Shown: positions 1-64,000 of the stretch, in pieces
How positions within the stretch are numbered: position 1 is the first letter of the stretch
Layout: every line of letters begins with the position of its first letter
From: a candidate division WOR-3 bacterium
GTDB taxonomy: Bacteria; Hydrothermota; Hydrothermia; LBFQ01; DSFT01
Length of the DNA stretch: 64,000 nucleotides
Direction: 5' to 3'
NCBI GenBank assembly: GCA_039802865.1
Contig: JBDRXL010000001.1
Span: 1,723 to 65,722, forward strand
Notes under the pieces: model-generated
Database searches by the model: none
What the model was told of the DNA's origin: nothing
What the model saw: the letters and a program-made list of their open reading frames with translations, nothing else
Position numbers and translations under genes: made by a program

Positions 1-2
1 AA

Positions 3-629
3 GCCTTAAGTCCAGCATTAAGTGAAGAAAAGAGAAAATGGCTTGGTGAGATAGCGGTAAAGGGAGCAAAAGCAATAGGTTACTATTCTGCTGGAACAAT
101 GGAATTTTTAATGGATAAAGATGGAAATATATATTTTATTGAAATGAATACAAGAATACAAGTAGAGCATCCCGTAACAGAAATGATTACAGGAATTGAT
201 ATTGTAAAAGAGATGATTTTAATAGCAATGGATGAAAAATTAAGATATAAACAGGAAGATATTAAATTTAAAGGGCATGCTATTGAAGCAAGAATAAATG
301 CAGAAGACCCAGAAAGGAACTTTATACCAACTGCTGGAAAAATTGATTTTGTTCATAAACCCGGTGGTCCTGGTATTAGAGTTGATAGTCATATATATTC
401 TGGTTATACAATACCTCCATATTATGATTCATTGATTGCAAAACTTATTGCTTGGGATGAAAATAGAGAGAAAGCTATAAATAGATTAAAAAGAGCACTT
501 GAAGAGTTTGTAATTAGAGGAGAAGGGATTAAAACGATAATTCCATTACATTTAAAAATTTTAGAAAATGAAAAATTTAAAAAAGGTGATATTCATACAA
601 ATTTCTTAGAAGAGATTAGTATCCTTTAA
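3..629 (+). CDS. accC: Acetyl-CoA carboxylase biotin carboxylase subunit, C-terminal portion (5' end cut by the window edge)
   Basis: The frame is open from position 3. Conserved biotin carboxylase C-terminal region ([22 protein letters not shown]). Confidence 0.85.
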
Positions 630-639
630 AATTTCAAGT

Positions 640-1158
640 ATGAGAAGTTTTATTTTTTTAACTTTTCTTTTTTTAGGTTGTTCTTATGCCCAAAAGGAAC
701 TTAAAATTGATGAAAATAAATTAATTGAATTTATAAAGAAAAATTTTAAAAATTATCAAATTTTTGATAAACCTATCATTAAGGCTAAATATAAAAATTT
801 GATCTTGGTTGAATTTGCAAGTGCAGGTGCCGCTACTAATTATAGTGTTATTCTATTATATAAGAACAATAATTTTCAGATTACAAAAATTAAAAAGGAT
901 AGTAAATATGAGGATGCTATATTTGTAATTGGAGTAGGCGGTGCTGGAAGATATAGTGCTGATGTAAAACTTGGTGAAAAATTAAAATTTTATGAGTATT
1001 CTATATATGGTGAAGATAATGATTATTGTAGAGCTAATGTTTATAATTTTAATAATAAGGCTTTTATATTAGATGAAAAAGAAAGTAAAATTGAAAGAGA
1101 AAATTATTGTAAAGAGGTTTGTAAAATGCTTGGAATTGAAAGTAAAGCTTGTGATTAA
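640..1158 (+). CDS. Lipoprotein with one copy of a ~150-aa Cys-containing domain (family shared with the next gene)
   Basis: Signal peptide plus lipobox (FLGCSYAQ). Strong similarity to each repeat of the 1183-2628 protein (YSADVKLGEKL...DYC...VY.F.N...DEKES...NYC..C). Confidence 0.6.
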   Translation: MRSFIFLTFLFLGCSYAQKELKIDENKLIEFIKKNFKNYQIFDKPIIKAKYKNLILVEFASAGAATNYSVILLYKNNNFQITKIKKDSKYEDAIFVIGVGGAGRYSADVKLGEKLKFYEYSIYGEDNDYCRANVYNFNNKAFILDEKESKIERENYCKEVCKMLGIESKACD

Positions 1159-1182
1159 CCCATACCTTAAAATTTTAAAACT

Positions 1183-2628
1183 ATGAGAAAGTTCATTTTA
1201 TTTTCAATATTTATTTTGTTTTGGGGGTGCTCCTCTGATAAGGTTGATGAGAAGAAACTGGAAGAGTTTATAAAGGAGAATTTCAAAGATTATGAGCTTC
1301 TTGATAAGCCTATTATTAAGGAGAAATATAAAAATTTGATTTTAGTGAGTTTTGCAAAAGCCGGAACGGAAGGGGTTTATAGTGTAGTTTTATCACATAA
1401 GGGAAATAAGTTTAAAATTGTAGATATTAAGAAAGGTGATGAAACAAAAAAAGCTATATTTACAATTGGAAAAGATAGGACTGAAAGATATAGTGCTGAT
1501 GTAAAACTTGGAGAAAAATTAATTATTTATGAGCACTCTATATATGGTAAGAAAGATGATTATTGTAATGCTTATGTTTATAAATTTGAAAATGGCATAT
1601 TTGTGTTTGATGAAAAGGAAAGCTTAAATGAAAAAGGAAATTATTGTTATGAGATTTGCCAAAAAATTGATGTTGATAGTAGAGTTTGCAATCCAGAAAT
1701 TGACCAAAAGAAATTAAGTGAGTTTATTAAAAATAACTTTTCAAATTATAAGCTTTCCAAAAATCCTATTATTATAGATAGATATAAGAGTTTAGTTGTA
1801 GTAAGGTTTTCAACGGACTATAAAAGTGCAATTTTATTGTATAAAAATAATGAATTTCAAAGTGTAAAAGTTAAGAAAGGAAATGAAGAGGAAAATGCTA
1901 TATTTAAAACAGTTATAGGAAAACAGGTAGGTTCCCGTGTAAAAATTATTGATAATAAAGTAATAGCTTATGATTATTCAATTAGTAATAACAAAAATGA
2001 TTATTGTGAAGTTAGAGTTTATGATTTTGATAGAAATGTGCTTATCCCAAATAGAGAAGCAAAAAACATAGAAATTACAAGTTGTATGGCAATATGTAGT
2101 GCTATATTAGATGGAAATTGGAAAAGTAGTGTTGCTTGCTCCAAGCTTTCATCTCCCGAAAAATTAGATGTTACAATTGATGAGAGTAATTTAAAAAGTA
2201 TAGTAAGGGAAAAGTTCGGTAGCGGTCTAGATGAAGTTGAACAAGAGATTGAACCCTCTATATCAAGTGTTATAGGTTTTAAGGATTTAATTATTGTAAG
2301 TGCAGAAAAATACTTTTATAGTGCAAGAAATATTCAGAAGGAAGAAGGAAACTTAATATTAAAATATAAAGATGGAAACTTTCAAATAGTAAAGGTTAAG
2401 AAAGGTGATGTATATGAAGAAGCTGTATGGTCCTATCAATCTCCAGCTCATAATTTAGAAATAGGTATTGATGGAAAAATAAGGCGTTATACCTATAATT
2501 CTTCTAGTGATTGTAATGTTGAAGTTTATGATATTTCAGATGATGGACTTATTCTTGATGAAAAAGCAAGCAAAATAGAAACTGGAATTTATTGTAAAAT
2601 TAAAGATATAATAACATCAGTAAAATAG
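1183..2628 (+). CDS. Lipoprotein with three tandem copies of the same ~150-aa Cys-containing domain
   Basis: Lipobox FWGCSS. Internal repeats start near residues 20, 180 and 330, each carrying the conserved DYC/NYC/C pattern. Confidence 0.6.
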   Translation: MRKFILFSIFILFWGCSSDKVDEKKLEEFIKENFKDYELLDKPIIKEKYKNLILVSFAKAGTEGVYSVVLSHKGNKFKIVDIKKGDETKKAIFTIGKDRTERYSADVKLGEKLIIYEHSIYGKKDDYCNAYVYKFENGIFVFDEKESLNEKGNYCYEICQKIDVDSRVCNPEIDQKKLSEFIKNNFSNYKLSKNPIIIDRYKSLVVVRFSTDYKSAILLYKNNEFQSVKVKKGNEEENAIFKTVIGKQVGSRVKIIDNKVIAYDYSISNNKNDYCEVRVYDFDRNVLIPNREAKNIEITSCMAICSAILDGNWKSSVACSKLSSPEKLDVTIDESNLKSIVREKFGSGLDEVEQEIEPSISSVIGFKDLIIVSAEKYFYSARNIQKEEGNLILKYKDGNFQIVKVKKGDVYEEAVWSYQSPAHNLEIGIDGKIRRYTYNSSSDCNVEVYDISDDGLILDEKASKIETGIYCKIKDIITSVK

Positions 2629-4023
2629 TTGAAAAGCTTGTTTAACTACCTCTGAATCATCAAAATGATATTTAACTCCCTTTATTTCTTGATAAGTTTC
2701 ATGACCTTTGCCCGCTATCAATACAACATCATCACTATTTGATATAGAAATTGCAAGTTTAATTGCCTTTTCTCTATCTAATTGAACAATATGAGCTTTA
2801 TTTAATCCATTTTCTATATCTTTAACAATTTGTATAGGTTCTTCATCTCTTGGATTATCACTTGTTAATATAATTATATCTGCCAATTCAGAAACTTTGC
2901 CCATCAATGGTCTTTTAGAATGGTCCCTATTTCCACCTGCTCCAAATACTAATATAATTTTCTTATTAAAAACACTTCTTAAAGTTTTTAAAACTCTATA
3001 AAGGGCATCAGGGGTATGTGCATAATCTATAAATACATTTTTTATCCTTTCAAGTCTTCCTTTTGGGGGATTTACCAAACTTAATACATCAACAATTTTA
3101 TTATCATCAAAACCAATTGCTTTTAAAATTGAATAAGAGCAAAGTAAATTATAAGCATTAAATTCACCAATGAAATTTCTATTTTCAATAATTTTATCAA
3201 AAATTTTTATTTTAAGCCCATTTGCAGAATTTTCAATAATTTCACCTTTAAATGTTGCTTTTTTATAAAAACCATAAGTTATTACTTTCCCATTGCAATT
3301 ATTTATAAAGTAATCACTATTCTCATCATCTACATTTATAATTCCTATGCTATCTTTATTTAACATTCTAAATAATTTAGCTTTTGCATCTCTATAATTT
3401 TCAAATGTTTTATGAAAATCCAAATGGTCAATTGTTAGATTTGTAAAAACCCCAATTTTAAAATCAACATCATCTACTCTATTCAATGCCAATGCATGAC
3501 TTGAAACTTCCATAACTAAAAAATTCCCACCATTCTTAAAAATCTCAAAAATATATCTTTGTAGCTCTAAGGATTGGGGAGTTGTTAATGTAGGTGTTTC
3601 TTTTCTTATAATTAAATCATTTATAACTGTTCCAAGAAGACCTGTTTTATAATTTAAATAATTCAAAGCCTGATATGTTATATAAGATGTTGTAGTTTTT
3701 CCATTAGTTCCAGTTATTCCGATTACGAAAACTTTTTTAGAAGGATAGTTATAAAATTTTGCTGAAATTTTTGAAAGGACTTCTCTTGTGTTTTGAACAA
3801 TTATTTGATTTATATTAAAATTGAATTTTCTTTCAACTACAATTGCTTTTGCTCCATTCTTAATTGCTTCTTCTACAAAGTTATGCCCATCATTTTTTTC
3901 ACCCCTTATAGCAAAAAAGACAAAATTATCTTTTACTTCTTTACTATTATAAGCTAATCCCTTTACTTCAAAATCAAAGAAATTTTCAATTTTATATTCA
4001 CTAAATAATTCTGATAGTTTCAA
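2617..4023 (-). CDS. murE: UDP-N-acetylmuramoyl-L-alanyl-D-glutamate--2,6-diaminopimelate ligase (Mur ligase family)
   Basis: Mur ligase P-loop GITGTNGKTTT. Typical length and domain order. Probable TTG start at 4021-4023. Confidence 0.8.
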   Translation of the reverse strand: MKLSELFSEYKIENFFDFEVKGLAYNSKEVKDNFVFFAIRGEKNDGHNFVEEAIKNGAKAIVVERKFNFNINQIIVQNTREVLSKISAKFYNYPSKKVFVIGITGTNGKTTTSYITYQALNYLNYKTGLLGTVINDLIIRKETPTLTTPQSLELQRYIFEIFKNGGNFLVMEVSSHALALNRVDDVDFKIGVFTNLTIDHLDFHKTFENYRDAKAKLFRMLNKDSIGIINVDDENSDYFINNCNGKVITYGFYKKATFKGEIIENSANGLKIKIFDKIIENRNFIGEFNAYNLLCSYSILKAIGFDDNKIVDVLSLVNPPKGRLERIKNVFIDYAHTPDALYRVLKTLRSVFNKKIILVFGAGGNRDHSKRPLMGKVSELADIIILTSDNPRDEEPIQIVKDIENGLNKAHIVQLDREKAIKLAISISNSDDVVLIAGKGHETYQEIKGVKYHFDDSEVVKQAFQLFY

Positions 4024-4274
4024 AGCTGTCTATAAAGTATAACAAAAATAATTCCAAAAATAAGCATTAAAAGAGAAAAATTGAAAATTAGTGAAAATGA
4101 GAAGTTAAAAGTAACTAAATCAATTTTTACATTTTCTATTCCAAATTTAATTTTATGGGTTATAAATTCACTTGCAGGATGTGGTGGAAGGTATTTCGTT
4201 ATTGCCCAATCTGTAATTGTTCCCATAATAAAACCTAAAATTAATACAAAGAAATAAGATTTAAGGGATTTCAA
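4020..4274 (-). CDS. Small hydrophobic protein (two predicted TM helices) with a TTG start 1 nt after the tRNA-Leu 3' end. Possibly not a real gene.
   Basis: ORF only. Hydrophobic composition. Its stop overlaps the murE start (TTGA). Confidence 0.25.
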   Translation of the reverse strand: MKSLKSYFFVLILGFIMGTITDWAITKYLPPHPASEFITHKIKFGIENVKIDLVTFNFSFSLIFNFSLLMLIFGIIFVILYRQL

Positions 4275-4275
4275 A

Positions 4276-4362
4276 TGCCCGGGGAGGGACTCGAACCCTC
4301 ACGCCCCTTTTGGGGGCCCAGGATTTTAAGTCCTGTGCGTCTTCCTATTCCGCCACCCGGGC
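4276..4362 (-). tRNA. tRNA-Leu (anticodon UAA), class II with a long variable arm
   Basis: The reverse complement reads GCCCGGGTGGCGGAATAGG...CAGGACTTAAAATCCTG...GGGTTCGAGTCCCTCCCCGGGCA. It has a 7-bp acceptor stem, anticodon loop CTTAAAA, a T-arm GGTTCGAGTCC, and no encoded CCA. Confidence 0.85.
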
Positions 4363-4365
4363 AAG

Positions 4366-4381
4366 TTTGAAAATTTTAAAG
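4366..4381 (-). promoter_or_regulatory. Promoter-like palindromic motif TTTGAAAATTTTAAAG 5-6 nt upstream of the tRNA-Leu 5' end
   Basis: Same motif as is found upstream of many CDS starts. Contains the -10-like hexamer TAAAAT. Confidence 0.45.
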
Positions 4382-4387
4382 CAAGAG

Positions 4388-5227
4388 TTATTTATCCTTT
4401 TTTGTTGTAAAAATAAATCCTTCATACCATACATGAGAAGGACTTGATGCTCTATTATCAAACGACACATACACAATAAGTGGTCGAGAACCTTCTCCAT
4501 TTTCATCTCTTGAACCTTTAATCAACCAATATTGCCTACCACCACTTAACATGCCATCATAATAAACATATCCCTTTGAATCGTAAATTTTAGCTCTTGT
4601 ATTAACATCATTTAGTAAGTATATATAGAGAACTAAGATATCATTTTCATCAACTACATAAAAGGTTTCAATTGAACTTTTAGTGCCTATTTTTAGATTA
4701 TAATCTCCTTTATGAAACCTCGTTTCTAACTTCTTAAATTTAGAACCATCCCAGTATAAGAGAGAAGGAACAGGTCTAGAAGAGTGTGCTATAATATAAT
4801 TACTGACATACATATCAAAATCAGAATCATAGACTTCTTCATCTTTATAATAGAGATAACCAAGTCCCTGTATATAAATATCAGTTTTTTCACCGGGTTC
4901 TTCAATTTCTATCCATTTCCCATTTCTGTATAAAAACACATGAACTATCCTTCCAATTTTAGCAGAAACTGATTCCACAATTTTTATTCCAATTTTATCT
5001 CCAATAGGAATAGTAGTTACATCTCCTATTTGACTACCACCCTCCTCGCTTTGCACCTTAAATATCACTTCTCTCTTACCGGTTGCACCATCAACTACAA
5101 CAACACTGTTTTTCCCCCATATTATCTCATCATCAACCTTATCTCCCGTTACATCTTCTATAAGCTTTTGAGCATATAAGAAAGAAAAGCTATAAAGAAG
5201 AAGAAAATATGAACTTAACTTTTTCAT
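4388..5227 (-). CDS. Secreted protein of unknown function
   Basis: N-terminal signal peptide (LLLYSFSFLYAQ). SD sequence GGAGGGG upstream. No recognisable catalytic motif. Confidence 0.5.
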   Translation of the reverse strand: MKKLSSYFLLLYSFSFLYAQKLIEDVTGDKVDDEIIWGKNSVVVVDGATGKREVIFKVQSEEGGSQIGDVTTIPIGDKIGIKIVESVSAKIGRIVHVFLYRNGKWIEIEEPGEKTDIYIQGLGYLYYKDEEVYDSDFDMYVSNYIIAHSSRPVPSLLYWDGSKFKKLETRFHKGDYNLKIGTKSSIETFYVVDENDILVLYIYLLNDVNTRAKIYDSKGYVYYDGMLSGGRQYWLIKGSRDENGEGSRPLIVYVSFDNRASSPSHVWYEGFIFTTKKDK

Positions 5228-5287
5228 ATTTCCCCTCCTTTATTTTGAAAATTTTAAAGTCTTCACTATAAAATTTCAAATCCAACA

Positions 5288-6313
5288 TTGTTAAAACTTC
5301 TATTGTTATTTCATATTTTAATTTTTCTTATTGCTTTATATAAATTTGCTTCAATAAAAAAACTCAAAAGAAATTATAAAGAAAAACAACCTTTTGTTTC
5401 AATTTTAATTCCTGCAAGAAATGAAGAAAAAAATTTGCCTATCTTATTAAATTCCTTATTGAAAGTTAAGTATGAAAACGTAGAGATTCTAATTTATGAT
5501 GATTTATCGGAAGATAGAACTTATGAAATTGCTAAAAGCTTTGAAAATGAAAAAATTAAAGTAATAAAGGGGAAAGAAAAACCTTTTCACTGGATTGGAA
5601 AAAACTTTGCTTTATATAATTTAGTAAAATTTTCAAAGGGTGAAATTTTAATATTCTTAGATGCGGATGTTGAAATTATTGATGAGGAATTTATTCTTAA
5701 AGTTGTAGATAATATAAATGAAAATAATGTTATTACGGGTTTTGGGAAATTTGAAGGAGGTGGAAAAGCTATATTATCTATAATAACATTTCTGTTTTCA
5801 CAAATTCCTATAAATTTAGGATTGAATGGACAATTTTGGGCAATTAAAAGAGAAAACTATTTAAAATATGAGCCACACCTTAAATTTAAAAATGAAGTTC
5901 TTGAAGATGTAAAAATTGGTATTTATTTGTTATTTAAAGGGTTAAAAGTGGAATTTTTTGATCTTAAAGATGTATTTAAGGTAAAAATGTATGATAATTT
6001 TTATGAAATGATTGAAGGGCTTACAAAAAATGCATATAGTATGTTTGGTAAGAAATTTACACCAATAATGGTTATTTTATTTTACTTTGCTTTTCTAATT
6101 CCATTTATTTTATTTCCAATTTATCCATTTTACTTAATTTGCTTAATTATTCTATTAGATAAGCTTATTTGCGATATTAAATATGGCTTTTCAATAAAAT
6201 ATACTTTTTTAACACCAATTAGCTTTTTTATATTTGGATTAATAATGTTAAGGTCTTGGTATTTTTCTTTAAAGGGTAAGCTTTACTGGAAAGGAAGAAA
6301 TTTAAAGCTTTAA
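5288..6313 (+). CDS. Family 2 glycosyltransferase, membrane-anchored with multiple C-terminal TM helices
   Basis: Sequence SILIPARNEE...YDDLSEDRT followed by the D-x-D-like LDADVE motif. TTG start. Confidence 0.7.
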   Translation: MLKLLLLFHILIFLIALYKFASIKKLKRNYKEKQPFVSILIPARNEEKNLPILLNSLLKVKYENVEILIYDDLSEDRTYEIAKSFENEKIKVIKGKEKPFHWIGKNFALYNLVKFSKGEILIFLDADVEIIDEEFILKVVDNINENNVITGFGKFEGGGKAILSIITFLFSQIPINLGLNGQFWAIKRENYLKYEPHLKFKNEVLEDVKIGIYLLFKGLKVEFFDLKDVFKVKMYDNFYEMIEGLTKNAYSMFGKKFTPIMVILFYFAFLIPFILFPIYPFYLICLIILLDKLICDIKYGFSIKYTFLTPISFFIFGLIMLRSWYFSLKGKLYWKGRNLKL

Positions 6314-6322
6314 AATTTTCAT

Positions 6323-6610
6323 ATGAGAGTAACTGCCAGGAACTTTGAGATAACGGAGACGCTGAGAGAATATATAAACAAGCGCTTAGGTTATCTTGGG
6401 AGATATTCTAATCATATTATAGATAGTGAAATGATATTCCATGAGGAAAGAGGACAATATAAAGGGGAGTTAATTATAAAAGTAAAAGGAAGAACAATAA
6501 AAGCAGAAACAAAAAGTAATGATATATTAAAAGTAGTAGATGAATTAAAGGATATAGCAATAAGGGAGCTTAAAAAATATGAAGAAAAACTAAAAGACCA
6601 TAGAAAATAA
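6323..6610 (+). CDS. hpf: Ribosome hibernation promoting factor / ribosome-associated inhibitor (short form)
   Basis: N-terminus MRVTARNFEITETLREYINKRL is typical of the HPF/RaiA family. About 95 aa. Confidence 0.8.
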   Translation: MRVTARNFEITETLREYINKRLGYLGRYSNHIIDSEMIFHEERGQYKGELIIKVKGRTIKAETKSNDILKVVDELKDIAIRELKKYEEKLKDHRK

Positions 6611-8221
6611 GTGAAAAATGTTTTATTCTTCTTAATTCCAAGTATTTTTTATGTTATATTCATAATAAAATTATTTGAACTTCAAATTTTAAAAGGTGAA
6701 GAATTTTCTAAAAAAGCAATTGAAAATCATTTTTATACAATAAATTTAAAACCAGCAAGAGGTAATATATACGATAGAAATGGTAAAATTTTAGCAGGAA
6801 ATATAGTAAATACAAAGATATTTATTGTTTCAAAGGAAAAAGAGCTAATTAAAGAATATGAAAATTATATTGCCTCTTTAAATGGTTATTATTCTGATAT
6901 AATGGATTATATTGATTTTTCAAGTATTAGTTCAAGAAGAGAACTACTAAAAAACATTATCTTTGTTCCAATTACAAGTAGAATTTATCCCTATAAAGAA
7001 TTAACACCCCATTTAATTGGTTATGTAAATAAGGATGGAATTGGAGTTGAAGGATTTGAGAAGGTATTTGAAGATAGTTTAAGGGGGAAGGAAGGAAAAA
7101 TAATTATACCTGTTGATGTAAGAATGAATATTGTAGATAAAAATAAAATTATTTATAATTTTCCAGAAAAAGGTAAAGACTATAAATTAACCTTAGATAT
7201 TGAACTTCAAATGTTTATAGATAGTTTGGTAAAAAATTATGAAAAATCCGCTGTTATTGTAATGAAAACAAATGGAGAAGTTTTGGCAATGTATTCAAAG
7301 CCAACGTATAATCCTCAGATATTTTCAAGAGGTTTAACAAGGGCAGAATGGGAATATATTAATAATCCAGATTTAGCACCACTATTAAATAGAGCAATCT
7401 CAGGTTTATATCCACCAGGTTCTATTGGAAAAGTTTTAACAACCTTAATAGCGCTCGAAAATGGTTGGAATTGGAAAAATTCAATGCCTTGTTATGGATA
7501 TACAATTTATGGAGGTAATGTCTTTAAAGATTGGACTGTTCATTATCATATTTCAGATATTAAGGAAGCACTTGAAGTATCTTGTAATGTTTATTATTAT
7601 ACACTTGGGAGATTTGTTGGACTTGTAAAATTAACAAATTATTTAAAAAAGCTCGATATATTTAATAAAAAATTTACATTTTTACCCCAAGAGAAAATTT
7701 CATTTGTTCCAGATAGTAGTTGGTATATGAAAAATTATAAATTTATACCTGGTGGAGCTGCTCTTAATCTTGCCATTGGTCAAGGTGAATTATTACTTAC
7801 ACCAATTGCAATATCAATGCTAACTGGTGCAATAGCTAATAATGGGAAAATGCCATATCCAAAATTTTATTTTGGTCAAATTATTAAAGATACTTTTAAG
7901 TTGCAATTTTCTGATTCTGTTATTAAAACTACAAGAGAAGCAATGCTACAAGTTGTGAAAGGTCCGAGAGCAACAGCAGGTTATATTAATTGGAAGCTTT
8001 ATGAATATGGATTTAATATAAATGTTGCCGGAAAAACTGGCTCTTCTGAAAATCCACATAGTAAAAAAACCCATTCACTTTTTACATTATTTGCTCCATA
8101 TGAAAACCCTGAATTTATAATAACTGTTGTAGTAGAAACAGCGGGACATGGAAGTGATGTTGCAGTTCCAATAGCTCTTGAAATTTTAAGATGGTGTTTA
8201 TTGCATTATTATTATCAATAA
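6611..8221 (+). CDS. mrdA: Penicillin-binding protein 2 (elongasome transpeptidase)
   Basis: N-terminal TM helix, PBP dimerisation domain and transpeptidase domain. Sits immediately upstream of rodA. GTG start. Confidence 0.8.
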   Translation: MKNVLFFLIPSIFYVIFIIKLFELQILKGEEFSKKAIENHFYTINLKPARGNIYDRNGKILAGNIVNTKIFIVSKEKELIKEYENYIASLNGYYSDIMDYIDFSSISSRRELLKNIIFVPITSRIYPYKELTPHLIGYVNKDGIGVEGFEKVFEDSLRGKEGKIIIPVDVRMNIVDKNKIIYNFPEKGKDYKLTLDIELQMFIDSLVKNYEKSAVIVMKTNGEVLAMYSKPTYNPQIFSRGLTRAEWEYINNPDLAPLLNRAISGLYPPGSIGKVLTTLIALENGWNWKNSMPCYGYTIYGGNVFKDWTVHYHISDIKEALEVSCNVYYYTLGRFVGLVKLTNYLKKLDIFNKKFTFLPQEKISFVPDSSWYMKNYKFIPGGAALNLAIGQGELLLTPIAISMLTGAIANNGKMPYPKFYFGQIIKDTFKLQFSDSVIKTTREAMLQVVKGPRATAGYINWKLYEYGFNINVAGKTGSSENPHSKKTHSLFTLFAPYENPEFIITVVVETAGHGSDVAVPIALEILRWCLLHYYYQ

Positions 8222-9324
8222 TTGGCATTCTTGAAATTTTTACCATAGATAAAAATTTAGCATATAAACAAATATCATATTTGATTTTTTCGGTTTTATT
8301 TGGCTATTTAATATATAGATATTTTAAAGTTGCTTATATAAGAATGCTATTTTATCCAATTTTATTTCTTACAATTATTTTACTTATTTTAGTGCATTTC
8401 TCACCTTCAGATGTAAATAGATGGATTGATTTAAAGTTTTTTTATTTTCAACCTTCTGAATTATCAAAAATTTTATTGGCATTTATGTTTTATTTATATA
8501 ATCCTTCTGAAAAATTTTTTAAGGTATCTTTCATAATATTGATTTTGTTTATACTCATTTTAACTCAACCAGATTTAGGGTTTGCATTTTCAATTGTCTT
8601 TGTTTCATTTATGATATTTTATTATGCTAATGTTAATAGAAATTTACTTTTATTTTTATTATTCTCAATTATTGCGATATTTAGCTCGTTTAATATCATT
8701 ATGTTCTTTTTTAGCTTTTTAGTCTTAATTTTAATAAATTATTTATTGAAATCAAAGTGGTATTGGTCAATAACTTCAATTTTAACATTTATATTTATCG
8801 GGGTAATAACACCTATTATTTGGTATAATGTTTTAAAACCATATCAAAGAGCAAGGATTATAGCTTTTTTAAATCCAGAAGCTTATAAGCAAAGTGAAGC
8901 ATATCAAATTTATCAAGCTCAAATAGCAATAGGAAGTGGAAAAATTTTTGGAAAGGGTTATGATAAAGGAACTCAAAAAAAATATGATTTCTTGCCCGCT
9001 TCTCATACAGATTTTATATTCTCTTCAATATGTGAAGATTTTGGTTTTATTGGAGGATTTTCTATAATCACTTTAATTTTTATTTTAATTTTAAGAATGC
9101 TTTTTGTATTTTTAAAAGTTGAAGATGAGCAATTGAAAAGATTTACATTAACCTTAATTTTGTTTTTTATATATTCATTTATTATAAATATCTCGGTAAA
9201 TTTAGCGATATTACCTGCAAAGGGCTATCCATTACTTTTTATGAGTTATGGAGGAAGTCATATGCTTATAGATTATATTTGCTTATTTTTAATAATGTGG
9301 GTTAAGAAAGTTTCAACTTTTTAA
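8191..9324 (+). CDS. rodA: SEDS-family peptidoglycan glycosyltransferase RodA
   Basis: Polytopic membrane protein located after PBP2. Has the conserved FtsW/RodA C-terminal region (PAKGYPLLFMSYGGS). Confidence 0.75.
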   Translation: MVFIALLLSIIGILEIFTIDKNLAYKQISYLIFSVLFGYLIYRYFKVAYIRMLFYPILFLTIILLILVHFSPSDVNRWIDLKFFYFQPSELSKILLAFMFYLYNPSEKFFKVSFIILILFILILTQPDLGFAFSIVFVSFMIFYYANVNRNLLLFLLFSIIAIFSSFNIIMFFFSFLVLILINYLLKSKWYWSITSILTFIFIGVITPIIWYNVLKPYQRARIIAFLNPEAYKQSEAYQIYQAQIAIGSGKIFGKGYDKGTQKKYDFLPASHTDFIFSSICEDFGFIGGFSIITLIFILILRMLFVFLKVEDEQLKRFTLTLILFFIYSFIINISVNLAILPAKGYPLLFMSYGGSHMLIDYICLFLIMWVKKVSTF

Positions 9325-10141
9325 TTTTACTATTTAATATCAAAAATAAATTTTCACTTTCAAAATGTAAAATTCTTGAAATATAACCATCTAAAATTTT
9401 ATGAAATTCACCATCTTTATATTCAAATAATCCATTTGAAGTTCCTATAAATAGCTTATCACTTGAATAAATATCAGTTATATAATCTTCTGAAAATTCA
9501 AATACTTTTATTATTCTATCTTGATAAAAAAATCCAACTTTACTTTTTGAAAATGGCTCTGAAAAGCCAATGATTATTGTATCCTTATAAATTGAAATGG
9601 ATTTTATAAAATTAGAAGGTAATTTTCCAAGTATAAAGTGTTTAACTTTTGAATTTTCAATAATATACAATCCATAGCCATTTGTCCCAATAATAAGCTT
9701 GTTTTTATAAAATTTATAAGTTTCTATTTCTGAAATTTTAATAGTATCATTATTTCTAAAAATTCCATTTTTAAACAAATAAAAACCATTTACATAACCT
9801 ATTATTCCATCCTTTTCTTTAAATTGAATAAAACTTTTTCCATCATAAAAATAAATTTTGCTTTTTGAAATTAAAAATAAACTATCATTGCTTATTGAAA
9901 ATTTTCCATAAAAATTATAACTATTTATCTTTCTTAAATTTTTATCATATTCAAATATCCCACAACTTAATGTTAAAATAATGAATTTTTCTTTATAATA
10001 AATCCCATCTACAAAAGAGCTATCACAAGATGAAAATGATGTTAATTTTTTATTTGCAATTTCTTTGGATTTCTGACACGATAGAATTTGCAATAGTCCG
10101 AGATAAATTATCAACATAAAGTAAGTCTTCAAGTGTTTCAT
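9302..10141 (-). CDS. Lipoprotein of unknown function
   Basis: Lipobox LLQILSC. Its 5' end overlaps the 3' end of dxr in another frame, so the true start may be the internal Met near 10117. Confidence 0.45.
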   Translation of the reverse strand: MKHLKTYFMLIIYLGLLQILSCQKSKEIANKKLTSFSSCDSSFVDGIYYKEKFIILTLSCGIFEYDKNLRKINSYNFYGKFSISNDSLFLISKSKIYFYDGKSFIQFKEKDGIIGYVNGFYLFKNGIFRNNDTIKISEIETYKFYKNKLIIGTNGYGLYIIENSKVKHFILGKLPSNFIKSISIYKDTIIIGFSEPFSKSKVGFFYQDRIIKVFEFSEDYITDIYSSDKLFIGTSNGLFEYKDGEFHKILDGYISRILHFESENLFLILNSKIKKLKLS

Positions 10142-11192
10142 CTTTTATATCCTCCTTTTGAATTCTATTTAAAGTTTCTTCAACAACTTTAAAAATATCT
10201 CTAAACTTAATTTTCCCTTCTAAAAAACTATAAACTGCAATTTCATTTGAAGCATTCATAATTGTAGGATAATATGATAATTTTTCTAAACAAAAATAAG
10301 CAATTTTTAAAGATGGGAATTTTTCAAAATCTGGTTTTAAAAATGTTAATTTTTCAAAATCATAGGGATGTGTAATAGTTGATGGTTTTTCAAGTCTTTG
10401 AGGATAACTTAAAGCATAAGCAATAGGTATTCTCATATCTGGAAATCCTAAATGTGCCAATAATGAACCATCTTTTAATTGAACAAATGAATGAATTATA
10501 CTTTGGGGATGAATTACAACATCTATGTTTTTAGTATCAAATAAATAATAGGCTTCAATAATTTCAAGAGCTTTATTAAATAAAGTTGCAGAATCAATAG
10601 TAATTTTCTTACCCATTTTCCATGTAGGATGCTTTAAAGCATCTTCAACACTAACATTTTCCATCTCTTCAATTGTTAAGTTCAAAAATGGACCTCCTGA
10701 TGCAGTTAAAATAATTCTTTCAAATTCTTCTTTATATGGATTTATAAGTTGAAAAATAGCAGAATGTTCAGAATCAACAGGTATTATAATAGAATTTGAA
10801 TTTTTTAAATGATTTTTTACTATTTTTCCAAATGAAACAAGAACTTCCTTATTAGCAAGAGCTATATTTATATTATTTTTTATTGCCTTTAAAACAGGAA
10901 ATATAGAAAATGTTCCAGTCGTAGAAACAAATAATAAATCTATATTCTCTATAAGCTCTAAAATTTCATCCTTTCCTTTATAAATTTTAAATTCCTCACT
11001 CTTAATATCTAAATTCTCATTTATAAATCCAACTTTTTTAACATTAAATTCCTTTGCAATTTCAAATAATTTCTCATAATTTGAATAAGAAACCAAAAAT
11101 TCAATTTTATATAAATTTTTAAACTTTCTAATTACTTCAATTGTTTGAATGCCTATTGAACCAGTAGCTCCAATTATACCTATTCTTTTCAT
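10050..11192 (-). CDS. dxr: 1-deoxy-D-xylulose 5-phosphate reductoisomerase
   Basis: N-terminal NADPH-binding fold IGIIGATGSIG and conserved Dxr core. About 380 aa. Confidence 0.85.
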   Translation of the reverse strand: MKRIGIIGATGSIGIQTIEVIRKFKNLYKIEFLVSYSNYEKLFEIAKEFNVKKVGFINENLDIKSEEFKIYKGKDEILELIENIDLLFVSTTGTFSIFPVLKAIKNNINIALANKEVLVSFGKIVKNHLKNSNSIIIPVDSEHSAIFQLINPYKEEFERIILTASGGPFLNLTIEEMENVSVEDALKHPTWKMGKKITIDSATLFNKALEIIEAYYLFDTKNIDVVIHPQSIIHSFVQLKDGSLLAHLGFPDMRIPIAYALSYPQRLEKPSTITHPYDFEKLTFLKPDFEKFPSLKIAYFCLEKLSYYPTIMNASNEIAVYSFLEGKIKFRDIFKVVEETLNRIQKEDIKDETLEDLLYVDNLSRTIANSIVSEIQRNCK

Positions 11193-11194
11193 AT

Positions 11195-11212
11195 TTTAAA
11201 AAATTTTAAAAG
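11195..11212 (-). promoter_or_regulatory. Promoter-like motif TTTTAAAATTTTTTAAAAT directly upstream of the dxr start
   Basis: A variant of the recurrent palindromic motif, located 2 nt before the start codon. Confidence 0.3.
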
Positions 11213-11918
11213 CATAATAAATACCAATTTTAAATTCCTTTTCATTTATTATAAAATCCCCTCTGATATTATTATAAGATACTGAAAATCCATAAATCAT
11301 ATTATAATCCTTTGTTTTTAAGTTTTGCCATACTCCACCCCTTAACATCAAATATTCCCTATATATAAAAAATTCAACATTACTAAATGCATAAAATGTA
11401 GTATCTATATTTGAAATTCCAAATGTTAAAAATCTATAAATTGTTGGTTCATATGAAATAGCTAAAATTCCATTAAATGTATTTCTATACTCTCCATAAA
11501 ATCTAAAACTTGCTTGCTCAAATGAAGCAATTTTAAAAAATCCCCTTATTTCAAAACTATCTTTAATATATCCAACTGAAAGCTTTATTTGATGTTTATC
11601 GAAAATACTAAAATTAGAGCCAACATTAAAATTAATTTTATCTCCAATATAAAATCCATTAAAACCAACATCAATTTTATTAAATTTATAACCCAAACCC
11701 AATCCATATATTGTATCAAAATAAAAACTATAAACAAAGTTTTCTAAAATGGGGAATGTAAAATAGGCTTTTTTATAAGTTATATCAAATTGCAAAGCAT
11801 TATAAAATAATATTTGAGATGCTGGGAAATAGAACCTTTCACTTTCATCAGATATAATTTTATTAAAAAATCCTAAGCCTTCTTGTCTTATAAGAGTTGA
11901 TATTAAAAAGTGTAGCAT
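11196..11918 (-). CDS. Hypothetical protein, possibly an outer-membrane beta-barrel
   Basis: Alternating aromatic/hydrophobic beta-strand pattern and a C-terminal ...YYAFKIF ending in Phe. No clear signal peptide in the annotated N-terminus. Confidence 0.3.
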   Translation of the reverse strand: MLHFLISTLIRQEGLGFFNKIISDESERFYFPASQILFYNALQFDITYKKAYFTFPILENFVYSFYFDTIYGLGLGYKFNKIDVGFNGFYIGDKINFNVGSNFSIFDKHQIKLSVGYIKDSFEIRGFFKIASFEQASFRFYGEYRNTFNGILAISYEPTIYRFLTFGISNIDTTFYAFSNVEFFIYREYLMLRGGVWQNLKTKDYNMIYGFSVSYNNIRGDFIINEKEFKIGIYYAFKIF

Positions 11919-11959
11919 AGTTGAAAGTTTAAAGGAATAACAATTTAACCATTAAACTT

Positions 11960-12955
11960 TTGGCTATGAAAATAAGAGAACTTGAACTTATCAATTTTAA
12001 AAAATTCTCCCACTTAAAAATTCAATTCTCTGAAAATATCAATTTAATTATAGGTAAAAATAGAGCTGGAAAAACTACTATTATTGAAGCAATTAGTTAT
12101 ATTTCTATTCCTCGCTCTTTTAGAAATGTAAAGGATGAATACTTAATTAAGTTTAATGAGAATGGATTTTCAGTAAAAGCAATATTTTCTAACTTAACAG
12201 AACATTATGTTTTAATAACTTATAAGAAAAATGGATTTAAGATAATAACACTTGACAATAAAAGAGTTAAGACATTTTTAAAGCTTTTTGAAAAATTTCC
12301 AGTTTTAACATTCCATTCAAATAATTACAATATAATAGAACAATCCCCAGAAATAAGAAGAAAATTTTTTGATTGGTTCTTTTCTATATTGGATTATGAA
12401 TATTTTGTAAGTCTTTATAAATATAAGAAAATTTTAGAACAAAAAAATAAAGCCTTAAAACTAAAAAGTGATGTTTTAATATGGAATAGACAATTAAAAG
12501 AAGTTTCAAATTACATAATCAAAAAAAGGGAAGAATACATTGAAAAATTAAATTCTATTATAAAAGAACAAGACCAAAATATAAAAATTGAATATGTAAA
12601 TTCTTTAAAAGATAAAACATTTGAAAGTGTTTTAGAATTTGAGATAAAAAGAGGATTTAGTATAATAGGACCTCACAGAGATGATTATAAGTTTTATTAT
12701 AAAAACTATGATTCAAAGTTTTTTTCATCAGAGGGTGAAAAAAGGAAAATTTTCTTAGAGCTTTCGCTTGCTATGATAAAATTAAGTAAAATTATTAAAA
12801 ATGAAGAACCTATTATAATGTTTGATGACCCATTTAGTGTTTTAGATGAAAATGAACTAATTGATTTATTAAATAAAATTGAAAAATTAAACTTACAAGT
12901 AATAATAACCTCTATAAGACCAATTAAAATTAATGCCCATATTATTAACCTTTAA
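11960..12955 (+). CDS. RecF-family ATPase, copy 1
   Basis: Walker A GKNRAGKTTIIEAISY near the N-terminus, signature-like SEGEKRKIF, and Walker B/D-loop IIMFDDPFSVLDE near the C-terminus. Confidence 0.65.
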   Translation: MAMKIRELELINFKKFSHLKIQFSENINLIIGKNRAGKTTIIEAISYISIPRSFRNVKDEYLIKFNENGFSVKAIFSNLTEHYVLITYKKNGFKIITLDNKRVKTFLKLFEKFPVLTFHSNNYNIIEQSPEIRRKFFDWFFSILDYEYFVSLYKYKKILEQKNKALKLKSDVLIWNRQLKEVSNYIIKKREEYIEKLNSIIKEQDQNIKIEYVNSLKDKTFESVLEFEIKRGFSIIGPHRDDYKFYYKNYDSKFFSSEGEKRKIFLELSLAMIKLSKIIKNEEPIIMFDDPFSVLDENELIDLLNKIEKLNLQVIITSIRPIKINAHIINL

Positions 12956-12963
12956 AATTTTCA
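12949..12963 (+). promoter_or_regulatory. Promoter-like motif CCTTTAAAATTTTCA located 2 nt upstream of the ATG of recF-like copy 2
   Basis: A recurrent motif that overlaps the stop codon of copy 1. Confidence 0.4.
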
Positions 12964-12965
12964 GT

Positions 12966-13970
12966 ATGAGGATAAAAGAGCTTGAGCTTATAAACTTTAA
13001 AAAGTTTAGTTATATAAAGTTAAACTTCCATGATGGAATAAACTTCATTATTGGTAAAAATGGAACTGGAAAGACCACCATTATTGAGGCAATTAGCTAT
13101 ATCTCTACTCCTAAATCTTTTAGGAAAGTAAAAGACGAACACCTAATTAAGTTTAATGAGAATGGATTTTCAATAAAAGCAAAAATCCAAAATCTAATTG
13201 AAAATGACATACTTATAACATATCAAAAAGGAGGATTAAAAACTATAACTTTAAATGGTAAAAAAGTTAAATTGTTTTCACATCTTATTAAAGAATTTCC
13301 AATTTTAACATTTTACACAAATAACTATACTTTAATTGACCAAACTCCAAGTATGAGAAGAAAATTTTTTGATTGGTTCTTCTCTACTCTAAACTATGAA
13401 TATTATTCAAATCTTTATAAATATAGAAAGATATTATTGCAAAAAAATGAAGCATTAAAACAAAAAGGTGATGTATCCGTCTGGAATAAACAATTAGAAC
13501 AATATGCACAATACCTTATAAAAATGCGTGAAGAATATATTAAAAAGTTAAATAGCCTTATAAATGAAATAGATAAGGATGTTAAAATGGATTATTACAA
13601 TTCCTTAAAAGATAAATCTTTTGATGAATTTTTAGAAGTGGAGATGGAAAAGGGATTTAGTATAGTAGGTCCTCATAGAGATGATTATAATTTCTATTAT
13701 AAGGAGCATAATGCGAAAATTTTTGCTTCAGAAGGTGAAAGAAGAAAAATTTTCCTTGATCTTGCAATTGCTATGATTAAATTAATTAAATCTACAAAAG
13801 ATATAGAACCTATTGTAATTTTTGATGATCCTTTTAATGTTTTAGATGAATATAAACTTCAATCATTTTTTGATAGTGTTAAAGATATGAACTTACAATT
13901 TATAATTACATCTGTAAAACCTGTATCACATTTAAAAGGCCATGTTATAAATTTGAATACTTATATGTAA
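12966..13970 (+). CDS. RecF-family ATPase, copy 2 (tandem paralog, about 50% identical to copy 1)
   Basis: Same motif set as copy 1 (GKNGTGKTTIIEAISY, SEGERRKIF, IVIFDDPFNVLDE). Start chosen at the ATG 12966 (MRIKELELINF). Confidence 0.65.
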   Translation: MRIKELELINFKKFSYIKLNFHDGINFIIGKNGTGKTTIIEAISYISTPKSFRKVKDEHLIKFNENGFSIKAKIQNLIENDILITYQKGGLKTITLNGKKVKLFSHLIKEFPILTFYTNNYTLIDQTPSMRRKFFDWFFSTLNYEYYSNLYKYRKILLQKNEALKQKGDVSVWNKQLEQYAQYLIKMREEYIKKLNSLINEIDKDVKMDYYNSLKDKSFDEFLEVEMEKGFSIVGPHRDDYNFYYKEHNAKIFASEGERRKIFLDLAIAMIKLIKSTKDIEPIVIFDDPFNVLDEYKLQSFFDSVKDMNLQFIITSVKPVSHLKGHVINLNTYM

Positions 13971-13971
13971 T

Positions 13972-15156
13972 TTAGAATTCTAAATTCATTGACTTTAAAA
14001 CTAAATTCATCGTTTCTTCTGCCCTATTTCTCGCTTTTTGTGAGCCTTCATTTAATATATTCAAAATCTCATCTTCTTTAATTTTTTCTCTTTTTTCTCT
14101 TATTGGTTCTAAGAATTTATCCATCTTATTAAAAAGCTTTAATTTACAATCCACGCATCCAAGTTTTCCACTCTTACAATCATTATAAATTTCTTCTCTT
14201 TCTTCCTTATTGAAAATTTTTTGTAAATAATAAATTGGACAAATATCTGGTCTTCCTGGATCATTTTTTCTAATTTTTTGAGGGTCAGTATAGTATTTTC
14301 TTAATTTCTCTTTTATTGTATTACTATCATCAGAAATATAAATAGCATTATTATAGCTTTTACTCATTTTCCTTCCATCTATACCAAGAACTTTTGGAAA
14401 TTCCGTTAATAAAGGTTCTGGAATTGGGAAAATTTCTCCAAATATATTATTGAACTTTCTTGCCAATTCTCTTGTAAGTTCTAAATGTGATAATTGATCT
14501 TGACCAATTGGAACATAATTTGCTCTATAAATTAAAATATCTGAGCTTTGTAAAACTGGATAACCAAGAAATCCATAACTTATTTCTGCATTAACAGGTA
14601 TTTCTTCTAATTCTATTGAAGTTTTCATAAATTCCCTTAATAACTCTAAAAAATCTCCCTTTAATTTCCTATATATTTGATCTTTTATCTTCTGCTTATC
14701 TACTTCAATATCAAATGTTTTCATTATAAAATCCACATCACTTCTAATAATATGTTCAACTCTTTCTTCATCTATATTTAGATGAAATTTTGTTTCTATT
14801 CCCTTTTTTCTTAACTCTTCAACTTTCTCTTTATATGTAGGAACTCTAAATAATCTACTTATTGAGACTAACATTGATAAAATGATATGAAATTCTGAAT
14901 GTTGTTTAACTTTTGATTGAACAAATAAAACACTTTTCTTGGGGTCAATTCCTACACTTAACCAATCTTTTAAAACTTCAATAGTATTAGATTTTATTTC
15001 AAAAGCTATTTTTATATCATCTGTTAGAGCATGATAATCTGCAATGAAAAAATAACAATTATATTTATTTTGTAATTCTTTCCAATTTTCTAAAACACCT
15101 ACTAAATGTCCAATATGTAATTTACCTGTTGGGCGCATTCCAGAAAGCACTATCAT
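13972..15156 (-). CDS. trpS: Tryptophanyl-tRNA synthetase with a C-terminal Cys4 motif (C-x20-C-x6-C-x2-C)
   Basis: Class I HIGH-type motif GKLHIGH and KMSKS. Cys cluster ICP...[11 protein letters not shown]. Confidence 0.85.
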
Positions 15157-16022
15157 ATTATATTTGTGCTCCCATCTAAAGAAATTATAATATTATCAAT
15201 TAATCTTGTTTTTCCAAAGAAAACCGCTAAGGCTATTAAAACTTCCCCTTTAATTTCGCTTATTGGTTTTAAATTTTTTGTATCAACAATTTGAATATAT
15301 TGAATTTTAGCAAGTGGTGCATTTTCTATTATAAATTTTTCCATCTCACTTATTATTTTATTACTATCTCTTTCACCATTTTCAATTAAATTTTTAGCAA
15401 GCATTAGAGATTTATATAAAACTGTTGCTTGTTTTCTTTCTTCTGGATTTAAATATACATTTCTTGAAGACATTGCAAGTCCATCAGATTCTCTAATAGT
15501 TGGTCCTGGAATAATTGTAATATCTAAATTTAAATCTCTTACCATTCTTTTAATTATGAAATATTGTTGTGCATCTTTTAAACCAAATACTGCAATATGA
15601 GGTTTTACAATATTAAATAATTTAAGAACAACTGTTGCAACTCCCCTAAAATGCCCTGGTCTAAACTTTCCACAAAGCTCTTCATCCAAATTTTTCACTT
15701 CAACATATGTTGAAAAATCTTCTAAATACATTTCTTTTTCATCAGGAACAAATACAATATCAACATTCTCCTTTTCACATAATTTTAAATCTCTTTCCAA
15801 ATCTCTTGGATATTCCTTAAAATCTTCATTAGGTCCAAATTGTAATGGATTTACAAAAATAGAAACTACTAAAATATGTGATTTTTTTCGTGCTATTCTA
15901 AATAATGATAAATGGCCTTCATGTAAATAACCCATAGTAGGAACAAATCCTATGGTTTTACCTTCCCTTCTATAAACTTCTGACAAATCCATCATTTCAC
16001 CTATGCTTTTAATAACTTTCAT
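15153..16022 (-). CDS. panC: Pantoate--beta-alanine ligase
   Basis: Motif [15 protein letters not shown] and typical ~285-aa length. Stop overlaps the trpS start. Confidence 0.85.
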
Positions 16023-17119
16023 ATCTCAAGTTCATAAGAATTTATAAATTCTATATTATTGTTCAAAAGTATGTTTTCTAATTGTGGTGGAATAAGATAA
16101 CTAATCAAAATTCTAAATTGCCTCCCACCTATCTCATTACACTTCTCTATAAATTTATTAACTTCTTTTTGACTTAATCTCGTTTTCGCTTCACCTATAA
16201 TTATAAATTCTTCTCCATCTCTTTTGCCCTTTCCATATATATTCACCTCTATATATTTTTTTCCTAATTTTATATATCCTCTTTTAAGTGGTTCAATTAT
16301 CTCAATGTTATATTTTTCTTTTAGAAGTTTTGGCAAATATCTGATTGCTCTATCTTCAAGTAAATATCCAAAATTATCACTTAATGTTTCAAGTTTTTTC
16401 CTTGTTTGTTTATTAACTTTTTCTGACCTTTCAAAAGCTTTTGTTAAGTTGTTTATTCTTTCAGTTAGTTCAATTAAAGCCTTTTCTAATCTATCTATCC
16501 TTTCACCTTGTTCTTTTGTTATTTGTCTTAGTTCATTTACTGCTTGTCTTAATTCACTTACTGCTTGTGTTAATTCCATTACCGCTTTTTCTAATTTTTC
16601 TATTCTTTCTCCATGTTCTTTTGTTATTTCTCTTAATTCATTTACAGACTTTGTTAAACTTTCAATAGCTTGCCATATTCTTTGAAATTCTTCATTCATT
16701 CTTTGCTCCATTCTATCCATTCTTTGATTGCTTTCCTTAATAGCTTGTCTTAATTCATTTACTGCATGTGTTAGCTCAATTATTTTCTCACTATGCTCTT
16801 TACTTACTTCTCTTAATTCACTAACTGCTTGTGCTAAAACATTTACTCTTTCAGTTAATTCAATCAAAGCTTTCTCTAATATATCTATCCTTTCACCCTG
16901 CTCCTTACTTACTTTGGTTAGCTCAATTAAGGCCTTTTCTAACCTGTCAAACCTTTCATTATGAGCTCTATTTCCCTCCCTAATTATATCCCATAGCTCT
17001 TGTATCATTCTCCTATTTTGCTCGATCTCCTCCTTTATTATGATTTCTACAATTTCTCTTATGGAATCTCTATATTCTTCTGGAAGTTTTTCTAATATCT
17101 TGTTTATTTTTTCTATCAT
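16019..17119 (-). CDS. Coiled-coil protein with 35-aa heptad repeats and a C-terminal PD-(D/E)XK-like domain (resembles the DUF3782-type family)
   Basis: Repeats of [32 protein letters not shown]. C-terminal ...LEDRAIRYL...IEVNIYGK...IIIGEAKTR. Recurrent promoter motif directly upstream. Confidence 0.55.
16430..16960. repeat. Imperfect ~105-bp tandem repeats in coding DNA (five or more units)
   Basis: Visible nucleotide-level repetition (ttgttcttttgttatttgtcttagttcatttactgcttgtcttaattcacttactgcttgtg...) matching the 35-aa protein repeats. Confidence 0.5.
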
Positions 17120-17121
17120 AA

Positions 17122-17136
17122 AGAAAATTTTAAAGC
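17122..17136 (-). promoter_or_regulatory. Promoter-like motif GCTTTAAAATTTTCT 3 nt upstream of the start of the coiled-coil gene
   Basis: Recurrent motif. Confidence 0.4.
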
Positions 17137-19403
17137 TTTATTTTCCAATTATAAATAGCATTTGAGACTACAAAGATATCAGAAAGAGCCATTGCAAAAG
17201 CAGAATATATTGGATGAAAAGAAATATAAAAACCTGCAAAAGGTATAAGAACGATATTATAGAAAAATGTCCAAAATAAATTCCATCTCATTTTACTACT
17301 TGCAATTTTAGAAATTTCAAAAGCTTTCAAAATTCCATCAATATCACTCTTAATAAGAATAATATCTCCACTCTCTTTTACAATATCAAGAGCATTTGAA
17401 ACTGCAATTGATAAATCTGCTTTTGAAAGAACAATAGCATCATTAATTCCATCTCCTATATATAACACTTTATGCCCCTTTTCCTTTAAATTTTCTACAA
17501 ATTTTAATTTATCAAATGGACTTAAATTTGAATAAAATTCTTCTATTCCAAGTTCATTACAAACCTTTTTAACATTCTCATAACTATCACCACTTAAAAC
17601 AATTATTTTATAATTCTTCTTTTTAAGAATATCTATTAACTTTTTAGCATTTTCTTTTATTACATCTTCAAAAACAAGCTCAAAAGCTCCATATCCTTCA
17701 ATATAATAACCAATATCAAAATTAACATTTAAATGTTCTCTTTCAAATAATTTCCTATTTCCTACAATTACTTTTCTATTATTCACAATTCCTCTAATCC
17801 CCTCCCCTCTTATATATTCAAATTCTTTAACCTCGTAAAATTCTCCATTATAATTATTCAAAATTGCTTTTGAGATAGGATGCTCATTCAATTTTTCAAT
17901 TGATGCTAAATAAATTAAATGCTCATAAGGTATATTACTTTTTAATGTTAATTTTCCTTCTGTAAGTGTTCCTGTTTTATCAAATATAATAATATCAATT
18001 TTATTAGCTCTTTCAAGAGAAGCGGAATTTTTAATAATTATACCATTTTTAAGAGCTTTATTAATACTAACTGCTATAACAAGTGGAATAGCAATTCCAA
18101 TTGCACAAGGACAAGCAATAACAAGAACAGATATTAATTTCAAAAGTGCAATCTCAAAATTAGCTTTTATAAACCAAAATATAAATACAATTATTGAAAA
18201 TATAACAACAGTTGGAGTAAATATCGCTGATACTCTATCCGCTAAACTTTCAAGAACTGATTTTTCCCTTTGAGCATACCTTGAAATTTTTAAAATCTCA
18301 TTAAATAATGTATTACTTCCAACTCTTAATGCTTTTACTTTCAAATATCCTTCTTTAAGAATAGTTCCTTGAAAAACTTCATCATTTTTAGATTTTTTAA
18401 CAGGTTTAAACTCTCCACTAAAAGCACTTTCATCAACATAACCTTCTCCCTCAATTATAACCCCATCAGCAGGAACTAAAAATCCTTCCTTTACTATAAA
18501 AATATCTCCTTCTTTTAAATCACTAATATCAATTTCTACTTCCTTATTATTATCCAAAATAATAACTTTTTTAGGCTTTTGAACATATAAATTTCTTAAA
18601 TTTTCAAAAACTTTAAATTTTGCCCTTTCTTCAAAAAATTTTCCAATTAAAATAACACTTATTATAATACCACTTGTTGCAAAATAAACGTGGTGAAAAG
18701 TTTGTGGATTTATAAAATGTAAAAATGAACCAAAGAATGCAGAAAGGGTTCCAAGGGATATTAATACATTCATATCTAAATTTTTAGCTTTTAAAGATTT
18801 TATAGCATTTTTTATAAAGTATAAACCAAAATAAAATTGAATAGGTATTGTAAGAATAAGTTGAATAATAGGATGTAAAGGCATTGAAAATTCATGTAAT
18901 AAGAGTGGAATTGAAAGAATTGAAGAAAATAAAGCCCTTCTTTTTATATCATTTAACTCTTTCTTCCTTTCTTCATATTCAATATCAAATGCACTTTTAC
19001 CCTCACTTAATAAATGAGCCTTATATCCAAGTTCTCTAATATCCCTTAAAATATCATTAATATCTTTTAATGGAGAAATTTCTAACTTTAAAACTTTGCT
19101 TTCAAAATCATAATAATAAGATAAAATAGAACTTTCATTTATTAAATAATTCTCTAAATTTTTATCAAACATTGGAATATAAATTTCAACATTTTTCGTT
19201 AAAATTTCATATCCTATGCTTGATAATTCTTGCTTTGCCTTTTTGAAATTAAAATTCTTTTCAAACTCAACAATTAGCAATTCACTTGCTAAATCCACAT
19301 CTACAAACTTCACATCTTCATAACTTTTAATTACATTTTTAACTGTTCTTGCACAATTTGAACAAGTCATACCTCTTACAGGAAGTTTTATTATTTTTGT
19401 CAT
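17130..19403 (-). CDS. copA: Copper/heavy-metal translocating P1B-type ATPase
   Basis: N-terminal HMA motif GMTCSNCA, TM CPC motif ACPCAIG, phosphorylation motif DKTGTLT, and GDGINDA. Confidence 0.85.
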   Translation of the reverse strand: MTKIIKLPVRGMTCSNCARTVKNVIKSYEDVKFVDVDLASELLIVEFEKNFNFKKAKQELSSIGYEILTKNVEIYIPMFDKNLENYLINESSILSYYYDFESKVLKLEISPLKDINDILRDIRELGYKAHLLSEGKSAFDIEYEERKKELNDIKRRALFSSILSIPLLLHEFSMPLHPIIQLILTIPIQFYFGLYFIKNAIKSLKAKNLDMNVLISLGTLSAFFGSFLHFINPQTFHHVYFATSGIIISVILIGKFFEERAKFKVFENLRNLYVQKPKKVIILDNNKEVEIDISDLKEGDIFIVKEGFLVPADGVIIEGEGYVDESAFSGEFKPVKKSKNDEVFQGTILKEGYLKVKALRVGSNTLFNEILKISRYAQREKSVLESLADRVSAIFTPTVVIFSIIVFIFWFIKANFEIALLKLISVLVIACPCAIGIAIPLVIAVSINKALKNGIIIKNSASLERANKIDIIIFDKTGTLTEGKLTLKSNIPYEHLIYLASIEKLNEHPISKAILNNYNGEFYEVKEFEYIRGEGIRGIVNNRKVIVGNRKLFEREHLNVNFDIGYYIEGYGAFELVFEDVIKENAKKLIDILKKKNYKIIVLSGDSYENVKKVCNELGIEEFYSNLSPFDKLKFVENLKEKGHKVLYIGDGINDAIVLSKADLSIAVSNALDIVKESGDIILIKSDIDGILKAFEISKIASSKMRWNLFWTFFYNIVLIPFAGFYISFHPIYSAFAMALSDIFVVSNAIYNWKIKL

Positions 19404-19423
19404 AGCTTTAAAATTTTAAAGTT
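19404..19423. promoter_or_regulatory. Perfect 16-bp palindrome CTTTAAAATTTTAAAG between the divergent copA and 19422 genes, placed 2-4 nt from both start codons
   Basis: Sequence is cat AGCTTTAAAATTTTAAAGTT g ATG. One palindrome serves both strands. Confidence 0.5.
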
Positions 19424-19862
19424 GATGAAATTTTATTTTTTATCTTTTCTGATATTTACAATTCTTGTTTTGATATTTGACTTTCTTTACTTTATTTTAT
19501 TTAAGAAATTTAATATACTTATAATGATTTCAATAGCATTAGCTGTTGTTTCAACAATTGTTGTTTCCATTCTTTATAGAAAATATAGAATCCTTTCAGA
19601 TTTTGATATAAAAATTGATAATGAAGGGATATTTTTTAAAATTCCAAAGCCCATTGCAGAAGAACTTGAACTTGAAGTTCAAAAGGGTAAATATCTATGG
19701 AGACAAATAAAAAATGTCCAATATGATAGTGAAAATCATATAATTTATTTAGTTTTAATAAGCAAAATTAAAATCCCTATTCCCTTAGTAGGTTTAAGAA
19801 ATGAGCAAATTGAAGAAATTTTATCTCAAATTAGTAAATATACAAGTGTTGAGGTAGTGTGA
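19422..19862 (+). CDS. Membrane protein of unknown function
   Basis: Two N-terminal TM helices followed by a soluble C-terminal domain. Lies upstream of nusB. Confidence 0.4.
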   Translation: MMKFYFLSFLIFTILVLIFDFLYFILFKKFNILIMISIALAVVSTIVVSILYRKYRILSDFDIKIDNEGIFFKIPKPIAEELELEVQKGKYLWRQIKNVQYDSENHIIYLVLISKIKIPIPLVGLRNEQIEEILSQISKYTSVEVV

Positions 19863-19865
19863 ATT

Positions 19866-20357
19866 ATGATTTATCCTTTTCATGGCAGAAGACTTGCGAG
19901 GGCTATTGTCGTTGAAACAATATATAATGCAGAATTATTGAATTTAAATATAGATGAAGTATTTGAAAGTATTTCAAGGATGAAAAAAGAATATTTTATG
20001 TCTATAATAAATGAAATTAAGAAAGAAAAAATAAGGGAAAAATTTATAAAAGACTTGGAGAATTGGGATGAAATTTTAAATTTTTCAAAAGCAATTATAA
20101 ATAGCTATAAAGAAAATAAGGAAAAAATTGAGATGATTTTAAGAGAAAATATTAAAGGAGATTGGGATTATGAAAGGATATTTTTGTTGGAAAAGTCAAT
20201 TTTAAAAACCGCTGTCTCTGAACTATTAGCATTAAATACCCCTTATAAAGTAATAATTTCAGAAGCTTTAAGTATAGGAGATTATTTCGTTTCCCAGGAG
20301 GCAGTTAAACTTATAAATGCAATATTAGATGGAATTGTAAAAGGTTTAAAGGTTTGA
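19866..20357 (+). CDS. nusB: Transcription antitermination factor NusB-like
   Basis: N-terminal RRLARAIVVETIYNAEL and C-terminal ERIFLLEKSILKTAVSELL...ISEALSIGDYF match the NusB pattern. Confidence 0.65.
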   Translation: MIYPFHGRRLARAIVVETIYNAELLNLNIDEVFESISRMKKEYFMSIINEIKKEKIREKFIKDLENWDEILNFSKAIINSYKENKEKIEMILRENIKGDWDYERIFLLEKSILKTAVSELLALNTPYKVIISEALSIGDYFVSQEAVKLINAILDGIVKGLKV

Positions 20358-20378
20358 ATAACTTTAAAATTATCAACT

Positions 20379-21353
20379 ATGTTAACTTTATTCTTTATTT
20401 CTCAGAGTATAGAAATATATTCATCTCAAGAAGAATCTAATTATGAAGGAAAGGAAGAAACAAATGATTACTTATGGTTGTGGAAGAAAGGTAAGAAATA
20501 TACTATCTCAATAAGAATTCTTCAACCAGAAGGAGCTATTGTTGAAATTCAAAAAGAAAATAATCCAAATCCAATTTATAAAGCTGATATTCCTACAACA
20601 TATACAAAAACTAAAGTATCTTCGCGTGATGAAGGATTTTATAGAATTATTGTAAGTAAAGAAAATTATAGCTGGTCTAAGAAATTTGAAATTAAATCTG
20701 GGTATGAATATACTCTTTATGTAAAATCACTATCTACAAAGGAAGAAAAAGAAGAATATAATGATTATTATATTATAAGAAAACCATCATCAGAGACAGT
20801 TTTAAAAATAGTAGAACCAAAAGGAGCAAATGCTGAAATTTATAAAGAAAATTCCACAGTCCCTATTCATAAAAGTGATATTCCAACAAGCAAATCATTA
20901 AATGAAAGTGGATATTATAAAGTTATTGTAACAAATGAAAGTAGTAAGTGGGAAGGAAAGGTAGAAGTAAAGAAAAATTATGAGAATATATTATATGTAA
21001 AAAATCTGGCTCCAATTTCAAAACCCACTTTAAAACCAATAAGTGAAGAAAGTTTCAAAAGCCTTATTCAAAATCTAAAAAGTGAAATATCTGAATTTAC
21101 AAGAATAGAAATTTTAAAAACCGCTGTTAGTAAAAATTATTTTCTTGTAAGACATTTAGAAGAGATACTTGACCAATTTACTTCTGAGCTTAATAAAGAG
21201 GAGGTTGTAAAAATTGTTTATCCAAAAATTATAGATAAGGAAAATATACATCAAATTTTCTCAAAATTTACTTCATCCCTTTCAAAAGAAAATATAAGGG
21301 AATGGATTGAAAATTATGATAGTGGTAATGTTGAAAAGGAGGGATGGAAATGA
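20379..21353 (+). CDS. Protein with two PEGA-like beta-sandwich repeats (probably envelope-associated)
   Basis: Two internal repeats (GAIVEIQKENNP...YRIIVSKENYSWSKKFEIKSGYEYTLYVK and GANAEIYKENST...YKVIVTNESSKWEGKVEVKKNYENILYVK). Confidence 0.4.
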   Translation: MLTLFFISQSIEIYSSQEESNYEGKEETNDYLWLWKKGKKYTISIRILQPEGAIVEIQKENNPNPIYKADIPTTYTKTKVSSRDEGFYRIIVSKENYSWSKKFEIKSGYEYTLYVKSLSTKEEKEEYNDYYIIRKPSSETVLKIVEPKGANAEIYKENSTVPIHKSDIPTSKSLNESGYYKVIVTNESSKWEGKVEVKKNYENILYVKNLAPISKPTLKPISEESFKSLIQNLKSEISEFTRIEILKTAVSKNYFLVRHLEEILDQFTSELNKEEVVKIVYPKIIDKENIHQIFSKFTSSLSKENIREWIENYDSGNVEKEGWK

Positions 21354-21871
21354 GGAAAATTATTCTTTTGTTTTTAAGTAGTTGTGTTTCTGGTTATTAT
21401 GCAAAAGGTTCAAATGTGAATTTAGATTATTCAAAAAATTATAAAGTATCAATAATTCCACAATTAAAAAGTAATTATTTGAATGAAGATGATTTAAGAA
21501 AAGTTTATGAAGCATTTTATTTAGAATTATCAAGGATTAAGAATTTTACTATTGTTGAAAGAGAAAAAGTTGAGGAGATATTAAAAGAATTGAATTTTCA
21601 GTATTCAGGACTTGTAGATATTTCAACAGCAAAGGAATTTGGTAAATTAACAGGTGCAGATTTAATAGCAAGTTATGAAGTAATTTCAGCAAAACAGGAG
21701 ATGGATGGTTTTCGTGAAATTGTAATTTCAATTAAAATAATAAATGTTCAAACGGGAGAAATAGCCTATATTGGAAGGGGAAGAGGTGAAGGATATGATG
21801 ATAAAATTACGATTATAGATATGGCTGTTAGCAATTCATTACATACTTTAAAACAAACTTTTAAGAAATGA
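21344..21871 (+). CDS. Small lipoprotein with a CsgG/TolB-N/LpoB-like fold signature
   Basis: Lipobox LSSC. Motif LSRIKNFTIVEREKVEEILKELNFQYSG resembles the CsgG/FlgT-N family motif (F.VVER..L..IL.E..FQ.SG). SD sequence GGAGGG. Confidence 0.4.
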   Translation: MEMRKIILLFLSSCVSGYYAKGSNVNLDYSKNYKVSIIPQLKSNYLNEDDLRKVYEAFYLELSRIKNFTIVEREKVEEILKELNFQYSGLVDISTAKEFGKLTGADLIASYEVISAKQEMDGFREIVISIKIINVQTGEIAYIGRGRGEGYDDKITIIDMAVSNSLHTLKQTFKK

Positions 21872-22404
21872 AATATTTAATTTTATTATTAGTGTTAGGT
21901 TGTGCAAGTCAAACAAAAACAAAAAAATTAAATTATTTAGAAAATAATAAGAATTATAGAATTGCTTTAATATCATCAACAAAAAATCATAGCTCAATTT
22001 TAAATATAGTTGAAAATGAAATTGCTCAAAAACTATTAGAACTTAAAATATTTGAAGTAATAGAAAGGAAAGAGCTTGAAAAAGTATTAAATGAAATTAC
22101 ACTTACAAATGATACATTATCATTTGAGGAATTTGGAAAAGTAATAAATGCTGAACTATTGGGAATATATAATGTTGATGATTTTGTTAAGAAAAAGGAA
22201 AAAGTTTGCATTCCAGTAATATTTCATCATGAAATTATTTGTAAAGATGAAGATGTATTTGAAATAACAATTAGCTTTAAAATTATAGACTTGAAGACAT
22301 ATAAAGTTATATATGCAAATTCAGGTAGCTCAAAAGCTTATAATTTAGATGATTGTATAAAAAGTGCAATAGATGAAGTTATGTCAAAATTAGAAGGAGG
22401 TTAA
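21868..22404 (+). CDS. Small lipoprotein, paralog of the preceding gene (CsgG/TolB-N-like)
   Basis: Lipobox LGCAS. Motif LKIFEVIERKELEKVLNEITLT. 4-nt overlap with the upstream gene. Confidence 0.4.
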   Translation: MKYLILLLVLGCASQTKTKKLNYLENNKNYRIALISSTKNHSSILNIVENEIAQKLLELKIFEVIERKELEKVLNEITLTNDTLSFEEFGKVINAELLGIYNVDDFVKKKEKVCIPVIFHHEIICKDEDVFEITISFKIIDLKTYKVIYANSGSSKAYNLDDCIKSAIDEVMSKLEGG

Positions 22405-22407
22405 GCC

Positions 22408-23190
22408 ATGATGTTATTTTTATTTTTTCAAATGAGCAAGGCAGTTGAAACAATAAAGGATGGGAAAGTAGATTGGTCAAAGGGGATTGTAACTGCTAAG
22501 GGATATGGAGTTTTTGATATAAATGCAAAGAACGTAAATGCTGAAATTTTGAAAGCGCAAAGAGTAGCAGTTGTTGTCGCTCAAAGGAACTTACTTGAAA
22601 CAATAAAGGGTGTTTATATAAATTCTGAAACAATTGTTGAAGATTATATGTTAAAGAGTGATCTTATAGTTAGTAGGGTTAATGGAATTGTAAAAGGAGC
22701 AAGAATGATAGGAGAGCCTAAAATTGATAGACAAAATGGTATTGTAGAAGTTGAGCTTGCTGTTGATTTATATGGAGATAATGGATTAGTAAGTGCTATT
22801 CTTCCAGAAATTATAAAAAATACAAAAAAACAAAACTTAGATGATATTAAGGATAATCCAAGCTTTTCTGCACTTGTTTTAGATGGTTCAGGAACAAATA
22901 TAAAGCCATCACTATTTCCTAAAATTTATGATGAAAATGGAAACTTAATTTTTGATACTGCCTGGCTTATTGATGAAAATAATCCAAAAGCTCAAAGAGT
23001 TATTAAATTTGTTGAAAATTTAAATGAGATATTAAATGACCCAGAACTTAAAGATAATCCACTTGTAATCAAAATTAAATCTGTTTTAAATGGAAGGGAT
23101 ATTGTAGTTGATAAAGATAGTGCAAATAAAATAAAGTGGCTTAAAAAAGCTTGGGAGCTTGGCAAAAAAATTGTATTAACATTATTTTAA
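22408..23190 (+). CDS. LPP20/FlgP-like domain protein
   Basis: Pattern GYGV...A...A.VVAQRNLLETIKGVYINSETIVEDYML.SD.I.S.V.GIVKGA is typical of LPP20-family domains. SD sequence GGAGG. Confidence 0.4.
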   Translation: MMLFLFFQMSKAVETIKDGKVDWSKGIVTAKGYGVFDINAKNVNAEILKAQRVAVVVAQRNLLETIKGVYINSETIVEDYMLKSDLIVSRVNGIVKGARMIGEPKIDRQNGIVEVELAVDLYGDNGLVSAILPEIIKNTKKQNLDDIKDNPSFSALVLDGSGTNIKPSLFPKIYDENGNLIFDTAWLIDENNPKAQRVIKFVENLNEILNDPELKDNPLVIKIKSVLNGRDIVVDKDSANKIKWLKKAWELGKKIVLTLF

Positions 23191-23202
23191 AAGGAGGTAA
23201 TT

Positions 23203-24234
23203 ATGTTAATTTTTTTGATTTTACAAACAGAAAAAAGTATAATTGTAGAAGGAGTTTCATCTACAAATAATGTTAGCTTAGATGTAGCAAGAGATAGAGC
23301 AATTTCCGATGCTCTTAGAAATGCTGTTGAACAAGCACTTGGAACATATATTGAAAGTCAAACTATTATTGAAAATTATAATCTTATTGAAGATAATATA
23401 CTTTCAAAATCAAAAGGCTATGTTAAGAATTATAAAATTATTTCTGAAAAACAAGAGGATGGACTTTATAGAGTAAAAATAATAGCAATTGTAGATAATA
23501 AGAAAATTGAAGATGATTTATCATCATTAAAAATTCTTATTTTACAAAAAGAAAGACCAAGAATTTTAATTCTTGCAAATGAGGAATTCTTAGAAGATAT
23601 TTTAATTGAAAAATTTAGGGATAAGGAATTTCCAATTGTAGATCAAAATAAACTGAAAGAAAAATTAAAAAAGGAAGAGATAAGACTTATATTAGAAGGA
23701 GCAAAAGATAGTTTATTAGCAAGATATGCATTAAGGGAGGGAGCAGAAATTATTTTAATTGCTAAATATAATGAGAATAAGAAAAAAGTTGAGGGGTATA
23801 ATATAGATTTAAAAGAAGTTTCTATATCTGCAAGATTAATTGATCCAAGATCCGCAGAAGTATTAGCTTCTACAAGAATTGACAAATCTTATCCAAATAT
23901 AACCCAAACTATTAAAAATCAATTAGTAGATTCATTATTTAGTGTATTATTACCAAAAACAATAAAGCAATTTCAAGAAAATAATATAGTAAAAATTTAT
24001 GTTTATAATGTTAGTTTTGATGATGTTGGAAAATTAAGAGAAGTGCTAATTAATAATGTTAGAAAGGTTGATAAAATTATTTTAAGGGAATTTTTAGAAA
24101 ATAATGCTATTTTAGAATTAATAACTCCTGAAAATCCAACTTCAATAGCCCAAATTATAAAAAGTAATTTTAAAAATGTTGAAATTAGTGAAATAGGAGG
24201 AATGAATATATATGTAAGATGGAAAGGAAAATAG
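23203..24234 (+). CDS. Protein with an N-terminal LPP20/FlgP-like domain and a C-terminal extension
   Basis: Motif VARDRAISDALRNAVEQALGTYIESQTIIENYNLIEDNILSKSKGYVKNYKII. SD sequence AAGGAGG. Confidence 0.4.
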   Translation: MLIFLILQTEKSIIVEGVSSTNNVSLDVARDRAISDALRNAVEQALGTYIESQTIIENYNLIEDNILSKSKGYVKNYKIISEKQEDGLYRVKIIAIVDNKKIEDDLSSLKILILQKERPRILILANEEFLEDILIEKFRDKEFPIVDQNKLKEKLKKEEIRLILEGAKDSLLARYALREGAEIILIAKYNENKKKVEGYNIDLKEVSISARLIDPRSAEVLASTRIDKSYPNITQTIKNQLVDSLFSVLLPKTIKQFQENNIVKIYVYNVSFDDVGKLREVLINNVRKVDKIILREFLENNAILELITPENPTSIAQIIKSNFKNVEISEIGGMNIYVRWKGK

Positions 24235-24956
24235 CATTTATTAGTGATTTTGGAGAAAGTTTTTATGTAGGACAAGTAAAGGGAGTAATTAAATCAATAA
24301 ATCCAAATGCTGAAATTATTGATATTACTCATAATGTTCCAAAATTTAATATAAAAGCAGGTCAATTTGTATTATATAGCTCATATAAGTATTTTCCAAA
24401 GGGGACAATATTTTTAGTAGTTATTGATCCTGGTGTAGGTTCAAATAGGAAGGCAATTGCTATTGAAAGTGATAATTATTATTTTGTAGGTCCAGATAAT
24501 GGATTATTTGGTTTTTTGAAAAATTACAAAGCATATGAAATAGAAATCCCAAAGAATGCAAGTTATACATTTCATGCAAGAGATGTATTTGCACCTTTTT
24601 GTGCAAAATTATCAAAAGGCTATAATATAGAAGATATTGCAAAACCTATTGAAGATATCATTAAATTAGATTTTAGAGAAGTTAAAGTTTTTGAAAATTA
24701 TATAATTGGTGAAATTGTATTCGTAGATGATTTTGGAAATTTGATAACAAACATTGAATTTAATGAGAATTTTAAATATGTGGAGATTAATGAAATTAAA
24801 ATTAGTAAAAAAGTTAGAACTTATAGTGATGCAAAGAAGGGAGAATTAGTATTTTTAAAGGGTTCTTATGAATTTTTGGAAATTAGTATAGTTGAAGGAA
24901 ATGCAAGTAAAGTGTTAAATGTAAGTTTTGGAGAAAAGGTAAAAGTTTATATTTAA
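24219..24956 (+). CDS. SAM hydroxide adenosyltransferase family protein (DUF62 / fluorinase-like)
   Basis: N-terminus IAFISDFGESFYVGQVKGVIKSINP is characteristic of this family. About 245 aa. Confidence 0.65.
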   Translation: MERKIAFISDFGESFYVGQVKGVIKSINPNAEIIDITHNVPKFNIKAGQFVLYSSYKYFPKGTIFLVVIDPGVGSNRKAIAIESDNYYFVGPDNGLFGFLKNYKAYEIEIPKNASYTFHARDVFAPFCAKLSKGYNIEDIAKPIEDIIKLDFREVKVFENYIIGEIVFVDDFGNLITNIEFNENFKYVEINEIKISKKVRTYSDAKKGELVFLKGSYEFLEISIVEGNASKVLNVSFGEKVKVYI

Positions 24957-24960
24957 AGTC

Positions 24961-24976
24961 CTTTAAAATTTTCAAA
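24961..24976 (+). promoter_or_regulatory. Promoter-like motif CTTTAAAATTTTCAAA 3 nt upstream of the pgk ATG
   Basis: Recurrent motif. Confidence 0.4.
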
Positions 24977-24978
24977 CT

Positions 24979-26169
24979 ATGAAAAAACTTTCAATTATAG
25001 ATGTTCCAAAGGAAAGTTTAAAAAACAAAAGAATTTTTTTAAGGGTTGATTTTAATGTTCCTATTGAAAATAACAAAGTTGTAGATGATTATAGAATTAA
25101 AAAAACTCTTCCAACAATAAATTATTTAAAAGATAGTGGGGCTATTTTAATTTTAGCTTCTCATCTTTCAAGACCAAAAGGTATTGAGTTAAAATATTCC
25201 CTAAAACCAGTTTCAGAGCATTTAAGTAAATTATTAAATACACAGGTAAAGTTCTTTGATATTCAAGAAAATAATTATCGTGATTATTTAAGAAGGATAA
25301 AATCAGAAGTTTTAAAATTAAAGGAAGGTGATATTTTGCTTTTAGAAAATATAAGATTTGATGAAGGGGAAGAGAAAAATGATGAAAATTTAATAAATGA
25401 ATTATATAATTTTGGTGAAATTTATGTAAATGATGCATTTGGAACAAGCCATAGAAAACATGCATCTGTTTATGGTCTTGCTTTAAGATATAATTTGAGA
25501 CTTGCAGGAATATTAATGAAAAATGAAATTGAATATCTTTATAAAGTAAAGGAAAATCCTATTCAACCATTTTATAGTATTATTGGTGGGGTTAAAGTTT
25601 CTGATAAAATAAAAGTGCTTGAAAATCTTATAAAAGTTTCAAAGAAAATTCTTATTGGTGGAGCTATGGCATATACATTTTTAAAAGTTAAAGGAATAAA
25701 TGTAGGAAGTTCAATAATTGATGAAAAAAGCTTAGATTTTGCTAAAAGTTTCTTGGATAAATATAGTGAAAAAATTATTTTACCAATTGACCATATTGTA
25801 AAGAATTCTAAAATTATGAATGTTGAAGAAATAATGGAAGGATACATAGGAATGGATATTGGTAAGAAAACAATTGAATTATTTAAGCAAGAGCTGAAAG
25901 ATGCAAAAATGATATTCTTTAATGGACCACTTGGAAAATTTGAAGATAAGGAATTTAGTAGTGGAACATTTGAAATTGCTAAATTTTTAAGTGAGCTTAC
26001 AAAAAGAGGTGTAATTACAGTAATCGGAGGGGGTGATACAGTATCTGCAATTCATAGTGCTAATCTAAAAGATGAGGATTTTAGTCATGTATCAACAGGT
26101 GGGGGAGCAACCTTAGAGTTAATATCTGGTGAAGAAATGCCTGGAATAGAGGTTTTAAGCAATGTTTAA
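24979..26169 (+). CDS. pgk: Phosphoglycerate kinase
   Basis: Motif RVDFNVP and the conserved C-terminal GGGDTVSA / STGGGA motifs. Confidence 0.9.
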   Translation: MKKLSIIDVPKESLKNKRIFLRVDFNVPIENNKVVDDYRIKKTLPTINYLKDSGAILILASHLSRPKGIELKYSLKPVSEHLSKLLNTQVKFFDIQENNYRDYLRRIKSEVLKLKEGDILLLENIRFDEGEEKNDENLINELYNFGEIYVNDAFGTSHRKHASVYGLALRYNLRLAGILMKNEIEYLYKVKENPIQPFYSIIGGVKVSDKIKVLENLIKVSKKILIGGAMAYTFLKVKGINVGSSIIDEKSLDFAKSFLDKYSEKIILPIDHIVKNSKIMNVEEIMEGYIGMDIGKKTIELFKQELKDAKMIFFNGPLGKFEDKEFSSGTFEIAKFLSELTKRGVITVIGGGDTVSAIHSANLKDEDFSHVSTGGGATLELISGEEMPGIEVLSNV

Positions 26170-26515
26170 GAAAAAAAATGAGCATAATAGCGTAGATACA
26201 ATTATTGGGAGTAAAGGAATTTTTAGAGGAAATATAGAAGTAGATGGAGGAGCTTTAATAGATGGAAAAATAGAAGGAAACGTAAAAGTAAATGGAATTT
26301 TAATTGTTGGAAAGGAAGGATATATTATTGGGGAGGTTTGGGCAAGTGATTTAATAATTAGTGGCAAGATTGAGGGAAAAGTTTACATTAAAAATAGAGT
26401 TGAAGTTCAAAATACAGGAAAAATAGATGGAGAATTACATTGTAAAGTATTAGTTGTGGATGAAGGGGGATATGTAAACGGATTGATGGATATGAAATAT
26501 CAAGAGGTTGAATGA
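26162..26515 (+). CDS. Bactofilin-family cytoskeletal protein
   Basis: Beta-helical repeat pattern GxIxGxIxVDG..I.G.IEG.V.V.G.L.V with typical ~117-aa size. Confidence 0.7.
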   Translation: MFKKKNEHNSVDTIIGSKGIFRGNIEVDGGALIDGKIEGNVKVNGILIVGKEGYIIGEVWASDLIISGKIEGKVYIKNRVEVQNTGKIDGELHCKVLVVDEGGYVNGLMDMKYQEVE

Positions 26516-28191
26516 TTCTCTATATAATTCAAATGCCATCAGATATAGAAAAAGCCTTAATTTACAACTCAAAACCAGATAGTCAAATTTTAATTGATTT
26601 TAAGAAGAAATATCCAGATATAGAATGGGTATTTGAATTTTTATATCAAAGGGATTTTAAAAAATTTGATATTGAAAAGTTAATAAAACTTAATGCCAAA
26701 AAGCAATATATAACAGCAATTTTAAATATGTATCTTGAAAGCTTAAGCAAAAGGAATTTAAAAGATAGTTTAAGAAGTATTTATTTAAAATATAAAAATT
26801 ATTTTAATGCAAAAAGCTATGAAATTTTATATTCAATTTTAAAAGACAAAAATATCCTTTTAGAGCTTGCTAATAATTTTCCAAGCTCTGAAATAGTTTA
26901 TAAATCTATAAATGAGTTGAAATTATCTCAACTTACAAAAGCACAAATTTTATATTATAATGAGAAATATAAGGATTTAATAGAACAAATTCAACCAGAA
27001 TCTGCACTTTATTTTTATGTAGATGCTTTATCAAAGTTAAGTGATTTTAAAAAGGCTAGTGAGATATGTAAAAATTATAAAAATACAAATTTTAAAAAAT
27101 CAGATTATTTTTTTGAATGTGCATTAAATTTGTTAGAATATGGTGATACAATAACTGCTTTTGAATTTATTGATAGCTTATATGAATATAATCCTTATAT
27201 AGCGGTTAGGCTTGGAGGATATAATGCAATTGTTTCAAAAAGATATGACTTATTCTTTAATACATTAAAAGATACACTCATTGGTGAAGTTCAATTTATG
27301 AAAGCACTTGTTTATTATGTTAAAAGAGATTATATAAATACGATTATAACCCTTGAAAAAATTCCCAAAATTACAAATGATAACTTTGAAATTTCAAGAG
27401 CATATTATTGGCTTTATAAATTAACAAGAAATAATGATTATTTAATGAAAATTTACAAAACTCATCCAAATGGTTATTATGCTTTATATTCAAACTTCTA
27501 TCCAAAAATTATAGATACTACATTTTATGATGAAAGCAAATTTCAATTATATCAAAAGCCAATAATTTTAGAAATCCTTGGATTTAGAAGTGAATTTTGG
27601 AGATTTTTGAACGAAGAAAATAGAATTTATCTTATATATATGTTAAATAAAATTGGCTCATATGACCTTGCTCTTGATTTAGCTGAAAACTTAATATCTC
27701 CTTTTATTCCAAAAGATATTATTTTTATGGCTTATCCTACACCATATTTTCAAGAATTTTTAAATGCTAGTAATAAAAGTGGAATTGAAATAGAATTATT
27801 ATATGCAATTGTAAGGGAAGAAAGTAAGTTTAATAAGAATGTAGTTTCAAGAGCAGGAGCTATGGGAATAGCACAAGTTATGCCAGAAGATTTTAAACGC
27901 TGGTCAAGAAAACTAAATTTACCATATAAACCTTTTGATGTTAAAATAAACTTATTAATTGGAGCTATGCACTTTAAAGAATTCTTAGAAATGTTTAATT
28001 ATGATATTAACCTTACAATATGTGCTTATAATGCTGGTCCTAATGCTGTTAAAAGATGGTTAAGTGTTTTAGATTATAATGATACAGACTTATTTTTTGA
28101 GCTAATTCCATATAGAGAAACGAGAAATTATTATAGAAGGGTTATGAGAAGCTATCTTATGTATAAATATATATTTTCAAACTTCAAATGA
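26512..28191 (+). CDS. Lytic murein transglycosylase (Slt family) with an N-terminal helical domain
   Basis: SLT catalytic motif ESKFNKNVVSRAGAMGIAQVMP...AYNAGP. Confidence 0.7.
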   Translation: MILYIIQMPSDIEKALIYNSKPDSQILIDFKKKYPDIEWVFEFLYQRDFKKFDIEKLIKLNAKKQYITAILNMYLESLSKRNLKDSLRSIYLKYKNYFNAKSYEILYSILKDKNILLELANNFPSSEIVYKSINELKLSQLTKAQILYYNEKYKDLIEQIQPESALYFYVDALSKLSDFKKASEICKNYKNTNFKKSDYFFECALNLLEYGDTITAFEFIDSLYEYNPYIAVRLGGYNAIVSKRYDLFFNTLKDTLIGEVQFMKALVYYVKRDYINTIITLEKIPKITNDNFEISRAYYWLYKLTRNNDYLMKIYKTHPNGYYALYSNFYPKIIDTTFYDESKFQLYQKPIILEILGFRSEFWRFLNEENRIYLIYMLNKIGSYDLALDLAENLISPFIPKDIIFMAYPTPYFQEFLNASNKSGIEIELLYAIVREESKFNKNVVSRAGAMGIAQVMPEDFKRWSRKLNLPYKPFDVKINLLIGAMHFKEFLEMFNYDINLTICAYNAGPNAVKRWLSVLDYNDTDLFFELIPYRETRNYYRRVMRSYLMYKYIFSNFK

Positions 28192-29090
28192 AGGTGATAC
28201 ATATTATAAATAACATAGGTGGTGGAAGTGGAACATTTTTAAGAAACATTCAAAAAAAAGGTGAAATAGTTTGGGAAATATCAAAACAAAAACAATTACC
28301 AATAAAATTAAATGAAATAAAAGCAATTGTAATGTATGGTTATATTGAACATTTTGATTTTAAACCATTTAAAAATAAAAAGAAAATATATTACTTTCAT
28401 GGACTTAGAGCAATTTCAAGAAGAATGCTATTTAATAAATTTGAATTTAATCCAATACACTTATATAAATTTTATAAATTTAAAAATTGGCTTAAAAACT
28501 TTGATTGCTTTATAAGTGCAAGCTTTTCTTTGAGTAATTTAGTAAAAAAGTTTTATAATGTAGATAGTTTTGTAATTTATAATGGTTTAGATTTTAAAAG
28601 TATGCCTGAGATAAAAAGAGAAAGAAATGATAAAGTATTATTATGGATTGGAAGGTCTGCTTGGATTAAAGGTTTAGATAATTTTTTAAAATTAATGGAA
28701 TTATTACCAGAATATGAGGGATGGATTTTGGGGGTTGAAAATAAAAATTATAAAAATATAAAATTTTTTGGTTATCAAAAAGATGTTTATAATTATATTT
28801 CAAAAGCAAAAGCAGTAGTTATAACAAGTTATTATGAAGCTCTTTCTTATGTAACCTTAGAAAGTTTATATTATGGAGTTCCTGTTTTAAGCTTAAAGAG
28901 TGCAGGTGGAGTTTTTGAAATTTTACAAATTTTAAATAAATATGAGTGGATTTTTGATGATATATATCAAATGGCAGAATTTATAAAAAATAATGAAATT
29001 GAAGATTATAAGATAGATTATTTATTTAATGAGCTTTTTGATTTTGAAAGAAATTATTTAAGACTTAAAAAAATTATTGAAATGCTTTAA
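28188..29090 (+). CDS. Glycosyltransferase group 1-like protein (short)
   Basis: GT-B C-terminal half pattern (LLWIGRSAWIKG...E..S..TLES...G.PV). N-terminal half is weak or absent. Confidence 0.4.
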   Translation: MKVIHIINNIGGGSGTFLRNIQKKGEIVWEISKQKQLPIKLNEIKAIVMYGYIEHFDFKPFKNKKKIYYFHGLRAISRRMLFNKFEFNPIHLYKFYKFKNWLKNFDCFISASFSLSNLVKKFYNVDSFVIYNGLDFKSMPEIKRERNDKVLLWIGRSAWIKGLDNFLKLMELLPEYEGWILGVENKNYKNIKFFGYQKDVYNYISKAKAVVITSYYEALSYVTLESLYYGVPVLSLKSAGGVFEILQILNKYEWIFDDIYQMAEFIKNNEIEDYKIDYLFNELFDFERNYLRLKKIIEML

Positions 29091-29099
29091 AATTTTAAG
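29084..29099 (+). promoter_or_regulatory. Promoter-like motif GCTTTAAAATTTTAAG 3 nt upstream of the ATG at 29102
   Basis: Recurrent motif. Confidence 0.4.
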
Positions 29100-29101
29100 T
29101 T

Positions 29102-29587
29102 ATGAAAATCAAAACAATAGAGTTGCCTTCTATTGGAAAACGCTATGATTTTATAACAGAAAGTAATTCTAAATTTGTTCTAATAGATTATTTTTCTGGT
29201 ATTAAGGAGATTTATTTATTAAAGGATGGACAAACCATAGGACCAATTAAGTTAAATGAAGATGAAGCAGATCAATTAGCGGTTATATTATCTGGTGTAT
29301 TTTTGAAAGGTTTTATTGAAAAGCGAATAGATATAATTTTTAAAGATTTGGGAATTGAAAATGTGAAAATTGAAGAAGATTTTAAATGTATAAATAAAAC
29401 AATTGGAGAGCTTAAATTTAGAACAATAACTCAAACTTATATTATTGCTATTATAAGAGATGAAAAACCAATTATTATGCCAGAACCTTCTGAAAAAATT
29501 TTATTAAATGATATTGTTGTTTTGCTTGGAAATTTAGAAAACATAGAAAAAGCAATTAAATATTTAAAGGGATTAGTCATAGTTTAA
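29102..29587 (+). CDS. TrkA-C (RCK_C) domain protein, possibly a K+ transport regulatory subunit (KhtT-like)
   Basis: C-terminal TrkA-C pattern IGELKFRTITQTYIIAIIRDEKPIIMPEPSEKILLNDIVVLLG. Confidence 0.5.
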   Translation: MKIKTIELPSIGKRYDFITESNSKFVLIDYFSGIKEIYLLKDGQTIGPIKLNEDEADQLAVILSGVFLKGFIEKRIDIIFKDLGIENVKIEEDFKCINKTIGELKFRTITQTYIIAIIRDEKPIIMPEPSEKILLNDIVVLLGNLENIEKAIKYLKGLVIV

Positions 29588-29596
29588 AATTTTCAT
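29583..29596 (+). promoter_or_regulatory. Promoter-like motif GTTTAAAATTTTCA 2 nt upstream of the hpt ATG
   Basis: Recurrent motif. Confidence 0.4.
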
Positions 29597-29597
29597 T

Positions 29598-30122
29598 ATG
29601 TTCATCATAAGTGAGCAAGAGATAAAGGAAAAAGTTAAGGAAATTGCTCAAAGAATATCAGAGGATTATAAGGATAGTAAGGAATTAGTATTGATAGGGG
29701 TGTTAAAGGGGGCTTTTATATTTTTGGCAGATTTAGTAAGAGAATTGAAAGTAAATTGTGAAATTGATTTTATAAAAGTTTCATCATATGGTAAATCTAC
29801 GGAAAGTTCAGGAATTGTAAGGATTGAGCTTGATACAAGTATTGATATTGCAAATAAGGATGTTATTATTGTTGAAGATATTCTTGATACAGGATTAACC
29901 CTAAAATATATTAAAGAATTATTTTTAGCAAGAAATCCTAAATCCTTAAAAATTGCAGTATTACTTGATAAAATAGAAAGAAGGAAAGTAGATATTAAAG
30001 CGGATTATGTAGGTTTTGTTGTTCCTGATAAGTTTTTGGTAGGTTATGGATTAGATTTTGCTGAAAAATTTAGATATTTACCTTATGTAAGAGAATTATC
30101 TAAAACCGAATATTCTCCTTAA
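29598..30122 (+). CDS. hpt: Hypoxanthine-guanine phosphoribosyltransferase
   Basis: PRPP-binding motif VIIVEDILDTGLTL and typical ~174-aa length. Confidence 0.85.
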   Translation: MFIISEQEIKEKVKEIAQRISEDYKDSKELVLIGVLKGAFIFLADLVRELKVNCEIDFIKVSSYGKSTESSGIVRIELDTSIDIANKDVIIVEDILDTGLTLKYIKELFLARNPKSLKIAVLLDKIERRKVDIKADYVGFVVPDKFLVGYGLDFAEKFRYLPYVRELSKTEYSP

Positions 30123-31571
30123 TGTAAAATCAATTAAAAGTAAAAAAATTACAAGAAAACCCCAAAATAAATTATTAAAAATTTCTTTTTCAACTTTTCT
30201 CTTTTCAATCTCAATCTCATTTAAACTTTTTATAAACTTTCCACCTGTTTTATTTACAATACTTGAAAGTGTTAAACTATCAATGCCTTCTTCATTTTCA
30301 AAACTTAATGTATCTGGTTTTAAAATAAATTGCTTTTGATAAACTTTCCTATTATTTAAAATCCCTAAAATTTGTAAAGTCTCTTCCTTTTTTATTTCAA
30401 ATACATAATAATTTGGAATTTCTTTATTTTTAGCATAAAATTTAACATCTGGATTATTTGAAGAAATTCTCATATAAACCTTATTGAAAAAAACATTATA
30501 ATTTACACTAATCATAGGCTTTAAATTTATTGCGGTATTTATAATAGGAAGAATAACATTTTTATATTCATTAAATTCATATCTTCCCCTTTTCCAAAGC
30601 TCACTTGATAAAACAAAAACTCTATTTTTATAAATTCCACTAATTTGATTAATTCTTTCATCCCATTTAAAATTTATATCTTTGTTATCTAAAAATATCA
30701 AATCTTCTCCATTATCTTTACCATAACCAATTGTCAAAATAAATTCTTTATTTATTTTTTCACCTTTTAAATTTAAAATTACTTCATATCCCATTTCCTT
30801 CAAAGCTCTATTTAATAATCCAATTTCAGGTGTAACTTTATAAACATTAATTAAAATTTTATTAGGAATTTCCTTTACATTCAAAGCATAAGCCTTCTGT
30901 CTATTAAGAAATTTCACATTTATCTTATAATACCCTTCTTGACCTGGTGATTTTAATAAAAATGTATATGAATTTAAACCCTTATTAATTTTTAGATTTT
31001 TTGAAATTCTTGAAGTATCAAGGGAAATTTCAATATTTATAGTTGTATCTTTATTTGAAAAAATTTCAAAATAAGTTTGAAATAACTCATTTGGAAAAAC
31101 ACTTTTAGGATAAATAACATTCTTAATTGATATTTGTTCTATCTTTATATTTGGATAAATTACATAAATTGGGATATTGAAATTGTTATAATCAATTTCT
31201 TGTGGATAATTGTGCCAACCATCTCCTATATATACGATTTTTTCATAATTTTTTAAATAACTTAAAGCATTTAAGTTTGTAATGTTATATTTAAAATCAA
31301 GGCTTTTGAATTTATAAATACTATCTCCAAGCTCAAATTTATCAAAATTCTTTGTATCTATGCTTTTATAAAAATCTAAAAGCCAACTTGAACTTTTTGA
31401 AAGGTCAAAAACAATTGCAATTTTTTTATTTTCTTCATATGTAGTAATTTTTGGATTTATGATAATTATACTCAAAAGAATAATTGCAAGCATTCTTATA
31501 ATTTTTGAAAATAATGGTTTTGTAAAAAATAGAATAATAATTGTGATTAAAATAAAGGTTAAAATTTTCAA
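30096..31571 (-). CDS. Membrane-anchored vWA-like protein (BatA-like architecture)
   Basis: Two N-terminal TM helices, then a MIDAS-like [13 protein letters not shown], and a C-terminal TM helix. TTG start. Confidence 0.35.
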
Positions 31572-32038
31572 GTGTTTATTTTAATCCAAAATAATTCTTG
31601 CCCATATTCAACAGGCTTTCCATTTTCAACTAATATCCTTTCAACAATACCATCCACATCACTTTCAATCTCATTCATAACTTTCATAGCTTCAATAATA
31701 CATAATACTTGTCCTTTTTTTACAAAATCTCCTTCTTTCACATAAGGTTCTGCCCCTGGTGAAGGTGCTCTATAAAATGTTCCAACTAATGGAGATCTAA
31801 TTATATGGATATTTTCCTTTTTCTCCTCTACTCTTTTTTCTTCTTTTTCTATTTTTTGTTCAATTTTTTGTTCTATAACAGGAGAAGTTGTAATTGGACT
31901 TGATATAACGGGAATTTGAACTTGATTATTTTTTGATAATTTTATTCTAAATTTTGGATTTTCCATTTCAATTTCAAGCTCACTTAATCCACTCCTTCTA
32001 AAAATTTTTATAATCCTAACAATATCTTTAAGTTTCAC
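31568..32038 (-). CDS. accB: Acetyl-CoA carboxylase biotin carboxyl carrier protein
   Basis: Biotinylation motif [11 protein letters not shown] inside a C-terminal biotinyl domain. 4-nt overlap with efp. Confidence 0.8.
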
Positions 32039-32595
32039 TTTCTTCCCACCCTTTCAATATATTTATCTTCTCTTGTATCTACCTTTATAATATCTCCAAC
32101 TTCAATAAAATATGGAACTTTAATAACTTTTCCTGTTTCTAATTTTGCAGGCTTACCACCACCTGCTACTGTATCACCCTTAAAATTAGGTTCTGTTTCA
32201 ACAACTTCAAGCTCTACAAAATTCGGTAATTCTATTCCTATTGGTCTATCATCAATATATAAAATAAAAATTTCAAGTCCTTCTTTTAAGTAATCTATAC
32301 TATTTTCAATATCTTGTTTATTAAAGTGAATTTCTTCATATGTTTGATTATCAAAGAATACATAAGTATCTTCATTTAACTTATAAGAAAATATACCCGA
32401 ATGCTTTTCAAGTGTTATTTCTTCAATTGGTTCATCTCTCTTTACAGATAAGTTATAAACATTGCCTGTTTTTAAATGTTTTACTTTTAATGAATAAGTA
32501 GTAATATCATTTGCTTTATGAACATGCTTAAAATCAAGGACCAAATAAGGCTCATCTTTATATTTTATAGCAATTCCTTTTCTTATTTCCGCCAT
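32035..32595 (-). CDS. efp: Elongation factor P with a divergent beta3-beta4 loop
   Basis: Typical 186-aa length. C-terminal [28 protein letters not shown] matches EF-P. The loop reads HKANDI instead of KPGKG. Confidence 0.7.
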
Positions 32596-32596
32596 A

Positions 32597-32631
32597 TTGA
32601 AAATTTTAAAGCAAGGTATAAAATTTCAAAA
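32597..32631. promoter_or_regulatory. Divergent intergenic region carrying two promoter-like motifs (GCTTTAAAATTTTCAAT for efp, TATAAAATTTCAAAA for rlmI)
   Basis: Each motif ends 2-4 nt before its respective start codon. Confidence 0.4.
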
Positions 32632-32634
32632 TTT

Positions 32635-33762
32635 ATGAAGAAAGTTTATATAAAAACATTTCCAGAGTATTCTATTGTTTATGATGATTTGGTCTTAAGT
32701 AGAGAAGGTGGTCCTGGTCCTGGGGATGTTGTTTTTGTATATCATAAGAGTGGGAAATTCATAGGAAGTGCTTTTTATAATCCACATTCTAGAATAAATT
32801 TAAGAATTTTCTCATTTAAAGAAGAAGACTTTGATTATGAATATATTAAGAGAACAATGAAAAGAGCTTATGATTATCGCAAAAGTTTAGGATTTGAAAA
32901 TTCATTTAGACTTGTTTATTCAGAAGTAGATTTTATGCCTGGTTTAATTATTGATAAATATCAAGATGGATTTGTTTTTCAAGTATTTTCCATAGGAATA
33001 GAAGTAAGAAAAGAGCTTATTATTAAAGCATTAATTGAATTATTTGATCCATTATTTATTCATGAAAAAAGCACAGGTCATCTAAGAAAATTAGAAGGAC
33101 TTCCTTATATAAATAGAACAGTTTATGGTGAGATTCCTGAAAATTACATTGTAAAAATTAATGATGTTAATTTTAAATTTTTTGTAGGTCAAAAAACTTC
33201 ATTATTTTTAGACCAATCTGAAAACTATTTAAAACTTTTAAATTATGTTAAAGATGGATTTGAAATTTTGGATGCATTTTGCTATGTAGGAGGATTTGGA
33301 ATTCACTTTTTAAGAAAAAATGTAAATGTTACATTTTTGGATATTTCAAAAGATGCTTTAAATATACTTCAAGAGAATTTAAAAATAAATAATATATTAG
33401 GAAGTTATGAAATCGCATGTTCGGATGTATTTGATTACTTAAAAAGTTGTAATAAAAAATTTGATTTTATAGTTCTTGACCCACCTGCATTTACAAAAAG
33501 CAAAGAAAAACTTGAAAATGCATTAAGGGCTTATGATAGAATGCATAAATTAGCAATAAATTTATTAAAGGATAATGGATATTTAGCAACATTTAGTTGT
33601 TCATTCTATGTAAAAGAAGAGCATTTATTAGAAAGTATAAAAAAAGTTTCAAAAGAAAACTTTATTATTTTAGAAACCTTATATCAATCAAAAGACCATC
33701 CTTGGACTTTAAAGTTTTCTGAAAGCTTATATTTAAAAGGATTTTTATTAAGAAAAATATAA
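32635..33762 (+). CDS. rlmI: Class I SAM-dependent rRNA (cytosine-C5) methyltransferase, RlmI/RlmK-like (PUA + MTase)
   Basis: Motif I LDAFCYVGGFGI and motif IV LDPPAF. Start taken at ATG 32635; the longer ORF-track start would overlap efp. Confidence 0.65.
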   Translation: MKKVYIKTFPEYSIVYDDLVLSREGGPGPGDVVFVYHKSGKFIGSAFYNPHSRINLRIFSFKEEDFDYEYIKRTMKRAYDYRKSLGFENSFRLVYSEVDFMPGLIIDKYQDGFVFQVFSIGIEVRKELIIKALIELFDPLFIHEKSTGHLRKLEGLPYINRTVYGEIPENYIVKINDVNFKFFVGQKTSLFLDQSENYLKLLNYVKDGFEILDAFCYVGGFGIHFLRKNVNVTFLDISKDALNILQENLKINNILGSYEIACSDVFDYLKSCNKKFDFIVLDPPAFTKSKEKLENALRAYDRMHKLAINLLKDNGYLATFSCSFYVKEEHLLESIKKVSKENFIILETLYQSKDHPWTLKFSESLYLKGFLLRKI

Positions 33763-33778
33763 GCTATAAAATTTTCCA
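33763..33778 (+). promoter_or_regulatory. Promoter-like motif GCTATAAAATTTTCCA upstream of the lipoprotein gene at 33784
   Basis: Recurrent motif. Confidence 0.35.
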
Positions 33779-33783
33779 TAGTT

Positions 33784-34848
33784 ATGAAAAAACTTTTGAT
33801 ATTTTTAACTCTCTTGGCTTGTAATGTAAAAAAACCAGAAACCGGACCAAGTTGGGATGTATATCCAAGATTTCCAATTGGAGACTCCATCTCTTCTGCA
33901 TATGATATAGCAAGAAAATCTGCCGGCAAAGATTCCTTAAAGGTTGTAAGAATTGATGATAATTGGTTTTATTGGATAGAGGAAGATAAAAGATATAATG
34001 ATACTATAAGCTTACCATCAGATACAGTCGTTTCACTATTTGTAATAGATTTTAATAAACCAAAGGAAATTATAAGAGGTTATGATAAGGTTTATATAAA
34101 TGATTGTAAAGCAAGAATTAAGCTTTATTTTAGTAATACTTTAAATGATACAATATATGGATATTTAAAAATCACTATTCTGTTTAAAGAAAGTGGAAAT
34201 CAGGACTTCTTTATAATTCCAAATATTGTAATTCCACCTGGAAATTATAAGACAAATCCATATATTTATGAAAAGGATGGATTTAGAATTAAAGCAGAGA
34301 CTACAATTGTTCATATGGACTTTATTGCAAATAGCTCTTCAAATCCAAACTTAACAACTACCTTAGATAGCGCAATAGGTCAATTTTGGGTTCCTCCTCA
34401 TTTTGAAGCATACGATACTGTAATTGCTTATAAACTACAAGAATTTGACCAAAATCAACCAATATCAGCAGAAACATCTGGTATTAAATTTAAAAAAGTT
34501 TGGGTTGAACTTTATACAAGGCATTCCTTACCTATAAAAATTTTATCTCAGGTTTGGATTAAAGATACAGTGTTAAATGATTCAATTTTTGTTACAAACG
34601 AATACTTTAAGAGTGCTCCAAAAGACCCCAATACAGGCTATTCAACAGGTTACGTTTATGATACAATAATTGTAGTTTTAGATACAAATCAATTAAATTA
34701 CTATAATCAAAGAAGAGGAAAATTAAAAATATCTTTATTGGGTATTGCTCCAATATATACAAACTATCCTGAAAGAGCTTATATTAGAAGCAAAGATTCC
34801 CTCGAAGTTTGGGGAGATATTAAAGCAATTATAGGGATAAACCAGTAA
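33784..34848 (+). CDS. Lipoprotein of unknown function, first gene of a two-gene unit with the OmpA-family giant
   Basis: Lipobox LTLLACN. The downstream gene follows after 11 nt with a strong SD (AAGGAGG). Confidence 0.45.
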   Translation: MKKLLIFLTLLACNVKKPETGPSWDVYPRFPIGDSISSAYDIARKSAGKDSLKVVRIDDNWFYWIEEDKRYNDTISLPSDTVVSLFVIDFNKPKEIIRGYDKVYINDCKARIKLYFSNTLNDTIYGYLKITILFKESGNQDFFIIPNIVIPPGNYKTNPYIYEKDGFRIKAETTIVHMDFIANSSSNPNLTTTLDSAIGQFWVPPHFEAYDTVIAYKLQEFDQNQPISAETSGIKFKKVWVELYTRHSLPIKILSQVWIKDTVLNDSIFVTNEYFKSAPKDPNTGYSTGYVYDTIIVVLDTNQLNYYNQRRGKLKISLLGIAPIYTNYPERAYIRSKDSLEVWGDIKAIIGINQ

Positions 34849-34859
34849 GGAGGTAGAAT

Positions 34860-37712
34860 ATGTTAGTGATTTTAACATACTTTAATCCTGCTTATCCAGG
34901 ACTTTTATATTTCCCAAACTTTTACTTCTCTATTCCATACCTAAAAGCCCAAATTACGAACAATTGGTTAAATCTAAACATATATAATACTTATGTAAAT
35001 AGCTTTATAACTGATAATGATAAGAGCTATTTATTATCAGAGATAGATGGAAGAAACTTTTTCTTATGGGGATATAGTGATCTGTCAGTTTTTATAAATT
35101 ATAAGGGATTTTATCTTGGTGCTGAAAATTCTGGTGGTTCTTACTTTGCTACAAGAACAAATGACCCCATTGAATTTCTATTAAATGCTAATAATCAAGT
35201 AGATAAAATCTATGACTTATCCATAGACAAACTTCAAAGTTTAAGCTATATTCAATACTTCTTAGGCTATGCTTATAGATATAAAGATGTTATTTTTGGG
35301 TTAAGATTAAATTATTTACAAACAACTCCATATTTAGAAGTAAATAGCAATATAAATTTAGATAATGCTAAGCATTATTTGGCAAGTTTTGATACAATAA
35401 ACATTAAATATTATGCAGGAGGTGATGGATTATCTGCGGATTTAGGATTTTTATATGAGCCAAAAGGAAAAGGTTGGTTTTTAGGATTTAATATAAGAAA
35501 TTTGTTATCCAATATAAACTTTTCAAATAATTGGAAATTTCCATTTTATAAACCAGATTTTCAAAGAGATAGTATTTGGGTTATAAAGGGCTATTATCAA
35601 AAAACATCAGATACAACCGCTGAATTTGTAAAAACAGATAGCTTTTTATTATATATTTCGCCAGAAGAAGCATTTGAATTACAACTTATTGGAATGCTTG
35701 ATAGTATAAATGTTTTAAGACTTATCTTCGCAGATACATCTAATAAAAGCTTAATTGTAAATGATGCAATTTATAATAGAAATGTTATAAAAAATTATAG
35801 AATTCCACCTGTTTTTGCCTTGGATTTTGGATATAGAGATTTAACAAATAAATATGGATTTAATTTTGCTTATATTCAAGGATTTTCTGAAAGTTTTATA
35901 TCTACTAAAAAACCAAAATTCTTAGCAAGTGCATTTTATAAAATTTTCAAGTTTTTACCCCTTGGATTTTATATTTCCTTAGGTGGTAGAGAAAAATTTG
36001 AATTTGGACTTAATGGAGGACTTGATTTTAATTATTGGATATTAAACATGGGATGGGATTGGTCAAGAGGATTTAGTTATTCTGCAAAGGGACATAGAGT
36101 TTATTTAGAAAGTGCTTTTAAATCTCCAATTAAAGGAAAGCTTGAAATTAAAGTTATAGATTCTTTAACAAATAAAGTTATAGCAAATGCTGAGGTTAAT
36201 ATATTAAGAGGAACAAAAAGTTTGAGAAAATTATTCACAAATTACGAAGGATTAGTAACTTTAAATTTAGAACCAGATAAATATAAAATTGAAGTTTCGG
36301 CAAGAAATTATATTTCTAAAATTGATTCTATTGAAGTTATACCAAAAACAATAAATACAAAAATAATAAAACTAATGCCTGCTGGTGGTCTTTTAAATAT
36401 CGTTGTTCTTGATAGTATTAGTAGAGATACATTAAAGAATGTAAAAGTTGTAATAAATGACAGTTCTTATGAATATAATGGTGGAATTTTAAAAGCTTTT
36501 GCAAAGGAAGGTCCTGCACAAATTAGAGCATTTAAAGATAGATATAAAGATTATTATAGTGTTTTGGATGTAAAAATTGGAGATAGTATTAATAAGGAAA
36601 TTTTAATGTCTCCAAAATTTGCTAAGCTTTTTGTTAAAGTATTTGATGAAAAGACTAAGCAACCTCTTTTAGCAAACATTAAATTAGTAAAGAATGATAG
36701 CATTATTGCAAGTGTTCAAAGTGAAACATTAAGTATAGAACTTGAAGATGGAAATTATAAATTGCTTGTAAATAAGGAAGGATATGCACAATATAGTGAT
36801 GTATTTGAGATGAAAGGAGGAGTTGATTTAACGAAGGAAGTTTATTTAAGAAGCGATATTGGTTATTTGCTTGTTGAAGTAATAGATAAGATGACAGGAG
36901 AGCATCTAAATAATGCTCAAATTTTAATAATTTCTGAAAAAGGAGATACTACTTCAAGAGCTATTACTGATAATAGTGGCAAATATGAAACATCACTTGG
37001 TAAAGGTTTATATAAAGTAATTGCTCAAAAAGAAGAATATATACCAAATTCAGAATTTGTTCAAATTGAAAGAGATTCAAGAAACAGGATAGTGATTCCA
37101 TTAACACCAAAATTTGCTATTATATATGGACTTGTTCTTGATGCAGAAAAAGGATTTAGAGTAAAAGCAAAAATTGATATTAAGAAGGAAAATAATGTTA
37201 TAAATACAATTGAAGGAGATAGTTATTATGTAAAATTAGATGCAGGGGATTATGTTTTTGAAGTAAGAGCCAAGGATTATGCTCCAAGAATAGCCGATAT
37301 TCGTTTAAATAATGGTGAAAAATATAGAAGGGATTTCTTACTTACAAAAGTTGGACAAGTATTTACATTTAGAAATATTTACTTTGACTTTAATAAAGCT
37401 ACTATTAGAAAGGAATCTTATCCTGTCTTAGATTCAATATATCAATTCTTAGCCGAAAATCCAACAATTGTTGTAGAAGTTGCAGGACATGCTGATGAAA
37501 GAGGTGGTTATGAATACAATATAAGACTTACCCAAGCAAGAGCAAATGCAGTTGTTGATTATCTTGTAAAGAAAGGAATAGATCCTAATAGATTAATTCC
37601 AAAAGGTTATGGTTGGACTCAACCAGTTATAAAAGGAGCAAAAACAGAAAAAGAGCACCAATTAAATAGAAGAGTTGAATTTAGAATTATAAAAGAGATG
37701 GAAGGACAATAG
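34860..37712 (+). CDS. Large OmpA-family protein with an N-terminal beta-barrel-like region, five Ig-like/CarbopepD_reg-like domains and a C-terminal OmpA peptidoglycan-binding domain
   Basis: C-terminal OmpA_C motif FDFNKATIRKES...AGHADERGGYEYNIRLTQARANAV. Repeated ~80-aa modules (KLEIKVIDSLTNKVIANAEVNI..., LLNIVVLDSISRDTL..., KLFVKVFDEKTKQPL..., YLLVEVIDKMTGEHL..., IIYGLVLDAEKGF...). Confidence 0.6.
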   Translation: MLVILTYFNPAYPGLLYFPNFYFSIPYLKAQITNNWLNLNIYNTYVNSFITDNDKSYLLSEIDGRNFFLWGYSDLSVFINYKGFYLGAENSGGSYFATRTNDPIEFLLNANNQVDKIYDLSIDKLQSLSYIQYFLGYAYRYKDVIFGLRLNYLQTTPYLEVNSNINLDNAKHYLASFDTINIKYYAGGDGLSADLGFLYEPKGKGWFLGFNIRNLLSNINFSNNWKFPFYKPDFQRDSIWVIKGYYQKTSDTTAEFVKTDSFLLYISPEEAFELQLIGMLDSINVLRLIFADTSNKSLIVNDAIYNRNVIKNYRIPPVFALDFGYRDLTNKYGFNFAYIQGFSESFISTKKPKFLASAFYKIFKFLPLGFYISLGGREKFEFGLNGGLDFNYWILNMGWDWSRGFSYSAKGHRVYLESAFKSPIKGKLEIKVIDSLTNKVIANAEVNILRGTKSLRKLFTNYEGLVTLNLEPDKYKIEVSARNYISKIDSIEVIPKTINTKIIKLMPAGGLLNIVVLDSISRDTLKNVKVVINDSSYEYNGGILKAFAKEGPAQIRAFKDRYKDYYSVLDVKIGDSINKEILMSPKFAKLFVKVFDEKTKQPLLANIKLVKNDSIIASVQSETLSIELEDGNYKLLVNKEGYAQYSDVFEMKGGVDLTKEVYLRSDIGYLLVEVIDKMTGEHLNNAQILIISEKGDTTSRAITDNSGKYETSLGKGLYKVIAQKEEYIPNSEFVQIERDSRNRIVIPLTPKFAIIYGLVLDAEKGFRVKAKIDIKKENNVINTIEGDSYYVKLDAGDYVFEVRAKDYAPRIADIRLNNGEKYRRDFLLTKVGQVFTFRNIYFDFNKATIRKESYPVLDSIYQFLAENPTIVVEVAGHADERGGYEYNIRLTQARANAVVDYLVKKGIDPNRLIPKGYGWTQPVIKGAKTEKEHQLNRRVEFRIIKEMEGQ

Positions 37713-37724
37713 AGGGTTATTCCC

Positions 37725-37740
37725 CCTTTAAAATTTAAAA
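37725..37740 (+). promoter_or_regulatory. Promoter-like motif CCTTTAAAATTTAAAA ending immediately at the ATG of the DNA methyltransferase
   Basis: Recurrent motif. Confidence 0.4.
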
Positions 37741-38649
37741 ATGATTGAAATTGAAAAAATAGAAAATTTTATATCTATGACAAAAGTTGATTATAATAAC
37801 TATAAAGAATTTTTAAAAAATCGCAATTATGTTATAGTTGAAAATGTGAAATTGGAAATTGGGAGAAATTGGAAAATAAAAGAATTCGAACCAAAACATT
37901 TTGAATTAGAAACTACCAATGTCTGGTCCTTTCCCAATAGAGGTAAATGGGCAACGCATTATCTCAACTCAAAATATAGAGGTAATTGGGCACCTCAGGT
38001 TGTTAGAAATCTACTTATAAGATACACTAAGGAGGGGGATTGGGTTTTAGATCCTTTCGTTGGTTCGGGCACAACTTTAATAGAAGCAAAACTCCTCAGA
38101 AGAAATGCTATTGGTATAGATATTAATTATGAAGCGGTAATACTTACCTTGGATAGATTAAATTTTGATATGCCTCCTAACTTATTAGAAAATGATAAAA
38201 AACCAATAATAGAAGTTTATGTTGGCGATGCACGAAATTTAGATAAGATAGAGAATGAATCTATTGACTTTATTGCTGCCCATCCTCCATATGTGGATAT
38301 AATAGGTTATAGTAAAAATTCAAATTCCAAAATAGATGGAGATTTATCAAAAATACATTCTGTAGAAGATTTTTGCATAGAAATGAAAAAAGTTGCTAAG
38401 GAAATGTATAGAGTTCTGAAACCACATAAATTTTGTGCTATTTTGATAGGTGATACAAGAAGGAAAAAATATCATATTCCGATATCTTTCAAGGTTTTAA
38501 ATGTTTTTCTTGAAGTAGGATTTAAATTAAAGGAGGATATAATAAAAATTCAGCATAGAATGAAAACAACACCTTTATGGGTAAAGAGAAGTAAAGAGCT
38601 TAATTTCCTTCTTCTTCAATACGAACACTTATTTGTATTTGAAAAATGA
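37741..38649 (+). CDS. SAM-dependent DNA methyltransferase (N6-adenine or N4-cytosine), motif I before motif IV
   Basis: AdoMet-binding VLDPFVGSGTT...IGIDIN..A, then catalytic AAHPPY about 80 aa downstream. Confidence 0.6.
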   Translation: MIEIEKIENFISMTKVDYNNYKEFLKNRNYVIVENVKLEIGRNWKIKEFEPKHFELETTNVWSFPNRGKWATHYLNSKYRGNWAPQVVRNLLIRYTKEGDWVLDPFVGSGTTLIEAKLLRRNAIGIDINYEAVILTLDRLNFDMPPNLLENDKKPIIEVYVGDARNLDKIENESIDFIAAHPPYVDIIGYSKNSNSKIDGDLSKIHSVEDFCIEMKKVAKEMYRVLKPHKFCAILIGDTRRKKYHIPISFKVLNVFLEVGFKLKEDIIKIQHRMKTTPLWVKRSKELNFLLLQYEHLFVFEK

Positions 38650-39206
38650 GGCAAGTTGACTTGGAAAAGTTTATGTCTTTTAAAAGAGGAAATTCATTAG
38701 AAAAACCTTTAAGTGTTGTGAAAATTAATGATAATTATATTTTAGCGATATATAAGGGTAAAAAGAGTAAAGCTGACATTTTAATTCGTTATAGGCAAAA
38801 ACTAAAAAATAACAAGTGGAGCAATATAAGAACACCGAAACATATTCACTGGATTGTTGATATTTTAATGAAATTAAGCAGGGAACCAGAACTTACCAAA
38901 AAGTTTTTAGATACATTAATGAATATCTGGGATACTCTTAAACCCTTAAATGAAAAAACAAGGGATAAATTGAAATTAGAAGACTTATTTAAATATGATA
39001 ATAAAATTTTAAATGAATTTCGGGAACTAAGTAAATATGGGGAGTATAATATTAAATTCTTAATACTTCTAGCTAAACTTTTAATGATTCAAGAAAAAAC
39101 TAATTATCCCAAAGGAAAAATTTTTCAAAAGCTAATTGAAAAGCTAAAAGAAGGAGAAGATTTATTTAGTATATTGCAAATAGCAACTTTAAGGAAGATG
39201 AGTTAA
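38646..39206 (+). CDS. Hypothetical 186-aa protein translationally coupled to the methyltransferase; candidate restriction or control partner, unverified
   Basis: ATGA overlap with the MTase stop. No recognisable nuclease motif. Confidence 0.3.
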   Translation: MRQVDLEKFMSFKRGNSLEKPLSVVKINDNYILAIYKGKKSKADILIRYRQKLKNNKWSNIRTPKHIHWIVDILMKLSREPELTKKFLDTLMNIWDTLKPLNEKTRDKLKLEDLFKYDNKILNEFRELSKYGEYNIKFLILLAKLLMIQEKTNYPKGKIFQKLIEKLKEGEDLFSILQIATLRKMS

Positions 39207-39222
39207 TAACCTTTTAGTTTGT

Positions 39223-39237
39223 GCTTTAAAATTTCAA
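39223..39237 (+). promoter_or_regulatory. Promoter-like motif GCTTTAAAATTTCAA 1 nt upstream of the ATG at 39239
   Basis: Recurrent motif. Confidence 0.4.
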
Positions 39238-39238
39238 T

Positions 39239-39832
39239 ATGACTGTTCAAGTGCCTGAAATTAAATTGAATGAAAATGTTAAATTAAATAGTAAAGAAAC
39301 CGCTTTAATAATAGTGGATATGCAAAATGATTTTTGTGATGAGAAAGGAAGTTTATTTGTTCCAGAAAGTAGAAAAACAATAGAACCCATTCAAAAACTA
39401 ATAGAAAAAGCAAGAGAAAAGAATGTGAAAATTTTTTATACTCAAGACACTCACAAAAAAGATGATAAAGAATTTGAAATATGGCCTGTTCATGTAGTAG
39501 AAGGAACATGGGGTTGGGAAATTATACCCGAACTTAAACCTACTGAAAATGATATTATTATAAGGAAATTAAGATATGATGGATTTTATGGAACAAGCCT
39601 AGATCATTATTTAAAAATCTACAATATAAGGAACTTGGTAATAGTTGGAACAGTTGCTAATATATGTGTTCTCCATACTGCTGGAAGTGCTGCTTTAAGA
39701 TGGTATAATATAATTGTTCCTATTGATGGGATTTCTGCTTTAAATGAATTTGATTATTATATTGCTTTAAGGCAAATAGACTTTTTATATAAAGGTATTT
39801 TAACGAAAGTTGAATTTATAGAATTTGTATGA
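39239..39832 (+). CDS. Isochorismatase-family cysteine hydrolase (nicotinamidase-like)
   Basis: N-terminal [12 protein letters not shown], catalytic Cys context GTVANICV and a conserved Lys. Confidence 0.65.
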
Positions 39833-41688
39833 TAAAAGAATATTTTGATGTAATTGTAATAGGTGGAGGACATGCAGGTATTGAAGCAAGTTTAGCAAGT
39901 GCAAGAATGGGTTTGAAAACTCTTCTATTAACACTTGATATTGATAAAATTGGTCAGATGTCTTGTAATCCAGCTATGGGGGGAATTGCAAAAGCACATT
40001 TAATTAAAGAAATTGATGCACTTGGTGGAGAGATAGCAGTGGCAACAGATGAATGCGCAATATCTACAAAAATGCTAAATGTGAGAAAAGGTCCAGCAGT
40101 ATGGTCTTTAAGAGCACAAGTTGATAGAAAAGCTTATAGAGAAAGGATGAAAAGAGTTGTAATGAATACAAAGAATTTAAGTGTATTTCAAGAGGAAGTT
40201 GTAAAATTAATAATTGATGGATATAAGGCAAAAGGTGTAATTACATCACTTGGATATGAATTTTATGCAAAAGCAATTGTTCTAACAACTGGGACATTTC
40301 TTGGAGGGAAAATTTATATAGGATATAATACTAAAATGGCTGGAAGGCTTGGAGAATCCCCATCTATTGAACTATCTAAGCAATTAAGAGAAATTTTTAA
40401 TATATCAAGATTAAAAACAGGAACATCTCCAAGAATAGATGGGAGAACTATTGATTTTTCAAAATTAAAAATTGATGAACCTGATAATCCACCAAGAGGT
40501 TTTTCATTTAGAAATCCTTACTTAAACATAGAACAATTACCTTGCTATGTAACTTATTCAAATGAAAGAACACATGAAATAGTTATGAAAAATTTACATT
40601 TAGCTCCTATGTATAATGGATTAATAAAAAGTAAAGGTCCAAGATATTGTCCAAGTTTTGAAACAAAAGTTGTAGAATTCTTTAAAGAAGTCAAAAGTCA
40701 TAGAATTGTATTAGAACCAGATGGAAGAGACACAAATGAGTGGTATTTAAATGGCTTTTCAACATCATTACCATTAGAAGTTCAATATGAAATGTTAAGA
40801 ACACTTCCTGGACTTGAAAATGCAGTAATATTAAGACCAGGATATGCAGTAGAATATGATTATGTAGATCCAAGAGAATTATATCCTTGGCTTGAAACAA
40901 AGAAAATAGAAAATCTATTTTTAGCTGGACAAATAAATGGAACAACGGGTTATGAAGAAGCAGCAGCACAAGGTATAATAGCGGGTATTAATGCAGGATT
41001 AAGGGCTATGAATAAAGAACCATTTTTCCTTACAAGACAAGATGGTTATATTGGAGTCTTAATTGATGATTTAATTACAAAAGGAGCAGATGAGCCATAT
41101 AGAATGCTAACCGCAAGAAATGAATATAGATTAATTCATAGAATGGATAATGCTTATGATAGACTTTCAGAATATGGATATAAACTTGGACTTTTAAAAT
41201 ATGAAGATTATAAAATTATAAAAGAAAAAATTGATATTGTGAGAGAGGAAATTGAAAGATTAAAAAATACAAGAATTAAAGCAAGTGAAATAAATCCAAA
41301 ACTTAAAGAGTTAAATAGCTCAGAAGTTAAAGAAAGCATTACCTTAGCAGATCTTTTAAAAAGAGTTGAAATTAAATATGAGCACTTATTAAAGTGGGGA
41401 TATGGTAAAATTGAAGATAAATTATTGATTGAAAAAATTGAAATTGAAATTAAATATGAAGGATATATTAAAAATCTCTTACAAGAAGCAGAAAAATTGA
41501 GGAGAATAGAAAAAGTAATAATTCCAGATGAAATAGATTATTATGCAATAGTTAATGTATCAAACGAAGGAAAAGATAAACTTAACAAATATAAACCAAA
41601 AACAATTGGGCAAGCACTAAGAATTCCAGGCATAAAACCTACGGATGTTATAAATCTTTATTACTATTTACAAAGGAGTAAAAATTGA
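39829..41688 (+). CDS. mnmG: tRNA uridine 5-carboxymethylaminomethyl modification enzyme MnmG (GidA)
   Basis: FAD-binding motif [14 protein letters not shown] and the full-length conserved core. About 619 aa. Confidence 0.9.
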
Positions 41689-41769
41689 TGGATGTAATTT
41701 ATTTTTCAATTTTGTTATTTATAGCACTTTACTGGGTTTTAAAGCCTATTGTTAAAAGCGCTAAGTGAA

Positions 41770-42202
41770 ATGGATTATACTGTTTCTGAAGTATTTAAGG
41801 AAGTGTTTGAGGCCTTATATGGCAACAAACTCGGTAATCTATATAGTAATGCACGAAATGATATTACTACTATATTTGGGGCTCACAGAACAAAGAATAA
41901 AACAGAAAGTTACTATTGACAAAGAAATTATTTATAAAAGAATAAGTGGTCAAGAGATAGTTTCTTATGGAGTATTTGTTGTTGATAATGAAAAAAGGGG
42001 ATCGAACTTCTTTCTTTTAGAAGAAATTGATGAAGATTTTTATGTAAATCCAAGAAACACAATGTTCCAGGTAAAATATAATCCTTTCCTTCGAAAACCC
42101 ATTGACTACTATTCATTCATAATGAACTTAACCAATTCGGTTATCAAGTCCCTTACAAAGAGTTTAAATACAACTAAAACCGAAATTGCTTATCTAACAT
42201 GA
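41770..42202 (+). pseudogene. Disrupted gene remnant upstream of the second DNA MTase. Its N-terminal part (41770-41919, MDYTVSEVFKEVFEALYGNKLGNLYSNARND...) and C-terminal part (about 41920-42202) lie in different frames.
   Basis: The globular-looking N-terminal segment ends at a stop and the rest continues in the +1 frame. The frame switch falls near an A-rich run around 41900-41925. The ORF-track 145-aa GTG-start ORF has a junk-like hydrophobic N-terminus. Confidence 0.3.
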
Positions 42203-43551
42203 GAAAGAATAACATTTTAAATGAAAAAATTGGCTTTGTTCAAACCCCATCAGAAATAGCTAAGTTAATGATTATGTTATCAACAGTTGATAAAAATTCT
42301 AATATATTAGATACGGGTTGTGGAGAAGGTATTTTTTTGCAAGAGCTTGAAAAAGAAGGATATATAAATTGCTATGGTATAGAAATAAATAAAGAGCTTT
42401 ATGAATTATGCAAAAAGAAATTCAAAGATAAATATAAGATAATTTTGGGAGATTTCTTAACTTATAGTTTTAATGAGAAATTTGATTTAATTATAGGAAA
42501 TCCGCCATACATTCATTTTAATCAAATACCTACACAAATTCGAAACAATGTAAGAAAAATTATCAAAACAAGCGAAGGAGATATTTATTATGCTTTTATT
42601 ATAAGGTCAATACAACTTTTAAAAAATGGTGGGGAACTTATATACATTGTCCCCTACTCCTTTTTTTATAACACTTATGCAAAAATAGTAAGGGAATTTA
42701 TACTTAATTATGGAAAAATAGAGATAATTATTGATTTAGATGAAGCAAGAATTTTTAATAATGAAAATCCAGAAACAATTATATTTAAATTTAAAAAGGG
42801 AAAATTCAACTTAAATCAAGAGAAAATAATCCTTTTAAGAATAAAGAGGAAAAATTCAAAACCTTATGAAATATACATAAAAGCAAAAAATTCATTAGAA
42901 ACAAAAAATTCAAACGATTTATTTGAATATAACATAATCCCCCATTATACAAATACAAATCAATGGTCTTCACTATTTTTTTATATTCCTAATTTCAAAT
43001 ATATTCTATTAAAAGAAATTGCAAAAGTTGGTGTAGGAATGGTATCAGGATTTGATAAAGCATTTATAATACAAGATGATAGTAAATTTACTTTTGAAGA
43101 AGGAAAACTTATAAAAAAGTTTGTGAAAGCAAAACATTGTAAGAGATATGTTGTAGATGGATATACAAAATATATTCTTATTGATGATAGCATTAAAAGT
43201 GAAGAATATTTAAAAGAAAATTATCCAAACATTTATTTAAAACTTGAAGTTTATAAGGAAGAAATGAAAAATAGATATTTGGTAAATAAGATGTGGTTTA
43301 ATTGGCAAGCTTTAAGAAACTATGAATTTTTATTAAAAAATTATAATAAAAAACGCATTTATGTGCCCACCTTAGATAGACATAATTATAATAGATTTAG
43401 CTTAGGAGAAGAAGGATTATTACCAGCAGGTGATGTGCTATTTATACAACCATTTGATGAAGAAAATTTATATTTTTTACTTGGTTATCTTAATAGCTCT
43501 TTTTTAGAAAATACTATCTTGAAAATGGAGGAAGAAGAGGAGGACGCATAG
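42199..43551 (+). CDS. Gamma-class (TaqI/Eco57I-like) N6-adenine DNA methyltransferase. Its C-terminus is truncated by a frameshift at a T6 tract (43500-43505); the lost C-terminal ~60 aa continues in the +1 frame to 43733.
   Basis: Motifs FVQTPSEIAKLM, LDTGCGEGIF and IIGNPPYI. In the +1 frame, YLENGGRRGGRIVFTQKFLENAKIPIFENKL... matches the conserved C-terminal end of this MTase family. Confidence 0.6.
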   Translation: MRKNNILNEKIGFVQTPSEIAKLMIMLSTVDKNSNILDTGCGEGIFLQELEKEGYINCYGIEINKELYELCKKKFKDKYKIILGDFLTYSFNEKFDLIIGNPPYIHFNQIPTQIRNNVRKIIKTSEGDIYYAFIIRSIQLLKNGGELIYIVPYSFFYNTYAKIVREFILNYGKIEIIIDLDEARIFNNENPETIIFKFKKGKFNLNQEKIILLRIKRKNSKPYEIYIKAKNSLETKNSNDLFEYNIIPHYTNTNQWSSLFFYIPNFKYILLKEIAKVGVGMVSGFDKAFIIQDDSKFTFEEGKLIKKFVKAKHCKRYVVDGYTKYILIDDSIKSEEYLKENYPNIYLKLEVYKEEMKNRYLVNKMWFNWQALRNYEFLLKNYNKKRIYVPTLDRHNYNRFSLGEEGLLPAGDVLFIQPFDEENLYFLLGYLNSSFLENTILKMEEEEEDA

Positions 43552-43723
43552 TATTTACACAAAAATTTCTTGAAAATGCAAAAATTCCGATATTTGAAAA
43601 TAAATTAAAAGATGAAATAATAAAAATTACTTTGGAAATTTTAGATAAGAAAAATAAGAATGATATAAGTAATTTAGAAAATGAAATGGATAACATAATA
43701 AATAAATTTATAACTTTAAAATT

Positions 43724-44404
43724 TTGGTCTTGAAAGTTCTTGAAGTAAAAAATTTGAGTGTTTATATAGATGGTAAAGAGATTTTAAAAGATATTAATTT
43801 TTCGCTAAATGAATCAGAGTTATTAATTGTAATTGGTCCAAATGGTGGTGGAAAAACAACCCTTCTTAAAGCAATTTTAAAAATTATACCTTATAAAGGA
43901 GAAGTTTATATTAAAGAAAATTATAAAATTGGTTATTTACCACAAAACATAGAGAATATATCAAATATCCCAATCACCATTTATGAAATTTTAAAATTCT
44001 TTACAAATGTAAAAAAATCAAAAATTGAGGAAATTATGGAAATTTTTGAATTAAAAAATTATAAAAATGAGTTATTTAAAAATGTATCTGGGGGGTTAAA
44101 ACAAAGAACGTTAATTGCACTCAGTATATTAACAGGAAGTAATATCCTATTATTAGATGAGCCTACGAATAATCTTGATTTAAATGCACAGCGTGAATTT
44201 TATGAATTAATTAAAAAATTAAAAAAAGATTTTAAAATATCTACAATTATGGTAAGTCACGATATAGGGATTGTAAGTGCTATTGCTGATAATGTCCTAT
44301 GTTTAAATAAAGTTATGTATTATCATGGAGAACCAAGTTTAAATGAAAAATTGCTTTGTGAATTATATGGAAATGAAATAAAAATTATATTCCATGCTCA
44401 TTAG
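43724..44404 (+). CDS. Metal (Zn/Mn-type) ABC transporter ATP-binding protein
   Basis: Walker A GPNGGGKTT, signature VSGGLKQR and Walker B LLLDEPTNNLD. ZnuC-like size. TTG or GTG start region. Confidence 0.7.
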   Translation: MVLKVLEVKNLSVYIDGKEILKDINFSLNESELLIVIGPNGGGKTTLLKAILKIIPYKGEVYIKENYKIGYLPQNIENISNIPITIYEILKFFTNVKKSKIEEIMEIFELKNYKNELFKNVSGGLKQRTLIALSILTGSNILLLDEPTNNLDLNAQREFYELIKKLKKDFKISTIMVSHDIGIVSAIADNVLCLNKVMYYHGEPSLNEKLLCELYGNEIKIIFHAH

Positions 44405-45161
44405 TGCTATTATATTTAGTGGGATTATATCAATTATTTTAGGAATATTATCTTTTTTTGTAGTTTCAAGAAATTTAGAATTTGCAGGAACTGGTATATC
44501 ACATGCGGTATTTGGAGGAATTGCTCTTGGTATTGCATTAAAAATAAATCCCTTAATTAGTGCTACAATTTTTGCAATTCTCATTTCTATTTTAATTGTA
44601 GAAAGTTCATATAAACAATCAGAAAATACTGCAATTGGTATTATTTATCCATTCTCTATGGCAATTGGAATTATTATTCTTTCAAAATTTTCAAAAAATT
44701 ATCAAGACATTTGGTCATATCTATTTGGAAATATATTCTTTATTACAATTGAAGATTTCATAATTTTTTTAACTTATTCAATAATTGTAATTATTTTTAT
44801 TATTCTTACTTTCAAAAAGCTTATTTTTATAGCCTTCCATAAAGAATTAGCATTAGCTTATAAAATAAATGTAAAACTTTATGATTACTTATTTTTTATA
44901 ATGCTTTCGTTTGGAATAATTTTATCTGTTAAACTCCTTGGAATAATTCTTGCAACTGCTTTCTTAGTAATACCTTCTGCAATTAGTTTTAGATTATTAA
45001 AAGGAATAATAAAAAACATCATTTTTTCACCAATTATAGCATTTATCCTTACAACAATCGGCATTACAATATCTTATCTTTTTGATATTCCAACAGGTTC
45101 AACTATTATTGCTATTAGCTCAATTGCTTATTTAATTTTAATTTATATTTTTAGACAATAA
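44394..45161 (+). CDS. Metal ABC transporter permease (ZnuB/MntB-like)
   Basis: Polytopic hydrophobic protein that overlaps the ATPase gene. No adjacent substrate-binding protein gene. Confidence 0.6.
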   Translation: MLISAIIFSGIISIILGILSFFVVSRNLEFAGTGISHAVFGGIALGIALKINPLISATIFAILISILIVESSYKQSENTAIGIIYPFSMAIGIIILSKFSKNYQDIWSYLFGNIFFITIEDFIIFLTYSIIVIIFIILTFKKLIFIAFHKELALAYKINVKLYDYLFFIMLSFGIILSVKLLGIILATAFLVIPSAISFRLLKGIIKNIIFSPIIAFILTTIGITISYLFDIPTGSTIIAISSIAYLILIYIFRQ

Positions 45162-46311
45162 TTATAATTTCATCTTGTTTTATAGTAGTAATAATAGCTT
45201 GATTATCCTTAATATAAACATTTATCTCTGACCTAATACCAAATTCATTTTCAATATAAATGCCAGGTTCAATTGAAAATAAACAACCATTTAAAATTCT
45301 TCTATCATCATGTGTTTCAAAATTATCCATATTAACATTTATCCAATGAACATTTTTCCCAATAGAATGCCCTGTTCTATGAATAAAATACTTTAAATAA
45401 CCTTTCTTTTCAATATAGCTTCTTACAACATCATCTACTTCATATCCAAAAATTGGTAAATTTTTACTTAATTTTTCATTAATAAATTCAACCGCTAAAT
45501 CTCTTGCACTTTTAACAATCTCAAAGACTTCCTTATATTTCTCAAAAATTTTATCTCCATAAAAGCCAACCCAAGTAATATCATAATAAATACTATTTTC
45601 TTTATTAACTCTTGCCCAAATATCAATTAAAAATGGCTTATTATATTCAATTTTCTTAAAATTGGATTTTGTAGGCATATAATGTGGATTTGCAGAATTT
45701 TCAGAAATGGCAAAAATTGGATAATCACCATCTGTTGTTAAATTATTACAAATTAACTCATTATATATAAATTGTTGAGCTTCATATTCATTTTTAAAGT
45801 ACTTGATATTTTCAAATGTTTTAAATAAAACATTCTTTATAATTTCACCTGCTTCATAATGAGTTTTTATTTCATCTTCACTAATTAAAGAAAACATTTG
45901 AACTAAATTTGCAGAAGAAACAATTTCAATGTTTAAGCTTTTTAAAATTTCATAAGTTCCAGCATCTAATATAGAAATATATGGAATTGAGCAATTTTTG
46001 GAATATTCCATAGCAATTAACTTATAATTTTTTAAAATATCTTTTAATTTTTCTCTCAATTCAATCCATGTTAAATATAATATTTTCTTTCCAGGTAAAT
46101 GTTCAAGTTTATGTGGTTCAACCCTTGACAATAATTTTATTGGTTCTCCATCCTTTGGTATAAAATAAAACCATCTTCTTGTAAAATGCTCCTTTGGATT
46201 TATATTTAATATCCAATGAGCTATATAATTTCTATTTTGAAAATCATAAAATAACCATCCGTCTAAATTAAAATCCTTTAATAATGTTTGAATTTTTAAA
46301 ATTCTGTCCAT
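45151..46311 (-). CDS. M24-family metallopeptidase (Xaa-Pro aminopeptidase/prolidase-like)
   Basis: C-terminal pita-bread fold motifs HRTGHSIG and FSIEPGIY. Confidence 0.65.
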   Translation of the reverse strand: MDRILKIQTLLKDFNLDGWLFYDFQNRNYIAHWILNINPKEHFTRRWFYFIPKDGEPIKLLSRVEPHKLEHLPGKKILYLTWIELREKLKDILKNYKLIAMEYSKNCSIPYISILDAGTYEILKSLNIEIVSSANLVQMFSLISEDEIKTHYEAGEIIKNVLFKTFENIKYFKNEYEAQQFIYNELICNNLTTDGDYPIFAISENSANPHYMPTKSNFKKIEYNKPFLIDIWARVNKENSIYYDITWVGFYGDKIFEKYKEVFEIVKSARDLAVEFINEKLSKNLPIFGYEVDDVVRSYIEKKGYLKYFIHRTGHSIGKNVHWINVNMDNFETHDDRRILNGCLFSIEPGIYIENEFGIRSEINVYIKDNQAIITTIKQDEIIIIV

Positions 46312-46889
46312 GGAAGAATTTCTTTTATTCTTAAAATTTTCTCATCCTTTATATCTTTATAATCCCCAACCATTATAGTATCTGGTCCCAATTTAGCATA
46401 AACAATAAAACTATCAGGAGCAAATATATAATATCTTCTTATGATTTTTTGAGAGTTTGGTGTTTTTTCAAAGTAATAATAATTTATGGCATATCTTAGA
46501 TTTTCAGATTTTTCAACACTTATTAATGTCCTTGAAAAATAATCATTACCAGAAATTATAAACTCCCTATTAAAACCATTTACAAATGGATATGGGAAAT
46601 AAGGTAAATAACCGTCATAAGCAATAATAAGTTGGTCATTTTTAGAATATTCAATGGTTCTTCTTATCAAAATCATATCCCCAGTATATAATAATTTTTC
46701 TAAATTTCCTTCAAAATCCAAAACTATAAATAAACTATCATCTTTAATTGCTTTTATTTGAAATTCTTGATTATTTTGATCTAAATAAATCCAAGTAGAA
46801 AACTTTTTAAATGGTAAATAATTTGAAACTTCAATATCAATTATTTTAGAACAAGCAAAAAGAAATAAAAAAATTATAAACCTTGACAT
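46296..46889 (-). CDS. Lipoprotein of unknown function
   Basis: Lipobox FLFACSK. Confidence 0.4.
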   Translation of the reverse strand: MSRFIIFLFLFACSKIIDIEVSNYLPFKKFSTWIYLDQNNQEFQIKAIKDDSLFIVLDFEGNLEKLLYTGDMILIRRTIEYSKNDQLIIAYDGYLPYFPYPFVNGFNREFIISGNDYFSRTLISVEKSENLRYAINYYYFEKTPNSQKIIRRYYIFAPDSFIVYAKLGPDTIMVGDYKDIKDEKILRIKEILPWTEF

Positions 46890-47197
46890 CTCGGAAATGC
46901 ATTATATAACTTATTAAAGCTTTCAAGAATTTGATTATAAAATTTTAAAGGATTTTGAGCTTTAAAAAAAGAAAAACCTAATCTATAACCTTCATTTATA
47001 ATTCCTTTTAGACATTTATTTGGATTTTCATAAATTCTCAATAACTCTTCCCTTATATTTTCTGAATAACCAAAATATAAAATCTCATTTTTTTCATACT
47101 CAAAAATATAAAAAACACCAGGCTCATTTGGAGAAAACTTATTAATGTAAAAATCATTAAATGGATATTTCCTATGCCAATCTGGCCATTTATGCAT
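46874..47197 (-). CDS. Small GIY-YIG-like domain protein (tentative)
   Basis: Motif PGVFYIFEYEKNEILYFGYSENIREEL resembles the GIY...YIG...R pattern. Recurrent promoter motif directly upstream. Confidence 0.3.
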   Translation of the reverse strand: MHKWPDWHRKYPFNDFYINKFSPNEPGVFYIFEYEKNEILYFGYSENIREELLRIYENPNKCLKGIINEGYRLGFSFFKAQNPLKFYNQILESFNKLYNAFPRCQGL

Positions 47198-47216
47198 AGC
47201 TTGAAATTTTAAAGCT
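47198..47216 (-). promoter_or_regulatory. Near-palindromic promoter-like motif AGCTTTAAAATTTCAAGCT upstream of the small GIY-YIG-like gene
   Basis: Recurrent motif. Confidence 0.35.
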
Positions 47217-48333
47217 ACGTATTTTTAAATCTCCTCAAATAATCCTCCTTAAACTCATAAAAATAGCCTTCTCTGATAGCTTTTCTAATTTGTTCTAAAA
47301 ATTTTATAAAGAAATAAACAGAATGATAACTTGCTAAAATTCCTGCACTTACTTCATTTATAGAAAACAAATATCTAATATATGCTCTTGAATAATTTTT
47401 ACAAACTTTACAATCACAATTTACATCAAGTGGTCTTTCATCATTCTTATATTTTGCATTTTCTATCCTTAAAATTCCTTCACTTGTAAAAACTGTTCCC
47501 CTTCTTGAATTTCTTGTTGGAATAACACAATCAAACAAATCCACACCTAAGCTAATATATTCAAGAATTTCATCAGGTTTTCCTATTCCCATTAAATATC
47601 TTACTTTATTTTCAGGTAATTTTGGAACAAATTCCCTAACTACCCAATCCCTTTCTTCTCTTGGTTCTCCAAGTGCAAGTCCTCCAATTGCATAACCATC
47701 AAAATTCAAACCTAAAATCTCATTAAATGATTTTTCCCTTAAATTTTTATAAAATCCACCTTGAATTATACCAAATAATGCTCCTTTTGGTTTTACTTCT
47801 TCATAATATCTTTTTGATTCTATTGCCCATTTTGTTGTTAAATTAACACTTAATAAATTTTCTTCATAGCTTGAAGGATATTTCGTAGGATAATCCAAAA
47901 CCATCATTATATCTGAATTTAATTTCATTTGTATATCTATTACTTTTTTTGGTGTAAGCTCAACTATTGAACCATCAATATGAGAACGAAATATAAAACC
48001 ATATTCTTTTACTTTTCTAAACTTTGAAAGTGAAAATACTTGAAATCCACCAGAATCCGTTAAAATTGAACCATTAAAATTTATAAATTTATGAAGTCCT
48101 CCCATACTTTCTATCAAATCCTCCCCAGGTCTTAAATGTAAATGATATGTATTACATACAATAATTTGAGCTCCCATTTCCATTAAATCTAAAGTTGTTA
48201 ATGACTTTATCGTTCCTGTTGTGGCAACAGGCATAAAGTTAGGAAGCTCAACAATAGAAGTTTTTGTTTGTAAAACTGAATATCTTGCAAAAGTTCTATT
48301 ATCTTTCTTTATTATCTCAAATTTCAAACTCAT
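47215..48333 (-). CDS. tgt: Queuine tRNA-ribosyltransferase
   Basis: Conserved TGT core (LVELPNFMPVATTG, DLFDCVIPTRN) and zinc motif CDCKVCKNYSRAYIRYL. Confidence 0.85.
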   Translation of the reverse strand: MSLKFEIIKKDNRTFARYSVLQTKTSIVELPNFMPVATTGTIKSLTTLDLMEMGAQIIVCNTYHLHLRPGEDLIESMGGLHKFINFNGSILTDSGGFQVFSLSKFRKVKEYGFIFRSHIDGSIVELTPKKVIDIQMKLNSDIMMVLDYPTKYPSSYEENLLSVNLTTKWAIESKRYYEEVKPKGALFGIIQGGFYKNLREKSFNEILGLNFDGYAIGGLALGEPREERDWVVREFVPKLPENKVRYLMGIGKPDEILEYISLGVDLFDCVIPTRNSRRGTVFTSEGILRIENAKYKNDERPLDVNCDCKVCKNYSRAYIRYLFSINEVSAGILASYHSVYFFIKFLEQIRKAIREGYFYEFKEDYLRRFKNT

Positions 48334-49426
48334 TTAAAACACTTTCAAATAAATTGCTATCTATTAAAAAGCTAATCCTTAAATCTGATATCGTTAAAAA
48401 TGAAATAGGATATTTTATAATTTTTGAATGAATTTCAGGACTATTTAAAAGTCCATAACCAATTATTGAAACAAACTTCTTATTATCTTCAAAATCAAAA
48501 TTTTTAAACAAATTTGAAAATGCTTTAAAATCACTTGACTTTATAATTAAAACTGCCTTATCTACAAACTTTTGAAACAAAATAATTTGAATATCATTTT
48601 GAGAAAGTAAGTTCAATATCTCGTCATTATAATTCATAACAATTTTAATAACATCTAATTGAGTTATTGCGTTTATTTTTGGACTTTCAAGAAAATTCCC
48701 AACCATCGTCCCATCCCCCCTTTCAAAAGAGCTATAAATATAAAATGGAAAATTAAACTTTGCACTTAAACTAACCGCTCTTGAATGCATAACCTTTGCA
48801 CCAAAACTTGCCATTTCAATTAACATATCAAAACTAATTTTTTCAAATTTTTTGGAATTTTTTATTCTTGGGTCAATTGCATAAACTCCATCAACATCTG
48901 TATATATTTCACACTTTACATTTTCAAATTTTTTGGAAAGTTCAATAGCAATAGCAATTGCTGTTAAATCACTTCCTCCCCTTCCAAGTGTTGTAATTTC
49001 TTTTTCAATACTAACCCCCTGAAATCCAGCAATAATGGGAACTTCATTATTATTCAGGCAATCCAAAACTCTATTTAATTTTACTTCTATAATTCTTGCA
49101 TTATTAAATCTATTTTCTGTAATTATTCCAACCTGGGAACCTGTAAATGATTTAGAAGGTATTCCAATTTTATTTAAAGCAATTGACAATAATGCCATAG
49201 ATATTCTTTCCCCAACAGATATTAACATATCTACTTCTCTTTTAGGTGGATTTTCTGAAATCTCATATGCTAAATTTAATAAATTATCCGTAGATTTACC
49301 CATTGCTGAAACTACTACAACAGGTTTATAACCTTCATCTATTTTACTTTTTATAATATTGGCAACATTTATTATTCTATCTTTATTAGCGACAGAAGAG
49401 CCTCCAAATTTCATTACAACTATCAT
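48317..49426 (-). CDS. lysC: Aspartate kinase (monofunctional, with ACT domains)
   Basis: N-terminal VVMKFGGSSV and amino-acid kinase fold. About 369 aa. Confidence 0.8.
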   Translation of the reverse strand: MIVVMKFGGSSVANKDRIINVANIIKSKIDEGYKPVVVVSAMGKSTDNLLNLAYEISENPPKREVDMLISVGERISMALLSIALNKIGIPSKSFTGSQVGIITENRFNNARIIEVKLNRVLDCLNNNEVPIIAGFQGVSIEKEITTLGRGGSDLTAIAIAIELSKKFENVKCEIYTDVDGVYAIDPRIKNSKKFEKISFDMLIEMASFGAKVMHSRAVSLSAKFNFPFYIYSSFERGDGTMVGNFLESPKINAITQLDVIKIVMNYNDEILNLLSQNDIQIILFQKFVDKAVLIIKSSDFKAFSNLFKNFDFEDNKKFVSIIGYGLLNSPEIHSKIIKYPISFLTISDLRISFLIDSNLFESVLNEFEI

Positions 49427-50955
49427 CCTATCTCCTCTATCTTAAATCCATCTTCTGTTGTAAGAATAACAATATAATTTAAATTTTCTGGTGCATAAAT
49501 TGATAAAATTTGTTGATTATCTAAAATAGTATAATACTTTAATTTTGAAACAATATCTTTTAGGTCGCCTTTTAATAAAATTTTAAATCTAACCCCAAGT
49601 TTTCTTAAATTATCCAAGCTTTGAAATAGCTCATCATCAAACTTATCAATTATCAAGTCAAAATTCTCTTCAAGTTTTAAATTAACTTTATAATTACTAA
49701 AATAATTTTCAGTTTCTTCAATGAAATCTGTTAAATTTTCTGCTTCCATAGAAAATCCACATGCATTTTTATGCCCCCCATAGTTTATAAATAAATCTGA
49801 AAGAGCATTTAAAAATTCAAGCATATTATATCCATTTGGAGCTCTTATTTCTGCAACAATTTTGTGCTCTTCATCATACGAAATAGCAATAACTGGAACC
49901 TTAAATTTATCCTTAATTCTACTTGCTATATAACCTATGTGATATGGACTTAAATGTCTCAAATCCAAAAGAATATAACCTTTAATTCTTTTTATATTTC
50001 TTTCTATTCTTTTTACTTCCGCATCTAATTTTGTTGTAATTTCAAGAGAATACTTATAAATTCTACTAAGTTGTTCCTCTACAAAAACCTCATCATCAGA
50101 CAATAATAATTCTACAATTAAATGCCTTTCGCCCTCACTATTTATAGTTGAAAGTATAGGAATAAGACTTTCAATAGAAGCTCCTTGACCTGTTATTAAT
50201 GAATAAGCTCTAAATAATGGAAAACTATATTTATTTATAAGCTCCTTTGCTAAATCTACAATAATTTTATTTTCTGAAAATATAGGCATTCTATCAGATA
50301 TTGTGCCAAGTGCAGAATAAATAATAATTTCAGGATGATTTTCAAGTATAAAATTAATATCATAACCAAACTTTAAATTGATAAGACCAAGAGCAATTTT
50401 TAAGCTTAAACCAGAAGCAGAAAGATAAGGAATTGTTCCACCAAGTTTCGGATTTAAAATAATAGCGGAGGGTAATTCTTCTGGCATTTCATGATGGTCT
50501 GCAATAATTACACTTATACCATTTTCCTTTGCATACTCTACTTCTTCTATACTACTCAATCCTGTATCAACACATATAATAAGTTTAATTCCTTTACTAT
50601 AAGCAAAATCTACTCCCTGTCTTGTTAATTTATGTCCTTGACTTCCCCTTTTTGGAATATAATATATTGGATTTGAATTAAGAATTCTTAATACTTTTAG
50701 TAAAATTGCTGTTGAACTAACCCCATCCAAATCATCATGTCCCCAAATTAAAATCTCCTCTTTTGAAGAATATCTCAAAATTTCCTTTAATGCTAATTCC
50801 ATATTTGCAATTGCTCTATATGGCAATAAATTTTCAATAGTAGGATAAAATAAACTCTTTACCAAGTCTGTATCTACTATCCCTTTCCTAATAAGTGCTT
50901 TTGCTACTATCGGATGCACTTTATATTCATTTATAAGAACTTGCTCCACATTCAT
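49423..50955 (-). CDS. recJ: DHH-family single-stranded-DNA exonuclease RecJ-like
   Basis: Motifs GHDDLDG, ICVDTG and IIADHHE (DHH), plus a DHHA1-like C-terminal region. Confidence 0.65.
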   Translation of the reverse strand: MNVEQVLINEYKVHPIVAKALIRKGIVDTDLVKSLFYPTIENLLPYRAIANMELALKEILRYSSKEEILIWGHDDLDGVSSTAILLKVLRILNSNPIYYIPKRGSQGHKLTRQGVDFAYSKGIKLIICVDTGLSSIEEVEYAKENGISVIIADHHEMPEELPSAIILNPKLGGTIPYLSASGLSLKIALGLINLKFGYDINFILENHPEIIIYSALGTISDRMPIFSENKIIVDLAKELINKYSFPLFRAYSLITGQGASIESLIPILSTINSEGERHLIVELLLSDDEVFVEEQLSRIYKYSLEITTKLDAEVKRIERNIKRIKGYILLDLRHLSPYHIGYIASRIKDKFKVPVIAISYDEEHKIVAEIRAPNGYNMLEFLNALSDLFINYGGHKNACGFSMEAENLTDFIEETENYFSNYKVNLKLEENFDLIIDKFDDELFQSLDNLRKLGVRFKILLKGDLKDIVSKLKYYTILDNQQILSIYAPENLNYIVILTTEDGFKIEEIG

Positions 50956-50958
50956 AAT

Positions 50959-52148
50959 TTACCTCCTTATATACCAATCTATATAATTTTTTATCCCTTC
51001 TGCTATAGCCTTTGCTAACTTATTTTGATACTCTTCATCCATTAAAAGTTTTGCCTCCTCTGGATTTGAAATAAATCCAATTTCTATAAGTATAGAAGGG
51101 GCATAAACTTTCCTTAAAACATAAAATCCTGCTTGCTTTATTCCCCTATCATTTCTTCCATCTTTCAATTTTTCATGAACAAAGAATGCTAACTTTTGAG
51201 ATTCCTTTAAATAAGCATTTTGTAAAATATCTGAAACAATAAATTTCAGAATATCACTTTCCTCTACTTCATACTTAATAACTGAATTTTCAAGAGCTTC
51301 AACCGCTCTTTCTTCACTTGTTCTTGCAGTTGATAGAAAGTAAGTTTCTGGTCCAAATGCATTATCTACTTCTGAATAATTACAATGAATACTTACAAAC
51401 AATTTAGCATTATACCTTTTTGCTATTTCTGCTCTCTCGCTTAAAGATAAGAATATATCTTCTTCCCTTGTTAATATCACTTTAAACCCATACCCCATTT
51501 ACCAATTGCTCCTGGGTCCTTTCCACCATGTCCAGGATCAATAACAATATAACCAAAATTACCATATGAGTAAAGTATAAATTTTAAAACATAATTTTCT
51601 TTAATTTTTTTATAAGAGCCGTATTTAGTAGAAACGAAAATTTTAAAGAATGCCCCCTCTTTTGTATGGAAAATTGCGATAGAATCAATAATTCCACTAT
51701 CTCCTTTTATAAAATTAAATTTTGGATAAAAACCATCTGGAAGATGTATTAAGATAGCATTTTCTTCAAGCCATAATTGTTCTTTTGTATTTCTTGATAA
51801 TGTAAAAATTAAAACACAACTATCACTATTTTCAATAATTTGAAATTTCTTAATTGTTTCAATTGCCCTAAAAAGCTCATTTGATTTATAATCCCAAAAT
51901 ATCGGTATAGATGTTAGCCTATAAATTATTAAAGCGATATCTTTGCCATTTACATAGATTTTATTATCCCTAATCTCATATAAAAACTTAAAAGTTTTAT
52001 CCTTATGCCTAAATATTTTATTTTGAAAATCAAAATAAATTGTGTCATCTTTGTAGATTGCTAAATTATTCAAGAGCTTTATTGAATAAACGGATAATAT
52101 ACTATCTAATGGAAATAAGATGCCCATCATCTTTCGCTTATATACCAA
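50959..52148 (-). pseudogene. N-acetylmuramoyl-L-alanine amidase (Amidase_3) with an N-terminal domain. A 64-bp deletion relative to the neighbouring paralog frameshifts it into two ORFs (51477-52148 and 50959-51498).
   Basis: After ...GHGGKDPGAIGKWG the frame hits MGLK-stop. The catalytic part YGFKVILTREEDIFLSLSERAEIAKRYNAKLFVSIHCNY continues in another frame. Compare with the intact copy at 52127-52705. Confidence 0.5.
51375..51573. repeat. Tract of ~200 bp identical to 52423-52686 apart from a 64-bp indel (gene-conversion tract between amidase paralogs)
   Basis: Identity verified by eye (tacaatgaatacttacaaacaatttagcattatacctttttgctatttctgctctctcgcttaaagataagaatatatcttcttcccttgttaatatcactttaaaccca...ccatttaccaattgctcctgggtcctttccaccatgtccaggatcaataacaatataaccaaaattaccatatgagtaaa). 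Confidence 0.7.
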
Positions 52149-52705
52149 TTTACATATTCCCTTATCCCTTCCGCTATACCTCTTGCTAATAAGTATTGAT
52201 AATTTTTGTCTATAAGAAGATTTGCTTCTTCTGGGTTTGAAACATATCCTATCTCTATTATAACAGAAGGAATATAAATATTTCTTAAAAGGTAAAAATT
52301 CGCCTTTGTTATACCTCTACTTTTTGTAAATTCATTTATTCTTTGATTTATGAAAAATGCTAGTTTTCTTGATTCATTAGATAAGAAGAATACTTCAGGT
52401 CCTTTGATATTACTCATCTCAAAATAATTACAATGAATACTTACAAACAATTTAGCATTATACCTTTTTGCTATTTCTGCTCTCTCGCTTAAAGATAAGA
52501 ATATATCTTCTTCCCTTGTTAATATCACTTTAAACCCATACTCCTTTTTTAAAATATTTGCTATTTTTTTGCTTACTGATAATGTAATATCTTTCTCCTT
52601 TATACCCCATTTACCAATTGCTCCTGGGTCCTTTCCACCATGTCCAGGATCAATAACAATATAACCAAAATTACCATATGAGTAAAAGTTCAAAAAAAAC
52701 AACAT
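52127..52705 (-). CDS. N-acetylmuramoyl-L-alanine amidase, catalytic (Amidase_3) domain only (192 aa), no evident signal peptide
   Basis: Motif IVIDPGHGGKDPGAIG...KVILTREED...LFVSIHCNY...GYVSNPEEA. Confidence 0.55.
   Translation of the reverse strand: MLFFLNFYSYGNFGYIVIDPGHGGKDPGAIGKWGIKEKDITLSVSKKIANILKKEYGFKVILTREEDIFLSLSERAEIAKRYNAKLFVSIHCNYFEMSNIKGPEVFFLSNESRKLAFFINQRINEFTKSRGITKANFYLLRNIYIPSVIIEIGYVSNPEEANLLIDKNYQYLLARGIAEGIREYVNWYISER
52423..52686. repeat. Partner of the identical tract at 51375-51573, and contains the extra 64 bp (52541-52604)
   Basis: See the partner repeat. Confidence 0.7.
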
Positions 52706-54171
52706 AGTTTTCTTAGTAATCTACTTATTCCTTTTGGTATATCAGAGGGTTTAAATGTTAATTTATCAAAAAATTCACAACTTCTTGAATGTAAATATGC
52801 AGAAAGGACTGTTGAATTTATAGGACTTAAATGTTGTGCCAAAAATCCACCAATTAAACCACTTAACACATCCCCACTCCCCCCTCTTGCCAATTTTTCA
52901 TCCCCCCATATATTTAAAAATTTTAAATTATTTTGAACAATAACACTTGGATTGCCTTTTAACAAAAGAACACATTTATTTTTACTTGAAAAATCCAAAG
53001 AAATTTTAATTCTATTTCTATCTATTTCATATGGGTCCTTATTTATAATAAAACTCATTTCTCCAACATGGGGAGTAATAATTGTTTTTTCATTTAGTAA
53101 ATGAATTTTATCAGAAATTGCCCATATTCCATCCGCATCAATGATTTTTGGAACATCTAATTTTATTATTTCATTCATAAACTCTTTTACACTTTCATTT
53201 CTTGAAATACCACTTCCTACTACAATACTATTAAAATTCAAATTTTTTGAAATTAAATCAATAAAGCTTTCCTTTGAAAAATAACCATCCTTATCCTCAA
53301 CAGGAATTACAATACTTTCTGGAATTCTTCCAACAACATATGGATATATCTTTTTAGGAACAACTACATAAATTAATCCTACTCCACTACTCAAAGCACC
53401 TATTACATTTAAAATTACCGCACCTACAAAATCCTTACTTCCCCCAATTATTAAAACTTTCCCTTTCTCTCTTTTACTCTCATAACCCTTATATTTTGGC
53501 AATAAATTTAATACATCCTCTTCTTCAAGATATAAAAATCCTTTATTTTCAGCAAGTTCCTCTTCAATTCCAATATCTATTACTTCTAAATTCCCTCTAT
53601 GAATTTTCCCTTCAAATAAATAATGTCCAAGCTTTTCATAAGCAAATGTATAAGTATAATTGCTTAAAAAAGCTATATTTTCAATAAAACCTGTTTCACC
53701 ATCCACTCCACTTGGAATATCAACACTAACTTTAATAGTTTTTGAATTATTAGCAATTTCAACAGCTTTATAAAAATCATCTTTTAAAGAACCTTTAAAT
53801 CCTGTTCCAAATATCGCATCAACAATAACATCAAAATTCTTTACATCCTCAATAAATTCCTTTTCATCAAACTTTTTATATTCCACATTAAAAACTTTTA
53901 ATAACTCAAAATTTATTTTTGTTTCATTTGTTTTAAAATTTTCATCAAAAATTATTACTTTTACATATTTTTTAAATTTTTTTAACCATCTTGCTATTAC
54001 AAATCCATCTCCTCCATTATTCCCACTTCCACACATAATTAAAAAACTTTTTCCAAAATTTTTAATTCTTTCTGCTACTGATTTTCCTGCATTTTCCATC
54101 AATACAATTTGTGGAATTTTTGAACTATTATCAATTTCCTTCATTTCAGATGGTGATACAATCCTTCTCAT
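52690..54171 (-). CDS. nnr: Bifunctional NAD(P)H-hydrate repair enzyme Nnr (epimerase + ADP-dependent dehydratase; YjeF-N/YjeF-C)
   Basis: YjeF-N motif MCGSGNNGGDG and C-terminal carbohydrate-kinase-like GDVLSGLIGGFLAQ. Confidence 0.8.
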   Translation of the reverse strand: MRRIVSPSEMKEIDNSSKIPQIVLMENAGKSVAERIKNFGKSFLIMCGSGNNGGDGFVIARWLKKFKKYVKVIIFDENFKTNETKINFELLKVFNVEYKKFDEKEFIEDVKNFDVIVDAIFGTGFKGSLKDDFYKAVEIANNSKTIKVSVDIPSGVDGETGFIENIAFLSNYTYTFAYEKLGHYLFEGKIHRGNLEVIDIGIEEELAENKGFLYLEEEDVLNLLPKYKGYESKREKGKVLIIGGSKDFVGAVILNVIGALSSGVGLIYVVVPKKIYPYVVGRIPESIVIPVEDKDGYFSKESFIDLISKNLNFNSIVVGSGISRNESVKEFMNEIIKLDVPKIIDADGIWAISDKIHLLNEKTIITPHVGEMSFIINKDPYEIDRNRIKISLDFSSKNKCVLLLKGNPSVIVQNNLKFLNIWGDEKLARGGSGDVLSGLIGGFLAQHLSPINSTVLSAYLHSRSCEFFDKLTFKPSDIPKGISRLLRKLCCFF

Positions 54172-54557
54172 ACTAAGAATTTTAGTTTTAATAATAACTT
54201 TCCTTGACCTACCACTTCCCCCTCCTTACAATGAACTTTCTCAACCATTGCATTTTGGGGGCTTGTAATAATCATTTCCATCTTCATTGATTCAATTGTA
54301 AGTAAAACATCATCTTTATTCACAAAATCCCCCTCTTTTACATTCAACTTATTTATCTTCCCTGTAATAGGTGATATTATTTCCTCTTTACTATGCTCTT
54401 CAAAAGCAGTTGTTTCTAAAACTTTTTCAATAACATATATCCTTGAATTGTAAAATAATATAATCTTTTCTCCTTCTTTTTTAAGCAAAAGCTCTAACTT
54501 TAAATTATGGTCTATACTAACATCATAAACATTTCCGTAATTATCTTTTAACTTCAT
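54168..54557 (-). CDS. Biotinyl/lipoyl-domain protein (second biotin carrier-like protein in the window)
   Basis: Motif TIESMKMEMIITSP (E-x-MKM biotinylation motif). Start chosen at MKLKDNYG to avoid overlapping lspA. Confidence 0.55.
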   Translation of the reverse strand: MKLKDNYGNVYDVSIDHNLKLELLLKKEGEKIILFYNSRIYVIEKVLETTAFEEHSKEEIISPITGKINKLNVKEGDFVNKDDVLLTIESMKMEMIITSPQNAMVEKVHCKEGEVVGQGKLLLKLKFLV

Positions 54558-55035
54558 GTTTAGACCTCTTAAAAACACTATCAAAAATAAGTAAAAATAT
54601 AGCAATTGTAATAACACTATCTGCCAAGTTAAACACAAACCATCTTAAATGCTCATTTATTCCAATATCCAAAAAATCTACTACCATTCCCCTAAATATC
54701 CTATCAATGATATTTCCTAGGGCTCCCCCAATAATTAAACAATAAGCAAAAAAACTTAAAAAACTCTTTTCTTTAATTGCAAGATATAACACAAACAATG
54801 TAATTGCAATAGCAATAGGAGTATAAGGAAATTTTTCTCCAAAATTTAAACCAAATGCAACACCTGGATTATAAACAAATGTTAATCTAAAAAATTCCCC
54901 AAATACACTTATAGGTTGATGATAGGGTAGATTTTTTTCAACCAAAAATTTTGTTAATTGGTCTAAAAATACAATAATAGAAGGTATAACCAATAGGAAA
55001 GATATTTTATTTTTCATTTTATGAGATTTAGCCAA
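54541..55035 (-). CDS. lspA: Lipoprotein signal peptidase (signal peptidase II)
   Basis: Conserved LspA motifs FRLTFVYNPGVAFG and NIIDRI...VVDFLD. Four TM segments. Confidence 0.8.
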   Translation of the reverse strand: MAKSHKMKNKISFLLVIPSIIVFLDQLTKFLVEKNLPYHQPISVFGEFFRLTFVYNPGVAFGLNFGEKFPYTPIAIAITLFVLYLAIKEKSFLSFFAYCLIIGGALGNIIDRIFRGMVVDFLDIGINEHLRWFVFNLADSVITIAIFLLIFDSVFKRSKHEVKR

Positions 55036-55706
55036 TCACTTAAAAGGAAGTAAAATCTACTAATTAAAAGTGAAAATCTTGCCATAATTGTATAACCAAA
55101 ACTTGCTCCAAATGTAATCATTATTATAATAATTCCAAGCTTTGCTATTCCAAGTAAAATTCCTCTTTGTTCCGCAGAGAAATAGAAATAAACAAGACCT
55201 GTAATAACTCCAAGTAAAATTACAATTGGACCAATTATTGTAAGAGCACTAATTAAGAAATTAAGGGGAGATGATAAATCTAAGCTAAAACTTGGAGAAA
55301 GAAGGGGTAAGAATGTTGCAGAAACCTGGGGAAATATAAATCCTTGTATAGTAGCTACAATTCCAATACCAGAGCCCACTCCTACTACAAAAGCAATAGG
55401 TAATCTTGAAAGCCATACTAAGGAAGGAATTATATATGAAAAAATTTCAAGCCTTGTAAGAGTTAAAATACCAAGGAAAATAGCAATAGCAGTCATAGTT
55501 CTTACAAATATATGCTGTTGTGGATCAAGACCCATTTGAATAGATGGAACAATAGCTTGATTTAAAGTTAAAATTACACCATATCCAGCAGATACCCCTA
55601 CAAAGATATGCTCTGCAAGTTTATATATTGGATTATCACCAAATACAAATGACAATACCGCAAGGGTTAAAAATGCAGCTATCCAAATACCAATAATTTC
55701 TATCAT
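55014..55706 (-). CDS. Polytopic membrane protein of unknown function (operon member 4 of 4)
   Basis: About six hydrophobic segments. 4-nt overlap with the upstream gene. Confidence 0.4.
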   Translation of the reverse strand: MIEIIGIWIAAFLTLAVLSFVFGDNPIYKLAEHIFVGVSAGYGVILTLNQAIVPSIQMGLDPQQHIFVRTMTAIAIFLGILTLTRLEIFSYIIPSLVWLSRLPIAFVVGVGSGIGIVATIQGFIFPQVSATFLPLLSPSFSLDLSSPLNFLISALTIIGPIVILLGVITGLVYFYFSAEQRGILLGIAKLGIIIIMITFGASFGYTIMARFSLLISRFYFLLSDWLNLIK

Positions 55707-56545
55707 GTTAAAAACCTCCTAAGTATAAAGCCAACATTCCCAAAAAGTATAAATAATAAAATTATGCTATGAACAGAAACTTGCGAAACCATAATCAAAG
55801 ATGCAAGACCTTTTTTATTTGCTAAACTTTCATAATCATAAGCTCCTTTAAGTCCCCCTACAATTCCAACAATTTGTTTTGCTTGATAATATGGAAAGTA
55901 TTGAGGAGCCATAACCGCAGTAACTGCAAAAGCCATCTTTACACCGTATCTTGCTTGAACAATTTGAATCCAGAAATCTCCCGTTGCTCCCGCTTCAAAT
56001 CCAAATAATAAGTCTATATCCTTATAATTTAAAATCCCATCTTCCCCAACAATTTCTTTATATATTGGATAACTATCAAGTGGCTTATTGTAATAATCAA
56101 CTTGAAAAACATTCCTAAAATCCTCACTTAAACCTATCATAACCCCAACAACACCAGGTCTAAAACCAAGTATTAAATAATCTTCTCCATATTTTTTATT
56201 ATATTTCTTTGCAATTTTTTCTATTGCACTTATACCAACTATTAAACCTTGAAATTGCCAATGCGTCATCAATAGAACTTTTACATTCTTTTTGAAAGCT
56301 TGTTCTAAAACTACTTCTAAAACTGGTTGAAGTTCTGGATAAGCAGAAGGTCCATAGTCCGTGGAAAGTAATAATACATCTCCTTCTTTTAAGGATTCTA
56401 CCGCATTATAGGCTTCTTTAACTTCTTGCGTTGGTCTTGTAGGAAGAGAAGGTTTTAGAAATAGGGGAATAACTATGGAAAATATCAAAATTGTATAAAT
56501 TATTCTTCTATCTATAAGGGATAAAAAATCTAAAACTGCTCTCAT
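55703..56545 (-). CDS. Membrane-anchored protein of unknown function (operon member 3 of 4)
   Basis: N-terminal TM helix, a soluble domain and a C-terminal TM helix. 4-nt overlaps on both sides. Confidence 0.4.
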   Translation of the reverse strand: MRAVLDFLSLIDRRIIYTILIFSIVIPLFLKPSLPTRPTQEVKEAYNAVESLKEGDVLLLSTDYGPSAYPELQPVLEVVLEQAFKKNVKVLLMTHWQFQGLIVGISAIEKIAKKYNKKYGEDYLILGFRPGVVGVMIGLSEDFRNVFQVDYYNKPLDSYPIYKEIVGEDGILNYKDIDLLFGFEAGATGDFWIQIVQARYGVKMAFAVTAVMAPQYFPYYQAKQIVGIVGGLKGAYDYESLANKKGLASLIMVSQVSVHSIILLFILFGNVGFILRRFLT

Positions 56546-57336
56546 CTTATATAACCCCTTTCTATTCCAAATATAATTCTAAGAGAAAATGCAATAGAAC
56601 CAAGAGATAAACCAAGTCCTATTGCTCTTTGACCTGCACTATTTGGATAATTCATAATCCAATCGGAAAGTGCTGGAATAAAGTCAGAAAGAAGCATAGA
56701 AAATTGTGGTATGAATATAGATAATCCTAAGGTTAAGAAGAAAATACCAATAATATATCTTATTATAGAGCGAAATCCTGTATATTTTGTTCCCATATAA
56801 ATTAAATAGCTACCAGTTAATATCATAAAAGCAAAGAAAAATGGAATAAATATATAACCTCCAAATGGAACTCTCCCCATCATAACGATTGCTGCTGATA
56901 ATAAAAGTAATGTGGATTCTAAATTCCTAGCCCTAAATGCTCTATATGCTGCTGATGCAATAAAGAAAGCAAGTAATGAAAACATAGTAGCATCAAGTGG
57001 AAGGAAAACATTTTTAAATAACCATAAATAACTTGAATTTGGAACAAATGGACCCCCATATTTATACCATGCCCAAGCCCCCCAAAAAAGCGCTATAAAA
57101 AATGAAATTAAAAGAATAACACTATATACTGCATCTTTACTTTTTCTTCTAATTTTTCTGAAATGATAAAGAACAAGACTATCTATACCAAGCAAAAGTG
57201 CAAATCCAGAAACAATTACATACCACCTACTTGTAAGTTGTTCAATTTGCGTAAAAGGTTCTCTTGGTATAAAAAATAGAGCCATTATCAAAATTCCACT
57301 TATAAACGTAATGAATACTGGAAGTTGAACTTGCAT
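56542..57336 (-). CDS. Polytopic membrane protein of unknown function (operon member 2 of 4)
   Basis: Seven to eight hydrophobic segments. Confidence 0.4.
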   Translation of the reverse strand: MQVQLPVFITFISGILIMALFFIPREPFTQIEQLTSRWYVIVSGFALLLGIDSLVLYHFRKIRRKSKDAVYSVILLISFFIALFWGAWAWYKYGGPFVPNSSYLWLFKNVFLPLDATMFSLLAFFIASAAYRAFRARNLESTLLLLSAAIVMMGRVPFGGYIFIPFFFAFMILTGSYLIYMGTKYTGFRSIIRYIIGIFFLTLGLSIFIPQFSMLLSDFIPALSDWIMNYPNSAGQRAIGLGLSLGSIAFSLRIIFGIERGYIR

Positions 57337-57337
57337 T

Positions 57338-58459
57338 TTACCCCCCTACTTTAAAAATACTTGTATATGCTTCACTTAAACCTTTTAATATGTTATATTC
57401 AGAAAAGGTTGATAAAACAGCTCCAACAATAATAATTATAATAATTAACAATTTTGCAATATCTTCTGATTTAATTGTTCCAATTTCGGAAGGATTTTTG
57501 CTTAAATAAGCAGATGCAGCATAAAGCTCTTCACCAATAAGAGTATAATCACAAGATACTATAAAGAATGGTAATTGTGTAATTGCAGTAGTTCCAGCGA
57601 TATTTATAGCTCCTACATTATAAGAAGTCTCCGCCATTAACAAACTTTCTGCATAAAAGTAACCTTGATAAAAAGCTGCTCCTGGTCTTTCTCTAATTAC
57701 AATACCATTAAATCCAGCAGCAAATCCAAATTGTTCCGTTGTTAAAAACATTATATTATCTTCTTTATACAAATCTGGTCTTCCTGCTTCTGTAAAACCC
57801 TCTTTAACTGCTTCTCTTGAAGCAATCATTATAAGAGGGTCATTATTTGGAACAATTAAATCCATACCATAATTTGCAACTTTCCTAGCAACATATTTTA
57901 ATATTGCAATACCTGCTATAATGGAAGGATCACTTAAAGTTCCTATGCCTGTTGTATAAATTATTGGTCTTCCCATTTCTGTTGCCCTACCAACTGCATC
58001 ATCTATTGCTTCAAGCCCCGCAATTTTCCTAATATAAGGCACTTTACCCAACCTAGCAGAATAATAATAATAAAAGAAAAGAAGACCAAATACTAAAAGG
58101 AATACAAGCACAGGAAGCTTTTTAAAGTCAAAGTAAGGTTTATTTTCATTTTTATTTTTAATTAATAAAACAACAGGTTCAGACCACTTCGTATCCGCAT
58201 AAGTTGTATCATCAGAATAAGTTCTAATAAGATAGCTATATTTGACATTTGGTTTTACTGTTGTATCTATGAATTCCGTTTTATCCGTTTGTCCTAAAAG
58301 AAGTGGATGTTCCTTAGAGTTTTCTTCATCCGCTCTATAAACTTCATATTTTTTAATTTCCACAGGTGGAGCTTTCCACTTTAATATAACTTTATTTTCC
58401 TCCACCTTTATATTCAAGCTTTCTGCTTGAAAAGCGATATTAAATATAATGAAAAACAT
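57338..58459 (-). CDS. Membrane protein with an N-terminal FN3-like extracytoplasmic domain and a large second domain (operon member 1 of 4)
   Basis: FN3-like KVILKWKAPPVEIKKYEVYRAD...YSYLIRTY, a TM helix with poly-Tyr (FFYYYYS), a Gly-rich domain and a C-terminal TM helix. Confidence 0.4.
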   Translation of the reverse strand: MFFIIFNIAFQAESLNIKVEENKVILKWKAPPVEIKKYEVYRADEENSKEHPLLLGQTDKTEFIDTTVKPNVKYSYLIRTYSDDTTYADTKWSEPVVLLIKNKNENKPYFDFKKLPVLVFLLVFGLLFFYYYYSARLGKVPYIRKIAGLEAIDDAVGRATEMGRPIIYTTGIGTLSDPSIIAGIAILKYVARKVANYGMDLIVPNNDPLIMIASREAVKEGFTEAGRPDLYKEDNIMFLTTEQFGFAAGFNGIVIRERPGAAFYQGYFYAESLLMAETSYNVGAINIAGTTAITQLPFFIVSCDYTLIGEELYAASAYLSKNPSEIGTIKSEDIAKLLIIIIIIVGAVLSTFSEYNILKGLSEAYTSIFKVGG

Positions 58460-58465
58460 AAGTTC

Positions 58466-59176
58466 CTACAATTTTAAAGTATATAGCACTTGCTCATTTA
58501 TATTTAAAATTTTTATTTCATTTTCATTTATTACACCATATGTAAAGTGATTTATCCAATCACCAATGCATATAATTTTTTTATTTCCTTTTATCTCGCA
58601 CATTGGGCTGTGCAAGTGTCCAACTACTAATATATCTCCTTCAATTTTTTGAAAGTAATTCCATAACCAAGCAGGAACTTTATCAACATCATTATGAGCT
58701 TTCCTACTTGTTTTAGAAACAAATTTAGCAATTTTAATACCAAAATCTGGATGTATCATCTTAAATAACCAAACTAAAATAGGATTTTTTAAAATATCTC
58801 TTGTTTTAACTCTAAATTTTAAATCATCACCATGAGCAAAAACTAATTTCTTACCATCTATAATTAACTCATATTTTCCAATAATTGGCTTTATATTTAA
58901 TTTTTCAAAAAATTTTCCAATCCACAAATCATGATTTCCAGCTATATAAATAGTTTCAACATCTTTTGAAACCAAATATAATTCATTTAAAACCTTAAAG
59001 TAATGCGAAAATATCACACTATCATACTCAAACCAAAAATCAAATAAATCTCCAATTATTATAAATTTTTTTGCATTTTTTCTAACTCTATCCATTAAAA
59101 TTTTAAATTTTCTAAACTTTTCTTCCTCACTTTCAGAAAAGCCAAAATGAGCATCTGAAAATAGGTAAATTTCCAA
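58466..59176 (-). CDS. Calcineurin-like metallophosphoesterase (LpxH/YaeI-like fold)
   Basis: Motifs LFSDAHFG, GDLFDFW and GNHD. TTG start at 59174-59176. Confidence 0.6.
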   Translation of the reverse strand: MEIYLFSDAHFGFSESEEEKFRKFKILMDRVRKNAKKFIIIGDLFDFWFEYDSVIFSHYFKVLNELYLVSKDVETIYIAGNHDLWIGKFFEKLNIKPIIGKYELIIDGKKLVFAHGDDLKFRVKTRDILKNPILVWLFKMIHPDFGIKIAKFVSKTSRKAHNDVDKVPAWLWNYFQKIEGDILVVGHLHSPMCEIKGNKKIICIGDWINHFTYGVINENEIKILNINEQVLYTLKL

Positions 59177-59178
59177 AG

Positions 59179-59209
59179 TTTGAAATTTTAAACCTTTAAA
59201 ATTTTAAGC
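59179..59209. promoter_or_regulatory. Divergent intergenic region with two back-to-back promoter-like motifs (GTTTGAAATTTTAAAC and CCTTTAAAATTTTAAG)
   Basis: Each motif ends 2-3 nt before its start codon (TTG at 59176 on minus, ATG at 59212 on plus). Confidence 0.4.
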
Positions 59210-59211
59210 AT

Positions 59212-59778
59212 ATGAAATATCTATTAGATTTCAATTTTAGAAGGGGATATATCGTTTATCCATCAATTGTTGTAGTTGTAGGAGTTTTTGATAAGAATTT
59301 AAGGGCAAATTTTATGTCATGTATATGGAATACTCCTCTTTCATTTGATCCACCGCTTTATGGAGTTTCAATATCTCCTACAAGAGCAACATATAATTTA
59401 ATTTTAGAAAGAGAAGAATTTTCTATATGTTTTTGGCCATTTGATAAAGTTCAAGATGTTGAATTTTTTGGAACTTATAGTTATAGAGAAATTGATAAAT
59501 CAAAAGATATTAAATTAATTGAAAGTATTAAAACAAAAACTCCAATTCCAGAGAGAGCATATGCTGTTCTTGAATGCTCTTTATATGATTATACAACTTA
59601 TGGAGACCATACATTGTTCGTAGGTAAAATTCTTGTTATACATTTTGATGAAAATTCAACTTATGAGCTATTTAATATGCCTGTTTTAGATCTAAATAAA
59701 AAGAAACCTGTTTTATATCTTGGAAATGGCATATATTTAACCGTAGATGAAAAAACTATATTGAATTTGAGAAAGTAA
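59212..59778 (+). CDS. Flavin reductase-like (FMN-binding split-barrel) protein
   Basis: Flavin_Reduct-like pattern (FMSCIWNTPLSFDPPLYGVSISP...). About 188 aa. Confidence 0.55.
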   Translation: MKYLLDFNFRRGYIVYPSIVVVVGVFDKNLRANFMSCIWNTPLSFDPPLYGVSISPTRATYNLILEREEFSICFWPFDKVQDVEFFGTYSYREIDKSKDIKLIESIKTKTPIPERAYAVLECSLYDYTTYGDHTLFVGKILVIHFDENSTYELFNMPVLDLNKKKPVLYLGNGIYLTVDEKTILNLRK

Positions 59779-60451
59779 ATAAATAAACAAGATATTAGAA
59801 AAATTTCCAGAAGGGAAATTGTAGAAATTATAATAAAGGAGGAGATTGAGCAAAATAGGAAGATGATACAAGAGCTATGGGATATAATTAGGGAAGGGAA
59901 TAAAGTAAATGAAAGGTTATGGAAAACTGTTGAAGTTCTTGGTAAAAGGATAGATAAATTAACAAAAGTAAGTAAGGAGCAAGGTAAAAGAATAAATAGA
60001 TTAGAAAAAGCTTTGATTGAATTAACTGAAAGAGTAAATAATTTGACACAGGCAATTGAAGAAATGAGAAAAGCTAATCAAGAACAATTTGAAAGAATAA
60101 ATAAAAAATTTGATGAAATGAAAAAATACATAGACAATAAAATAAGTTCTCTTGGAGCACGATGGGGAATTGAATCAGAAAATACTTTCAGAAATTCAAT
60201 AGCTTATTTATTAAAAGACATAGGATTTAAGGTAGAAAAACTAATTTTCTTTGATGATGAAGGTTATGTATTCTCAAAACCTTCAACTATTGAAATAGAC
60301 CTTATTATAACAAATGGTAAAACAATAGCAATAGAAATAAAATCTAAGGAAAATTGATGATAAAATTTTTATAAGTCCATTTGTTTGTCCAGGTGGAGTT
60401 ATCAAGCTTGCACAAGAATTTAATATAAAAATTGAAAATGTAGAGCTTTAA
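59779..60451 (+). pseudogene. Decayed paralog of the 16019-17119 coiled-coil/PD-(D/E)XK gene. It lacks a start (homology begins right after the upstream stop), has a short coiled coil, and its C-terminal tail lies in a second frame.
   Basis: [30 protein letters not shown] matches the N-terminus of the full-length paralog. ...IAIEIKSKEN ends at a stop, then KIFISPFVCPGGVIKLAQEFNIKIENVEL continues in another frame and matches the paralog C-terminus. Confidence 0.45.
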
Positions 60452-60461
60452 AATTTTTGAA
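60445..60461 (+). promoter_or_regulatory. Promoter-like motif GCTTTAAAATTTTTGAA 2 nt upstream of the ATG at 60464
   Basis: Recurrent motif. Confidence 0.35.
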
Positions 60462-60463
60462 CA

Positions 60464-61675
60464 ATGAAATTTATAAGAGACCCTTTATATGAAGATTTTA
60501 TAATTTTAGACAATACTCTTTTAAAAGTTGTGGAGCATCCTTCATTTCAAAGATTAAGAAGAATTTCTCAACTTGGACTTGTAAGTTATATATATCCAGG
60601 CGCTACTCATACAAGATTTTCCCACTCACTTGGAACAGTTTATTTAATGGATGAAATTATTAAAAATTTGGAAATTAAGGGTTTTAAAATTGAAGAAGAA
60701 CTAAAAATATCTATGAAAATTTCTGCTCTTGTTCATGATATTGGACATGGACCATTTTCACATGCTCTTGAATTTACTTTATTAAACATAAAACATGAAG
60801 AGCTTACAAAATTGATATTAAAAAATGTCCTTAAAGACATAATTGGAGATGAGATTTGTAATAATGTTATTAAGATATTAAGCGGAGAGTTTGAGAAAAA
60901 ATTTGTAAATGAACTTATTAGTAGCCAACTTGATGTGGATAGACTTGATTATATTAGAAGAGATGCATTTTATTGTGGAGTTCATTATGGGTTAATTGAT
61001 GTTTCAAGAATTTTAAAAACTATTACTATTACAGATGATAATAAGTTAGCAATAGAAGAAAAAGGAAAGCATGCAGTTGAAGGTTATTTAGTTGCAAGAT
61101 ATTTAATGTATTGGTCAGTATATTTTCACAAAACAAATTTATCTTTACAAGCAATGCTATATTCATTATTTAAAAGGGCAAGGGATTTAATTGAAGAAAA
61201 ATGTGATATTCCACTTATTGAAAATTTAAGAATTCTTATTGAAGATGGAGTTAAAAGTGAAAGAGGTCTTAAAGCATTTTTAAATCTTGATGATAGCGAT
61301 ATGTTTTATTTATTTAAAATTTGGACAAATTCAAAAGATAGAATAATTTCAGATTTGTCAAGAAGAATTTTAAATAGGGAGATATTTAAAGTATATGATG
61401 AAGAGCTTTCTATTGAAGATATTGAAGAAATAAAAGATAATTTAAGAAAAGAGGGACTTGACCCAAAATATTATTTAATTGAAAAAGTTGCAATTGATAC
61501 TGCCTATGAACCATACAATTTAGATGGAGAAAGTAGTATAAAAGTTATTTTAAAGAATGGGAAAATAGTTGAAATTTCTCAAGCTTTACCAACAGATACT
61601 TTAAAGGCACTTTCAAGACCCATTAAAAAGAAACTTATATTTACACCCTTTCGTAAAAGCCACCAATCTGCTTAA
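60464..61675 (+). CDS. HD-domain dNTP triphosphohydrolase-like protein (dGTPase/SAMHD1-like family)
   Basis: HD motifs HTRFSHSLGT...HDIGHGPFSHA...DVDRLDYIRRD. About 403 aa. Confidence 0.65.
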   Translation: MKFIRDPLYEDFIILDNTLLKVVEHPSFQRLRRISQLGLVSYIYPGATHTRFSHSLGTVYLMDEIIKNLEIKGFKIEEELKISMKISALVHDIGHGPFSHALEFTLLNIKHEELTKLILKNVLKDIIGDEICNNVIKILSGEFEKKFVNELISSQLDVDRLDYIRRDAFYCGVHYGLIDVSRILKTITITDDNKLAIEEKGKHAVEGYLVARYLMYWSVYFHKTNLSLQAMLYSLFKRARDLIEEKCDIPLIENLRILIEDGVKSERGLKAFLNLDDSDMFYLFKIWTNSKDRIISDLSRRILNREIFKVYDEELSIEDIEEIKDNLRKEGLDPKYYLIEKVAIDTAYEPYNLDGESSIKVILKNGKIVEISQALPTDTLKALSRPIKKKLIFTPFRKSHQSA

Positions 61676-62681
61676 TTAATCCTTTCAATTCCAAGGATGT
61701 TAAAGTAGTAATAAGTTTTGAATAATCTTTAAAAATTTCAAGTAATTCATCAAAACTAACTCTCCCTACAATTTTCTCATAAACCAATTTTTCAAAATCA
61801 TCAAGCTCAATATTATTTAAATTTTTATTTATTGTTCCTAATTTAAACTCATTAAGTATATCTTCTGGACTTTCAACAATTTGAGCAATATTTTGTTTTA
61901 ATAATTTAATAGGACCCCTTGCTTGTGGAATATCTACTCTATTTGGAATTGTAAACACTTCTTTATTTAGTTCAAAAGCATATTTAGCGGTAATTAAAGC
62001 TCCTGAATCTTCTGAACCTTCAATTAACAAAACACCTATACTTAATGCTGATATTGTTAAATTTCTAATTGGAAATGTTTCCTTTGAAGGTTGAAAATCC
62101 AGAGGAAATTGCGATATAATTAATCCTCCTTCATTATAAATCCTTTTAAATAATTTCTCATTACTTTTTGGATGTAAAACATTAATTCCACTACCAAGAA
62201 CAACAATTGTATTTGGAATTGAACCTAAATGAGCATATGTATCTATTCCAATAGCTCCACCTGAAATAATAACAAGTTTTTGGGATAATATATTTGAGAA
62301 CTTATAAGCTAAATTTTTGCCATATTCAGTAGGTTTTCTTGTTCCAACAATAGCAAATTTTAATTTTTTTAACAATTTCAAATTTCCCCATGCATACAAT
62401 ATGGGAGTTGTAAATTCAAATTTTTCTAATTCTTCTGGAAAATTTTCATCCCCAAGAATTAGAATTTTTACATTTAATTTTTCTGCCTTTTTAACCTCTT
62501 CCTCTGCTCTTTTAAAGTCTAAATTTCTAATTTTTGGAACTAAGCTTTCTGGAATAATTTCTAATAATTCACTTGTTTTTGCCTTCATAATATTTTCAAC
62601 ATTTTTAAACTTATTTATTAATTTCCTATATCTACGTGCTCCAATTCCATCTGTTAATATAAGAGCAAGTTTTTCTATCAA
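61641..62681 (-). CDS. dprA: DNA processing protein DprA (Smf) with a C-terminal extension
   Basis: Rossmann-like core FAIVGTRKPTEYG...IISGGAIGIDTYAH. TTG start at 62679-62681. Confidence 0.7.
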   Translation of the reverse strand: MIEKLALILTDGIGARRYRKLINKFKNVENIMKAKTSELLEIIPESLVPKIRNLDFKRAEEEVKKAEKLNVKILILGDENFPEELEKFEFTTPILYAWGNLKLLKKLKFAIVGTRKPTEYGKNLAYKFSNILSQKLVIISGGAIGIDTYAHLGSIPNTIVVLGSGINVLHPKSNEKLFKRIYNEGGLIISQFPLDFQPSKETFPIRNLTISALSIGVLLIEGSEDSGALITAKYAFELNKEVFTIPNRVDIPQARGPIKLLKQNIAQIVESPEDILNEFKLGTINKNLNNIELDDFEKLVYEKIVGRVSFDELLEIFKDYSKLITTLTSLELKGLIKQIGGFYERV

Positions 62682-62720
62682 GATTAAAATTTTAAAGGAA
62701 ATTAAGCTTTTCAGTCTTAT

Positions 62721-62735
62721 CCTTTAAAATTTTCA
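62721..62735 (+). promoter_or_regulatory. Promoter-like motif CCTTTAAAATTTTCA 1 nt upstream of the V-ATPase B ATG. A second copy (GATTAAAATTTTAAAGG, 62683-62698) faces dprA.
   Basis: Recurrent motif on both sides of a divergent intergenic region. Confidence 0.4.
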
Positions 62736-62736
62736 T

Positions 62737-64000
62737 ATGAACGATTTGTCCGTCAAAGAATATACATCCGTAGATTACATATCTGGACCTCTTTTAATTG
62801 TTAAAAACGCAAAAGAGCTTTCATATGGAGCATTGGTAGAAATTGAGACAGAAACTGGTATTAAGAGAAGTGGTCAAGTTCTTGAAGTTACAGAAGATTT
62901 TGCAGTTATTCAAGTTCTTGAAGGAACATTAGGACTTGATGTTAAAACATGTAAAATTAGACTTGTAGAAGATGTTATTAGATTTGGTGTAAGTAGAAAT
63001 ATGATAGGAAGGATTTTTAATGGAAGAGGTGAGCCGATTGATGGACTTGGTCCTGTAATTCCAGAAAAAAGATTACCTATTATAGGTTCTCCAATAAACC
63101 CAGTTGCACGTGAAAAACCATCAGATTTTATACAAACAGGTATTTCCGCTATTGACGGATTTAATACACTTGTAAGAGGTCAAAAGCTACCATTATTCTC
63201 AGGTTCTGGATTGCCTGCTAATGAAATTGCTGCTATGATTATGAGATATGCTACTGTTAGAGGTGAAGGAGAACAATTCTTAATAGTATTTGGAGCAATT
63301 GGAATAACCCAAAGAGAATATGCTTACTTTAAACAACAATTTGAAGAAATGGGAGCAAGTAATAGATTAATAGCATTTATAAACTTGGCAGATGACCCCA
63401 CAATTGAAAGAATTTTAACTCCAAGATTTGCATTAACTGTTGCAGAATACTTTGCTTTTGAATTAGATTATCATGTATTAGTTATTCTTACAGATATTAC
63501 AAATTATTGTGAAGCATTAAGAGAAATATCTTCTGCAAGAGAGGAAGTTCCTGGAAGAAGAGGTTATCCAGGTTATATGTATACAGATTTAGCAAGCATT
63601 TATGAAAGAGCTGGAAGAATTAAAGGTAAAAAAGGCTCAGTTACTCAAATACCAATATTAACAATGCCCGATGACGATATTACTCATCCAATACCAGACT
63701 TAACAGGATATATTACAGAAGGACAAATTGTTCTTTCAAGAGAATTACATAGATTAGGAATATTTCCACCTATTGACATATTACCCTCACTTTCAAGACT
63801 TATGAATAATGGAATTGGTGAAGGTAAAACAGAAAAATATCATAGGCAATGGGCAGACCAGATATTTGCAGCATATGCAAGAGGAAAAGATAATAGAAGA
63901 CTTGCAGCAATTGTAGGTGAGGATGCATTATCTGAAATAGATAGAAAGTATATTAGATTTGCTGATGAGTTTGAAAAAGTTATGATAAATCAAGGTTTTC
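62737..64000 (+). CDS. V-type (A/V) ATP synthase subunit B (3' end beyond the window)
   Basis: Not in the ORF track because it runs off the window edge. Frame open from ATG 62737; [22 protein letters not shown]...[15 protein letters not shown]...[21 protein letters not shown] matches the non-catalytic B subunit. Confidence 0.8.

Follow-up and report, generated by a model that had tools for sequence, protein, structure and literature searches.

The recF locus

The window analysed here, a stretch of 64,000 nucleotides from a candidate division WOR-3 bacterium, carries two adjacent recF genes on the same strand, referred to below as copy 1 and copy 2 (Table 1). The lineage (WOR-3 / Hydrothermia) is uncultured and heat-loving. 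An earlier note on this DNA had described them as ORFs of 331 and 345 aa, which is what mechanical ORF calling returns at both coordinates. Translation most likely begins at ATG 11966 and ATG 12966, in agreement with all homologues and with the NCBI gene calls; with these starts, the two genes do not overlap and lie 10 nt apart. Their proteins share 62% identity and 83% positives (E = 4e-155), above the roughly 50% identity first estimated, and their DNA is just 73% identical.

As the earlier note had it, dxr and trpS flank the pair, except that a 240-aa ORF intervenes on the dxr side. Apart from that ORF, which has no family hit, the neighbours (dxr, trpS and panC) are housekeeping genes. The dnaA-dnaN-gyrB linkage, which is common but not defining for RecF, is absent at the pair: the larger window ORFs that were scanned are all unrelated to dnaA, dnaN and gyrB. 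Neither recR nor recO was found among the subset of window ORFs scanned. No further recF occurs within the 64-kb window, where tblastn with both copies returned just the two genes. A replication origin near the pair was also considered and rejected, as the GC-skew minimum at ~19.5 kb corresponds to a switch in gene strand and DnaA-box matches are unclustered there, with no clear enrichment.

No terminator-like site was found between copy 1 and copy 2. Given this and the 10-nt spacer, co-transcription of the two genes appears most likely. The separate promoter that had been proposed for copy 2 did not hold up: 15 promoter-like sites were counted in 11700-14200, against 19.6 +/- 3.8 in shuffles of the same sequence (25% G+C).

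Table 1. Features of the tandem recF locus (positions within the window).
Feature	Position	Strand	Description
dxr	10050-11192	-	upstream of the recF pair
240-aa ORF	11196-11918	-	between dxr and copy 1
Leader of copy 1	11944..11965	+	stretch of the repeat unit that precedes the ATG
recF copy 1	11966..12955	+	329 aa plus stop; upstream copy, ancestral 5' side retained
Walker A, copy 1	12053..12076	+	GKNRAGKT, aa 30-37; codon 33 (12062-12064, AGA) is Arg
Signature (S) motif, copy 1	12728..12736	+	S255-E-G257
Walker B and D-loop, copy 1	12812..12847	+	IIMFDDPFSVLD, aa 283-294
Probable duplication junction and 10-nt spacer	12944..12965	+	last codons and TAA of copy 1 resemble the copy 1 leader 1000 bp upstream
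recF copy 2	12966..13970	+	334 aa plus stop; downstream copy, ancestral 3' end and trpS-adjacent position retained
Walker A, copy 2	13053..13076	+	GKNGTGKT, canonical; GGA (Gly) at the Arg33 column
Copy 2 divergence cluster	13206..13325	+	residues about 81-120
Copy 2 frameshift allele site	13475..13476	+	GTATCC to GTATTCC (+T); 174-aa and 166-aa pieces
Signature (S) motif, copy 2	13728..13736	+	S255-E-G257
Walker B and D-loop, copy 2	13812..13847	+	IVIFDDPFNVLD, aa 283-294
trpS	13972-15156	-	downstream of copy 2

Both genes encode RecF

Both copies are orthodox RecF, the RecFOR recombination-mediator ATPase, and the family assignment made earlier is borne out by profile and structure matches alike. 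The RecF equivalog model TIGR00611 (cut-off 172) is passed by copy 1 with 268.4 bits over profile positions 1-339 and by copy 2 with 276.9 bits over positions 1-338. For both, the best sequence matches in the PDB are solved RecF structures (5Z67, with E = 2e-40 for copy 1 and 5e-34 for copy 2). An AF2 model of copy 1 (pLDDT 94.2, pTM 0.90) retrieved only RecF among its top 11 Foldseek matches in the PDB (TM 0.80-0.92); it reaches TM 0.90 against RecF, compared with about 0.5-0.6 against Rad50 and SMC heads. The fold, modelled for copy 1 and expected for copy 2 at 62% identity, is a two-lobed ABC-type head without a coiled-coil insertion. Both genes already carry the RecF name in public records.

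The motifs quoted in the earlier note (GKNxxGKTTIIEAISY, SEGExRKIF and DDPFxVLDE) are all found in both copies. Within the Walker A pattern GxxxxGK[ST], both have G30, N32, G35, K36 and T37, including the catalytic Lys. S255 and G257 of the signature, invariant in 118-120 homologues, are retained by both, as are D287 and D294 of the Walker B and D-loop region, which are invariant in the homologue alignments. Widely conserved residues are nearly all kept in the two proteins, and the departures are common to close relatives, with I184L in copy 2 as the sole exception. With the Walker A Lys, the S-x-G signature, Walker B and the D-loop in place, both products are predicted to be intact RecF ATPases, an activity expected from family membership. 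The position occupied by Arg33 in copy 1 is Gly in 55, Ala in 50, Ser in 12 and Thr in 1 of 118 homologues, and Arg in none. This residue could weaken the ATP site of copy 1, and it does not accord with a simple picture of copy 1 as the working gene.

Distribution of the pair and loci of relatives

At least 11 independent assemblies, made from different samples and all of one WOR-3 / Hydrothermia species, contain the pair in identical or almost identical form. An assembly artefact or chimera is ruled out by this recurrence and by a DNA identity between the copies of just 73%. Every related locus (L001-L003, L012-L016 and L018-L023, about a dozen) holds a single recF, and within the sampling the duplication is limited to this one WOR-3 / Candidatus Hydrothermia species. 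No recF paralogues or tandem recF genes were found by full-text literature search.

The earlier note had started from the premise that recF sits beside dnaN and had regarded the location of the pair as unusual. Gene calls were read for six loci of relatives (L003, L012/L013, L014/L015 and L016), and in none of them is the single recF adjacent to dnaN, so a recF away from dnaN is normal for this lineage. The premise thus fails here, the promoter motif is at chance level, and the view of the pair as something unusual is unsupported. For annotation purposes, a recF gene away from dnaN is no anomaly in WOR-3 / Hydrothermia.

The nearest relative, L003 (TrpS 79% and PanC 91% identical), shares the layout of recF followed by convergent trpS and panC. 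At the protein level, copy 1 is 63-68% and copy 2 is 55-62% identical to the single RecF of relatives.

Traces of the duplication

The two copies are offset by 1000 bp. At the end of copy 1, the junction TTAACCTTTAAAATTTT (within 12944..12965) resembles the leader TTAACCATTAAACTTTT at 11944-11960, and the copy 1 stop TAA at 12953-12955 corresponds to a TAA at 11953-11955. Identity at the 1000-bp offset is 7-8 out of 10 from 11950 on and 1-5 out of 10 farther upstream. In this A+T-rich region, the resemblance is suggestive of a duplication junction, short of proof. At the other end of the pair, the copy 2 C-terminus (..NLNTYM) resembles ..DLNSLH of the homologue P0002; copy 2, not copy 1, is the one with the ancestral C-terminus and, as in L003, the place beside trpS. 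The G+C content and GC3 of both copies match the host.

Synonymous codons place copy 1 and copy 2 together as the closest pair (95% bootstrap), with similar GC3 in all compared genes. At conserved amino acids, the two share a codon against P0002 40 times; the counts for the remaining pairings are 26 and 19. Their pS of 0.537 is the lowest of all pairs, at synonymous sites that are near saturation and that gene conversion between tandem copies could homogenise. The copies also share five departures from clade-invariant residues (V170, D240, E281, I283 and H325). The protein phylogeny conflicts with the synonymous signal on their sister status: 71% of bootstrap replicates of the neighbour-joining tree put copy 2 outside a group of copy 1 and all relatives, and only 5% recover the two as sisters. 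Quartet parsimony gives a star (8, 7 and 8 sites). The timing of the duplication was therefore read from synonymous sites. Unequal crossing-over, with P0002 as a recombinant of both copies, was considered and rejected, as sliding windows contain no switch from a copy 1-like 5' part to a copy 2-like 3' part; what they reveal is limited to the local divergence of copy 2 at aa 81-120.

The junction signature, the flanks common to L003 and the shared synonymous codons point to a duplication in situ, later than the split from this nearest relative.

Uneven divergence and strain variation

Between the copies, dN/dS is 0.265 at a dS of ~0.9, a value that speaks for maintenance of both by selection. 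Divergence is uneven. Copy 2 has 30 unique substitutions and copy 1 has 16 (chi-square p = 0.039), and departures from clade-invariant residues number 24 and 12, respectively (p = 0.046). The divergence of copy 2 is concentrated in one segment (Table 1): over the 40-aa windows that begin at columns 81 and 101 of the alignment, which three gap columns shift by about 3 residues, identity to P0002 is 76-88% for copy 1 and 59-62% for copy 2, and aa 97-117 hold 7 of the 24 copy 2 departures from clade-invariant residues.

Variation among strains was drawn from cluster members, since the loci retrieved by exact protein look-up differ at just 0-1 positions in 2.7 kb, too little for a polymorphism dN/dS. 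The copy 1 protein is invariant, with one sequence on 13 contigs and 0 variants; copy 2 has three amino-acid variants and one frameshift allele. Taken alone, this contrast of 0 versus 4 is not significant (p = 0.125). The frameshift allele (+T) occurs in L024 (GCA_039802805.1) and L025 (GCA_039802875.1), which are otherwise identical across 2005 nt, and the same truncated product is encoded in the Logan assembly P0127; as two MAGs with adjacent accessions and one short Logan contig, these may represent a single population. Copy 1 is unchanged in the strains with the frameshift.

The earlier suggestion of one genuine recF and one diverged paralogue is roughly what emerges, with about twice as many lineage-specific substitutions in copy 2, which is also polymorphic and, in some strains, frameshifted.

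Origin and role of the second copy

We consider it probable that the pair arose by tandem duplication, in situ, of the ordinary recombination-mediator gene recF, confined as sampled to one species. A unit of ~1000 bp, from ~22 nt of leader through all but the last ~5 codons, would have been copied head to tail. The upstream side of copy 1 would then be the ancestral one and its stop codon a new one, acquired at the junction, and the ancestral 3' end beside trpS would have stayed with copy 2. Judging from their family, both products would form ATP-dependent dimers that bind dsDNA at gap junctions and, together with RecR and RecO, load RecA. Divergence after duplication was asymmetric, with copy 1 staying near its orthologues and copy 2 evolving about twice as fast, mainly at residues ~81-120. 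Because of this faster evolution, the polymorphisms and the frameshift in some strains, we read copy 2 as a probably partly redundant, dispensable paralogue under weaker, yet purifying, selection. Mixed dimers of copy 1 and copy 2 may form, but are probably not required. The earlier note had itself named a lineage-specific duplication within orthodox RecF, with no other recF present, as the outcome that would speak against a new system. Such a duplication was found, and the 64-kb window contains no other recF; the pair is a routine lineage-specific duplication and no new system.

An obligate 1:1 heterodimer of copy 1 and copy 2, replacing the RecF homodimer and having unequal ATP sites (one with the Arg33 P-loop, one with a canonical P-loop), seems unlikely to us. 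RecF forms an ATP-bridged head-to-head dimer in which ATP connects domain I of one subunit with domain II of its partner (PMC12192639), which is compatible with such a pairing. Roughly equal expression is plausible for genes 10 nt apart without a terminator, both copies have stayed intact over a dS of about 0.9, and copy 1 stands alone in having Arg where the P-loops of 118 homologues have G, A, S or T. However, natural strains carry a frameshifted copy 2 beside an unchanged copy 1, and the amino-acid polymorphisms are in copy 2, with none in copy 1. The signature, Walker B and D-loop are clade-canonical in both, so that no composite site is clearly degenerate bar Arg33, and the divergent residues ~81-120 of copy 2 lie apart in sequence from the motifs at aa 30-37, 255-257 and 287-294. 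Equally doubtful is the specific arrangement in which the Arg33 P-loop of one subunit (RecF1) would face the copy 2 signature of the other (RecF2), and in which residues ~81-120 of copy 2 would give the two halves of the dimer differing partners, for example RecR on just one face. If it existed, such a RecF heterodimer would be the first in bacteria, a small natural parallel to SMC1/SMC3 or to Rad50-like asymmetric heads, and a simple system for studying how work is shared between the ATP sites of a RecF dimer. The heterodimeric SMC-like clamp loader put forward in the earlier note finds no backing: RecF does not belong to the clamp loaders, Pfam and NCBIfam matches include no AAA+ clamp-loader family, and nothing indicates an obligate heterodimer.

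It is quite improbable that copy 2 is a xenologue that came from a related Hydrothermia lineage outside the sampling and inserted beside the resident recF, or that the duplication pre-dates the radiation of the clade and copy 2 was lost elsewhere. Either history would agree with the basal position of copy 2 in the protein tree (71% bootstrap), with copy 2 being no farther than copy 1 from the outgroup clade at 40% identity, and with a database that contains no protein more than 63% but less than 100% identical to copy 2. Against both stand the 1000-bp offset with a junction that reuses the copy 1 leader, and the ancestral C-terminus and trpS-adjacent position, as in L003, which belong to copy 2 and not to copy 1. 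The synonymous codons that pair the copies at similar GC3 (40 versus 26 and 19; 95% bootstrap), the five shared departures and a base composition equal to that of the host argue in the same direction. That copy 2 is a functionless duplicate decaying into a pseudogene, as its faster rate, population polymorphisms and frameshift allele might suggest, is highly improbable, since the window and most assemblies have an unbroken copy 2 frame, its invariant catalytic residues are all kept, and a dN/dS of 0.265 over a dS of ~0.9 is far too constrained for copy 2 to have been neutral since duplication.

The tandem duplication leaves a tidy, young-to-middle-aged pair of paralogues of a DNA-repair gene that normally occurs as a single copy. 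Its duplication junction can still be read, its members have diverged unevenly and a loss-of-function allele is segregating; for the discovery of new systems it matters little.

Comparison with known systems

Stand-alone SMC_N / AAA_15 / AAA_21 ATPases, anti-phage ones among them (PtuA, the retron Eco8 effector, Gabija- and OLD-type proteins), resemble the pair in the N-terminal P-loop region of ~45 residues, for example PtuA over aa 3-46 with E = 5e-13. The two copies score 49 and 44 bits for PtuA (cut-off 500) and 14 and 22 bits for the Eco8 effector (cut-off 250). Matches to these and to the other defence ATPases considered (MADS3 and AAA_15 / AAA_21 OLD-like proteins) are below the cut-offs; no nuclease or partner gene lies nearby, and the neighbours are housekeeping genes. 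SMC, Rad50 and RecN were rejected on size (329-334 aa only) and on matches limited to ~45-100 N-terminal residues, with 46 bits for Rad50 against a cut-off of 700. For an AAA+ clamp loader of the DnaX / HolB type, no such family is among the Pfam/NCBIfam matches, and the fold is an ABC-type head.

Heterodimeric ATPases that arose by duplication include eukaryotic SMC1/SMC3 and ABC exporters with one degenerate site. Like these, the recF pair consists of paralogous ABC-type heads that could pair over two composite ATP sites, and one copy has a non-canonical P-loop residue. Unlike these, one of the two is frameshifted in natural strains, and signature, Walker B and D-loop are undegenerate in both.

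The closest known system is RecF itself (TIGR00611; 5Z67-69, 2O5V, 5ZWU and 8A93). The pair differs from it in being two tandem copies instead of one, in Arg33 in the P-loop of copy 1, and in having SEGE(K/R)RK for the commoner SxGQxR and VLD for ELD in the D-loop, the latter two as in all close relatives of the pair. It is also unlinked to dnaA-dnaN-gyrB, as are the single recF genes examined in relatives. It agrees with RecF in a full-length model match above the trusted cut-off, in the two-lobed ABC-type head (copy 1 model), in its residues at Walker A, signature, Walker B and D-loop, and in size, its 329-334 aa being close to the 340-370 aa of the family.

Two orthodox recF genes in tandem

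The window, with a G+C content of ~26%, has as its nearest database matches MAGs labelled candidate division WOR-3 or Candidatus Hydrothermia. Two adjacent plus-strand ORFs lie where the earlier note had placed them, and the three motifs that it cited (Walker A, signature and D-loop) were found in both. Their start codons were assigned based on the M-x-[IL]-K N-terminus of all homologues and the NCBI gene call of 334 aa for copy 2, the downstream gene. The copies are separated by a 10 nt spacer, are offset by exactly 1000 bp and share 62% protein identity (E = 4e-155) and 73% DNA identity. The gene order is dxr, a 240-aa ORF, recF, recF and convergent trpS and panC.

Coordinates of the recF pair and of other features in the window and in loci of relatives
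Feature	Sequence	Position	Strand	Product
240-aa ORF	window	11196-11918	-	240 aa
recF copy 1	window	11966-12955	+	329 aa
recF copy 2	window	12966-13970	+	334 aa
trpS	window	13972-15156	-	~400 aa
Coiled-coil protein gene	window	16019-17119	-	366 aa
Shadow ORFs of the coiled-coil protein gene	window	16224-16964	+	
mnmG/gidA	window	39829-41688		
Eco57I-like / N6_Mtase DNA methyltransferase	window	42199-43551	+	
ParB_N-domain gene, divergent from recF	L012	5110-5889		
ParB_N-domain gene, divergent from recF	L016	5195-5971		

Both genes are orthodox recF genes. They match TIGR00611, the RecF equivalog, along the whole model with 268 (copy 1) and 277 bits (copy 2; cut-off 172 bits), whereas all SMC-, Rad50-, RecN- and defence-type models align with the N-terminal P-loop region only and score far under their own cut-offs. 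The top solved-structure matches by sequence are, for both copies, the RecF proteins of Caldanaerobacter, Deinococcus and Thermus. The AlphaFold model of copy 1 (pLDDT 94.2) superposes on RecF with a TM of 0.90; its best 11 Foldseek matches are RecF throughout, followed by Rad50 and SMC heads (TM ~0.55). Both copies retain G30, N32, G35, K36, T37, E41, R132, the GPHRD block, S255, G257, D287, D294 and Q311. Exceptions among widely conserved RecF residues are K12 and V292, common to close relatives, and I184L in copy 2. They form no new ATPase family, nor are they the clamp loader that the earlier note had suggested.

Across the clade (an alignment of close relatives plus both copies), the signature region reads SEGE(K/R)RK where RecF usually has SxGQxR, and the D-loop reads VLD, not ELD; the missing Glu is present in 81% of RecF homologues.

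Distribution and gene context in relatives

The tandem arrangement was found in separate samples among ENA, NCBI, JGI and Logan assemblies (loci L004-L011, L017, L024 and L025), which vary by 0-1 nucleotides across 2.7 kb. All other related loci (L001-L003, L012-L016 and L018-L023) carry one recF within the 4-10 kb of flank covered per locus. This single recF shares 55-63% identity with copy 2, and that of the outgroup clade 40%. By the earlier note's own reckoning, a lineage-specific duplication within orthodox RecF, with no further recF present, would make the pair an ordinary duplication rather than a new system: orthodox identity and lineage restriction were both found, and a search of the 64-kb window gave these two recF genes only.

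None of the six relatives' loci with called genes that were read has dnaN beside recF. The gene context that had seemed unusual is thus the norm of this lineage, as judged from these six loci. In L012 and L016, recF is divergent from an adjoining ParB_N-domain gene. The 240-aa ORF occupies that position in the window; neither Pfam nor NCBIfam gives a match for it, and tblastn against the loci of relatives finds no counterpart.

Origin and timing of the duplication

L003, the locus of the nearest relative (TrpS 79% and PanC 91% identical), has a single recF followed by convergent trpS and panC, the same as copy 2. Copy 2 also retains the ancestral C-terminus (..NLNTYM versus ..DLNSLH in P0002, the RecF of a close relative). 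The copy 1 protein stops five residues sooner; its TAA is located in sequence that resembles the copy 1 leader, which lies exactly 1000 bp upstream (TTAACCTTTAAAATTTT versus TTAACCATTAAACTTTT). A ~1000-bp unit duplicated head-to-tail would leave such a pattern, but with its A+T-rich sequence the junction is no more than suggestive. Both copies are host-like in base composition and GC3.

Protein-level trees are ambiguous on timing. In neighbour joining, 71% of bootstraps place copy 2 outside copy 1 and all relatives and 5% unite the copies as sisters; quartet parsimony gives a star (8, 7 and 8 supporting sites). The signal from synonymous sites is clearer. At the 170 codons encoding the same amino acid in copy 1, copy 2 and P0002, the copies share a codon against P0002 in 40 cases, versus 26 and 19 for the other two pairings, and synonymous codons unite the copies as closest pair in 95% of bootstraps. 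GC3 is alike in all genes compared, and pS between the copies (0.537) is the lowest among all pairs. Based on this synonymous-site signal, we conclude that the duplication probably took place once the L003 lineage had split off; if so, the protein of copy 2 would have evolved faster, which would account for its basal position in the protein tree. The same signal could instead stem from gene conversion between the tandem copies.

Unequal evolution of the copies

The dN/dS between the copies is 0.265 at a dS of ~0.9 (orthologue pairs are lower, 0.135-0.217), far below 1, so both are maintained as proteins. Copy 2 is the faster-evolving, with 30 unique substitutions versus 16 in copy 1 (p = 0.039) and 24 versus 12 departures from clade-invariant residues (p = 0.046). 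Its changes cluster at residues ~81-120, where identity to P0002 is 59-62%, versus 76-88% for copy 1. Strains show the same asymmetry: 13 contigs carry one and the same copy 1 protein, whereas copy 2 has the variants T127I, T127N and G169D. In addition, a copy 2 allele with a +T frameshift at 13475/13476 (GTATCC to GTATTCC), yielding 174- and 166-aa pieces, is present in two MAGs from NCBI and in one assembly from Logan.

Codon 127 of copy 2 (13344-13346), with its two population variants, is flanked by the clade-invariant Q126 and P128; Thr127 itself is specific to copy 2, the clade having Ser. Copy 1, conversely, has Arg33 in its P-loop (AGA, 12062-12064; GGA in copy 2), constant on all 13 contigs with this protein, at a position limited to G, A, S or T in 118 RecF homologues.

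Expression and proposed function

There is no terminator-like site between the copies. Promoter-like hexamers in the region are no more frequent than expected by chance (15 versus 19.6 +/- 3.8 in shuffles), and the separate promoter motif that the earlier note ascribed to copy 2 does not count as evidence. Co-transcription is the simplest inference.

RecF is a monomer that dimerises on ATP, the nucleotide bridging domain I of one subunit and domain II of its partner; the dimer sits on dsDNA and one face touches the RecR ring (2025 review, PMC12192639). Both copies would act likewise, with ATP dimerisation, dsDNA seating and RecR contact. Copy 1 may be the principal gene, under constraint, with copy 2 as a losable, partly redundant paralogue, and mixed dimers could form. 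An obligate asymmetric heterodimer is improbable. Close linkage, the long retention of both copies and the P-loop Arg33 of copy 1 would agree with it. The natural frameshift allele of copy 2 argues against it, as does the fact that signature, Walker B and D-loop are canonical in either copy.

Other features of the window

The first two thirds of the 366-aa protein are a coiled coil of repeated ERI(D/E)xLEKA(L/V)(I/M)ELT units, and its C-terminus is weakly DUF8196-like. The trpS gene is of the long type. Its product matches TIGR00233 best at aa 188-390 and the 400-position NF008922 at aa 3-122, a pattern that implies a putative ~65-residue insertion in the catalytic domain. GC skew changes sign at ~19400-19870 and ~44000, each with a gene-strand switch; neither point has a DnaA-box cluster.

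Comparison with known systems

NCBI names both genes RecF, under consecutive accessions (MEO0143635.1 and MEO0143636.1), and full-text literature searches turned up no account of recF paralogues in tandem. The pair is an ordinary duplication, specific to this lineage, of a repair gene that is usually present once.

Follow-up and report, generated by a model that had tools for sequence, protein, structure and literature searches.

The DNA analysed here (the window, 64 kb from an uncultivated WOR-3 bacterium, 26% GC) carries at 19406-19421 a perfect 16-bp palindrome that lies between two divergent starts, ATG 19403 on the minus strand and TTG 19422 or ATG 19425 on the plus strand. An earlier note had described this palindrome as one copy of a recurrent promoter-like motif, and the locus raises the question of what the motif does and why it is symmetrical here. 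The motif comprises 15 nt, vCTTTAAAATTTTMA, and in about 40% of the window's genes it stands 1-6 bases upstream of the start. From comparison of sequences, we consider it highly likely that the motif is the core promoter of the housekeeping sigma-70-type RNA polymerase in this WOR-3 (Caldifarciminota/Hydrothermia-like) bacterium.

At a PWM threshold of at least 14 bits, 33 matches were found, against 1.5 +/- 1.3 expected from order-2 Markov simulations of the 64-kb window, and 28 of the 33 are directed towards a gene start. The word CTTTAAAATTTT with at most one mismatch is matched 44 times versus 16.5 +/- 4.3 in dinucleotide shuffles, a count equalled in 0 of 100 shuffles, while the exact 11-mer CTTTAAAATTT is present in 21 copies (17 adjoining a start codon, one before tRNA-Leu, one before an SD leader and two orphans). 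In a motif-blind 8-mer test on the window (-30 to +12 around 68 longest-ORF starts), CTTTAAAA came out on top (18/68, p=8e-19), followed by the SD word AAAGGAGG, so that both signals were recovered. The hexamer TAAAAT by itself occurs 409 times in the 64 kb and six copies of the motif overlap an upstream TAA stop, as might be expected if the motif were a functionless by-product of 26% GC and of TAA stops in short spacers. The chance of this is, in our estimation, close to nil, and the enrichment statistics refute it: the excess over order-2 Markov and dinucleotide-shuffle expectation is at least 20-fold, the copies keep a constant orientation and distance relative to starts, a relative with 50% GC still has the motif, and among 120 AT-rich viral contigs chosen because they hold one exact copy, 109 lack a second. 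Orphans make up six of the 33 strong copies; they are intragenic or antisense, have no start close by, and count against the promoter reading.

The motif or a close variant is present at all 24 positions that the earlier note had listed (Table 1). Its entry at 43707-43722 is a real copy placed about 6 nt off (the true copy is 43713-43727), and the list, although sound, is incomplete, lacking 4368-4382(-) before tRNA-Leu, 11921-11935(-), 20361-20375(+), 58466-58480(-) and six intragenic orphans. The description of the motif as genome-wide can be upheld for the window and the roughly 200 kb of related loci that were covered.

Table 1. Copies of the motif in the window. Distances run from the hexamer to the start codon or RNA end given.
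Position	Strand	Sequence	Downstream feature	PWM score	Remarks
623..637	+	CCTTTAAAATTTCAA	TAAAAT 7 nt before ATG 640 (gene 640-1158)	19.5	TAAAAT begins with the TAA stop of upstream gene 99-629
1164..1178	+	ACCTTAAAATTTTAA	9 nt to ATG 1183 (gene 1183-2628)	15.3	
4368..4382	-	GCTTTAAAATTTTCA	TAAAAT 10 nt from 5' end of tRNA-Leu(taa) 4275-4363(-)	21.2	
5246..5260	-	ACTTTAAAATTTTCA	23 nt containing AAGGAGGGG, then ATG 5227 (gene 4388-5227)	19.4	back-to-back with 5265..5279
5265..5279	+	ACTATAAAATTTCAA, weaker	13 nt to TTG 5288 (glycosyltransferase 5288-6313)	14.7	back-to-back with 5246..5260
6307..6321	+	GCTTTAAAATTTTCA	6 nt to ATG 6323 (hibernation factor S30AE, 6323-6610)	21.2	overlaps TAA stop of 5288-6313
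11197..11212	-	CTTTTAAAATTTTTTAAAAT, degenerate	before ATG 11192 (gene 10050-11192)	below threshold	entered in the earlier note as 11195-11212; that stretch, CTTTTAAAATTTTTT, is a weak variant
11921..11935	-	CCTTTAAACTTTCAA	7 nt to ATG 11918 (gene 11196-11918)	16.5	
11949..11963	+	CCATTAAACTTTTGG, weak variant	TAAACT 7 nt before ATG 11966 (divergent gene, to 12955)	below threshold	read from sequence
12949..12963	+	CCTTTAAAATTTTCA	7 nt to ATG 12966 (RecF/SMC_N-like, to 13970)	20.9	overlaps TAA stop of 11960-12955
17122..17136	-	GCTTTAAAATTTTCT	7 nt to ATG 17119 (gene 16019-17119)	18.1	overlaps TAA stop of copA 17130-19403
19405..19419	+	GCTTTAAAATTTTAA	10 nt to ATG 19425, 7 nt to TTG 19422 (small membrane protein, to 19862)	20.1	
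19408..19422	-	ACTTTAAAATTTTAA	9 nt to ATG 19403 (copper P-type ATPase 17130-19403)	18.3	
20361..20375	+	ACTTTAAAATTATCA	8 nt to ATG 20379 (first gene of SD-linked run 20379-24956)	15.4	
22274..22288	+		orphan inside gene 21868-22404, ~120 nt before SD-led gene 22408	14.8	possible internal promoter
24960..24974	+	CCTTTAAAATTTTCA	9 nt to ATG 24979 (phosphoglycerate kinase)	20.9	
29084..29098	+	GCTTTAAAATTTTAA	8 nt to ATG 29102 (TrkA_C protein)	20.1	overlaps TAA stop of 28188-29090
29581..29595	+	AGTTTAAAATTTTCA	7 nt to ATG 29598 (phosphoribosyltransferase)	15.9	overlaps TAA stop of 29102-29587
32598..32612	-	GCTTTAAAATTTTCA	7 nt to ATG 32595 (elongation factor P, 32035-32595)	21.2	
32615..32629	+	GGTATAAAATTTCAA, weaker	10 nt to ATG 32635 (PUA/methyltransferase, to 33762)	13.0	identical start called in public MAG annotations
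33763..33777	+	GCTATAAAATTTTCC	11 nt to ATG 33784 (gene 33784-34848, then SD-led ompA-like 34860)	15.2	
37725..37739	+	CCTTTAAAATTTAAA	6 nt to ATG 37741 (N6/N4 DNA methyltransferase)	16.2	
39223..39237	+	GCTTTAAAATTTCAA	6 nt to ATG 39239 (isochorismatase-family gene, overlapped by mnmG 39829)	19.8	
43713..43727	+	ACTTTAAAATTTTGG	7 nt to TTG 43730 (ABC ATPase, 224 aa as called in MAGs)	14.9	orthologue in L001: CCATTAAAATTTTAA + tt + ATG
46937..46951	-	CCTTTAAAATTTTAT	orphan inside gene 46874-47197, 52 nt before ATG 46889	16.8	possible internal promoter with leader, or chance copy
47201..47215	-	GCTTTAAAATTTCAA	8 nt to ATG 47197 (gene 46874-47197)	19.8	
58466..58480	-	ACTTTAAAATTGTAG, weaker	11 nt to ATG 58459 (DUF6754 protein 57338-58459)	14.0	inside 3' end of upstream gene
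59180..59194	-	GGTTTAAAATTTCAA	8 nt to TTG 59176 (metallophosphoesterase)	16.3	Pfam profile aligned from residue 1, supporting this start; back-to-back with 59193..59207
59193..59207	+	CCTTTAAAATTTTAA	9 nt to ATG 59212 (flavin reductase)	19.8	back-to-back with 59180..59194
60445..60459	+	GCTTTAAAATTTTTG	9 nt to ATG 60464 (HD-domain/dGTPase-like protein)	16.4	
62684..62698	-	CCTTTAAAATTTTAA	7 nt to TTG 62681 (DprA, 61641-62681)	19.8	
62721..62735	+	CCTTTAAAATTTTCA	6 nt to ATG 62737 (A/V-type ATPase alpha/beta-family subunit; leaves window)	20.9	

In 25 ORFs and the atpB-like gene at 62737, a spacer of 6-11 nt (mode 7) separates TAAAAT from the start codon, equivalent to the 1-6 nt after the final base of the motif that the earlier note had reported. 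None of the 25 motif genes has an SD (taken as an anti-SD duplex of -6 kcal/mol or stronger) versus 18 of 43 other genes (Fisher p=9e-5); this is the dichotomy which the note had suggested testing, and it stands. The gap to the upstream neighbour is positive for all 25 motif genes (+6 to +178, or divergent), whereas genes with an SD or with neither signal directly adjoin the neighbouring gene or run into it (gaps of -98 to +12), and the motif was found at none of the 43 genes in the window that do not start a unit. Seven of ten divergent starts have a strong copy, the remaining three being 4388-5227 (a copy followed by an SD leader), 11966 (a weak variant) and 62737 (a copy is present and the gene leaves the window). 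Since motif genes lack an SD and have a free upstream gap, the motif marks the starts of transcription units. Their functions span a housekeeping range (efp, pgk, hibernation factor, ATPase subunit, tRNA). The copy before tRNA-Leu points to a signal for transcription and not for translation; tRNA was the sole RNA family found in an Rfam search.

The motif might instead act in RNA: leadered, polycistronic mRNAs would carry it in their 5' UTR as a non-SD element for ribosome binding or as an enhancer, like the non-SD motifs of group B genomes, which are common in the FCB group (PMC6028130). It is located exactly where a ribosome-binding site would be, excludes and is excluded by the SD, and is A/U-rich like S1-binding enhancers; read-through transcripts are also likely because intergenic terminators are absent (a scan of 17000-36999 gave 2 terminator-like sites versus 5.1 expected, none credible). 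Group B motifs, however, precede every gene, whereas this one is missing from all operon-internal genes, precedes tRNA-Leu and tRNA-Asp, stands 23-30 nt upstream of the ATG where an SD intervenes, and fits TAnnnT at -10 spacing, and in distant relatives this place is taken by complete -35/-10 promoters. We regard a role in RNA as very unlikely.

As a promoter, the motif would be built around TAAAAT as the -10 hexamer (T-12, A-11, T-7), with CTT at -15 to -13, a non-T at -16 before it, and TTT(C/A)A at -6 to -2. The base at -15 is C in 25 of 28 copies and that at -14 is T in 27 of 28. Upstream of the 28 window copies, and of 35 non-redundant copies from relatives, information content does not exceed 0.3 bit, giving no sign of a -35 box, and the best flexible-spacer match to TTGACA scores 3.39 versus 3.20 at random positions (p=0.27). 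The motif appears to work without a recognisable -35 hexamer. The conservation at -16 to -13 and at -6 to -2 is unaccounted for by known sigma-70 contacts, which counts against the proposal.

Transcription would begin about 7 nt past the hexamer, on the A of the start codon for spacers of 6-7 nt and 1-5 nt upstream of the start codon for spacers of 8-11 nt, and motif genes would thus give mRNAs with leaders of 0-5 nt. Spacers of 9-13 nt would imply leaders of 2-6 nt and not zero, and count against strict leaderlessness. So do, for the leaderless reading as a whole, the TTG starts of four or five motif genes (43730, 59176, 62681, 5288); in E. coli, TTG is a poor codon for leaderless initiation. 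Every transcription-unit head, about 40% of genes, would be expressed from a leaderless or near-leaderless mRNA requiring no Shine-Dalgarno, and operon-internal genes would use GGAGG or overlap-coupled starts in place of the motif. The spacer equals the known distance from -10 to TSS: leaderless genes have a TA-like signal about 12 bp upstream (PMC3160421), and in leaderless bacterial genes the Pribnow box is 6-8 nt from the start (PMC6028130). A -10-like TAAAAT, a start about 7 nt downstream, (near-)leaderless mRNAs and SD sites kept for operon-internal genes had all been suggested in the earlier note; we infer the same, with support from all computational tests run, namely geometry, SD exclusivity, restriction to unit starts, copies before tRNA and SD leaders, and conservation that includes the 50% GC relative. 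The copy at 5246..5260, after which the leader forms an SD duplex of -12.2 kcal/mol, would be a case of a leadered transcript from the same promoter type as the other copies, and SD-containing leaders after copies are also seen in relatives L009, L010, L014 and L015.

Because one 15-bp box would carry all specificity, the promoter could fit into spacers of 9-30 bp, draw its TAA from the stop codon that ends the preceding gene and overlap a second copy head to head, which would generate the palindrome at 19406-19421. There, the copies 19405..19419(+) and 19408..19422(-) contribute one palindrome half each, their -10 hexamers overlap by 2 bp, and the divergent spacer of 19403/19425 is 21 bp. The earlier note had taken the symmetry to suggest a dimeric DNA-binding factor, and a dimeric global protein, whether repressor, activator or nucleoid protein, could be imagined to use the motif as its operator by recognising the palindrome CTTTAAAATTTTAAAG: the core AAAATTTT is its own reverse complement, a perfect 16-bp palindrome occurs once, and conservation reaches well past a normal -10 hexamer. 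We consider this very unlikely, and the suggestion finds no support in the copies themselves, which are asymmetric (upstream C0 in 25 of 28, mirror G15 in 2 of 28), score on both strands at only 3 sites, always follow the orientation of the downstream gene, and precede tRNAs and about 40% of genes, of unrelated functions. Moreover, the motif is the sole -10 candidate in the 10-30-bp spacers, which must hold a promoter in any case; an extra factor that also binds the promoter is possible. The palindrome is best interpreted as two overlapping divergent motif copies and not as a dimer site.

The motif is also found in 12 related loci of 25-32% GC, at 2-5 copies per 10 kb. In the 50% GC relative (L009), CCTTTAAAATT is kept 6-11 nt before ATG, and efp orthologues in relatives keep the motif despite different upstream flanks and neighbours. 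In relative L008 a copy precedes tRNA-Asp. A scan of genome contigs with MnmG yielded one short relative only. Two side observations may be added: some genes begin 0-2 nt after tRNA 3' ends, and in relatives a 16-nt element, ATTATTRGACAAGGCA, precedes some promoters; as the window lacks this element, it does not belong to the motif finding. Distant WOR-3 relatives have the canonical TTGACA-17-TATAAT, followed by 5-10 nt and ATG. Relatives have a standard group-1 sigma factor comprising regions 1.2-4.2. In motif-bearing relatives, sigma-A has M or I at T440, the -12-contacting position, while H455 and E458, which read TG in extended -10 promoters, are unchanged. All five sigma sequences (P0124, P0125, P0126, P0128 and P0242) come from related, not identical, genomes, so the argument from sigma rests on motif-sharing relatives.

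These relatives also bear on whether the motif belongs to another promoter class. It might be a -7 element of the Bacteroidetes type (TAnnTTTG, with TTTG at -33) or a TATA box in the archaeal style, with transcription starting about 25 nt further on. WOR-3 has been placed near FCB bacteria and TTTAAAA is similar to an archaeal TATA box. Nevertheless, we judge this highly improbable: TAAAATTTT(C/A) fits TAnnTTTG in no register, the -33 TTTG is absent, and relatives use TTGACA/TATAAT and a standard group-1 sigma. As for the archaeal type, the organism is bacterial (MnmG, PBP2, OmpA) and a TSS 25 nt downstream would land within protein N-termini that have good support (EF-P; Metallophos, whose alignment begins at residue 1). 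Generic scans were less telling. A sigma-70 scan of 17000-36999 found 171 promoter-like pairs against 144 in shuffles, barely above and uninformative in AT-rich DNA, and a viral-contig scan for CTTTAAAATTTTCA-N1-4-ATG found no phage using the promoter (120 contigs matched, at background).

Returning to the housekeeping promoter that we favour, a broader evolutionary scenario may be offered as a tentative possibility, with the odds rather against it. In the low-GC WOR-3 clade, an ancestral TTGACA-17-TATAAT promoter, kept in distant relatives, may have been replaced by one 15-bp box that a changed sigma-A reads (T440M/I in region 2.4; G577A, T583S and K593R in region 4.2), with promoters in spacers of about 10-25 bp that share stop bases or overlap head to head, and with tRNA-punctuated, mitochondrion-like processing. 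Expression would then be built on leaderless translation to a degree undescribed for bacteria.

The motif could provide a start-codon and operon model for gene calling in an uncultivated phylum, as it pins starts, including several TTG, which gene callers expecting an SD will misplace in this genome. It would also show how a very AT-rich, tightly packed genome specifies promoters through one extended -10 box able to overlap stop codons and neighbouring promoters. The natural sigma-A substitution at T440, a genetically defined -12-contact residue, alongside a changed consensus may link structure to function. Finally, a deep-branching, thermophile-associated lineage would join the bacteria that rely heavily on leaderless mRNAs, which is of interest for the evolution of translation initiation.

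Several known systems resemble the one proposed here. Bacteroidetes sigma-ABfr promoters have TAnnTTTG at -7 and TTTG at -33, and Bacteroidetes are largely without SD. The likeness lies in an AT-rich T-run element near the TSS and in the lineage, at times put close to the FCB group; the differences are the register misfit, the lack of a -33 element, the use of SD here, and relatives with TTGACA/TATAAT. Archaeal group D genomes, with a TATA box about 26 nt before the start, share an AT-rich box at a fixed distance and abundant leaderless mRNAs, but the distance here is about 10 nt and the machinery is bacterial. The extended -10 (TGn) promoters of E. coli and Firmicutes (reviewed in PMC2613000) are likewise independent of a -35 and draw specificity from bases just upstream of the hexamer. 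Here, in contrast, -15/-14 are C-T and not T-G, -13 and -6 to -2 are also conserved, and the promoter is the default type and not a minority class; among the 60 sigma-70-type sites listed by the generic scan, none of which is a motif copy, TG precedes the -10 hexamer in only 4.

The closest likeness in layout is to the 'TA-led' or GeneMarkS-2 group C leaderless genes of Actinobacteria and Deinococcus-Thermus (PMC3160421; PMC6028130), which have a TAnnnT -10 box before the first operon gene (known at 6-8 nt, here 6-11) without SD, and internal genes with SD. Group C genes make up 25-50% of a genome, and here about 38-40%. The TAnnnT spacing, the SD dichotomy, the restriction to unit-first genes and the use of the promoter for tRNAs and leadered mRNAs are all found here as well. 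Known group C cases have only a TAnnnT or TAtaaT hexamer, whereas here 15 positions are conserved (vCTT-TAAAAT-TTTMA, about 15-20 bits) with no -35, and the promoter, unlike theirs, fits 9-30-bp spacers and overlaps upstream stops. A full-text literature search combining leaderless with WOR-3 or Hydrothermae found nothing. Genomes with a -10 box next to the ATG of leaderless genes are already known, and what the sequences point to here is a new lineage (WOR-3/Caldifarciminota) with a variant promoter that is unusually compact and rich in sequence information.

The earlier note had listed 24 copies of a promoter-like motif close to start codons, and the motif or a near variant is indeed present at 24/24 of these positions. 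With at most one mismatch, CTTTAAAATTTT matches the window 44 times, versus 16.5 +/- 4.3 in dinucleotide-preserving shuffles, and a 15-nt weight matrix yields 33 matches of at least 14 bits ("strong copies"), versus 1.5 +/- 1.3 in order-2 Markov simulations. Of the exact 11-mer CTTTAAAATTT there are 21 copies: 17 are directly 5' of a start codon, one precedes the tRNA, one precedes a Shine-Dalgarno (SD) leader and the remaining two are orphans. Circularity was avoided since 8-mers were also counted blind to the motif, from -30 to +12 relative to the longest-ORF starts of 68 ORFs; CTTTAAAA was the top word (18/68, p=8e-19), the next ranks went to other, overlapping words from this motif, and the SD word AAAGGAGG came after these. 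That the motif is an artefact of base composition is excluded by these enrichment statistics, by its presence in a relative of 50% GC, and by AT-rich viral control contigs, 109 of 120 of which lack a second copy. Six strong copies are situated inside genes; two are in sense orientation with the next gene 52-120 nt downstream (possible internal promoters with leaders), and two are antisense and could possibly give rise to antisense transcripts.

The consensus of 28 copies aligned on their cores is v-C-T-T-T-A-A-A-A-T-T-T-T-M-A. The TTTAAAATT core is near-invariant, the C (25/28) is never preceded by T, and the 3' end reads T (21/28), A or C, then A (22/28). TAAAAT would be the -10 element (T-12, A-11 ... 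T-7), and in this numbering conservation spans also -16 to -13 and -6 to -2. Upstream of the 28 copies, information does not exceed 0.3 bit per position, and TTGACA is matched no more closely at 15-20 nt spacing than at random positions (best match 3.39 versus 3.20, p=0.27). The palindromic symmetry that had suggested a dimeric DNA-binding factor fails as a property of the motif: the G mirroring the conserved C is found in 2/28 copies, and only three places in the window score on both strands. Because the motif lacks two-fold symmetry, the perfect palindrome at 19406-19421 represents two oppositely oriented copies, overlapping by 12 nt in a 21-bp divergent spacer. This asymmetry, along with targets that are many and functionally diverse (efp, pgk, a hibernation factor, an ATPase subunit, DprA, an HPRT-like gene, methyltransferases, a tRNA), contradicts the reading of the motif as the operator of a dimeric regulator. 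An additional factor may bind the promoter.

The motif marks the first gene in each transcription unit, because all 25 motif genes have free upstream space (6-178 nt, and typically 9-32, between co-directional genes), and SD-bearing or signal-less genes overlap or adjoin the upstream gene (gaps of -98 to +12). A strong copy is found at 7 of 10 divergent starts (the others are in the table), and six co-directional genes have a TAAAAT whose first three bases double as the TAA stop of the gene upstream. Convergent pairs likewise overlap or adjoin, and terminator-like hairpins are rarer than in shuffles (2 versus 5.1, 20 kb scanned). By an anti-SD duplex criterion, an SD precedes 0/25 motif genes and 18/43 others (Fisher p=9e-5), which bears out the proposed dichotomy between the two signals. 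One could imagine that the motif is a non-SD ribosome-binding element; however, a top-scoring copy (4368-4382, minus) is 10 nt upstream of the mature tRNA-Leu 5' end, and in the relative L008 (EF-P 86% identical to that of the window) a copy is upstream of tRNA-Asp. In addition, the copy at 5246-5260 (minus) is followed by 23 nt with AAGGAGGGG and then ATG, an arrangement also seen in the related loci L009, L010, L014 and L015, and operon-internal genes carry no motif. These three observations contradict a ribosome-binding role and settle that the motif acts in transcription, not translation.

Transcription usually starts about 7 nt downstream of the -10 hexamer. The spacer between TAAAAT and the start codon is 6 nt in 4 genes, 7 in 8, 8 in 4, 9 in 5, 10-11 in 4 and 13 in one. 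With 6-7-nt spacers, transcription would start on the A of ATG, and with longer ones a few bases upstream; where the spacer is 9-13 nt, a short leader is implied, not a leaderless mRNA. Thus, the main reading of the earlier note, a -10-like promoter giving predicted leaderless or near-leaderless mRNAs with SD sites reserved for internal genes, holds on spacer geometry, SD exclusivity and restriction to unit starts.

TTG occupies the leaderless position after the promoter at 43730, 59176 (minus), 62681 (minus) and 5288, and ATG elsewhere. The Metallophos profile alignment begins at residue 1 of the 59176 product; the 43730 start is also called in public annotation, and the orthologue in the relative L001 starts with ATG. 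From what is known of leaderless initiation in E. coli, TTG is unusual here; if these mRNAs are truly leaderless, the lineage initiates on a 5'-terminal UUG. In the window and its relatives, genes also start 0-2 nt after tRNA 3' ends, a layout resembling mitochondrion-like "tRNA punctuation", and tRNA processing would release leaderless or near-leaderless mRNAs.

Positions of features in the window and in related loci
Feature	Sequence	Position	Strand	Remark
tRNA-Leu(taa)	window	4275-4363	minus	sole RNA gene in window
tRNA-Leu, then directly TTG 4274	window	4020-4363	minus	ORF MKSLKSYFFVLILGF...
tRNA-Asp, then t ATG	L008	16658-16733
tRNA-Val, then tt ATG	L019	13740-13816		adjoins upstream gene's stop codon; same site in L020-L024
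Palindrome half, copA	window	ATG 19403	minus
Palindrome half, small membrane protein	window	ATG 19425	plus
Divergent start	window	4388-5227		motif, SD leader, ATG
Divergent start	window	11966		weak variant
Divergent start	window	62737		runs off window
Strong copies in coding regions	window	22274-22288, 53930-53944, 59092-59106	plus
Strong copies in coding regions	window	46937-46951, 51635-51649	minus
Convergent gene pairs	window	2617/2628, 9302/9324, 13970/13972, 30096/30122, 45151/45161, 61641/61675
ATTATTRGACAAGGCA	L008	9963-9973, 16954-16964		also in L019-L022
ATTATTRGACAAGGCA	L008	16786-16796	minus
Sigma-A	L014, L015, L016	8001-9626
Sigma-A	L017	3390-5036
Sigma-A	L019	10001-11626

Loci at graded distance were fetched via EF-P, whose gene in the window carries the motif at 32598-32612 (minus). 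L008 (25.5% GC) has the same motif before efp, despite different upstream neighbours, and before seven other genes. L009 (EF-P 65%, 50% GC) has CCTTTAAAATT 6-11 nt upstream of ATG; AT richness therefore does not account for the motif. Degenerate TTAAAATTT or TATAAT adjoins ATG in L010 (63%, 41% GC); L011 (55%, 38% GC) has mostly SD sites and a few TAAAAT/TATAAT adjoining ATG; and L012 and L013 (47-52%, 38-43% GC) have canonical TTGACA-17-TATAAT/TATATT 5-10 nt before ATG, and before tRNAs too. From these loci, leaderless expression appears widespread across this part of the phylum. The CTTTAAAATTT box lacking a -35 is specific to one clade, of which eleven more loci (26-32% GC, one encoding a TGT protein 81% identical to the window's) hold 2-5 copies per 10 kb; 35 non-redundant copies from clade loci give the same logo, again with no -35 signal. 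Some promoters in relatives (efp, a tRNA-Asp/divergent pair and others) have a second conserved element, ATTATTRGACAAGGCA, at a distance of about 19 nt, once 26 nt, on the upstream side of TAAAAT. The window does not contain it; candidate roles are a regulator site, an UP-like element or a -35-like box into which a base has been inserted.

The sigma-A of five motif-bearing relatives (E. coli numbering) is an ordinary group-1 factor that keeps the melting residues, H455/E458 and R584/E585/R588/Q589. Position T440 (region 2.4) is M or I in all sigma-A of the motif-bearing clade, and T, rarely S, in the other 111 retrieved, which include those of L010, other WOR-3/Hydrothermia and Verrucomicrobia. 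The residue T440 is oriented towards the -12 base pair, and in E. coli its replacement by I alters -12 specificity (PMC2613000). An unbiased scan for clade-specific residues at columns otherwise at least 85% conserved (aligned to sigma-70 residues 383-613) returned four positions, 440, 577, 583 and 593, in regions 2.4 and 4.2, as well as an inserted T outside this range; the region 4.2 changes are G577A, T583S and K593R, the other 111 keeping G, T and K. Pfam region 1.1 (PF03979) was not detected in clade sigma-A and was detected in the next-closest sigmas. The co-change of sigma and promoter is a single evolutionary event and therefore a correlation of one.

The window (26% GC, coding nearly throughout) is bacterial, encoding MnmG, PBP2, RecJ, a copper P-type ATPase and an OmpA-domain protein. 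Several public MAGs that carry the label candidate division WOR-3 (GCA_039802805 and its sisters, GCA_965648835) encode an identical MnmG; NCBI now calls this phylum Caldifarciminota. The Amidase_3 gene (50959-52148, minus) consists of two overlapping ORFs of 179 and 223 aa; it is a single gene of 410-411 aa in the MAGs L002, L005, L006 and L007 and 232 aa long in L003 and L004, which suggests a frameshift, an assembly error or variation between strains. Between mnmG and an ABC-transporter ATPase is a two-gene cassette (41765-43551) of a 145-aa GTG ORF and an N6_Mtase/Eco57I-like DNA methyltransferase. In L001 the promoter of the ABC gene directly follows mnmG, the junction being marked by the common flank ...GGTTTTAAAGCC, and the cassette is probably an inserted restriction-modification-type island.

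Leaderless bacterial genes are known to carry TAnnnT with its first T about 12 nt before the start (Zheng et al., PMC3160421), and group C genomes place a Pribnow box at 6-8 nt from the start and have SD sites on the remaining genes (Lomsadze et al., PMC6028130). The geometry of the window motif is the same as this published one; neither sequence register nor distance fits a Bacteroidetes-type or an archaeal-type promoter. The mechanism is thus of a kind already known, that of GeneMarkS-2 group C or TA-led genes, and the lineage is new for it, since full-text literature searches combining leaderless with WOR-3 or Hydrothermae gave no match. Compared with these systems, the WOR-3 promoter concentrates its high information in a single 15-bp box, lacks a -35 and represents a distinct variant.

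Follow-up and report, generated by a model that had tools for sequence, protein, structure and literature searches.

Gene Organization at the Locus

The window analysed here, that is, the whole 64-kb stretch of DNA, comes from a candidate division WOR-3/Ca. Hydrothermales genome and carries five consecutive genes, designated G1 to G5 (Table 1). The five open reading frames reported in a preliminary description of the sequence were all recovered, together with their tight packing, which involves overlaps of 10 nt (G1/G2) and 4 nt (G2/G3) and gaps of 3 nt (G3/G4) and 12 nt (G4/G5). Shine-Dalgarno sites had also been attributed to the internal genes, and this holds for G2, G4 and G5 but not for G3, which presents only an ATGA overlap with G2; G1 has no such site. 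The AGGAGG of G2 leaves 7 nt to the ATG at 21350 but a single nucleotide to the one at 21344, which makes 21350 the probable true start of G2; the G1/G2 overlap would then be a 4-nt ATGA.

Table 1. Genes of the cluster and their Shine-Dalgarno sites (window coordinates).
Feature	Position	Strand	Length	Description
G1 (P)	20379-21353	+	324 aa	putative accessory exported protein, lineage-specific
Shine-Dalgarno of G2, AGGAGG	21337-21342	+		within the end of G1; read off the sequence
G2 (C1)	21344-21871	+	175 aa	predicted small outer-membrane-type lipoprotein, LpoB/PelC/CsgG-N (TolB-N-like) fold
G3 (C2)	21868-22404	+	178 aa	lineage-specific G2 duplicate with a Cys-containing insertion
Shine-Dalgarno of G4, GGAGG	22396-22400	+		within the end of G3, 7 nt upstream of the start; read off the sequence
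G4 (F)	22408-23190	+	260 aa	FlgP-type SHS2 domain plus Tp0624-D2-like domain
Shine-Dalgarno of G5, GGAGG	23193-23197	+		in the 12-nt G4/G5 gap, 5 nt upstream of the start; read off the sequence
G5 (T)	23203-24234	+	343 aa	SHS2, TolB-N-like and ferredoxin-like domains

The position downstream of nusB, noted before, was corroborated (Pfam NusB, 1.8e-17). This gene ends only 21 nt 5' of G1, a SAM hydrolase gene starting at 24219 overlaps G5 by 16 nt, and no terminator-like sites were found in the interval 19300-30300, meaning that the five-gene unit is not delimited by spacing alone. For this reason the boundaries of the cluster were taken from relatives. In loci L010 and L011, genes on the opposite strand flank the P-C-(C)-F-T arrangement at either end, and neither nusB nor a SAM hydrolase gene is a neighbour. 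The locus is best explained as an operon in its own right, coding for exported proteins of the cell envelope in a diderm WOR-3 (Hydrothermales) bacterium.

Domain Composition of the Encoded Proteins

The C proteins G2 and G3 are paralogous (29% identity, E=1e-13) and carry the CsgG/LpoB-type motif quoted before, FTIVEREKVEEILKE in G2 and FEVIERKELEKVLNE in G3. G2 matched the Pfam families CsgG (5.8e-10, profile positions 38-95 of 210) and LpoB (1.6e-9, positions 46-144 of 147), and G3 matched CsgG (3.5e-5), so that their earlier assignment to CsgG/LpoB-type families was right in outline; both proteins stay below the LpoB equivalog cut-off (36.5 bits vs 110.55). Lipoboxes are present in each (LSSC in G2, VLGC in G3), and the lipobox Cys is invariant across 22 C relatives, 20 of which match CsgG and 19 LpoB in Pfam. 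The best PDB match of the C family profile was PelC (1e-4), deposited as a dodecamer according to PDB entry titles; PelC and CsgG are both deposited as ring-shaped oligomers. The N-terminal fold common to LpoB, PelC, GNA1162 and CsgG is shared by G2, G3 and the middle domain of G5, with a lipid anchor in G2 and G3. C proteins have 175-200 aa, whereas a complete CsgG pore protein has at least 262 aa; judged by sequence length, G2 and G3 are too short for a CsgG pore. Pel or curli partner genes are absent. No match to FlgO was found for C, either in Pfam or among PDB sequences.

G4 (F) comprises a FlgP-type SHS2 domain with a beta-hairpin insert (about residues 27-120) and a C-terminal Tp0624-D2-like domain of rare fold (about residues 150-260). 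It had no match in Pfam, which holds no model for the F family. The best PDB sequence match of both G4 and G5 was Campylobacter jejuni FlgP, a basal disk protein (PDB 9hmf), recovered at 1.3e-8 with G4 and at 5.4e-16 with the F family profile, which spans the whole FlgP chain (lipoprotein signal, linker, SHS2 and hairpin); Vibrio FlgP was matched at 7.9e-5. In Foldseek searches with the AF2 model of G4 (pLDDT 78.9, pTM 0.73), the D1-D2 portion of Treponema pallidum Tp0624 (PDB 5jir) was the best structural match, covering both domains (E=8e-8, TMq 0.61), and C. jejuni FlgP was found at 1.6e-4. The Tp0624 D2 region was also detected by sequence with the F profile (E=0.01). The alignment of FlgP with F is gapless across the segment from the SHS2 helix to the next strand, which corresponds to the hairpin insert, a feature that correlates with ring formation according to Drobnic et al. 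(PMC12222027). No other part of the F family is as well conserved as this segment (AQRNLLE..G...T invariant), and its pLDDT is <50 in the monomer model, the low-scoring residues of G4 being 70-91. F proteins have 260-340 aa, and G4 lacks the lipobox Cys although most of them have one.

G5 (T) is predicted to contain an SHS2 domain of the FlgT_N/FlgP-like type (about residues 10-98), a TolB-N/PelC/CsgG-N-like domain (about residues 120-258) and a ferredoxin-like beta-alpha-beta-beta-alpha-beta-beta domain (about residues 260-343). The fold and succession of the first two agree with FlgT, and FlgT_N is found above the Pfam cut-off in G5 (1.1e-7) and in 20/20 T family members; the NCBI name of G5 is [quoted passage not shown]. 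The T profile, in turn, gives a weak sequence match to FlgT (E=0.27), no T match to Pfam FlgT_M or FlgT_C was obtained, and whole-chain TM-scores against FlgT are low, about 0.3; judged by secondary structure in the model, the C-terminal domain resembles a ferredoxin-like fold and not FlgT-C. T proteins of other lineages have ~400 aa. The LPP20/FlgP-type motif ascribed to G4 and G5 was located in both (AQRNLLETIKGVYINSETIVEDYMLKSDLIVSRVNGIVKGA and ALRNAVEQALGTYIESQTIIENYNLIEDNILSKSKGYVKNY, respectively), and the FlgP and FlgT_N matches bear out that assignment. G2/G3 and G4/G5 had been viewed as two pairs of paralogues; for the second pair this stands for the N-terminal domains, with 34% identity over the first ~100 residues only (E=4e-9), and not for the remainder.

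G1, previously called a PEGA protein, has two tandem, beta-rich PEGA-like repeats of ~88 aa (about residues 28-118 and 125-212) that are 42% identical to each other (E=7e-21). Its PEGA match is, however, below the Pfam threshold (16.1 bits vs 20.8, E=0.011), and the significant domain, overlooked before, is a C-terminal DUF4476 (residues 221-310, 5.5e-17). The G1 family is small, with 5 clusters, and among the fetched loci it occurs in Hydrothermales and in L015, L085 and L087.

The N-termini of G1, G4 and G5 in the window species have only 8-12 hydrophobic residues and no charged n-region. Together with the loss of the lipobox Cys in G4, this makes the export and membrane anchoring of the three proteins uncertain; export would have to proceed via very short signal peptides.

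A Conserved Three-Gene Core

The cluster had been proposed to be conserved as a unit, which is true of three genes rather than five: C (G2-like), F (G4-like) and T (G5-like), in fixed order. A relative of F is encoded in 234 species-level genomes, and in the 58 loci with enough flanking DNA around it, T is adjacent in 49, C in 47 and both in 45, with F standing alone in 7 (about one in eight). The three genes are usually separated by small gaps or overlap (medians of -1.5 and 5 nt). Carriers belong mostly to WOR-3 and Fermentibacterota, and the core spans two phyla. G1 and the second C copy are limited to close relatives: the latter was found in the window species and L010 only, the five-gene form in the window species and one close relative only, and other Hydrothermales present a four-gene form.

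Some loci show additional genes. A TPR plus SLH-domain gene lies between F and T in L082 and L089, and in several WOR-3 genomes a strong LpoB match (2.6e-34), a TPR gene and a DUF1425 (YcfL-like) gene are found just 3' of the triad.

A Putative Non-Flagellar Scaffold

The lack of flagellar context mentioned in the preliminary description was upheld: flagellar and chemotaxis genes are absent from the 64-kb window, from L007-L009 and from the recurrent neighbour families. The published Hyd24-12 genomes are stated to "encode no flagella-related proteins" (PMC5030696), and C-F-T is present in one of them (L065) as well as in other Hyd24-12/Fermentibacterota genomes. The sole WOR-3 isolate, strain sy37, is a piliated diderm for which no movement was seen and whose description makes no mention of flagella (PMC12285271). 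For the window organism, the absence of flagella is read from 64 kb of sequence and from published work on lineages related to it.

Vibrio builds concentric rings from FlgT, FlgP and FlgO, which are tethered to the outer membrane by the two lipoproteins among them, FlgP and FlgO (bioRxiv 10.64898/2025.12.02.691832; PMC13626733). By analogy, the C-F-T products may form a non-flagellar, outer-membrane-anchored periplasmic scaffold built like this H-ring, a reading to which we give slightly better than even chances. In such a model, neighbouring F subunits would contact each other laterally via the conserved hairpin, the mode of assembly used by FlgP in the basal disks and H-rings of flagella, and T would dock onto the F array through its SHS2 and TolB-N-like domains. 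Lipid anchors on C, and in most lineages on F as well, would hold the array against the outer membrane on its inner side, resulting in a ring, disk or lattice that might stiffen this membrane or couple it to the cell wall, in the manner of the Vibrio H-ring although no flagellum is involved. For G1, the role of an accessory subunit particular to this lineage is proposed. Two observations were counted as links to the cell wall, namely the fusion of the F-type D1-D2 unit to an OmpA-like domain in Treponema (PMC5104382) and the TPR plus SLH-domain gene located between F and T in L082 and L089. The gene structure, homologies, folds, conserved three-gene order and missing flagellar context are established; ring formation is argued from homology and the retained hairpin, and oligomerisation, subunit contacts and the structural role are likewise presumed. 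Since the three-gene core is kept across two phyla, it probably builds an uncharacterised scaffold underlying the outer membrane from relatives of flagellar ring-building proteins. A toga anchor, as once suggested, has no basis, because the organism belongs to WOR-3 and not to Thermotogota.

The parallel with known systems is partial. The Vibrio proteins are flagellar, whereas the cluster has no flagellar context and its host lineages are described without flagella; F has an extra D2, T ends in a ferredoxin-like domain, and sequence identity to FlgT is about 7-11%. As C has no detectable likeness to FlgO, the FlgO/FlgP/FlgT comparison holds for only two of the three parts. C. jejuni FlgP forms concentric rings around the motor and has a PDB chain of 171 aa, in contrast to the longer, two-domain F proteins and to the window-species F devoid of the lipobox Cys. 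Tp0624 has a third, divergent OmpA-like domain, and treponemes possess periplasmic flagella; its authors noted that ~50 functionally uncharacterised proteins from other bacteria have D1-D2 but lack D3. Leptospira LipL46 (NCBIfam NF033164) aligns at profile positions 38-239 of 413 with G5 residues 10-195 (1.4e-8), at 33.8 bits against an equivalog cut-off of 400, and resembles T proteins elsewhere in length. Leptospira is flagellated, and we know of no established function for LipL46.

Alternative Roles

The cluster might instead be an accessory of polysaccharide or fibre export, with C acting like PelC/CsgG to funnel polymer to an outer-membrane pore. We regard this as unlikely, considering the short length of C and its limited CsgG match, the lack of a beta-barrel porin, synthase or polymerase among the scanned recurrent neighbour families, and the fact that, in relatives, the cluster is not accompanied by the GT and SLT genes found downstream here.

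Marginally less credible is a role in regulating peptidoglycan synthesis, in which an LpoB-like C would reach across the periplasm to activate a penicillin-binding protein, with F and T as adaptors. The nearly full-length LpoB profile match of G2, the cell-wall genes of the window (PBP2/RodA at 6611-9324, bactofilin and SLT downstream) and the LpoB, TPR and YcfL-like genes 3' of the triad in WOR-3 agree with it. Against it stand the sub-threshold LpoB equivalog score and PBP and SLT neighbours that are not kept with the cluster, and it leaves unexplained the strongly conserved FlgP-type hairpin of F and the FlgT-like architecture of T. Just as doubtful is a collar around another envelope-spanning machine, for example a type IV pilus secretin, in place of a free-standing scaffold: the homologous flagellar proteins do ring a trans-envelope machine, and pili are known in both host groups (type IV pilus genes in Hyd24-12, pili seen on strain sy37), but no pilus or secretin family was found in the window or among the scanned recurrent neighbour families.

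A genuine flagellar module, that is, FlgO/FlgP/FlgT orthologues that encircle a flagellar motor, encoded at another locus, with an H-ring or basal disk, is highly improbable: the NCBI name and FlgT_N match of G5, the FlgP matches of F and the common dispersal of flagellar genes within genomes speak for it, yet flagellar and chemotaxis genes are missing from all the regions surveyed, Hyd24-12/Fermentibacterota carry the triad despite reportedly having no flagellar genes, the WOR-3 isolate is non-motile, FlgT_M, FlgT_C and FlgO are unmatched, and the extra D2 takes F beyond the solved FlgP chains (104-171 aa).

Conservation of the gene cluster

Relatives of the five ORFs studied (G1 to G5) were grouped as P (G1-like), C (G2- and G3-like), F (G4-like) and T (G5-like) genes. 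In a pattern scan that covered one genome per species, a G4 relative was detected in 234 genomes. The best 80 loci were retrieved, and their ORFs were called and sorted with profiles for the four families. C genes were reclassified with a length-restricted profile, as iterated HMMs from G2/G3 came to pick up the middle domain of T, and a word-index search with G5 gave 22 relatives, most T proteins being recovered by synteny instead. The order C-F-T was found in 43 loci, C-F-T-C in seven, P-C-C-F-T in seven and P-C-F-T in three (other Hydrothermales), with F standing alone in 10 loci and assorted other orders in 19. When only the 58 distinct loci with enough flanking DNA are considered, T accompanied F in 49/58, C in 47/58, both in 45/58 and neither in 7/58, with median gaps of -1.5 nt from C to F and 5 nt from F to T. 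Regarding the conservation as a unit of the five-gene envelope operon of the preliminary description, it holds for the widespread C-F-T triad, the full P-C-C-F-T order being limited to the window species and L010, the locus of one 87%-identical relative.

In L010 and in a second relative, L011, the P-C-(C)-F-T cluster is flanked on both sides by opposite-strand genes, and nusB, the SAM hydrolase and PGK genes are absent beside it. This means that the cluster moves as a unit and that its adjacency to nusB in the window is incidental.

The hosts were WOR-3, Fermentibacterota (Aegiribacteria, Sabulitectum, Hyd24-12) and a few MAGs labelled Deltaproteobacteria, Thermodesulfobacteriota or Bacteroidales. 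One locus (L043, JAWBPV010000053.1), filed as a Candidatus Aenigmatarchaeota MAG, carries a bacterial F-T-C cluster preceded by a CARDB and caspase/CHAT-domain protein, which is probably a binning error.

Gene layout and translation signals

The positions of the five ORFs, their overlaps of 10 and 4 nt and their gaps of 3 and 12 nt were all as initially described, and the two motifs quoted for the encoded proteins were found in them. Shine-Dalgarno (SD) sites, which had been attributed to the internal genes as a whole, precede G2, G4 and G5; G3 has an ATGA overlap with G2 as its sole join, and no SD was found at the start of G1. The proposed paralogy stands for G2/G3 (29% identity, E=1e-13) and, in the case of G4/G5, for the first ~100 residues only (34%, E=4e-9). 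The SD of G2 lies 7 nt from an ATG at 21350 versus 1 nt from that at 21344, so that the true start of this gene is probably 21350, where public gene calls also place it (173 aa).

G5 runs 16 nt into the gene that follows it, no terminators were found in 19300-30300, and therefore the spacing in the window cannot set the limits of the operon. The promoter scan was uninformative in DNA with a G+C content of ~26% (101 sites observed vs. 81 expected), and the Rfam and tRNA scans returned nothing in the region.

Coordinates of the features discussed (window positions, except for the two loci named in the second column)
Feature	Sequence	Positions	Strand	Remarks
Two ATPase ORFs	window	11960-13970		adjoining, overlapping
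366-aa protein	window	16019-17119	-	
nusB stop (TGA)	window	20355-20357		in frame with G1
G1	window	20379-21353	+	ORF
G1 N-terminus	window	20379-20420		MLTLFFISQS
SD of G2	window	21337-21342		AGGAGG
G2	window	21344-21871	+	ORF, 175 aa
G3	window	21868-22404	+	ORF, 178 aa
SD of G4	window	22396-22400		GGAGG
G4	window	22408-23190	+	ORF
G4 N-terminus	window	22408-22445		MMLFLFFQMS
SD of G5	window	23193-23197		GGAGG
G5	window	23203-24234	+	ORF
G5 N-terminus	window	23203-23240		MLIFLILQTE
Bactofilin, SLT and glycosyltransferase genes	window	26162-29090		
950-aa OmpA-domain protein	window	34860-37712		
TPR + SLH gene	L082	1151-2293		between F and T
TPR + SLH gene	L089	4772-5944		between F and T

G4 and its likeness to FlgP and Tp0624

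Pfam gave zero matches for G4, and no Pfam model reliably matches the F family. The family is large, an exhaustive profile search having collected 544 representative clusters with a threshold of E<=1e-30 and 4397 with one of E<=1e-3. The FlgP/LPP20-like assignment made from the sequence was borne out. Against solved FlgP chains, G4 itself matched those of C. jejuni (1.3e-8) and Vibrio (0.0035), and the F-family profile covered the whole C. jejuni chain at 5.4e-16. The AF2 monomer model of G4 (pLDDT 78.9, pTM 0.73) displays an SHS2-type fold, in which a helix runs across one face of a three-stranded sheet, and in Foldseek it retrieved C. jejuni FlgP (9hmf_A) at 1.6e-4 and, weakly, Lpp20. Some F relatives carry three to six tandem SHS2 repeats of the FlgP type (P0143, which with 1448 aa is the longest, P0148, P0156, P0161, P0163 and P0169).

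What holds the FlgP rings of Campylobacter together is a beta-hairpin, present as an insert after the SHS2 helix and before the strand that follows, and ring formation in the wider FlgP family correlates with this insert according to the authors (PMC12222027). The alignment of G4 with C. jejuni FlgP is gap-free through the corresponding segment. Conservation within the F family is highest in this segment, and in the monomer model it has a pLDDT below 50 (residues 70-91). Alignment, conservation and monomer disorder are together what would be expected if the segment took up its fold only between subunits.

The top Foldseek match of the G4 model was Treponema pallidum Tp0624 (5jir_A) over two domains (E=8e-8, TMq 0.61, 269 columns), with C. 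jejuni FlgP ranking second, and by sequence the F profile reached residues 116-255 of 5jir_B at E=0.01. The tandem D1 and D2 folds of the Tp0624 family are both present in the model. D1-D2 was described as a tandem unit of unknown function, with a D2 fold that had no structural analogue when solved, and it occurs without the OmpA-like D3 in ~50 other bacterial proteins (PMC5104382). A conserved F C-terminal tail docking into T, as the Vibrio FlgP tail does, was considered and dropped, because the last residues form a strand (254-258) in the model; the C-terminal strand of Tp0624 is an integral strand of D2 (PMC5104382).

G5 and its likeness to FlgT

G5 matches FlgT_N (PF16548) with 32.6 bits against a cut-off of 28.8, as do 20/20 T-family members, and it also gives a weak match to NCBIfam LipL46. 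Its model (pLDDT 81.3) has three domains and FlgT as top Foldseek match (3w1e, 2e-10), in a full-length alignment with a TM of ~0.3. Outside the N domain, the sequence similarity between T and FlgT is marginal. The C-terminal domain is modelled as a ferredoxin-like beta-alpha-beta-beta-alpha-beta-beta arrangement, and none of the 20 T-family members (0/20) matches Pfam FlgT_M or FlgT_C, the latter being the domain that docks the T-ring (MotX/MotY). G5 thus resembles FlgT in its first domain and probably in its TolB-N-like second one, and differs from it in the third.

The G2 and G3 lipoproteins

The CsgG-like assignment of G2 and G3 was upheld, both proteins matching CsgG and G2 matching LpoB as well. 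The match to CsgG is limited to profile positions 38-95 of 210. A CsgG-type secretion pore was therefore rejected, given the insufficient length of the two proteins and a match confined to the N-terminal part of the profile; a full-length CsgG with pore-forming transmembrane hairpins is not what G2 and G3 encode. The lipobox Cys is invariant (22/22 relatives). Among solved structures, the C-family profile had PelC as best match (1e-4), with GNA1162, LpoB and CsgG also among its top matches. The Pfam LpoB match is good at the domain level (positions 46-144 of 147), and the score against the LpoB equivalog TIGR02722 is 36.5 bits vs. a cut-off of 110.55. No C-family member matched the FlgO families of Pfam at E<=0.1 and no PDB chain named FlgO was found with the C-family profile at E<=10, meaning that C is not detectably FlgO-like by sequence.

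A strong LpoB gene (best E=2.6e-34) lies ~0.6-4 kb downstream of T in the WOR-3 loci L018, L021, L022, L023, L027, L028 and L053, subsets of which also have genes for a TPR protein and a YcfL-like lipoprotein of the DUF1425 family, as well as a small unknown gene. This LpoB/DUF1425 set after the triad recalls the enterobacterial lpoB-ycfL neighbourhood.

G1 and the short N-termini

The G1 family is tiny (five clusters). G1 ends in a DUF4476 domain (5.5e-17, 62.3 bits against a Pfam gathering score of 22.5), also matched by the G1-like genes of L015 and L085, which the preliminary description had missed in calling G1 a PEGA protein. Pfam PEGA scores 16.1 bits vs. the required 20.8 (E=0.011). 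G1 contains two tandem ~88-aa repeats, 42% identical (E=7e-21), with one P(E/K)GA motif each, making a divergent PEGA-like fold possible.

The N-termini of G1, G4 and G5 have only 8-12 hydrophobic residues without a positive n-region, and their Hydrothermales orthologues present the same short hydrophobic N-termini (alignments A1 and A2). Export of the three proteins is nonetheless likely, because normal signal peptides or lipoboxes are seen in more distant relatives from other lineages. In the F family, a Cys at the end of the signal peptide is found in most A2 members outside the Hydrothermales clade and is missing in the window G4, six other Hydrothermales sequences, P0073 and P0096, the thermophilic Hydrothermales clade having lost both lipobox Cys and linker. 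The seven codons between the nusB stop and the ATG of G1 (ITLKLST) align with the charged signal-peptide n-region of the L010 orthologue (MRFKIFTMNLMTFILIGQS), and there is no ATG, GTG or TTG among them. One possibility is that G1 starts at a non-canonical codon, for instance the ATA at 20358, and another is that half of its signal peptide has been lost.

A possible scaffold in hosts described without flagella

The preliminary description had noted the lack of flagellar context, and this was corroborated. There are no flagellar or chemotaxis genes within the 64-kb window and no flagellar families among the neighbour families scanned; the genes that recur beside the triad (TldD/PmbA, signal peptidase I, FG-GAP, ABC ATPase and TPR proteins) have unrelated housekeeping or envelope roles, and are joined in some WOR-3 genomes by the LpoB, TPR and DUF1425 set. 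None of the Hyd24-12 genomes encodes a flagella-related protein according to Kirkegaard et al., who describe these bacteria as diderm with type IV pili (PMC5030696). C-F-T is present in a Hyd24-12 genome (L065). Strain sy37, the sole WOR-3 isolate, was reported to have inner and outer membranes and pili, with no motility observed and flagella never mentioned (PMC12285271). G4 thus has no flagellar gene context in the window and belongs to host groups described without flagella, and gene context and literature on these groups led us to reject FlgO/P/T orthologues serving a flagellated organism. The toga or sheath anchor first suggested was dropped because the organism belongs to WOR-3 and not to Thermotogota.

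FlgP and FlgT are known as additions to flagellar motors that give the stator ring a greater width and the motor an anchor in the outer membrane. In Vibrio, 26 copies of FlgT form a ring, which the lipoproteins FlgP and FlgO, as concentric rings, anchor to the outer membrane; the FlgP counts differ by study, 26 subunits having been built in one case and 58 copies each of FlgP and FlgO resolved in the other (PMC13626733; bioRxiv 10.64898/2025.12.02.691832). The alignment, conservation and monomer disorder of the hairpin segment are the basis for proposing an outer-membrane-anchored F/T/C array, in which F subunits would be joined to one another via their hairpins, T subunits would dock on the F array and the C lipoproteins would keep it attached to the outer membrane. 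Such an array may couple the outer membrane to the cell wall, to which two independent links exist at the gene level: in Treponema, D1-D2 is fused to an OmpA-like domain, and in L082 and L089 a TPR plus S-layer-homology (SLH) gene lies between F and T. The L082 MAG is labelled 'bacterium' and that of L089 Thermodesulfobacteriota, and L084 and L086 have a similar-sized ORF at the same position. More tentatively, and with the odds rather against it, FlgP-, FlgT- and LpoB-like subunits could form a free-standing ring, disk or lattice beneath the outer membrane of WOR-3 and Fermentibacterota, which would represent the kind of pre-existing scaffold recruited for flagellar H-rings and basal disks.

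The domain families themselves were already known, as was the FlgT_N domain of G5, which its NCBI name cites. Descriptions of the fixed C-F-T module, of its presence in phyla without flagella and of the link between FlgP-like domains and Tp0624 D1-D2 were not found in the searchable literature. A fixed module of a FlgP-like protein, a FlgT-like protein and a small lipoprotein, kept in phyla described without flagella, is a concrete candidate for an ancestral non-flagellar use of FlgP/FlgT parts, testable via phylogeny and imaging. It suggests that two poorly known phyla have an envelope structure not yet characterised, and gives context to the orphan D1-D2 unit of a syphilis protein, its interest lying chiefly in the origin of flagellar disks and H-rings and in the envelope biology of uncultured phyla.

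Source genome and other genes of the window

MAGs named candidate division WOR-3 contain identical proteins, and close relatives are found in Candidatus Hydrothermales. The remaining window genes are ordinary housekeeping and envelope genes (PBP2/RodA, Mur ligase, lipoprotein signal peptidase, amidases and a large OmpA-domain protein), and an Omp85 gene lies on the same contig, just past the window end. The 950-aa protein, which combines CarboxypepD_reg repeats with an OmpA domain at its C-terminus, is a candidate for tethering the outer membrane to the cell wall. After PGK, on the same strand and with overlapping stops and starts, lie genes for a bactofilin, a 559-aa SLT-domain lytic transglycosylase and a glycosyltransferase, which do not accompany the cluster in relatives. 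In the 366-aa protein, which has only faint Pfam matches, the coiled-coil segments are highly repetitive (ELREVSKEH..) and precede a globular C-terminal part. Finally, the two ATPase ORFs both match SMC_N/AAA_23-type families and are called differently in some assemblies; they may represent a split or frameshifted gene.

Follow-up and report, generated by a model that had tools for sequence, protein, structure and literature searches.

What could an outer membrane protein do with a chain of five small domains between its barrel and its peptidoglycan-binding domain, and how is it exported when its N-terminus does not look like a canonical signal peptide? These questions are raised by a locus in a stretch of 64,000 nucleotides, here called the window, from a candidate division WOR-3 bacterium, a thermophile that has been little studied. 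The interval 33784-37712 contains two plus-strand open reading frames rather than one, separated by 11 nt (Table 1). The first encodes a lipoprotein and the second a protein of 950 residues in three parts, a FadL-fold barrel, five β-sandwich modules and an OmpA_C domain. We think it reasonably probable that the 950-residue protein is a tether between the outer membrane and the peptidoglycan with a length-conserved stalk, and that the two genes make up an envelope cassette of the WOR-3/Hydrothermia lineage. The Shine-Dalgarno site of the larger gene, AAGGAGGT, overlaps the stop codon of the lipoprotein gene, which indicates that the two are translationally coupled. A promoter and terminator scan of this DNA was uninformative, returning 44 promoter-like sites against 39 by chance at 26% GC.

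Table 1. Features of the two-gene locus, in window coordinates; residue numbers refer to the 950-residue protein
Feature	Residues	Position	Strand	Evidence
Partner lipoprotein gene (354 aa)		33784..34848	+	ORF call; invariant Cys; homologs upstream of barrel gene
Shine-Dalgarno site AAGGAGGT		34847..34854	+	5 nt before ATG of 950-residue gene
ORF of 950-residue protein	1-950	34860..37712	+
N-terminus MLVILTYF-NPA, 8-residue uncharged hydrophobic leader	1-11	34860..34892	+	16/16 orthologs, NPA at residues 9-11
Predicted outer-membrane β-barrel, FadL fold, divergent DUF5723	1-423	34860..36128	+
Module 1, CarboxypepD_reg-like	424-506	36129..36377	+	Pfam 9e-8 (32.8 bits); AlphaFold strands 426-505; HMM tiling
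Module 2	507-585	36378..36614	+	No Pfam match in single-module scan; AlphaFold 509-583; HMM tiling
Module 3	586-665	36615..36854	+	Weak PEGA-like match only; AlphaFold 587-663; HMM tiling
Module 4, CarboxypepD_reg	666-750	36855..37109	+	Pfam 9e-10 (39.2 bits); AlphaFold 667-750; HMM tiling
Module 5, CarboxypepD_reg-like	751-830	37110..37349	+	Sub-threshold Pfam (19 bits); AlphaFold 752-828; HMM tiling
OmpA_C peptidoglycan-binding domain and stop codon	831-950	37350..37712	+	Pfam OmpA 5e-23

The N-terminal domain is a divergent DUF5723 barrel

Structural comparison of the N-terminal domain gave FadL as the top match, with TodX a close second. At the level of profiles, hhalign aligned the domain to DUF5723 with a probability of 100% (E 4e-42, query 8-424 on template 50-420). 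A profile search recovered 207 relatives at E<=1e-3, and 14 of the 20 that were scanned scored above the DUF5723 (PF18990) cut-off. A direct scan of ten N-terminal domains gave no match to DUF5723 at E<=10, and the domain had no Pfam match to FadL/Toluene_X (PF03349), the likeness to FadL being at the level of the fold only; weak Toluene_X matches were observed in two relatives. Sequence searches of the PDB with profiles A2 and A4 returned no barrel among the matches listed (for A4, the best 60 of 87), the A4 search returning OmpA_C matches. The NPA motif of the hatch is invariant in the orthologs, and the barrel domain carries a lineage-specific, low-confidence loop at approximately residues 235-300. 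Judged by these profile and fold matches, the domain is a divergent member of the DUF5723 outer membrane barrels. The sequence-only reading had named a soluble N-terminal domain in a cytoplasmic protein as the result that would speak against it; a predicted barrel of the FadL fold, with homology to the DUF5723 outer membrane proteins, points the other way.

Five modules form a stalk that ends in an OmpA_C domain

The five β-sandwich modules of that earlier reading are borne out, as the AlphaFold model of the full-length protein contains five all-β modules (pLDDT ~80-87) and the module HMMs tile exactly five times in each ortholog. The modules are joined by linkers of 0-3 residues, several ending in Pro, and are followed by the α/β OmpA_C domain at residues 834-946. 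Against the Pfam CarboxypepD_reg (PF13620) cut-off of 32.3 bits the whole protein scored 80 bits, and single modules scored as given in Table 1. BLASTP self-comparison of the stalk found no repeats because the modules are too diverged. Module lengths differ by no more than two residues between two subclades, although the identity of their modules is only 35-53%, against 75% for OmpA_C. A structure search matched the tandem modules to rod-like stalks of the CnaB/prealbumin type, namely the TIE protein, BcpA, SpaA and SdrD, which are stalks of Gram-positive pilins and adhesins. The full-length model cannot be relied on for the relative orientation of the domains (pTM 0.35), so we infer the rigidity of the stalk rather than read it from the model.

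The C-terminal domain that had been read as canonical OmpA_C is just that, with a Pfam OmpA (PF00691) match at residues 841-932 of 81.7 bits against a cut-off of 27.2. Its closest solved relatives are the C-terminal domain of PorE (6TOP, 4e-24) and E. coli Pal (4e-18), and Foldseek gave TM scores of 0.75-0.84, normalised to the C-terminal domains of Pal and OmpA. In the alignment with Pal, the columns of GHADERG and ARANAV coincide with those of GHADERG and RRANAV in Pal, and 14 orthologs all have D879 and R894. In Pal and AbOmpA the conserved Asp and Arg contact the DAP carboxylate, and OmpA_C is predicted to bind peptidoglycan here. The sole cultured WOR-3 strain is a diderm described as having a 'thick cell wall' with DAP-type peptidoglycan (PMC12285271).

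A lipoprotein partner and two forms of the stalk

The upstream gene product begins MKKLLIFLTLLAC, a stretch that includes the lipobox; its signal peptide and lipobox read MKKLLIFLTLLA-C (LLA-C13), with Cys13 invariant in 18 aligned homologs. The lipobox pattern occurs in 19 of 23 upstream ORFs, and in three of the remaining four a Cys ends the hydrophobic stretch. By these signatures the protein is a bacterial lipoprotein. The companion lipoprotein gene proposed from the sequence thus stands up to comparison: such an ORF lies directly upstream of the barrel gene in 23 of 27 WOR-3 loci, with a gap of -4 to +12 nt, and at least one of the four loci without it is interrupted by a contig end. Homologs share 38-76% identity within the clade of the window and 13-24% in other WOR-3 lineages. 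The protein has no Pfam, NCBIfam or PDB match in profile and sequence searches. We infer that the barrel is the most likely docking site of the lipoprotein.

The family does not extend beyond WOR-3/Hydrothermia. In the loci examined each genome has a single copy, and the conserved neighbour is an RlmI-like RNA methyltransferase. Five modules are present in five species genomes and the window, and three in at least 17 other WOR-3 genomes; every locus comes from a separate assembly, and none carries both forms. The three-module proteins (for instance P0026, P0028 and loci L011-L030), annotated only as 'OmpA family protein', have the architecture DUF5723-(CarboxypepD_reg)x3-OmpA, are homologous to the five-module form from end to end at 34-40% identity and share with it the upstream lipoprotein and the single copy per assembly. 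They differ in having three stalk modules, module 2 having no counterpart in them. They are also shorter, ~800 residues, with a canonical signal peptide of 17-20 residues and a barrel N-tail ~20-30 residues longer.

The start codon is correct and the leader is short

The sequence-only reading had noted that the 950-residue protein lacks a canonical signal peptide, and had suggested that the start may be wrong or export atypical. The first observation is correct and extends to all 16 orthologs. The hydrophobic run is only eight residues long and abuts an NPA motif conserved in FadL/DUF5723 barrels, and no Lys or Arg occurs before residue 29; inspection of the sequence revealed no Sec signal peptide with a basic n-region, an h-region of at least 10 residues and an AXA-type site. 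The suspicion about the start can be set aside, as the annotated start codon is correct. The spacing of AAGGAGGT is appropriate, in-frame stops lie one to two codons upstream in the window (a TAG, two codons away) and in the orthologous locus L001, and the ortholog comparison suggested earlier recovered the same N-terminus in all 16, including distant orthologs down to 46% identity, with lengths of 948-958 residues. The equivalent Shine-Dalgarno sites are TAGGAGGT and GGGAGGTGG, in L001 and L002. In L002 the two ORFs overlap and the frame is open slightly further upstream, and GGGAGGTGG marks the same start.

The NPA motif, at residues 9-11 in the orthologs, follows a normal signal peptide in 127 relatives and lies there at a median position of 50; relative to these, the clade of the window is without ~40 N-terminal residues, comprising the signal peptide and the barrel N-tail. 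A second case occurs in the window. A FlgT_N-like protein at 23203-24234, predicted to be periplasmic, starts with the eight uncharged residues MLIFLILQ after a strong Shine-Dalgarno site, and its homologs in other phyla have canonical signal peptides of 20-25 residues upstream of the same mature start. Because this protein has a leader of the same kind, the absent signal peptide is probably a habit of the lineage. A leader of eight residues that lacks both a basic residue and a clear signal-peptidase site differs greatly from the Sec signals known to function. Since the residues just before NPA are hydrophobic in relatives too (AIFY, SIYF), some of it may belong to the mature protein. Export would probably proceed via this short, uncharged hydrophobic N-terminus.

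Proposed function

In the arrangement we propose, the DUF5723-type barrel would seat the 950-residue protein in the outer membrane with the C-terminal end of the barrel facing the periplasm, by analogy with FadL. The five tightly linked modules, each of ~80 residues and transthyretin/CarboxypepD_reg-like, would project inward from the barrel and end in OmpA_C, which would grip DAP-type peptidoglycan non-covalently. The outer membrane would thereby be stapled to the wall at a spacing fixed by the length-conserved stalk, with the lipoprotein as an obligate partner. Taking typical domain sizes, we estimate that the stalk could reach up to ~17-20 nm, compared with ~10-12 nm in the three-module orthologs. 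A role as spacer or ruler would fit the data because the linkers are short and module lengths are near fixed while the sequences diverge, because the number of modules is discrete, three or five, between sister lineages, and because stalks of tandem domains with a similar fold occur in Gram-positive pilins and adhesins. Tethering may, however, be secondary, since the usual task of FadL-fold barrels is substrate transport or the docking of partners.

Docking is the basis of a different explanation, in which barrel and lipoprotein form a platform for a larger outer membrane machine that the stalk and OmpA_C anchor, spacing not being the main role. We regard this as unlikely. The analogy is with BamG-BamH of the Bacteroidota BAM complex or PorP-PorE of the type IX secretion system. 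In the former, BamH is a lipoprotein whose lipidated N-terminus is bound by BamG, and bamG2-bamH2 is a putative operon (PMC12578637; PMC12611786). The last module and OmpA_C match PorE, as in the 6TOP comparison, and CHU_0125 of Cytophaga hutchinsonii, and in L001 a Por_Secre_tail domain is encoded close to the ortholog. However, neither BAM nor type IX secretion genes are adjacent, the conserved neighbour being the methyltransferase, and the lipoprotein has no detectable likeness to known families. By sequence BamG is a member of the FadL/Toluene_X family, and its hallmark is an extended, conserved N-tail, whereas the barrel here is of the DUF5723 family with a shortened one. The protein has neither the TPR nor the β-propeller domains of PorE, and its NCBIfam scores do not come close to the cut-offs (PorE, NF052230, 120 bits against 600; CHU_0125, NF053607, 152 against 620).

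It is also conceivable, but to our minds improbable, that the barrel is a FadL-type channel for hydrophobic compounds, the peptidoglycan anchor serving only to stabilise it and the lipoprotein acting as a substrate-binding cap as in SusCD-like pairs. The closest structures, the invariant NPA hatch motif and the weak Toluene_X matches in relatives would be in keeping with a channel. Yet the clade lacks ~30 residues of the N-terminal hatch and tail that FadL channels use for gating, the neighbourhood is without genes for lipid or aromatic catabolism, the single gene recovered per WOR-3 assembly has housekeeping-like synteny, and a stalk of 400 residues is hard to justify. That the start is mis-called, the gene decaying, or the two ORFs one lipoprotein-barrel fusion made by frameshift or readthrough, which the missing signal peptide and the 11-nt gap might suggest, is scarcely credible given the strong, correctly spaced Shine-Dalgarno site, the N-terminus shared by the orthologs, the gap and relative frame that vary among them with extra stops between and no conserved recoding route, and the clearly separate proteins, each with its own signal peptide, in the three-module relatives.

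For the tether itself, a bolder version would treat the three- and five-module forms as a natural ruler experiment, in which the clade of the window widened the gap by two modules (~7-8 nm), trimmed the N-tail and reduced its Sec leaders to 8-12 uncharged residues. We hold this to be doubtful; if true, it would imply a lineage-wide shortening of signal peptides that standard predictors would miss. Experiments on the distance from outer membrane to wall in diderms have mostly used Lpp of E. coli. The present family offers a β-sandwich stalk that changes length in whole-domain steps between sister lineages, with a direct prediction for cryo-ET. For some of the DUF5723 barrels, an uncharacterised family, and for the lipoproteins, which form a new family, it would also provide a first plausible role. 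The leaders of exported WOR-3 proteins may be too short for standard predictors to recognise, in which case predicted secretomes would be distorted.

Comparison with known systems

Several known envelope proteins share parts of this design. OmpM/SlpA of Negativicutes and Deinococcus, Thermotoga Ompα and Lpp have coiled-coil spacers and attach to the wall either through SLH domains or covalently, whereas the spacer here is a chain of β-sandwich domains with an OmpA_C head. PorE (PG1058) and CHU_0125 have a homologous C-terminal pair of CarboxypepD_reg and OmpA_C. PorE is built like CHU_0125, with a single CarboxypepD_reg module, and has a separate barrel partner, PorP. CHU_0125 consists of TPR, PD40/WD40 and OmpA_C, was annotated as a peptidoglycan-associated lipoprotein, and its loss causes outer membrane defects and ~6-fold more vesicles (PMC5891637). 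We rejected membership of the PorE/CHU_0125 group, as only the C-terminal ~180 residues align and Pfam found no TPR or WD40 match.

Compared with the 14-stranded FadL-fold barrels FadL, TodX, BamG and PorV, the barrel here carries a C-terminal peptidoglycan anchor, and its N-tail is shortened rather than extended. BamG, a barrel of the FadL family, has a conserved extension at its N-terminus that threads through the lateral opening, and is associated with BamA and BamH (PMC12578637, PMC12611786). With its DUF5723 barrel, truncated N-tail and no adjacent BAM genes, the present protein was not assigned to BamG. E. coli OmpA and P. aeruginosa OprF likewise combine an N-terminal outer membrane barrel with OmpA_C at the C-terminus, through which they bind peptidoglycan non-covalently. 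The barrel of OmpA has eight strands, its hinge is ~15-20 residues long and it has no known partner lipoprotein; the barrel of OprF is also of the small OmpA type. In contrast, the protein described here has a FadL-fold barrel of ~420 residues and a spacer of ~400 residues in five domains. The protein is most likely an unusually long variant of the OmpA-type tether, and not a new kind of system.

Gene organisation and translation start

Reading of the open reading frames between 33784 and 37712 gave two genes on the forward strand, encoded in DNA of ~26% GC (see table). The sequence AAGGAGGT lies 5 nt before the ATG of the 950-aa frame and overlaps the stop codon of the lipoprotein gene; judged from the sequence, this overlap indicates translational coupling of the two genes. 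As an in-frame TAG also stands two codons upstream of the start, the frame cannot be extended. The sequence-only reading had allowed for a wrong start, which is contradicted by the Shine-Dalgarno site, the upstream stop and the same N-terminus in 16 of 16 orthologs. Strong Shine-Dalgarno sites precede the conserved start in all three lineages checked, with in-frame stops just upstream in the window and in L001, a locus from another WOR-3 genome. At the L007 locus (WOR-3 isolate SKYB27) a 17-codon extension, MGRYQSYNRYKSIKETT, is open in frame upstream of the conserved start (3938-3988), but it is not signal-like and is probably untranslated. Fusion of the lipoprotein to the barrel by recoding had no conserved route, since gap and frame vary among orthologs.

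Features of the locus and its surroundings in the window
Feature	Coordinates	Strand	Remarks
Compact envelope cluster	20379-24234	+	DUF4476 protein, two small CsgG/LpoB-like lipoproteins, 260-aa protein, FlgT_N-like protein
DUF4476 protein	20379-21353	+	short uncharged N-terminus
Uncharacterised ORF	22408..23190	+	starts MMLFLFFQMSKA behind AAGGAGGT
FlgT_N-like protein	23203..24234	+	starts MLIFLILQTEKS behind AAGGAGGT
Opposite-strand ORF	32035-32595		opposite to the methyltransferase ORF
RlmI-like PUA/SAM methyltransferase ORF	32518-33762	+	from first start codon
Lipoprotein ORF	33784..34848	+	354 aa; N-terminus MKKLLIFLTLLAC, a lipoprotein signal with lipobox
OmpA-like ORF	34860..37712	+	950 aa
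Barrel segment	35562-35759		aa 235-300, ~65 residues
N6/N4 DNA methylase gene and 186-aa ORF	37741-39206	+	overlapping genes
Amidase_3 protein	52127-52705	-	short uncharged N-terminus; domain begins at residue 16
fn3-DUF6754 protein	57338-58459	-	short uncharged N-terminus

The partner lipoprotein and neighbouring genes

The proposed lipoprotein partner was borne out in related genomes. A lipoprotein of ~340-356 aa lies directly upstream of the OmpA-like gene in 23 of 27 loci, at a spacing of -4 to +12 nt; a contig end limits one of the other four. Its lipobox cysteine is invariant (18/18 aligned homologs); members of the window's clade share 38-76% identity with the window protein, those of other WOR-3 lineages 13-24%. 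The family gave no sequence match in Pfam, NCBIfam or the PDB. Barrel and lipoprotein might together form an anchoring platform for a larger machine, for which BamG-BamH and PorP-PorE are precedents, but we consider this unlikely, as genes of either type are absent nearby and the pair lacks what defines BamG and PorE.

The order methyltransferase, lipoprotein, OmpA-like gene is kept in L001 and in L002, a second such locus. The methyltransferase ORF overlaps the opposite-strand ORF by 78 nt, and its true start is probably the internal MKKVYIKTF at about residue 40. Directly downstream of the OmpA-like gene are the DNA methylase gene and the 186-aa ORF, which matched no family; the two may be a restriction-modification pair. 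They look like a local insertion, because L001 and L002 have in this place an unrelated 527-529-aa protein of no known family.

Domain architecture

The N-terminal domain had no direct match by sequence in Pfam or among the PDB hits listed. A profile from ten orthologs' N-terminal domains, run against 1.84 billion representative proteins, recovered 207 relatives at E<=1e-3, mostly stand-alone proteins of ~415-430 aa and some of 620-848 aa. The Pfam DUF5723 cut-off was passed by 14 of the 20 relatives scanned, and some gave weak TraF_2 or FadL/Toluene_X matches. When its profile was compared with one built from twenty genuine DUF5723 proteins, the domain aligned with 100% probability (E 4e-42; 364 columns; query 8-424 on template 50-420), relating the suggested barrel-like region to this family, which the literature searched names solely as passing annotation. 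The segment at aa 235-300 is missing from DUF5723 relatives. Its structure is modelled at low confidence (pLDDT 36-57), and at 33% identity between subclades it is the least conserved part; it is probably a lineage-specific extracellular loop. That the protein is itself a FadL-type channel is doubtful, given its truncated hatch and a genomic context that lends no support.

The predicted spacer and wall-binding domains were both recovered. The full-length AlphaFold model contains five consecutive beta-sandwich modules (426-505, 509-583, 587-663, 667-750 and 752-828; pLDDT ~80-87), spaced by 0-3 residues and followed by OmpA_C at 834-946. In Pfam the protein scored 80 bits for CarboxypepD_reg (cut-off 32.3) and 81.7 bits for OmpA at aa 841-932 (cut-off 27.2). 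When the stalk was divided into five ~80-aa pieces and each scanned singly, modules 1 and 4 exceeded the CarboxypepD_reg cut-off, module 5 was sub-threshold, module 3 gave a weak PEGA match and module 2 gave no match. Foldseek likened the tandem modules to rod-like CnaB/prealbumin-type stalks (the B. anthracis TIE protein, the pilins BcpA and SpaA, and SdrD), and matched the last domain to Pal, OmpA, OprF and PorE. Among solved structures this domain is closest to the C-terminal domain of PorE (6TOP, E 4e-24) and to Pal of E. coli (E 4e-18). Its GHADERG and ARANAV motifs line up with their Pal counterparts; in Pal and AbOmpA the equivalent motifs supply the Asp and Arg by which the DAP carboxylate is bound.

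Distribution and module number

All 16 close homologs (948-958 aa) belong to candidate division WOR-3. When GTDB species were scanned, each by one genome, the family was confined to WOR-3, Hydrothermia and Hydrothermales genomes; elsewhere the sole matches were OmpA_C domains of other phyla. ORF reconstruction and HMM tiling told two forms apart, a 5-module form in five species genomes and the window, and a 3-module form (780-809 aa) in at least 17 other genomes, which is common in WOR-3 yet annotated merely as 'OmpA family protein'. Each locus recovered belongs to a separate assembly, so among these each genome has a single copy and never both forms. HMM tiling found no equivalent of module 2 in the 3-module proteins. 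From one 5-module subclade to the other the modules are only 35-53% identical, their lengths change by no more than 2 residues, and OmpA_C is 75% identical. An artefact or pseudogene is contradicted by the conservation and hardly credible.

A second OmpA_C family (636-664 aa; matches at ~4001-5100) is present at WOR-3 loci L025 and L031-L035, with a different, shorter N-terminal region, canonical signal peptides and, in the three loci tiled, 2-3 of the same modules. Beta-sandwich stalks ahead of OmpA_C therefore seem a general theme in the phylum.

A putative short N-terminal leader

The lack of a canonical signal peptide, also remarked on earlier, is common to all 16 orthologs, each of which begins with M and 7-9 hydrophobic residues before an invariant NPA at residues 9-11. 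In 127 relatives this motif has a median position of 50, behind a canonical signal peptide and N-tail, and the 3-module WOR-3 orthologs carry normal MKK-type signals. The NPA offset, the Shine-Dalgarno sites and the upstream stops show that the 5-module clade has genuinely lost ~40 N-terminal residues. Several predicted extracytoplasmic window proteins, namely the FlgT_N-like, DUF4476, fn3-DUF6754 and Amidase_3 proteins and the product of ORF 22408..23190, have an N-terminus of only 6-9 uncharged hydrophobic residues with no basic n-region. FlgT_N-like homologs of other lineages, including MAGs labelled Proteobacteria and Calditrichaeota, have 20-25-aa canonical signal peptides aligned upstream of the same mature start; WOR-3/Hydrothermales orthologs have 8-13 residues there, the shortest without a basic residue. 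This shortening is suggestive of very short leaders or signal peptides as a trait of the lineage, which would likely account for the N-terminus of the 950-aa protein. As a caveat, cytoplasmic window proteins too begin with short hydrophobic strands, and part of the OmpA-like 'leader' corresponds to residues before NPA that are hydrophobic in relatives.

A putative envelope tether

The domain architecture is solid, and from it we infer that the most likely mechanism is that of an outer-membrane-to-peptidoglycan tether. The barrel would anchor the protein in the membrane and OmpA_C would fix it to the wall, with the chain of five modules serving as a length-constrained stalk and the lipoprotein probably docking on the barrel. 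Such domains typically span ~3.5-4 nm. At this size the stalk could reach ~17-20 nm with five modules and ~10-12 nm in the 3-module form. The sole cultured WOR-3 strain is a diderm that carries DAP-type peptidoglycan genes and is described as having a 'thick cell wall' (PMC12285271), an envelope compatible with the tether model that gives no distances.

By analogy, the protein may work like tethers of the OmpA, OprF or Pal type, as well as like OmpM, SlpA and Ompalpha, which are stalked attachment proteins. The WOR-3 system however combines the parts differently from either group, and its DUF5723/FadL-fold barrel, beta-sandwich rod of variable module number, OmpA_C domain and dedicated lipoprotein are a distinct combination.
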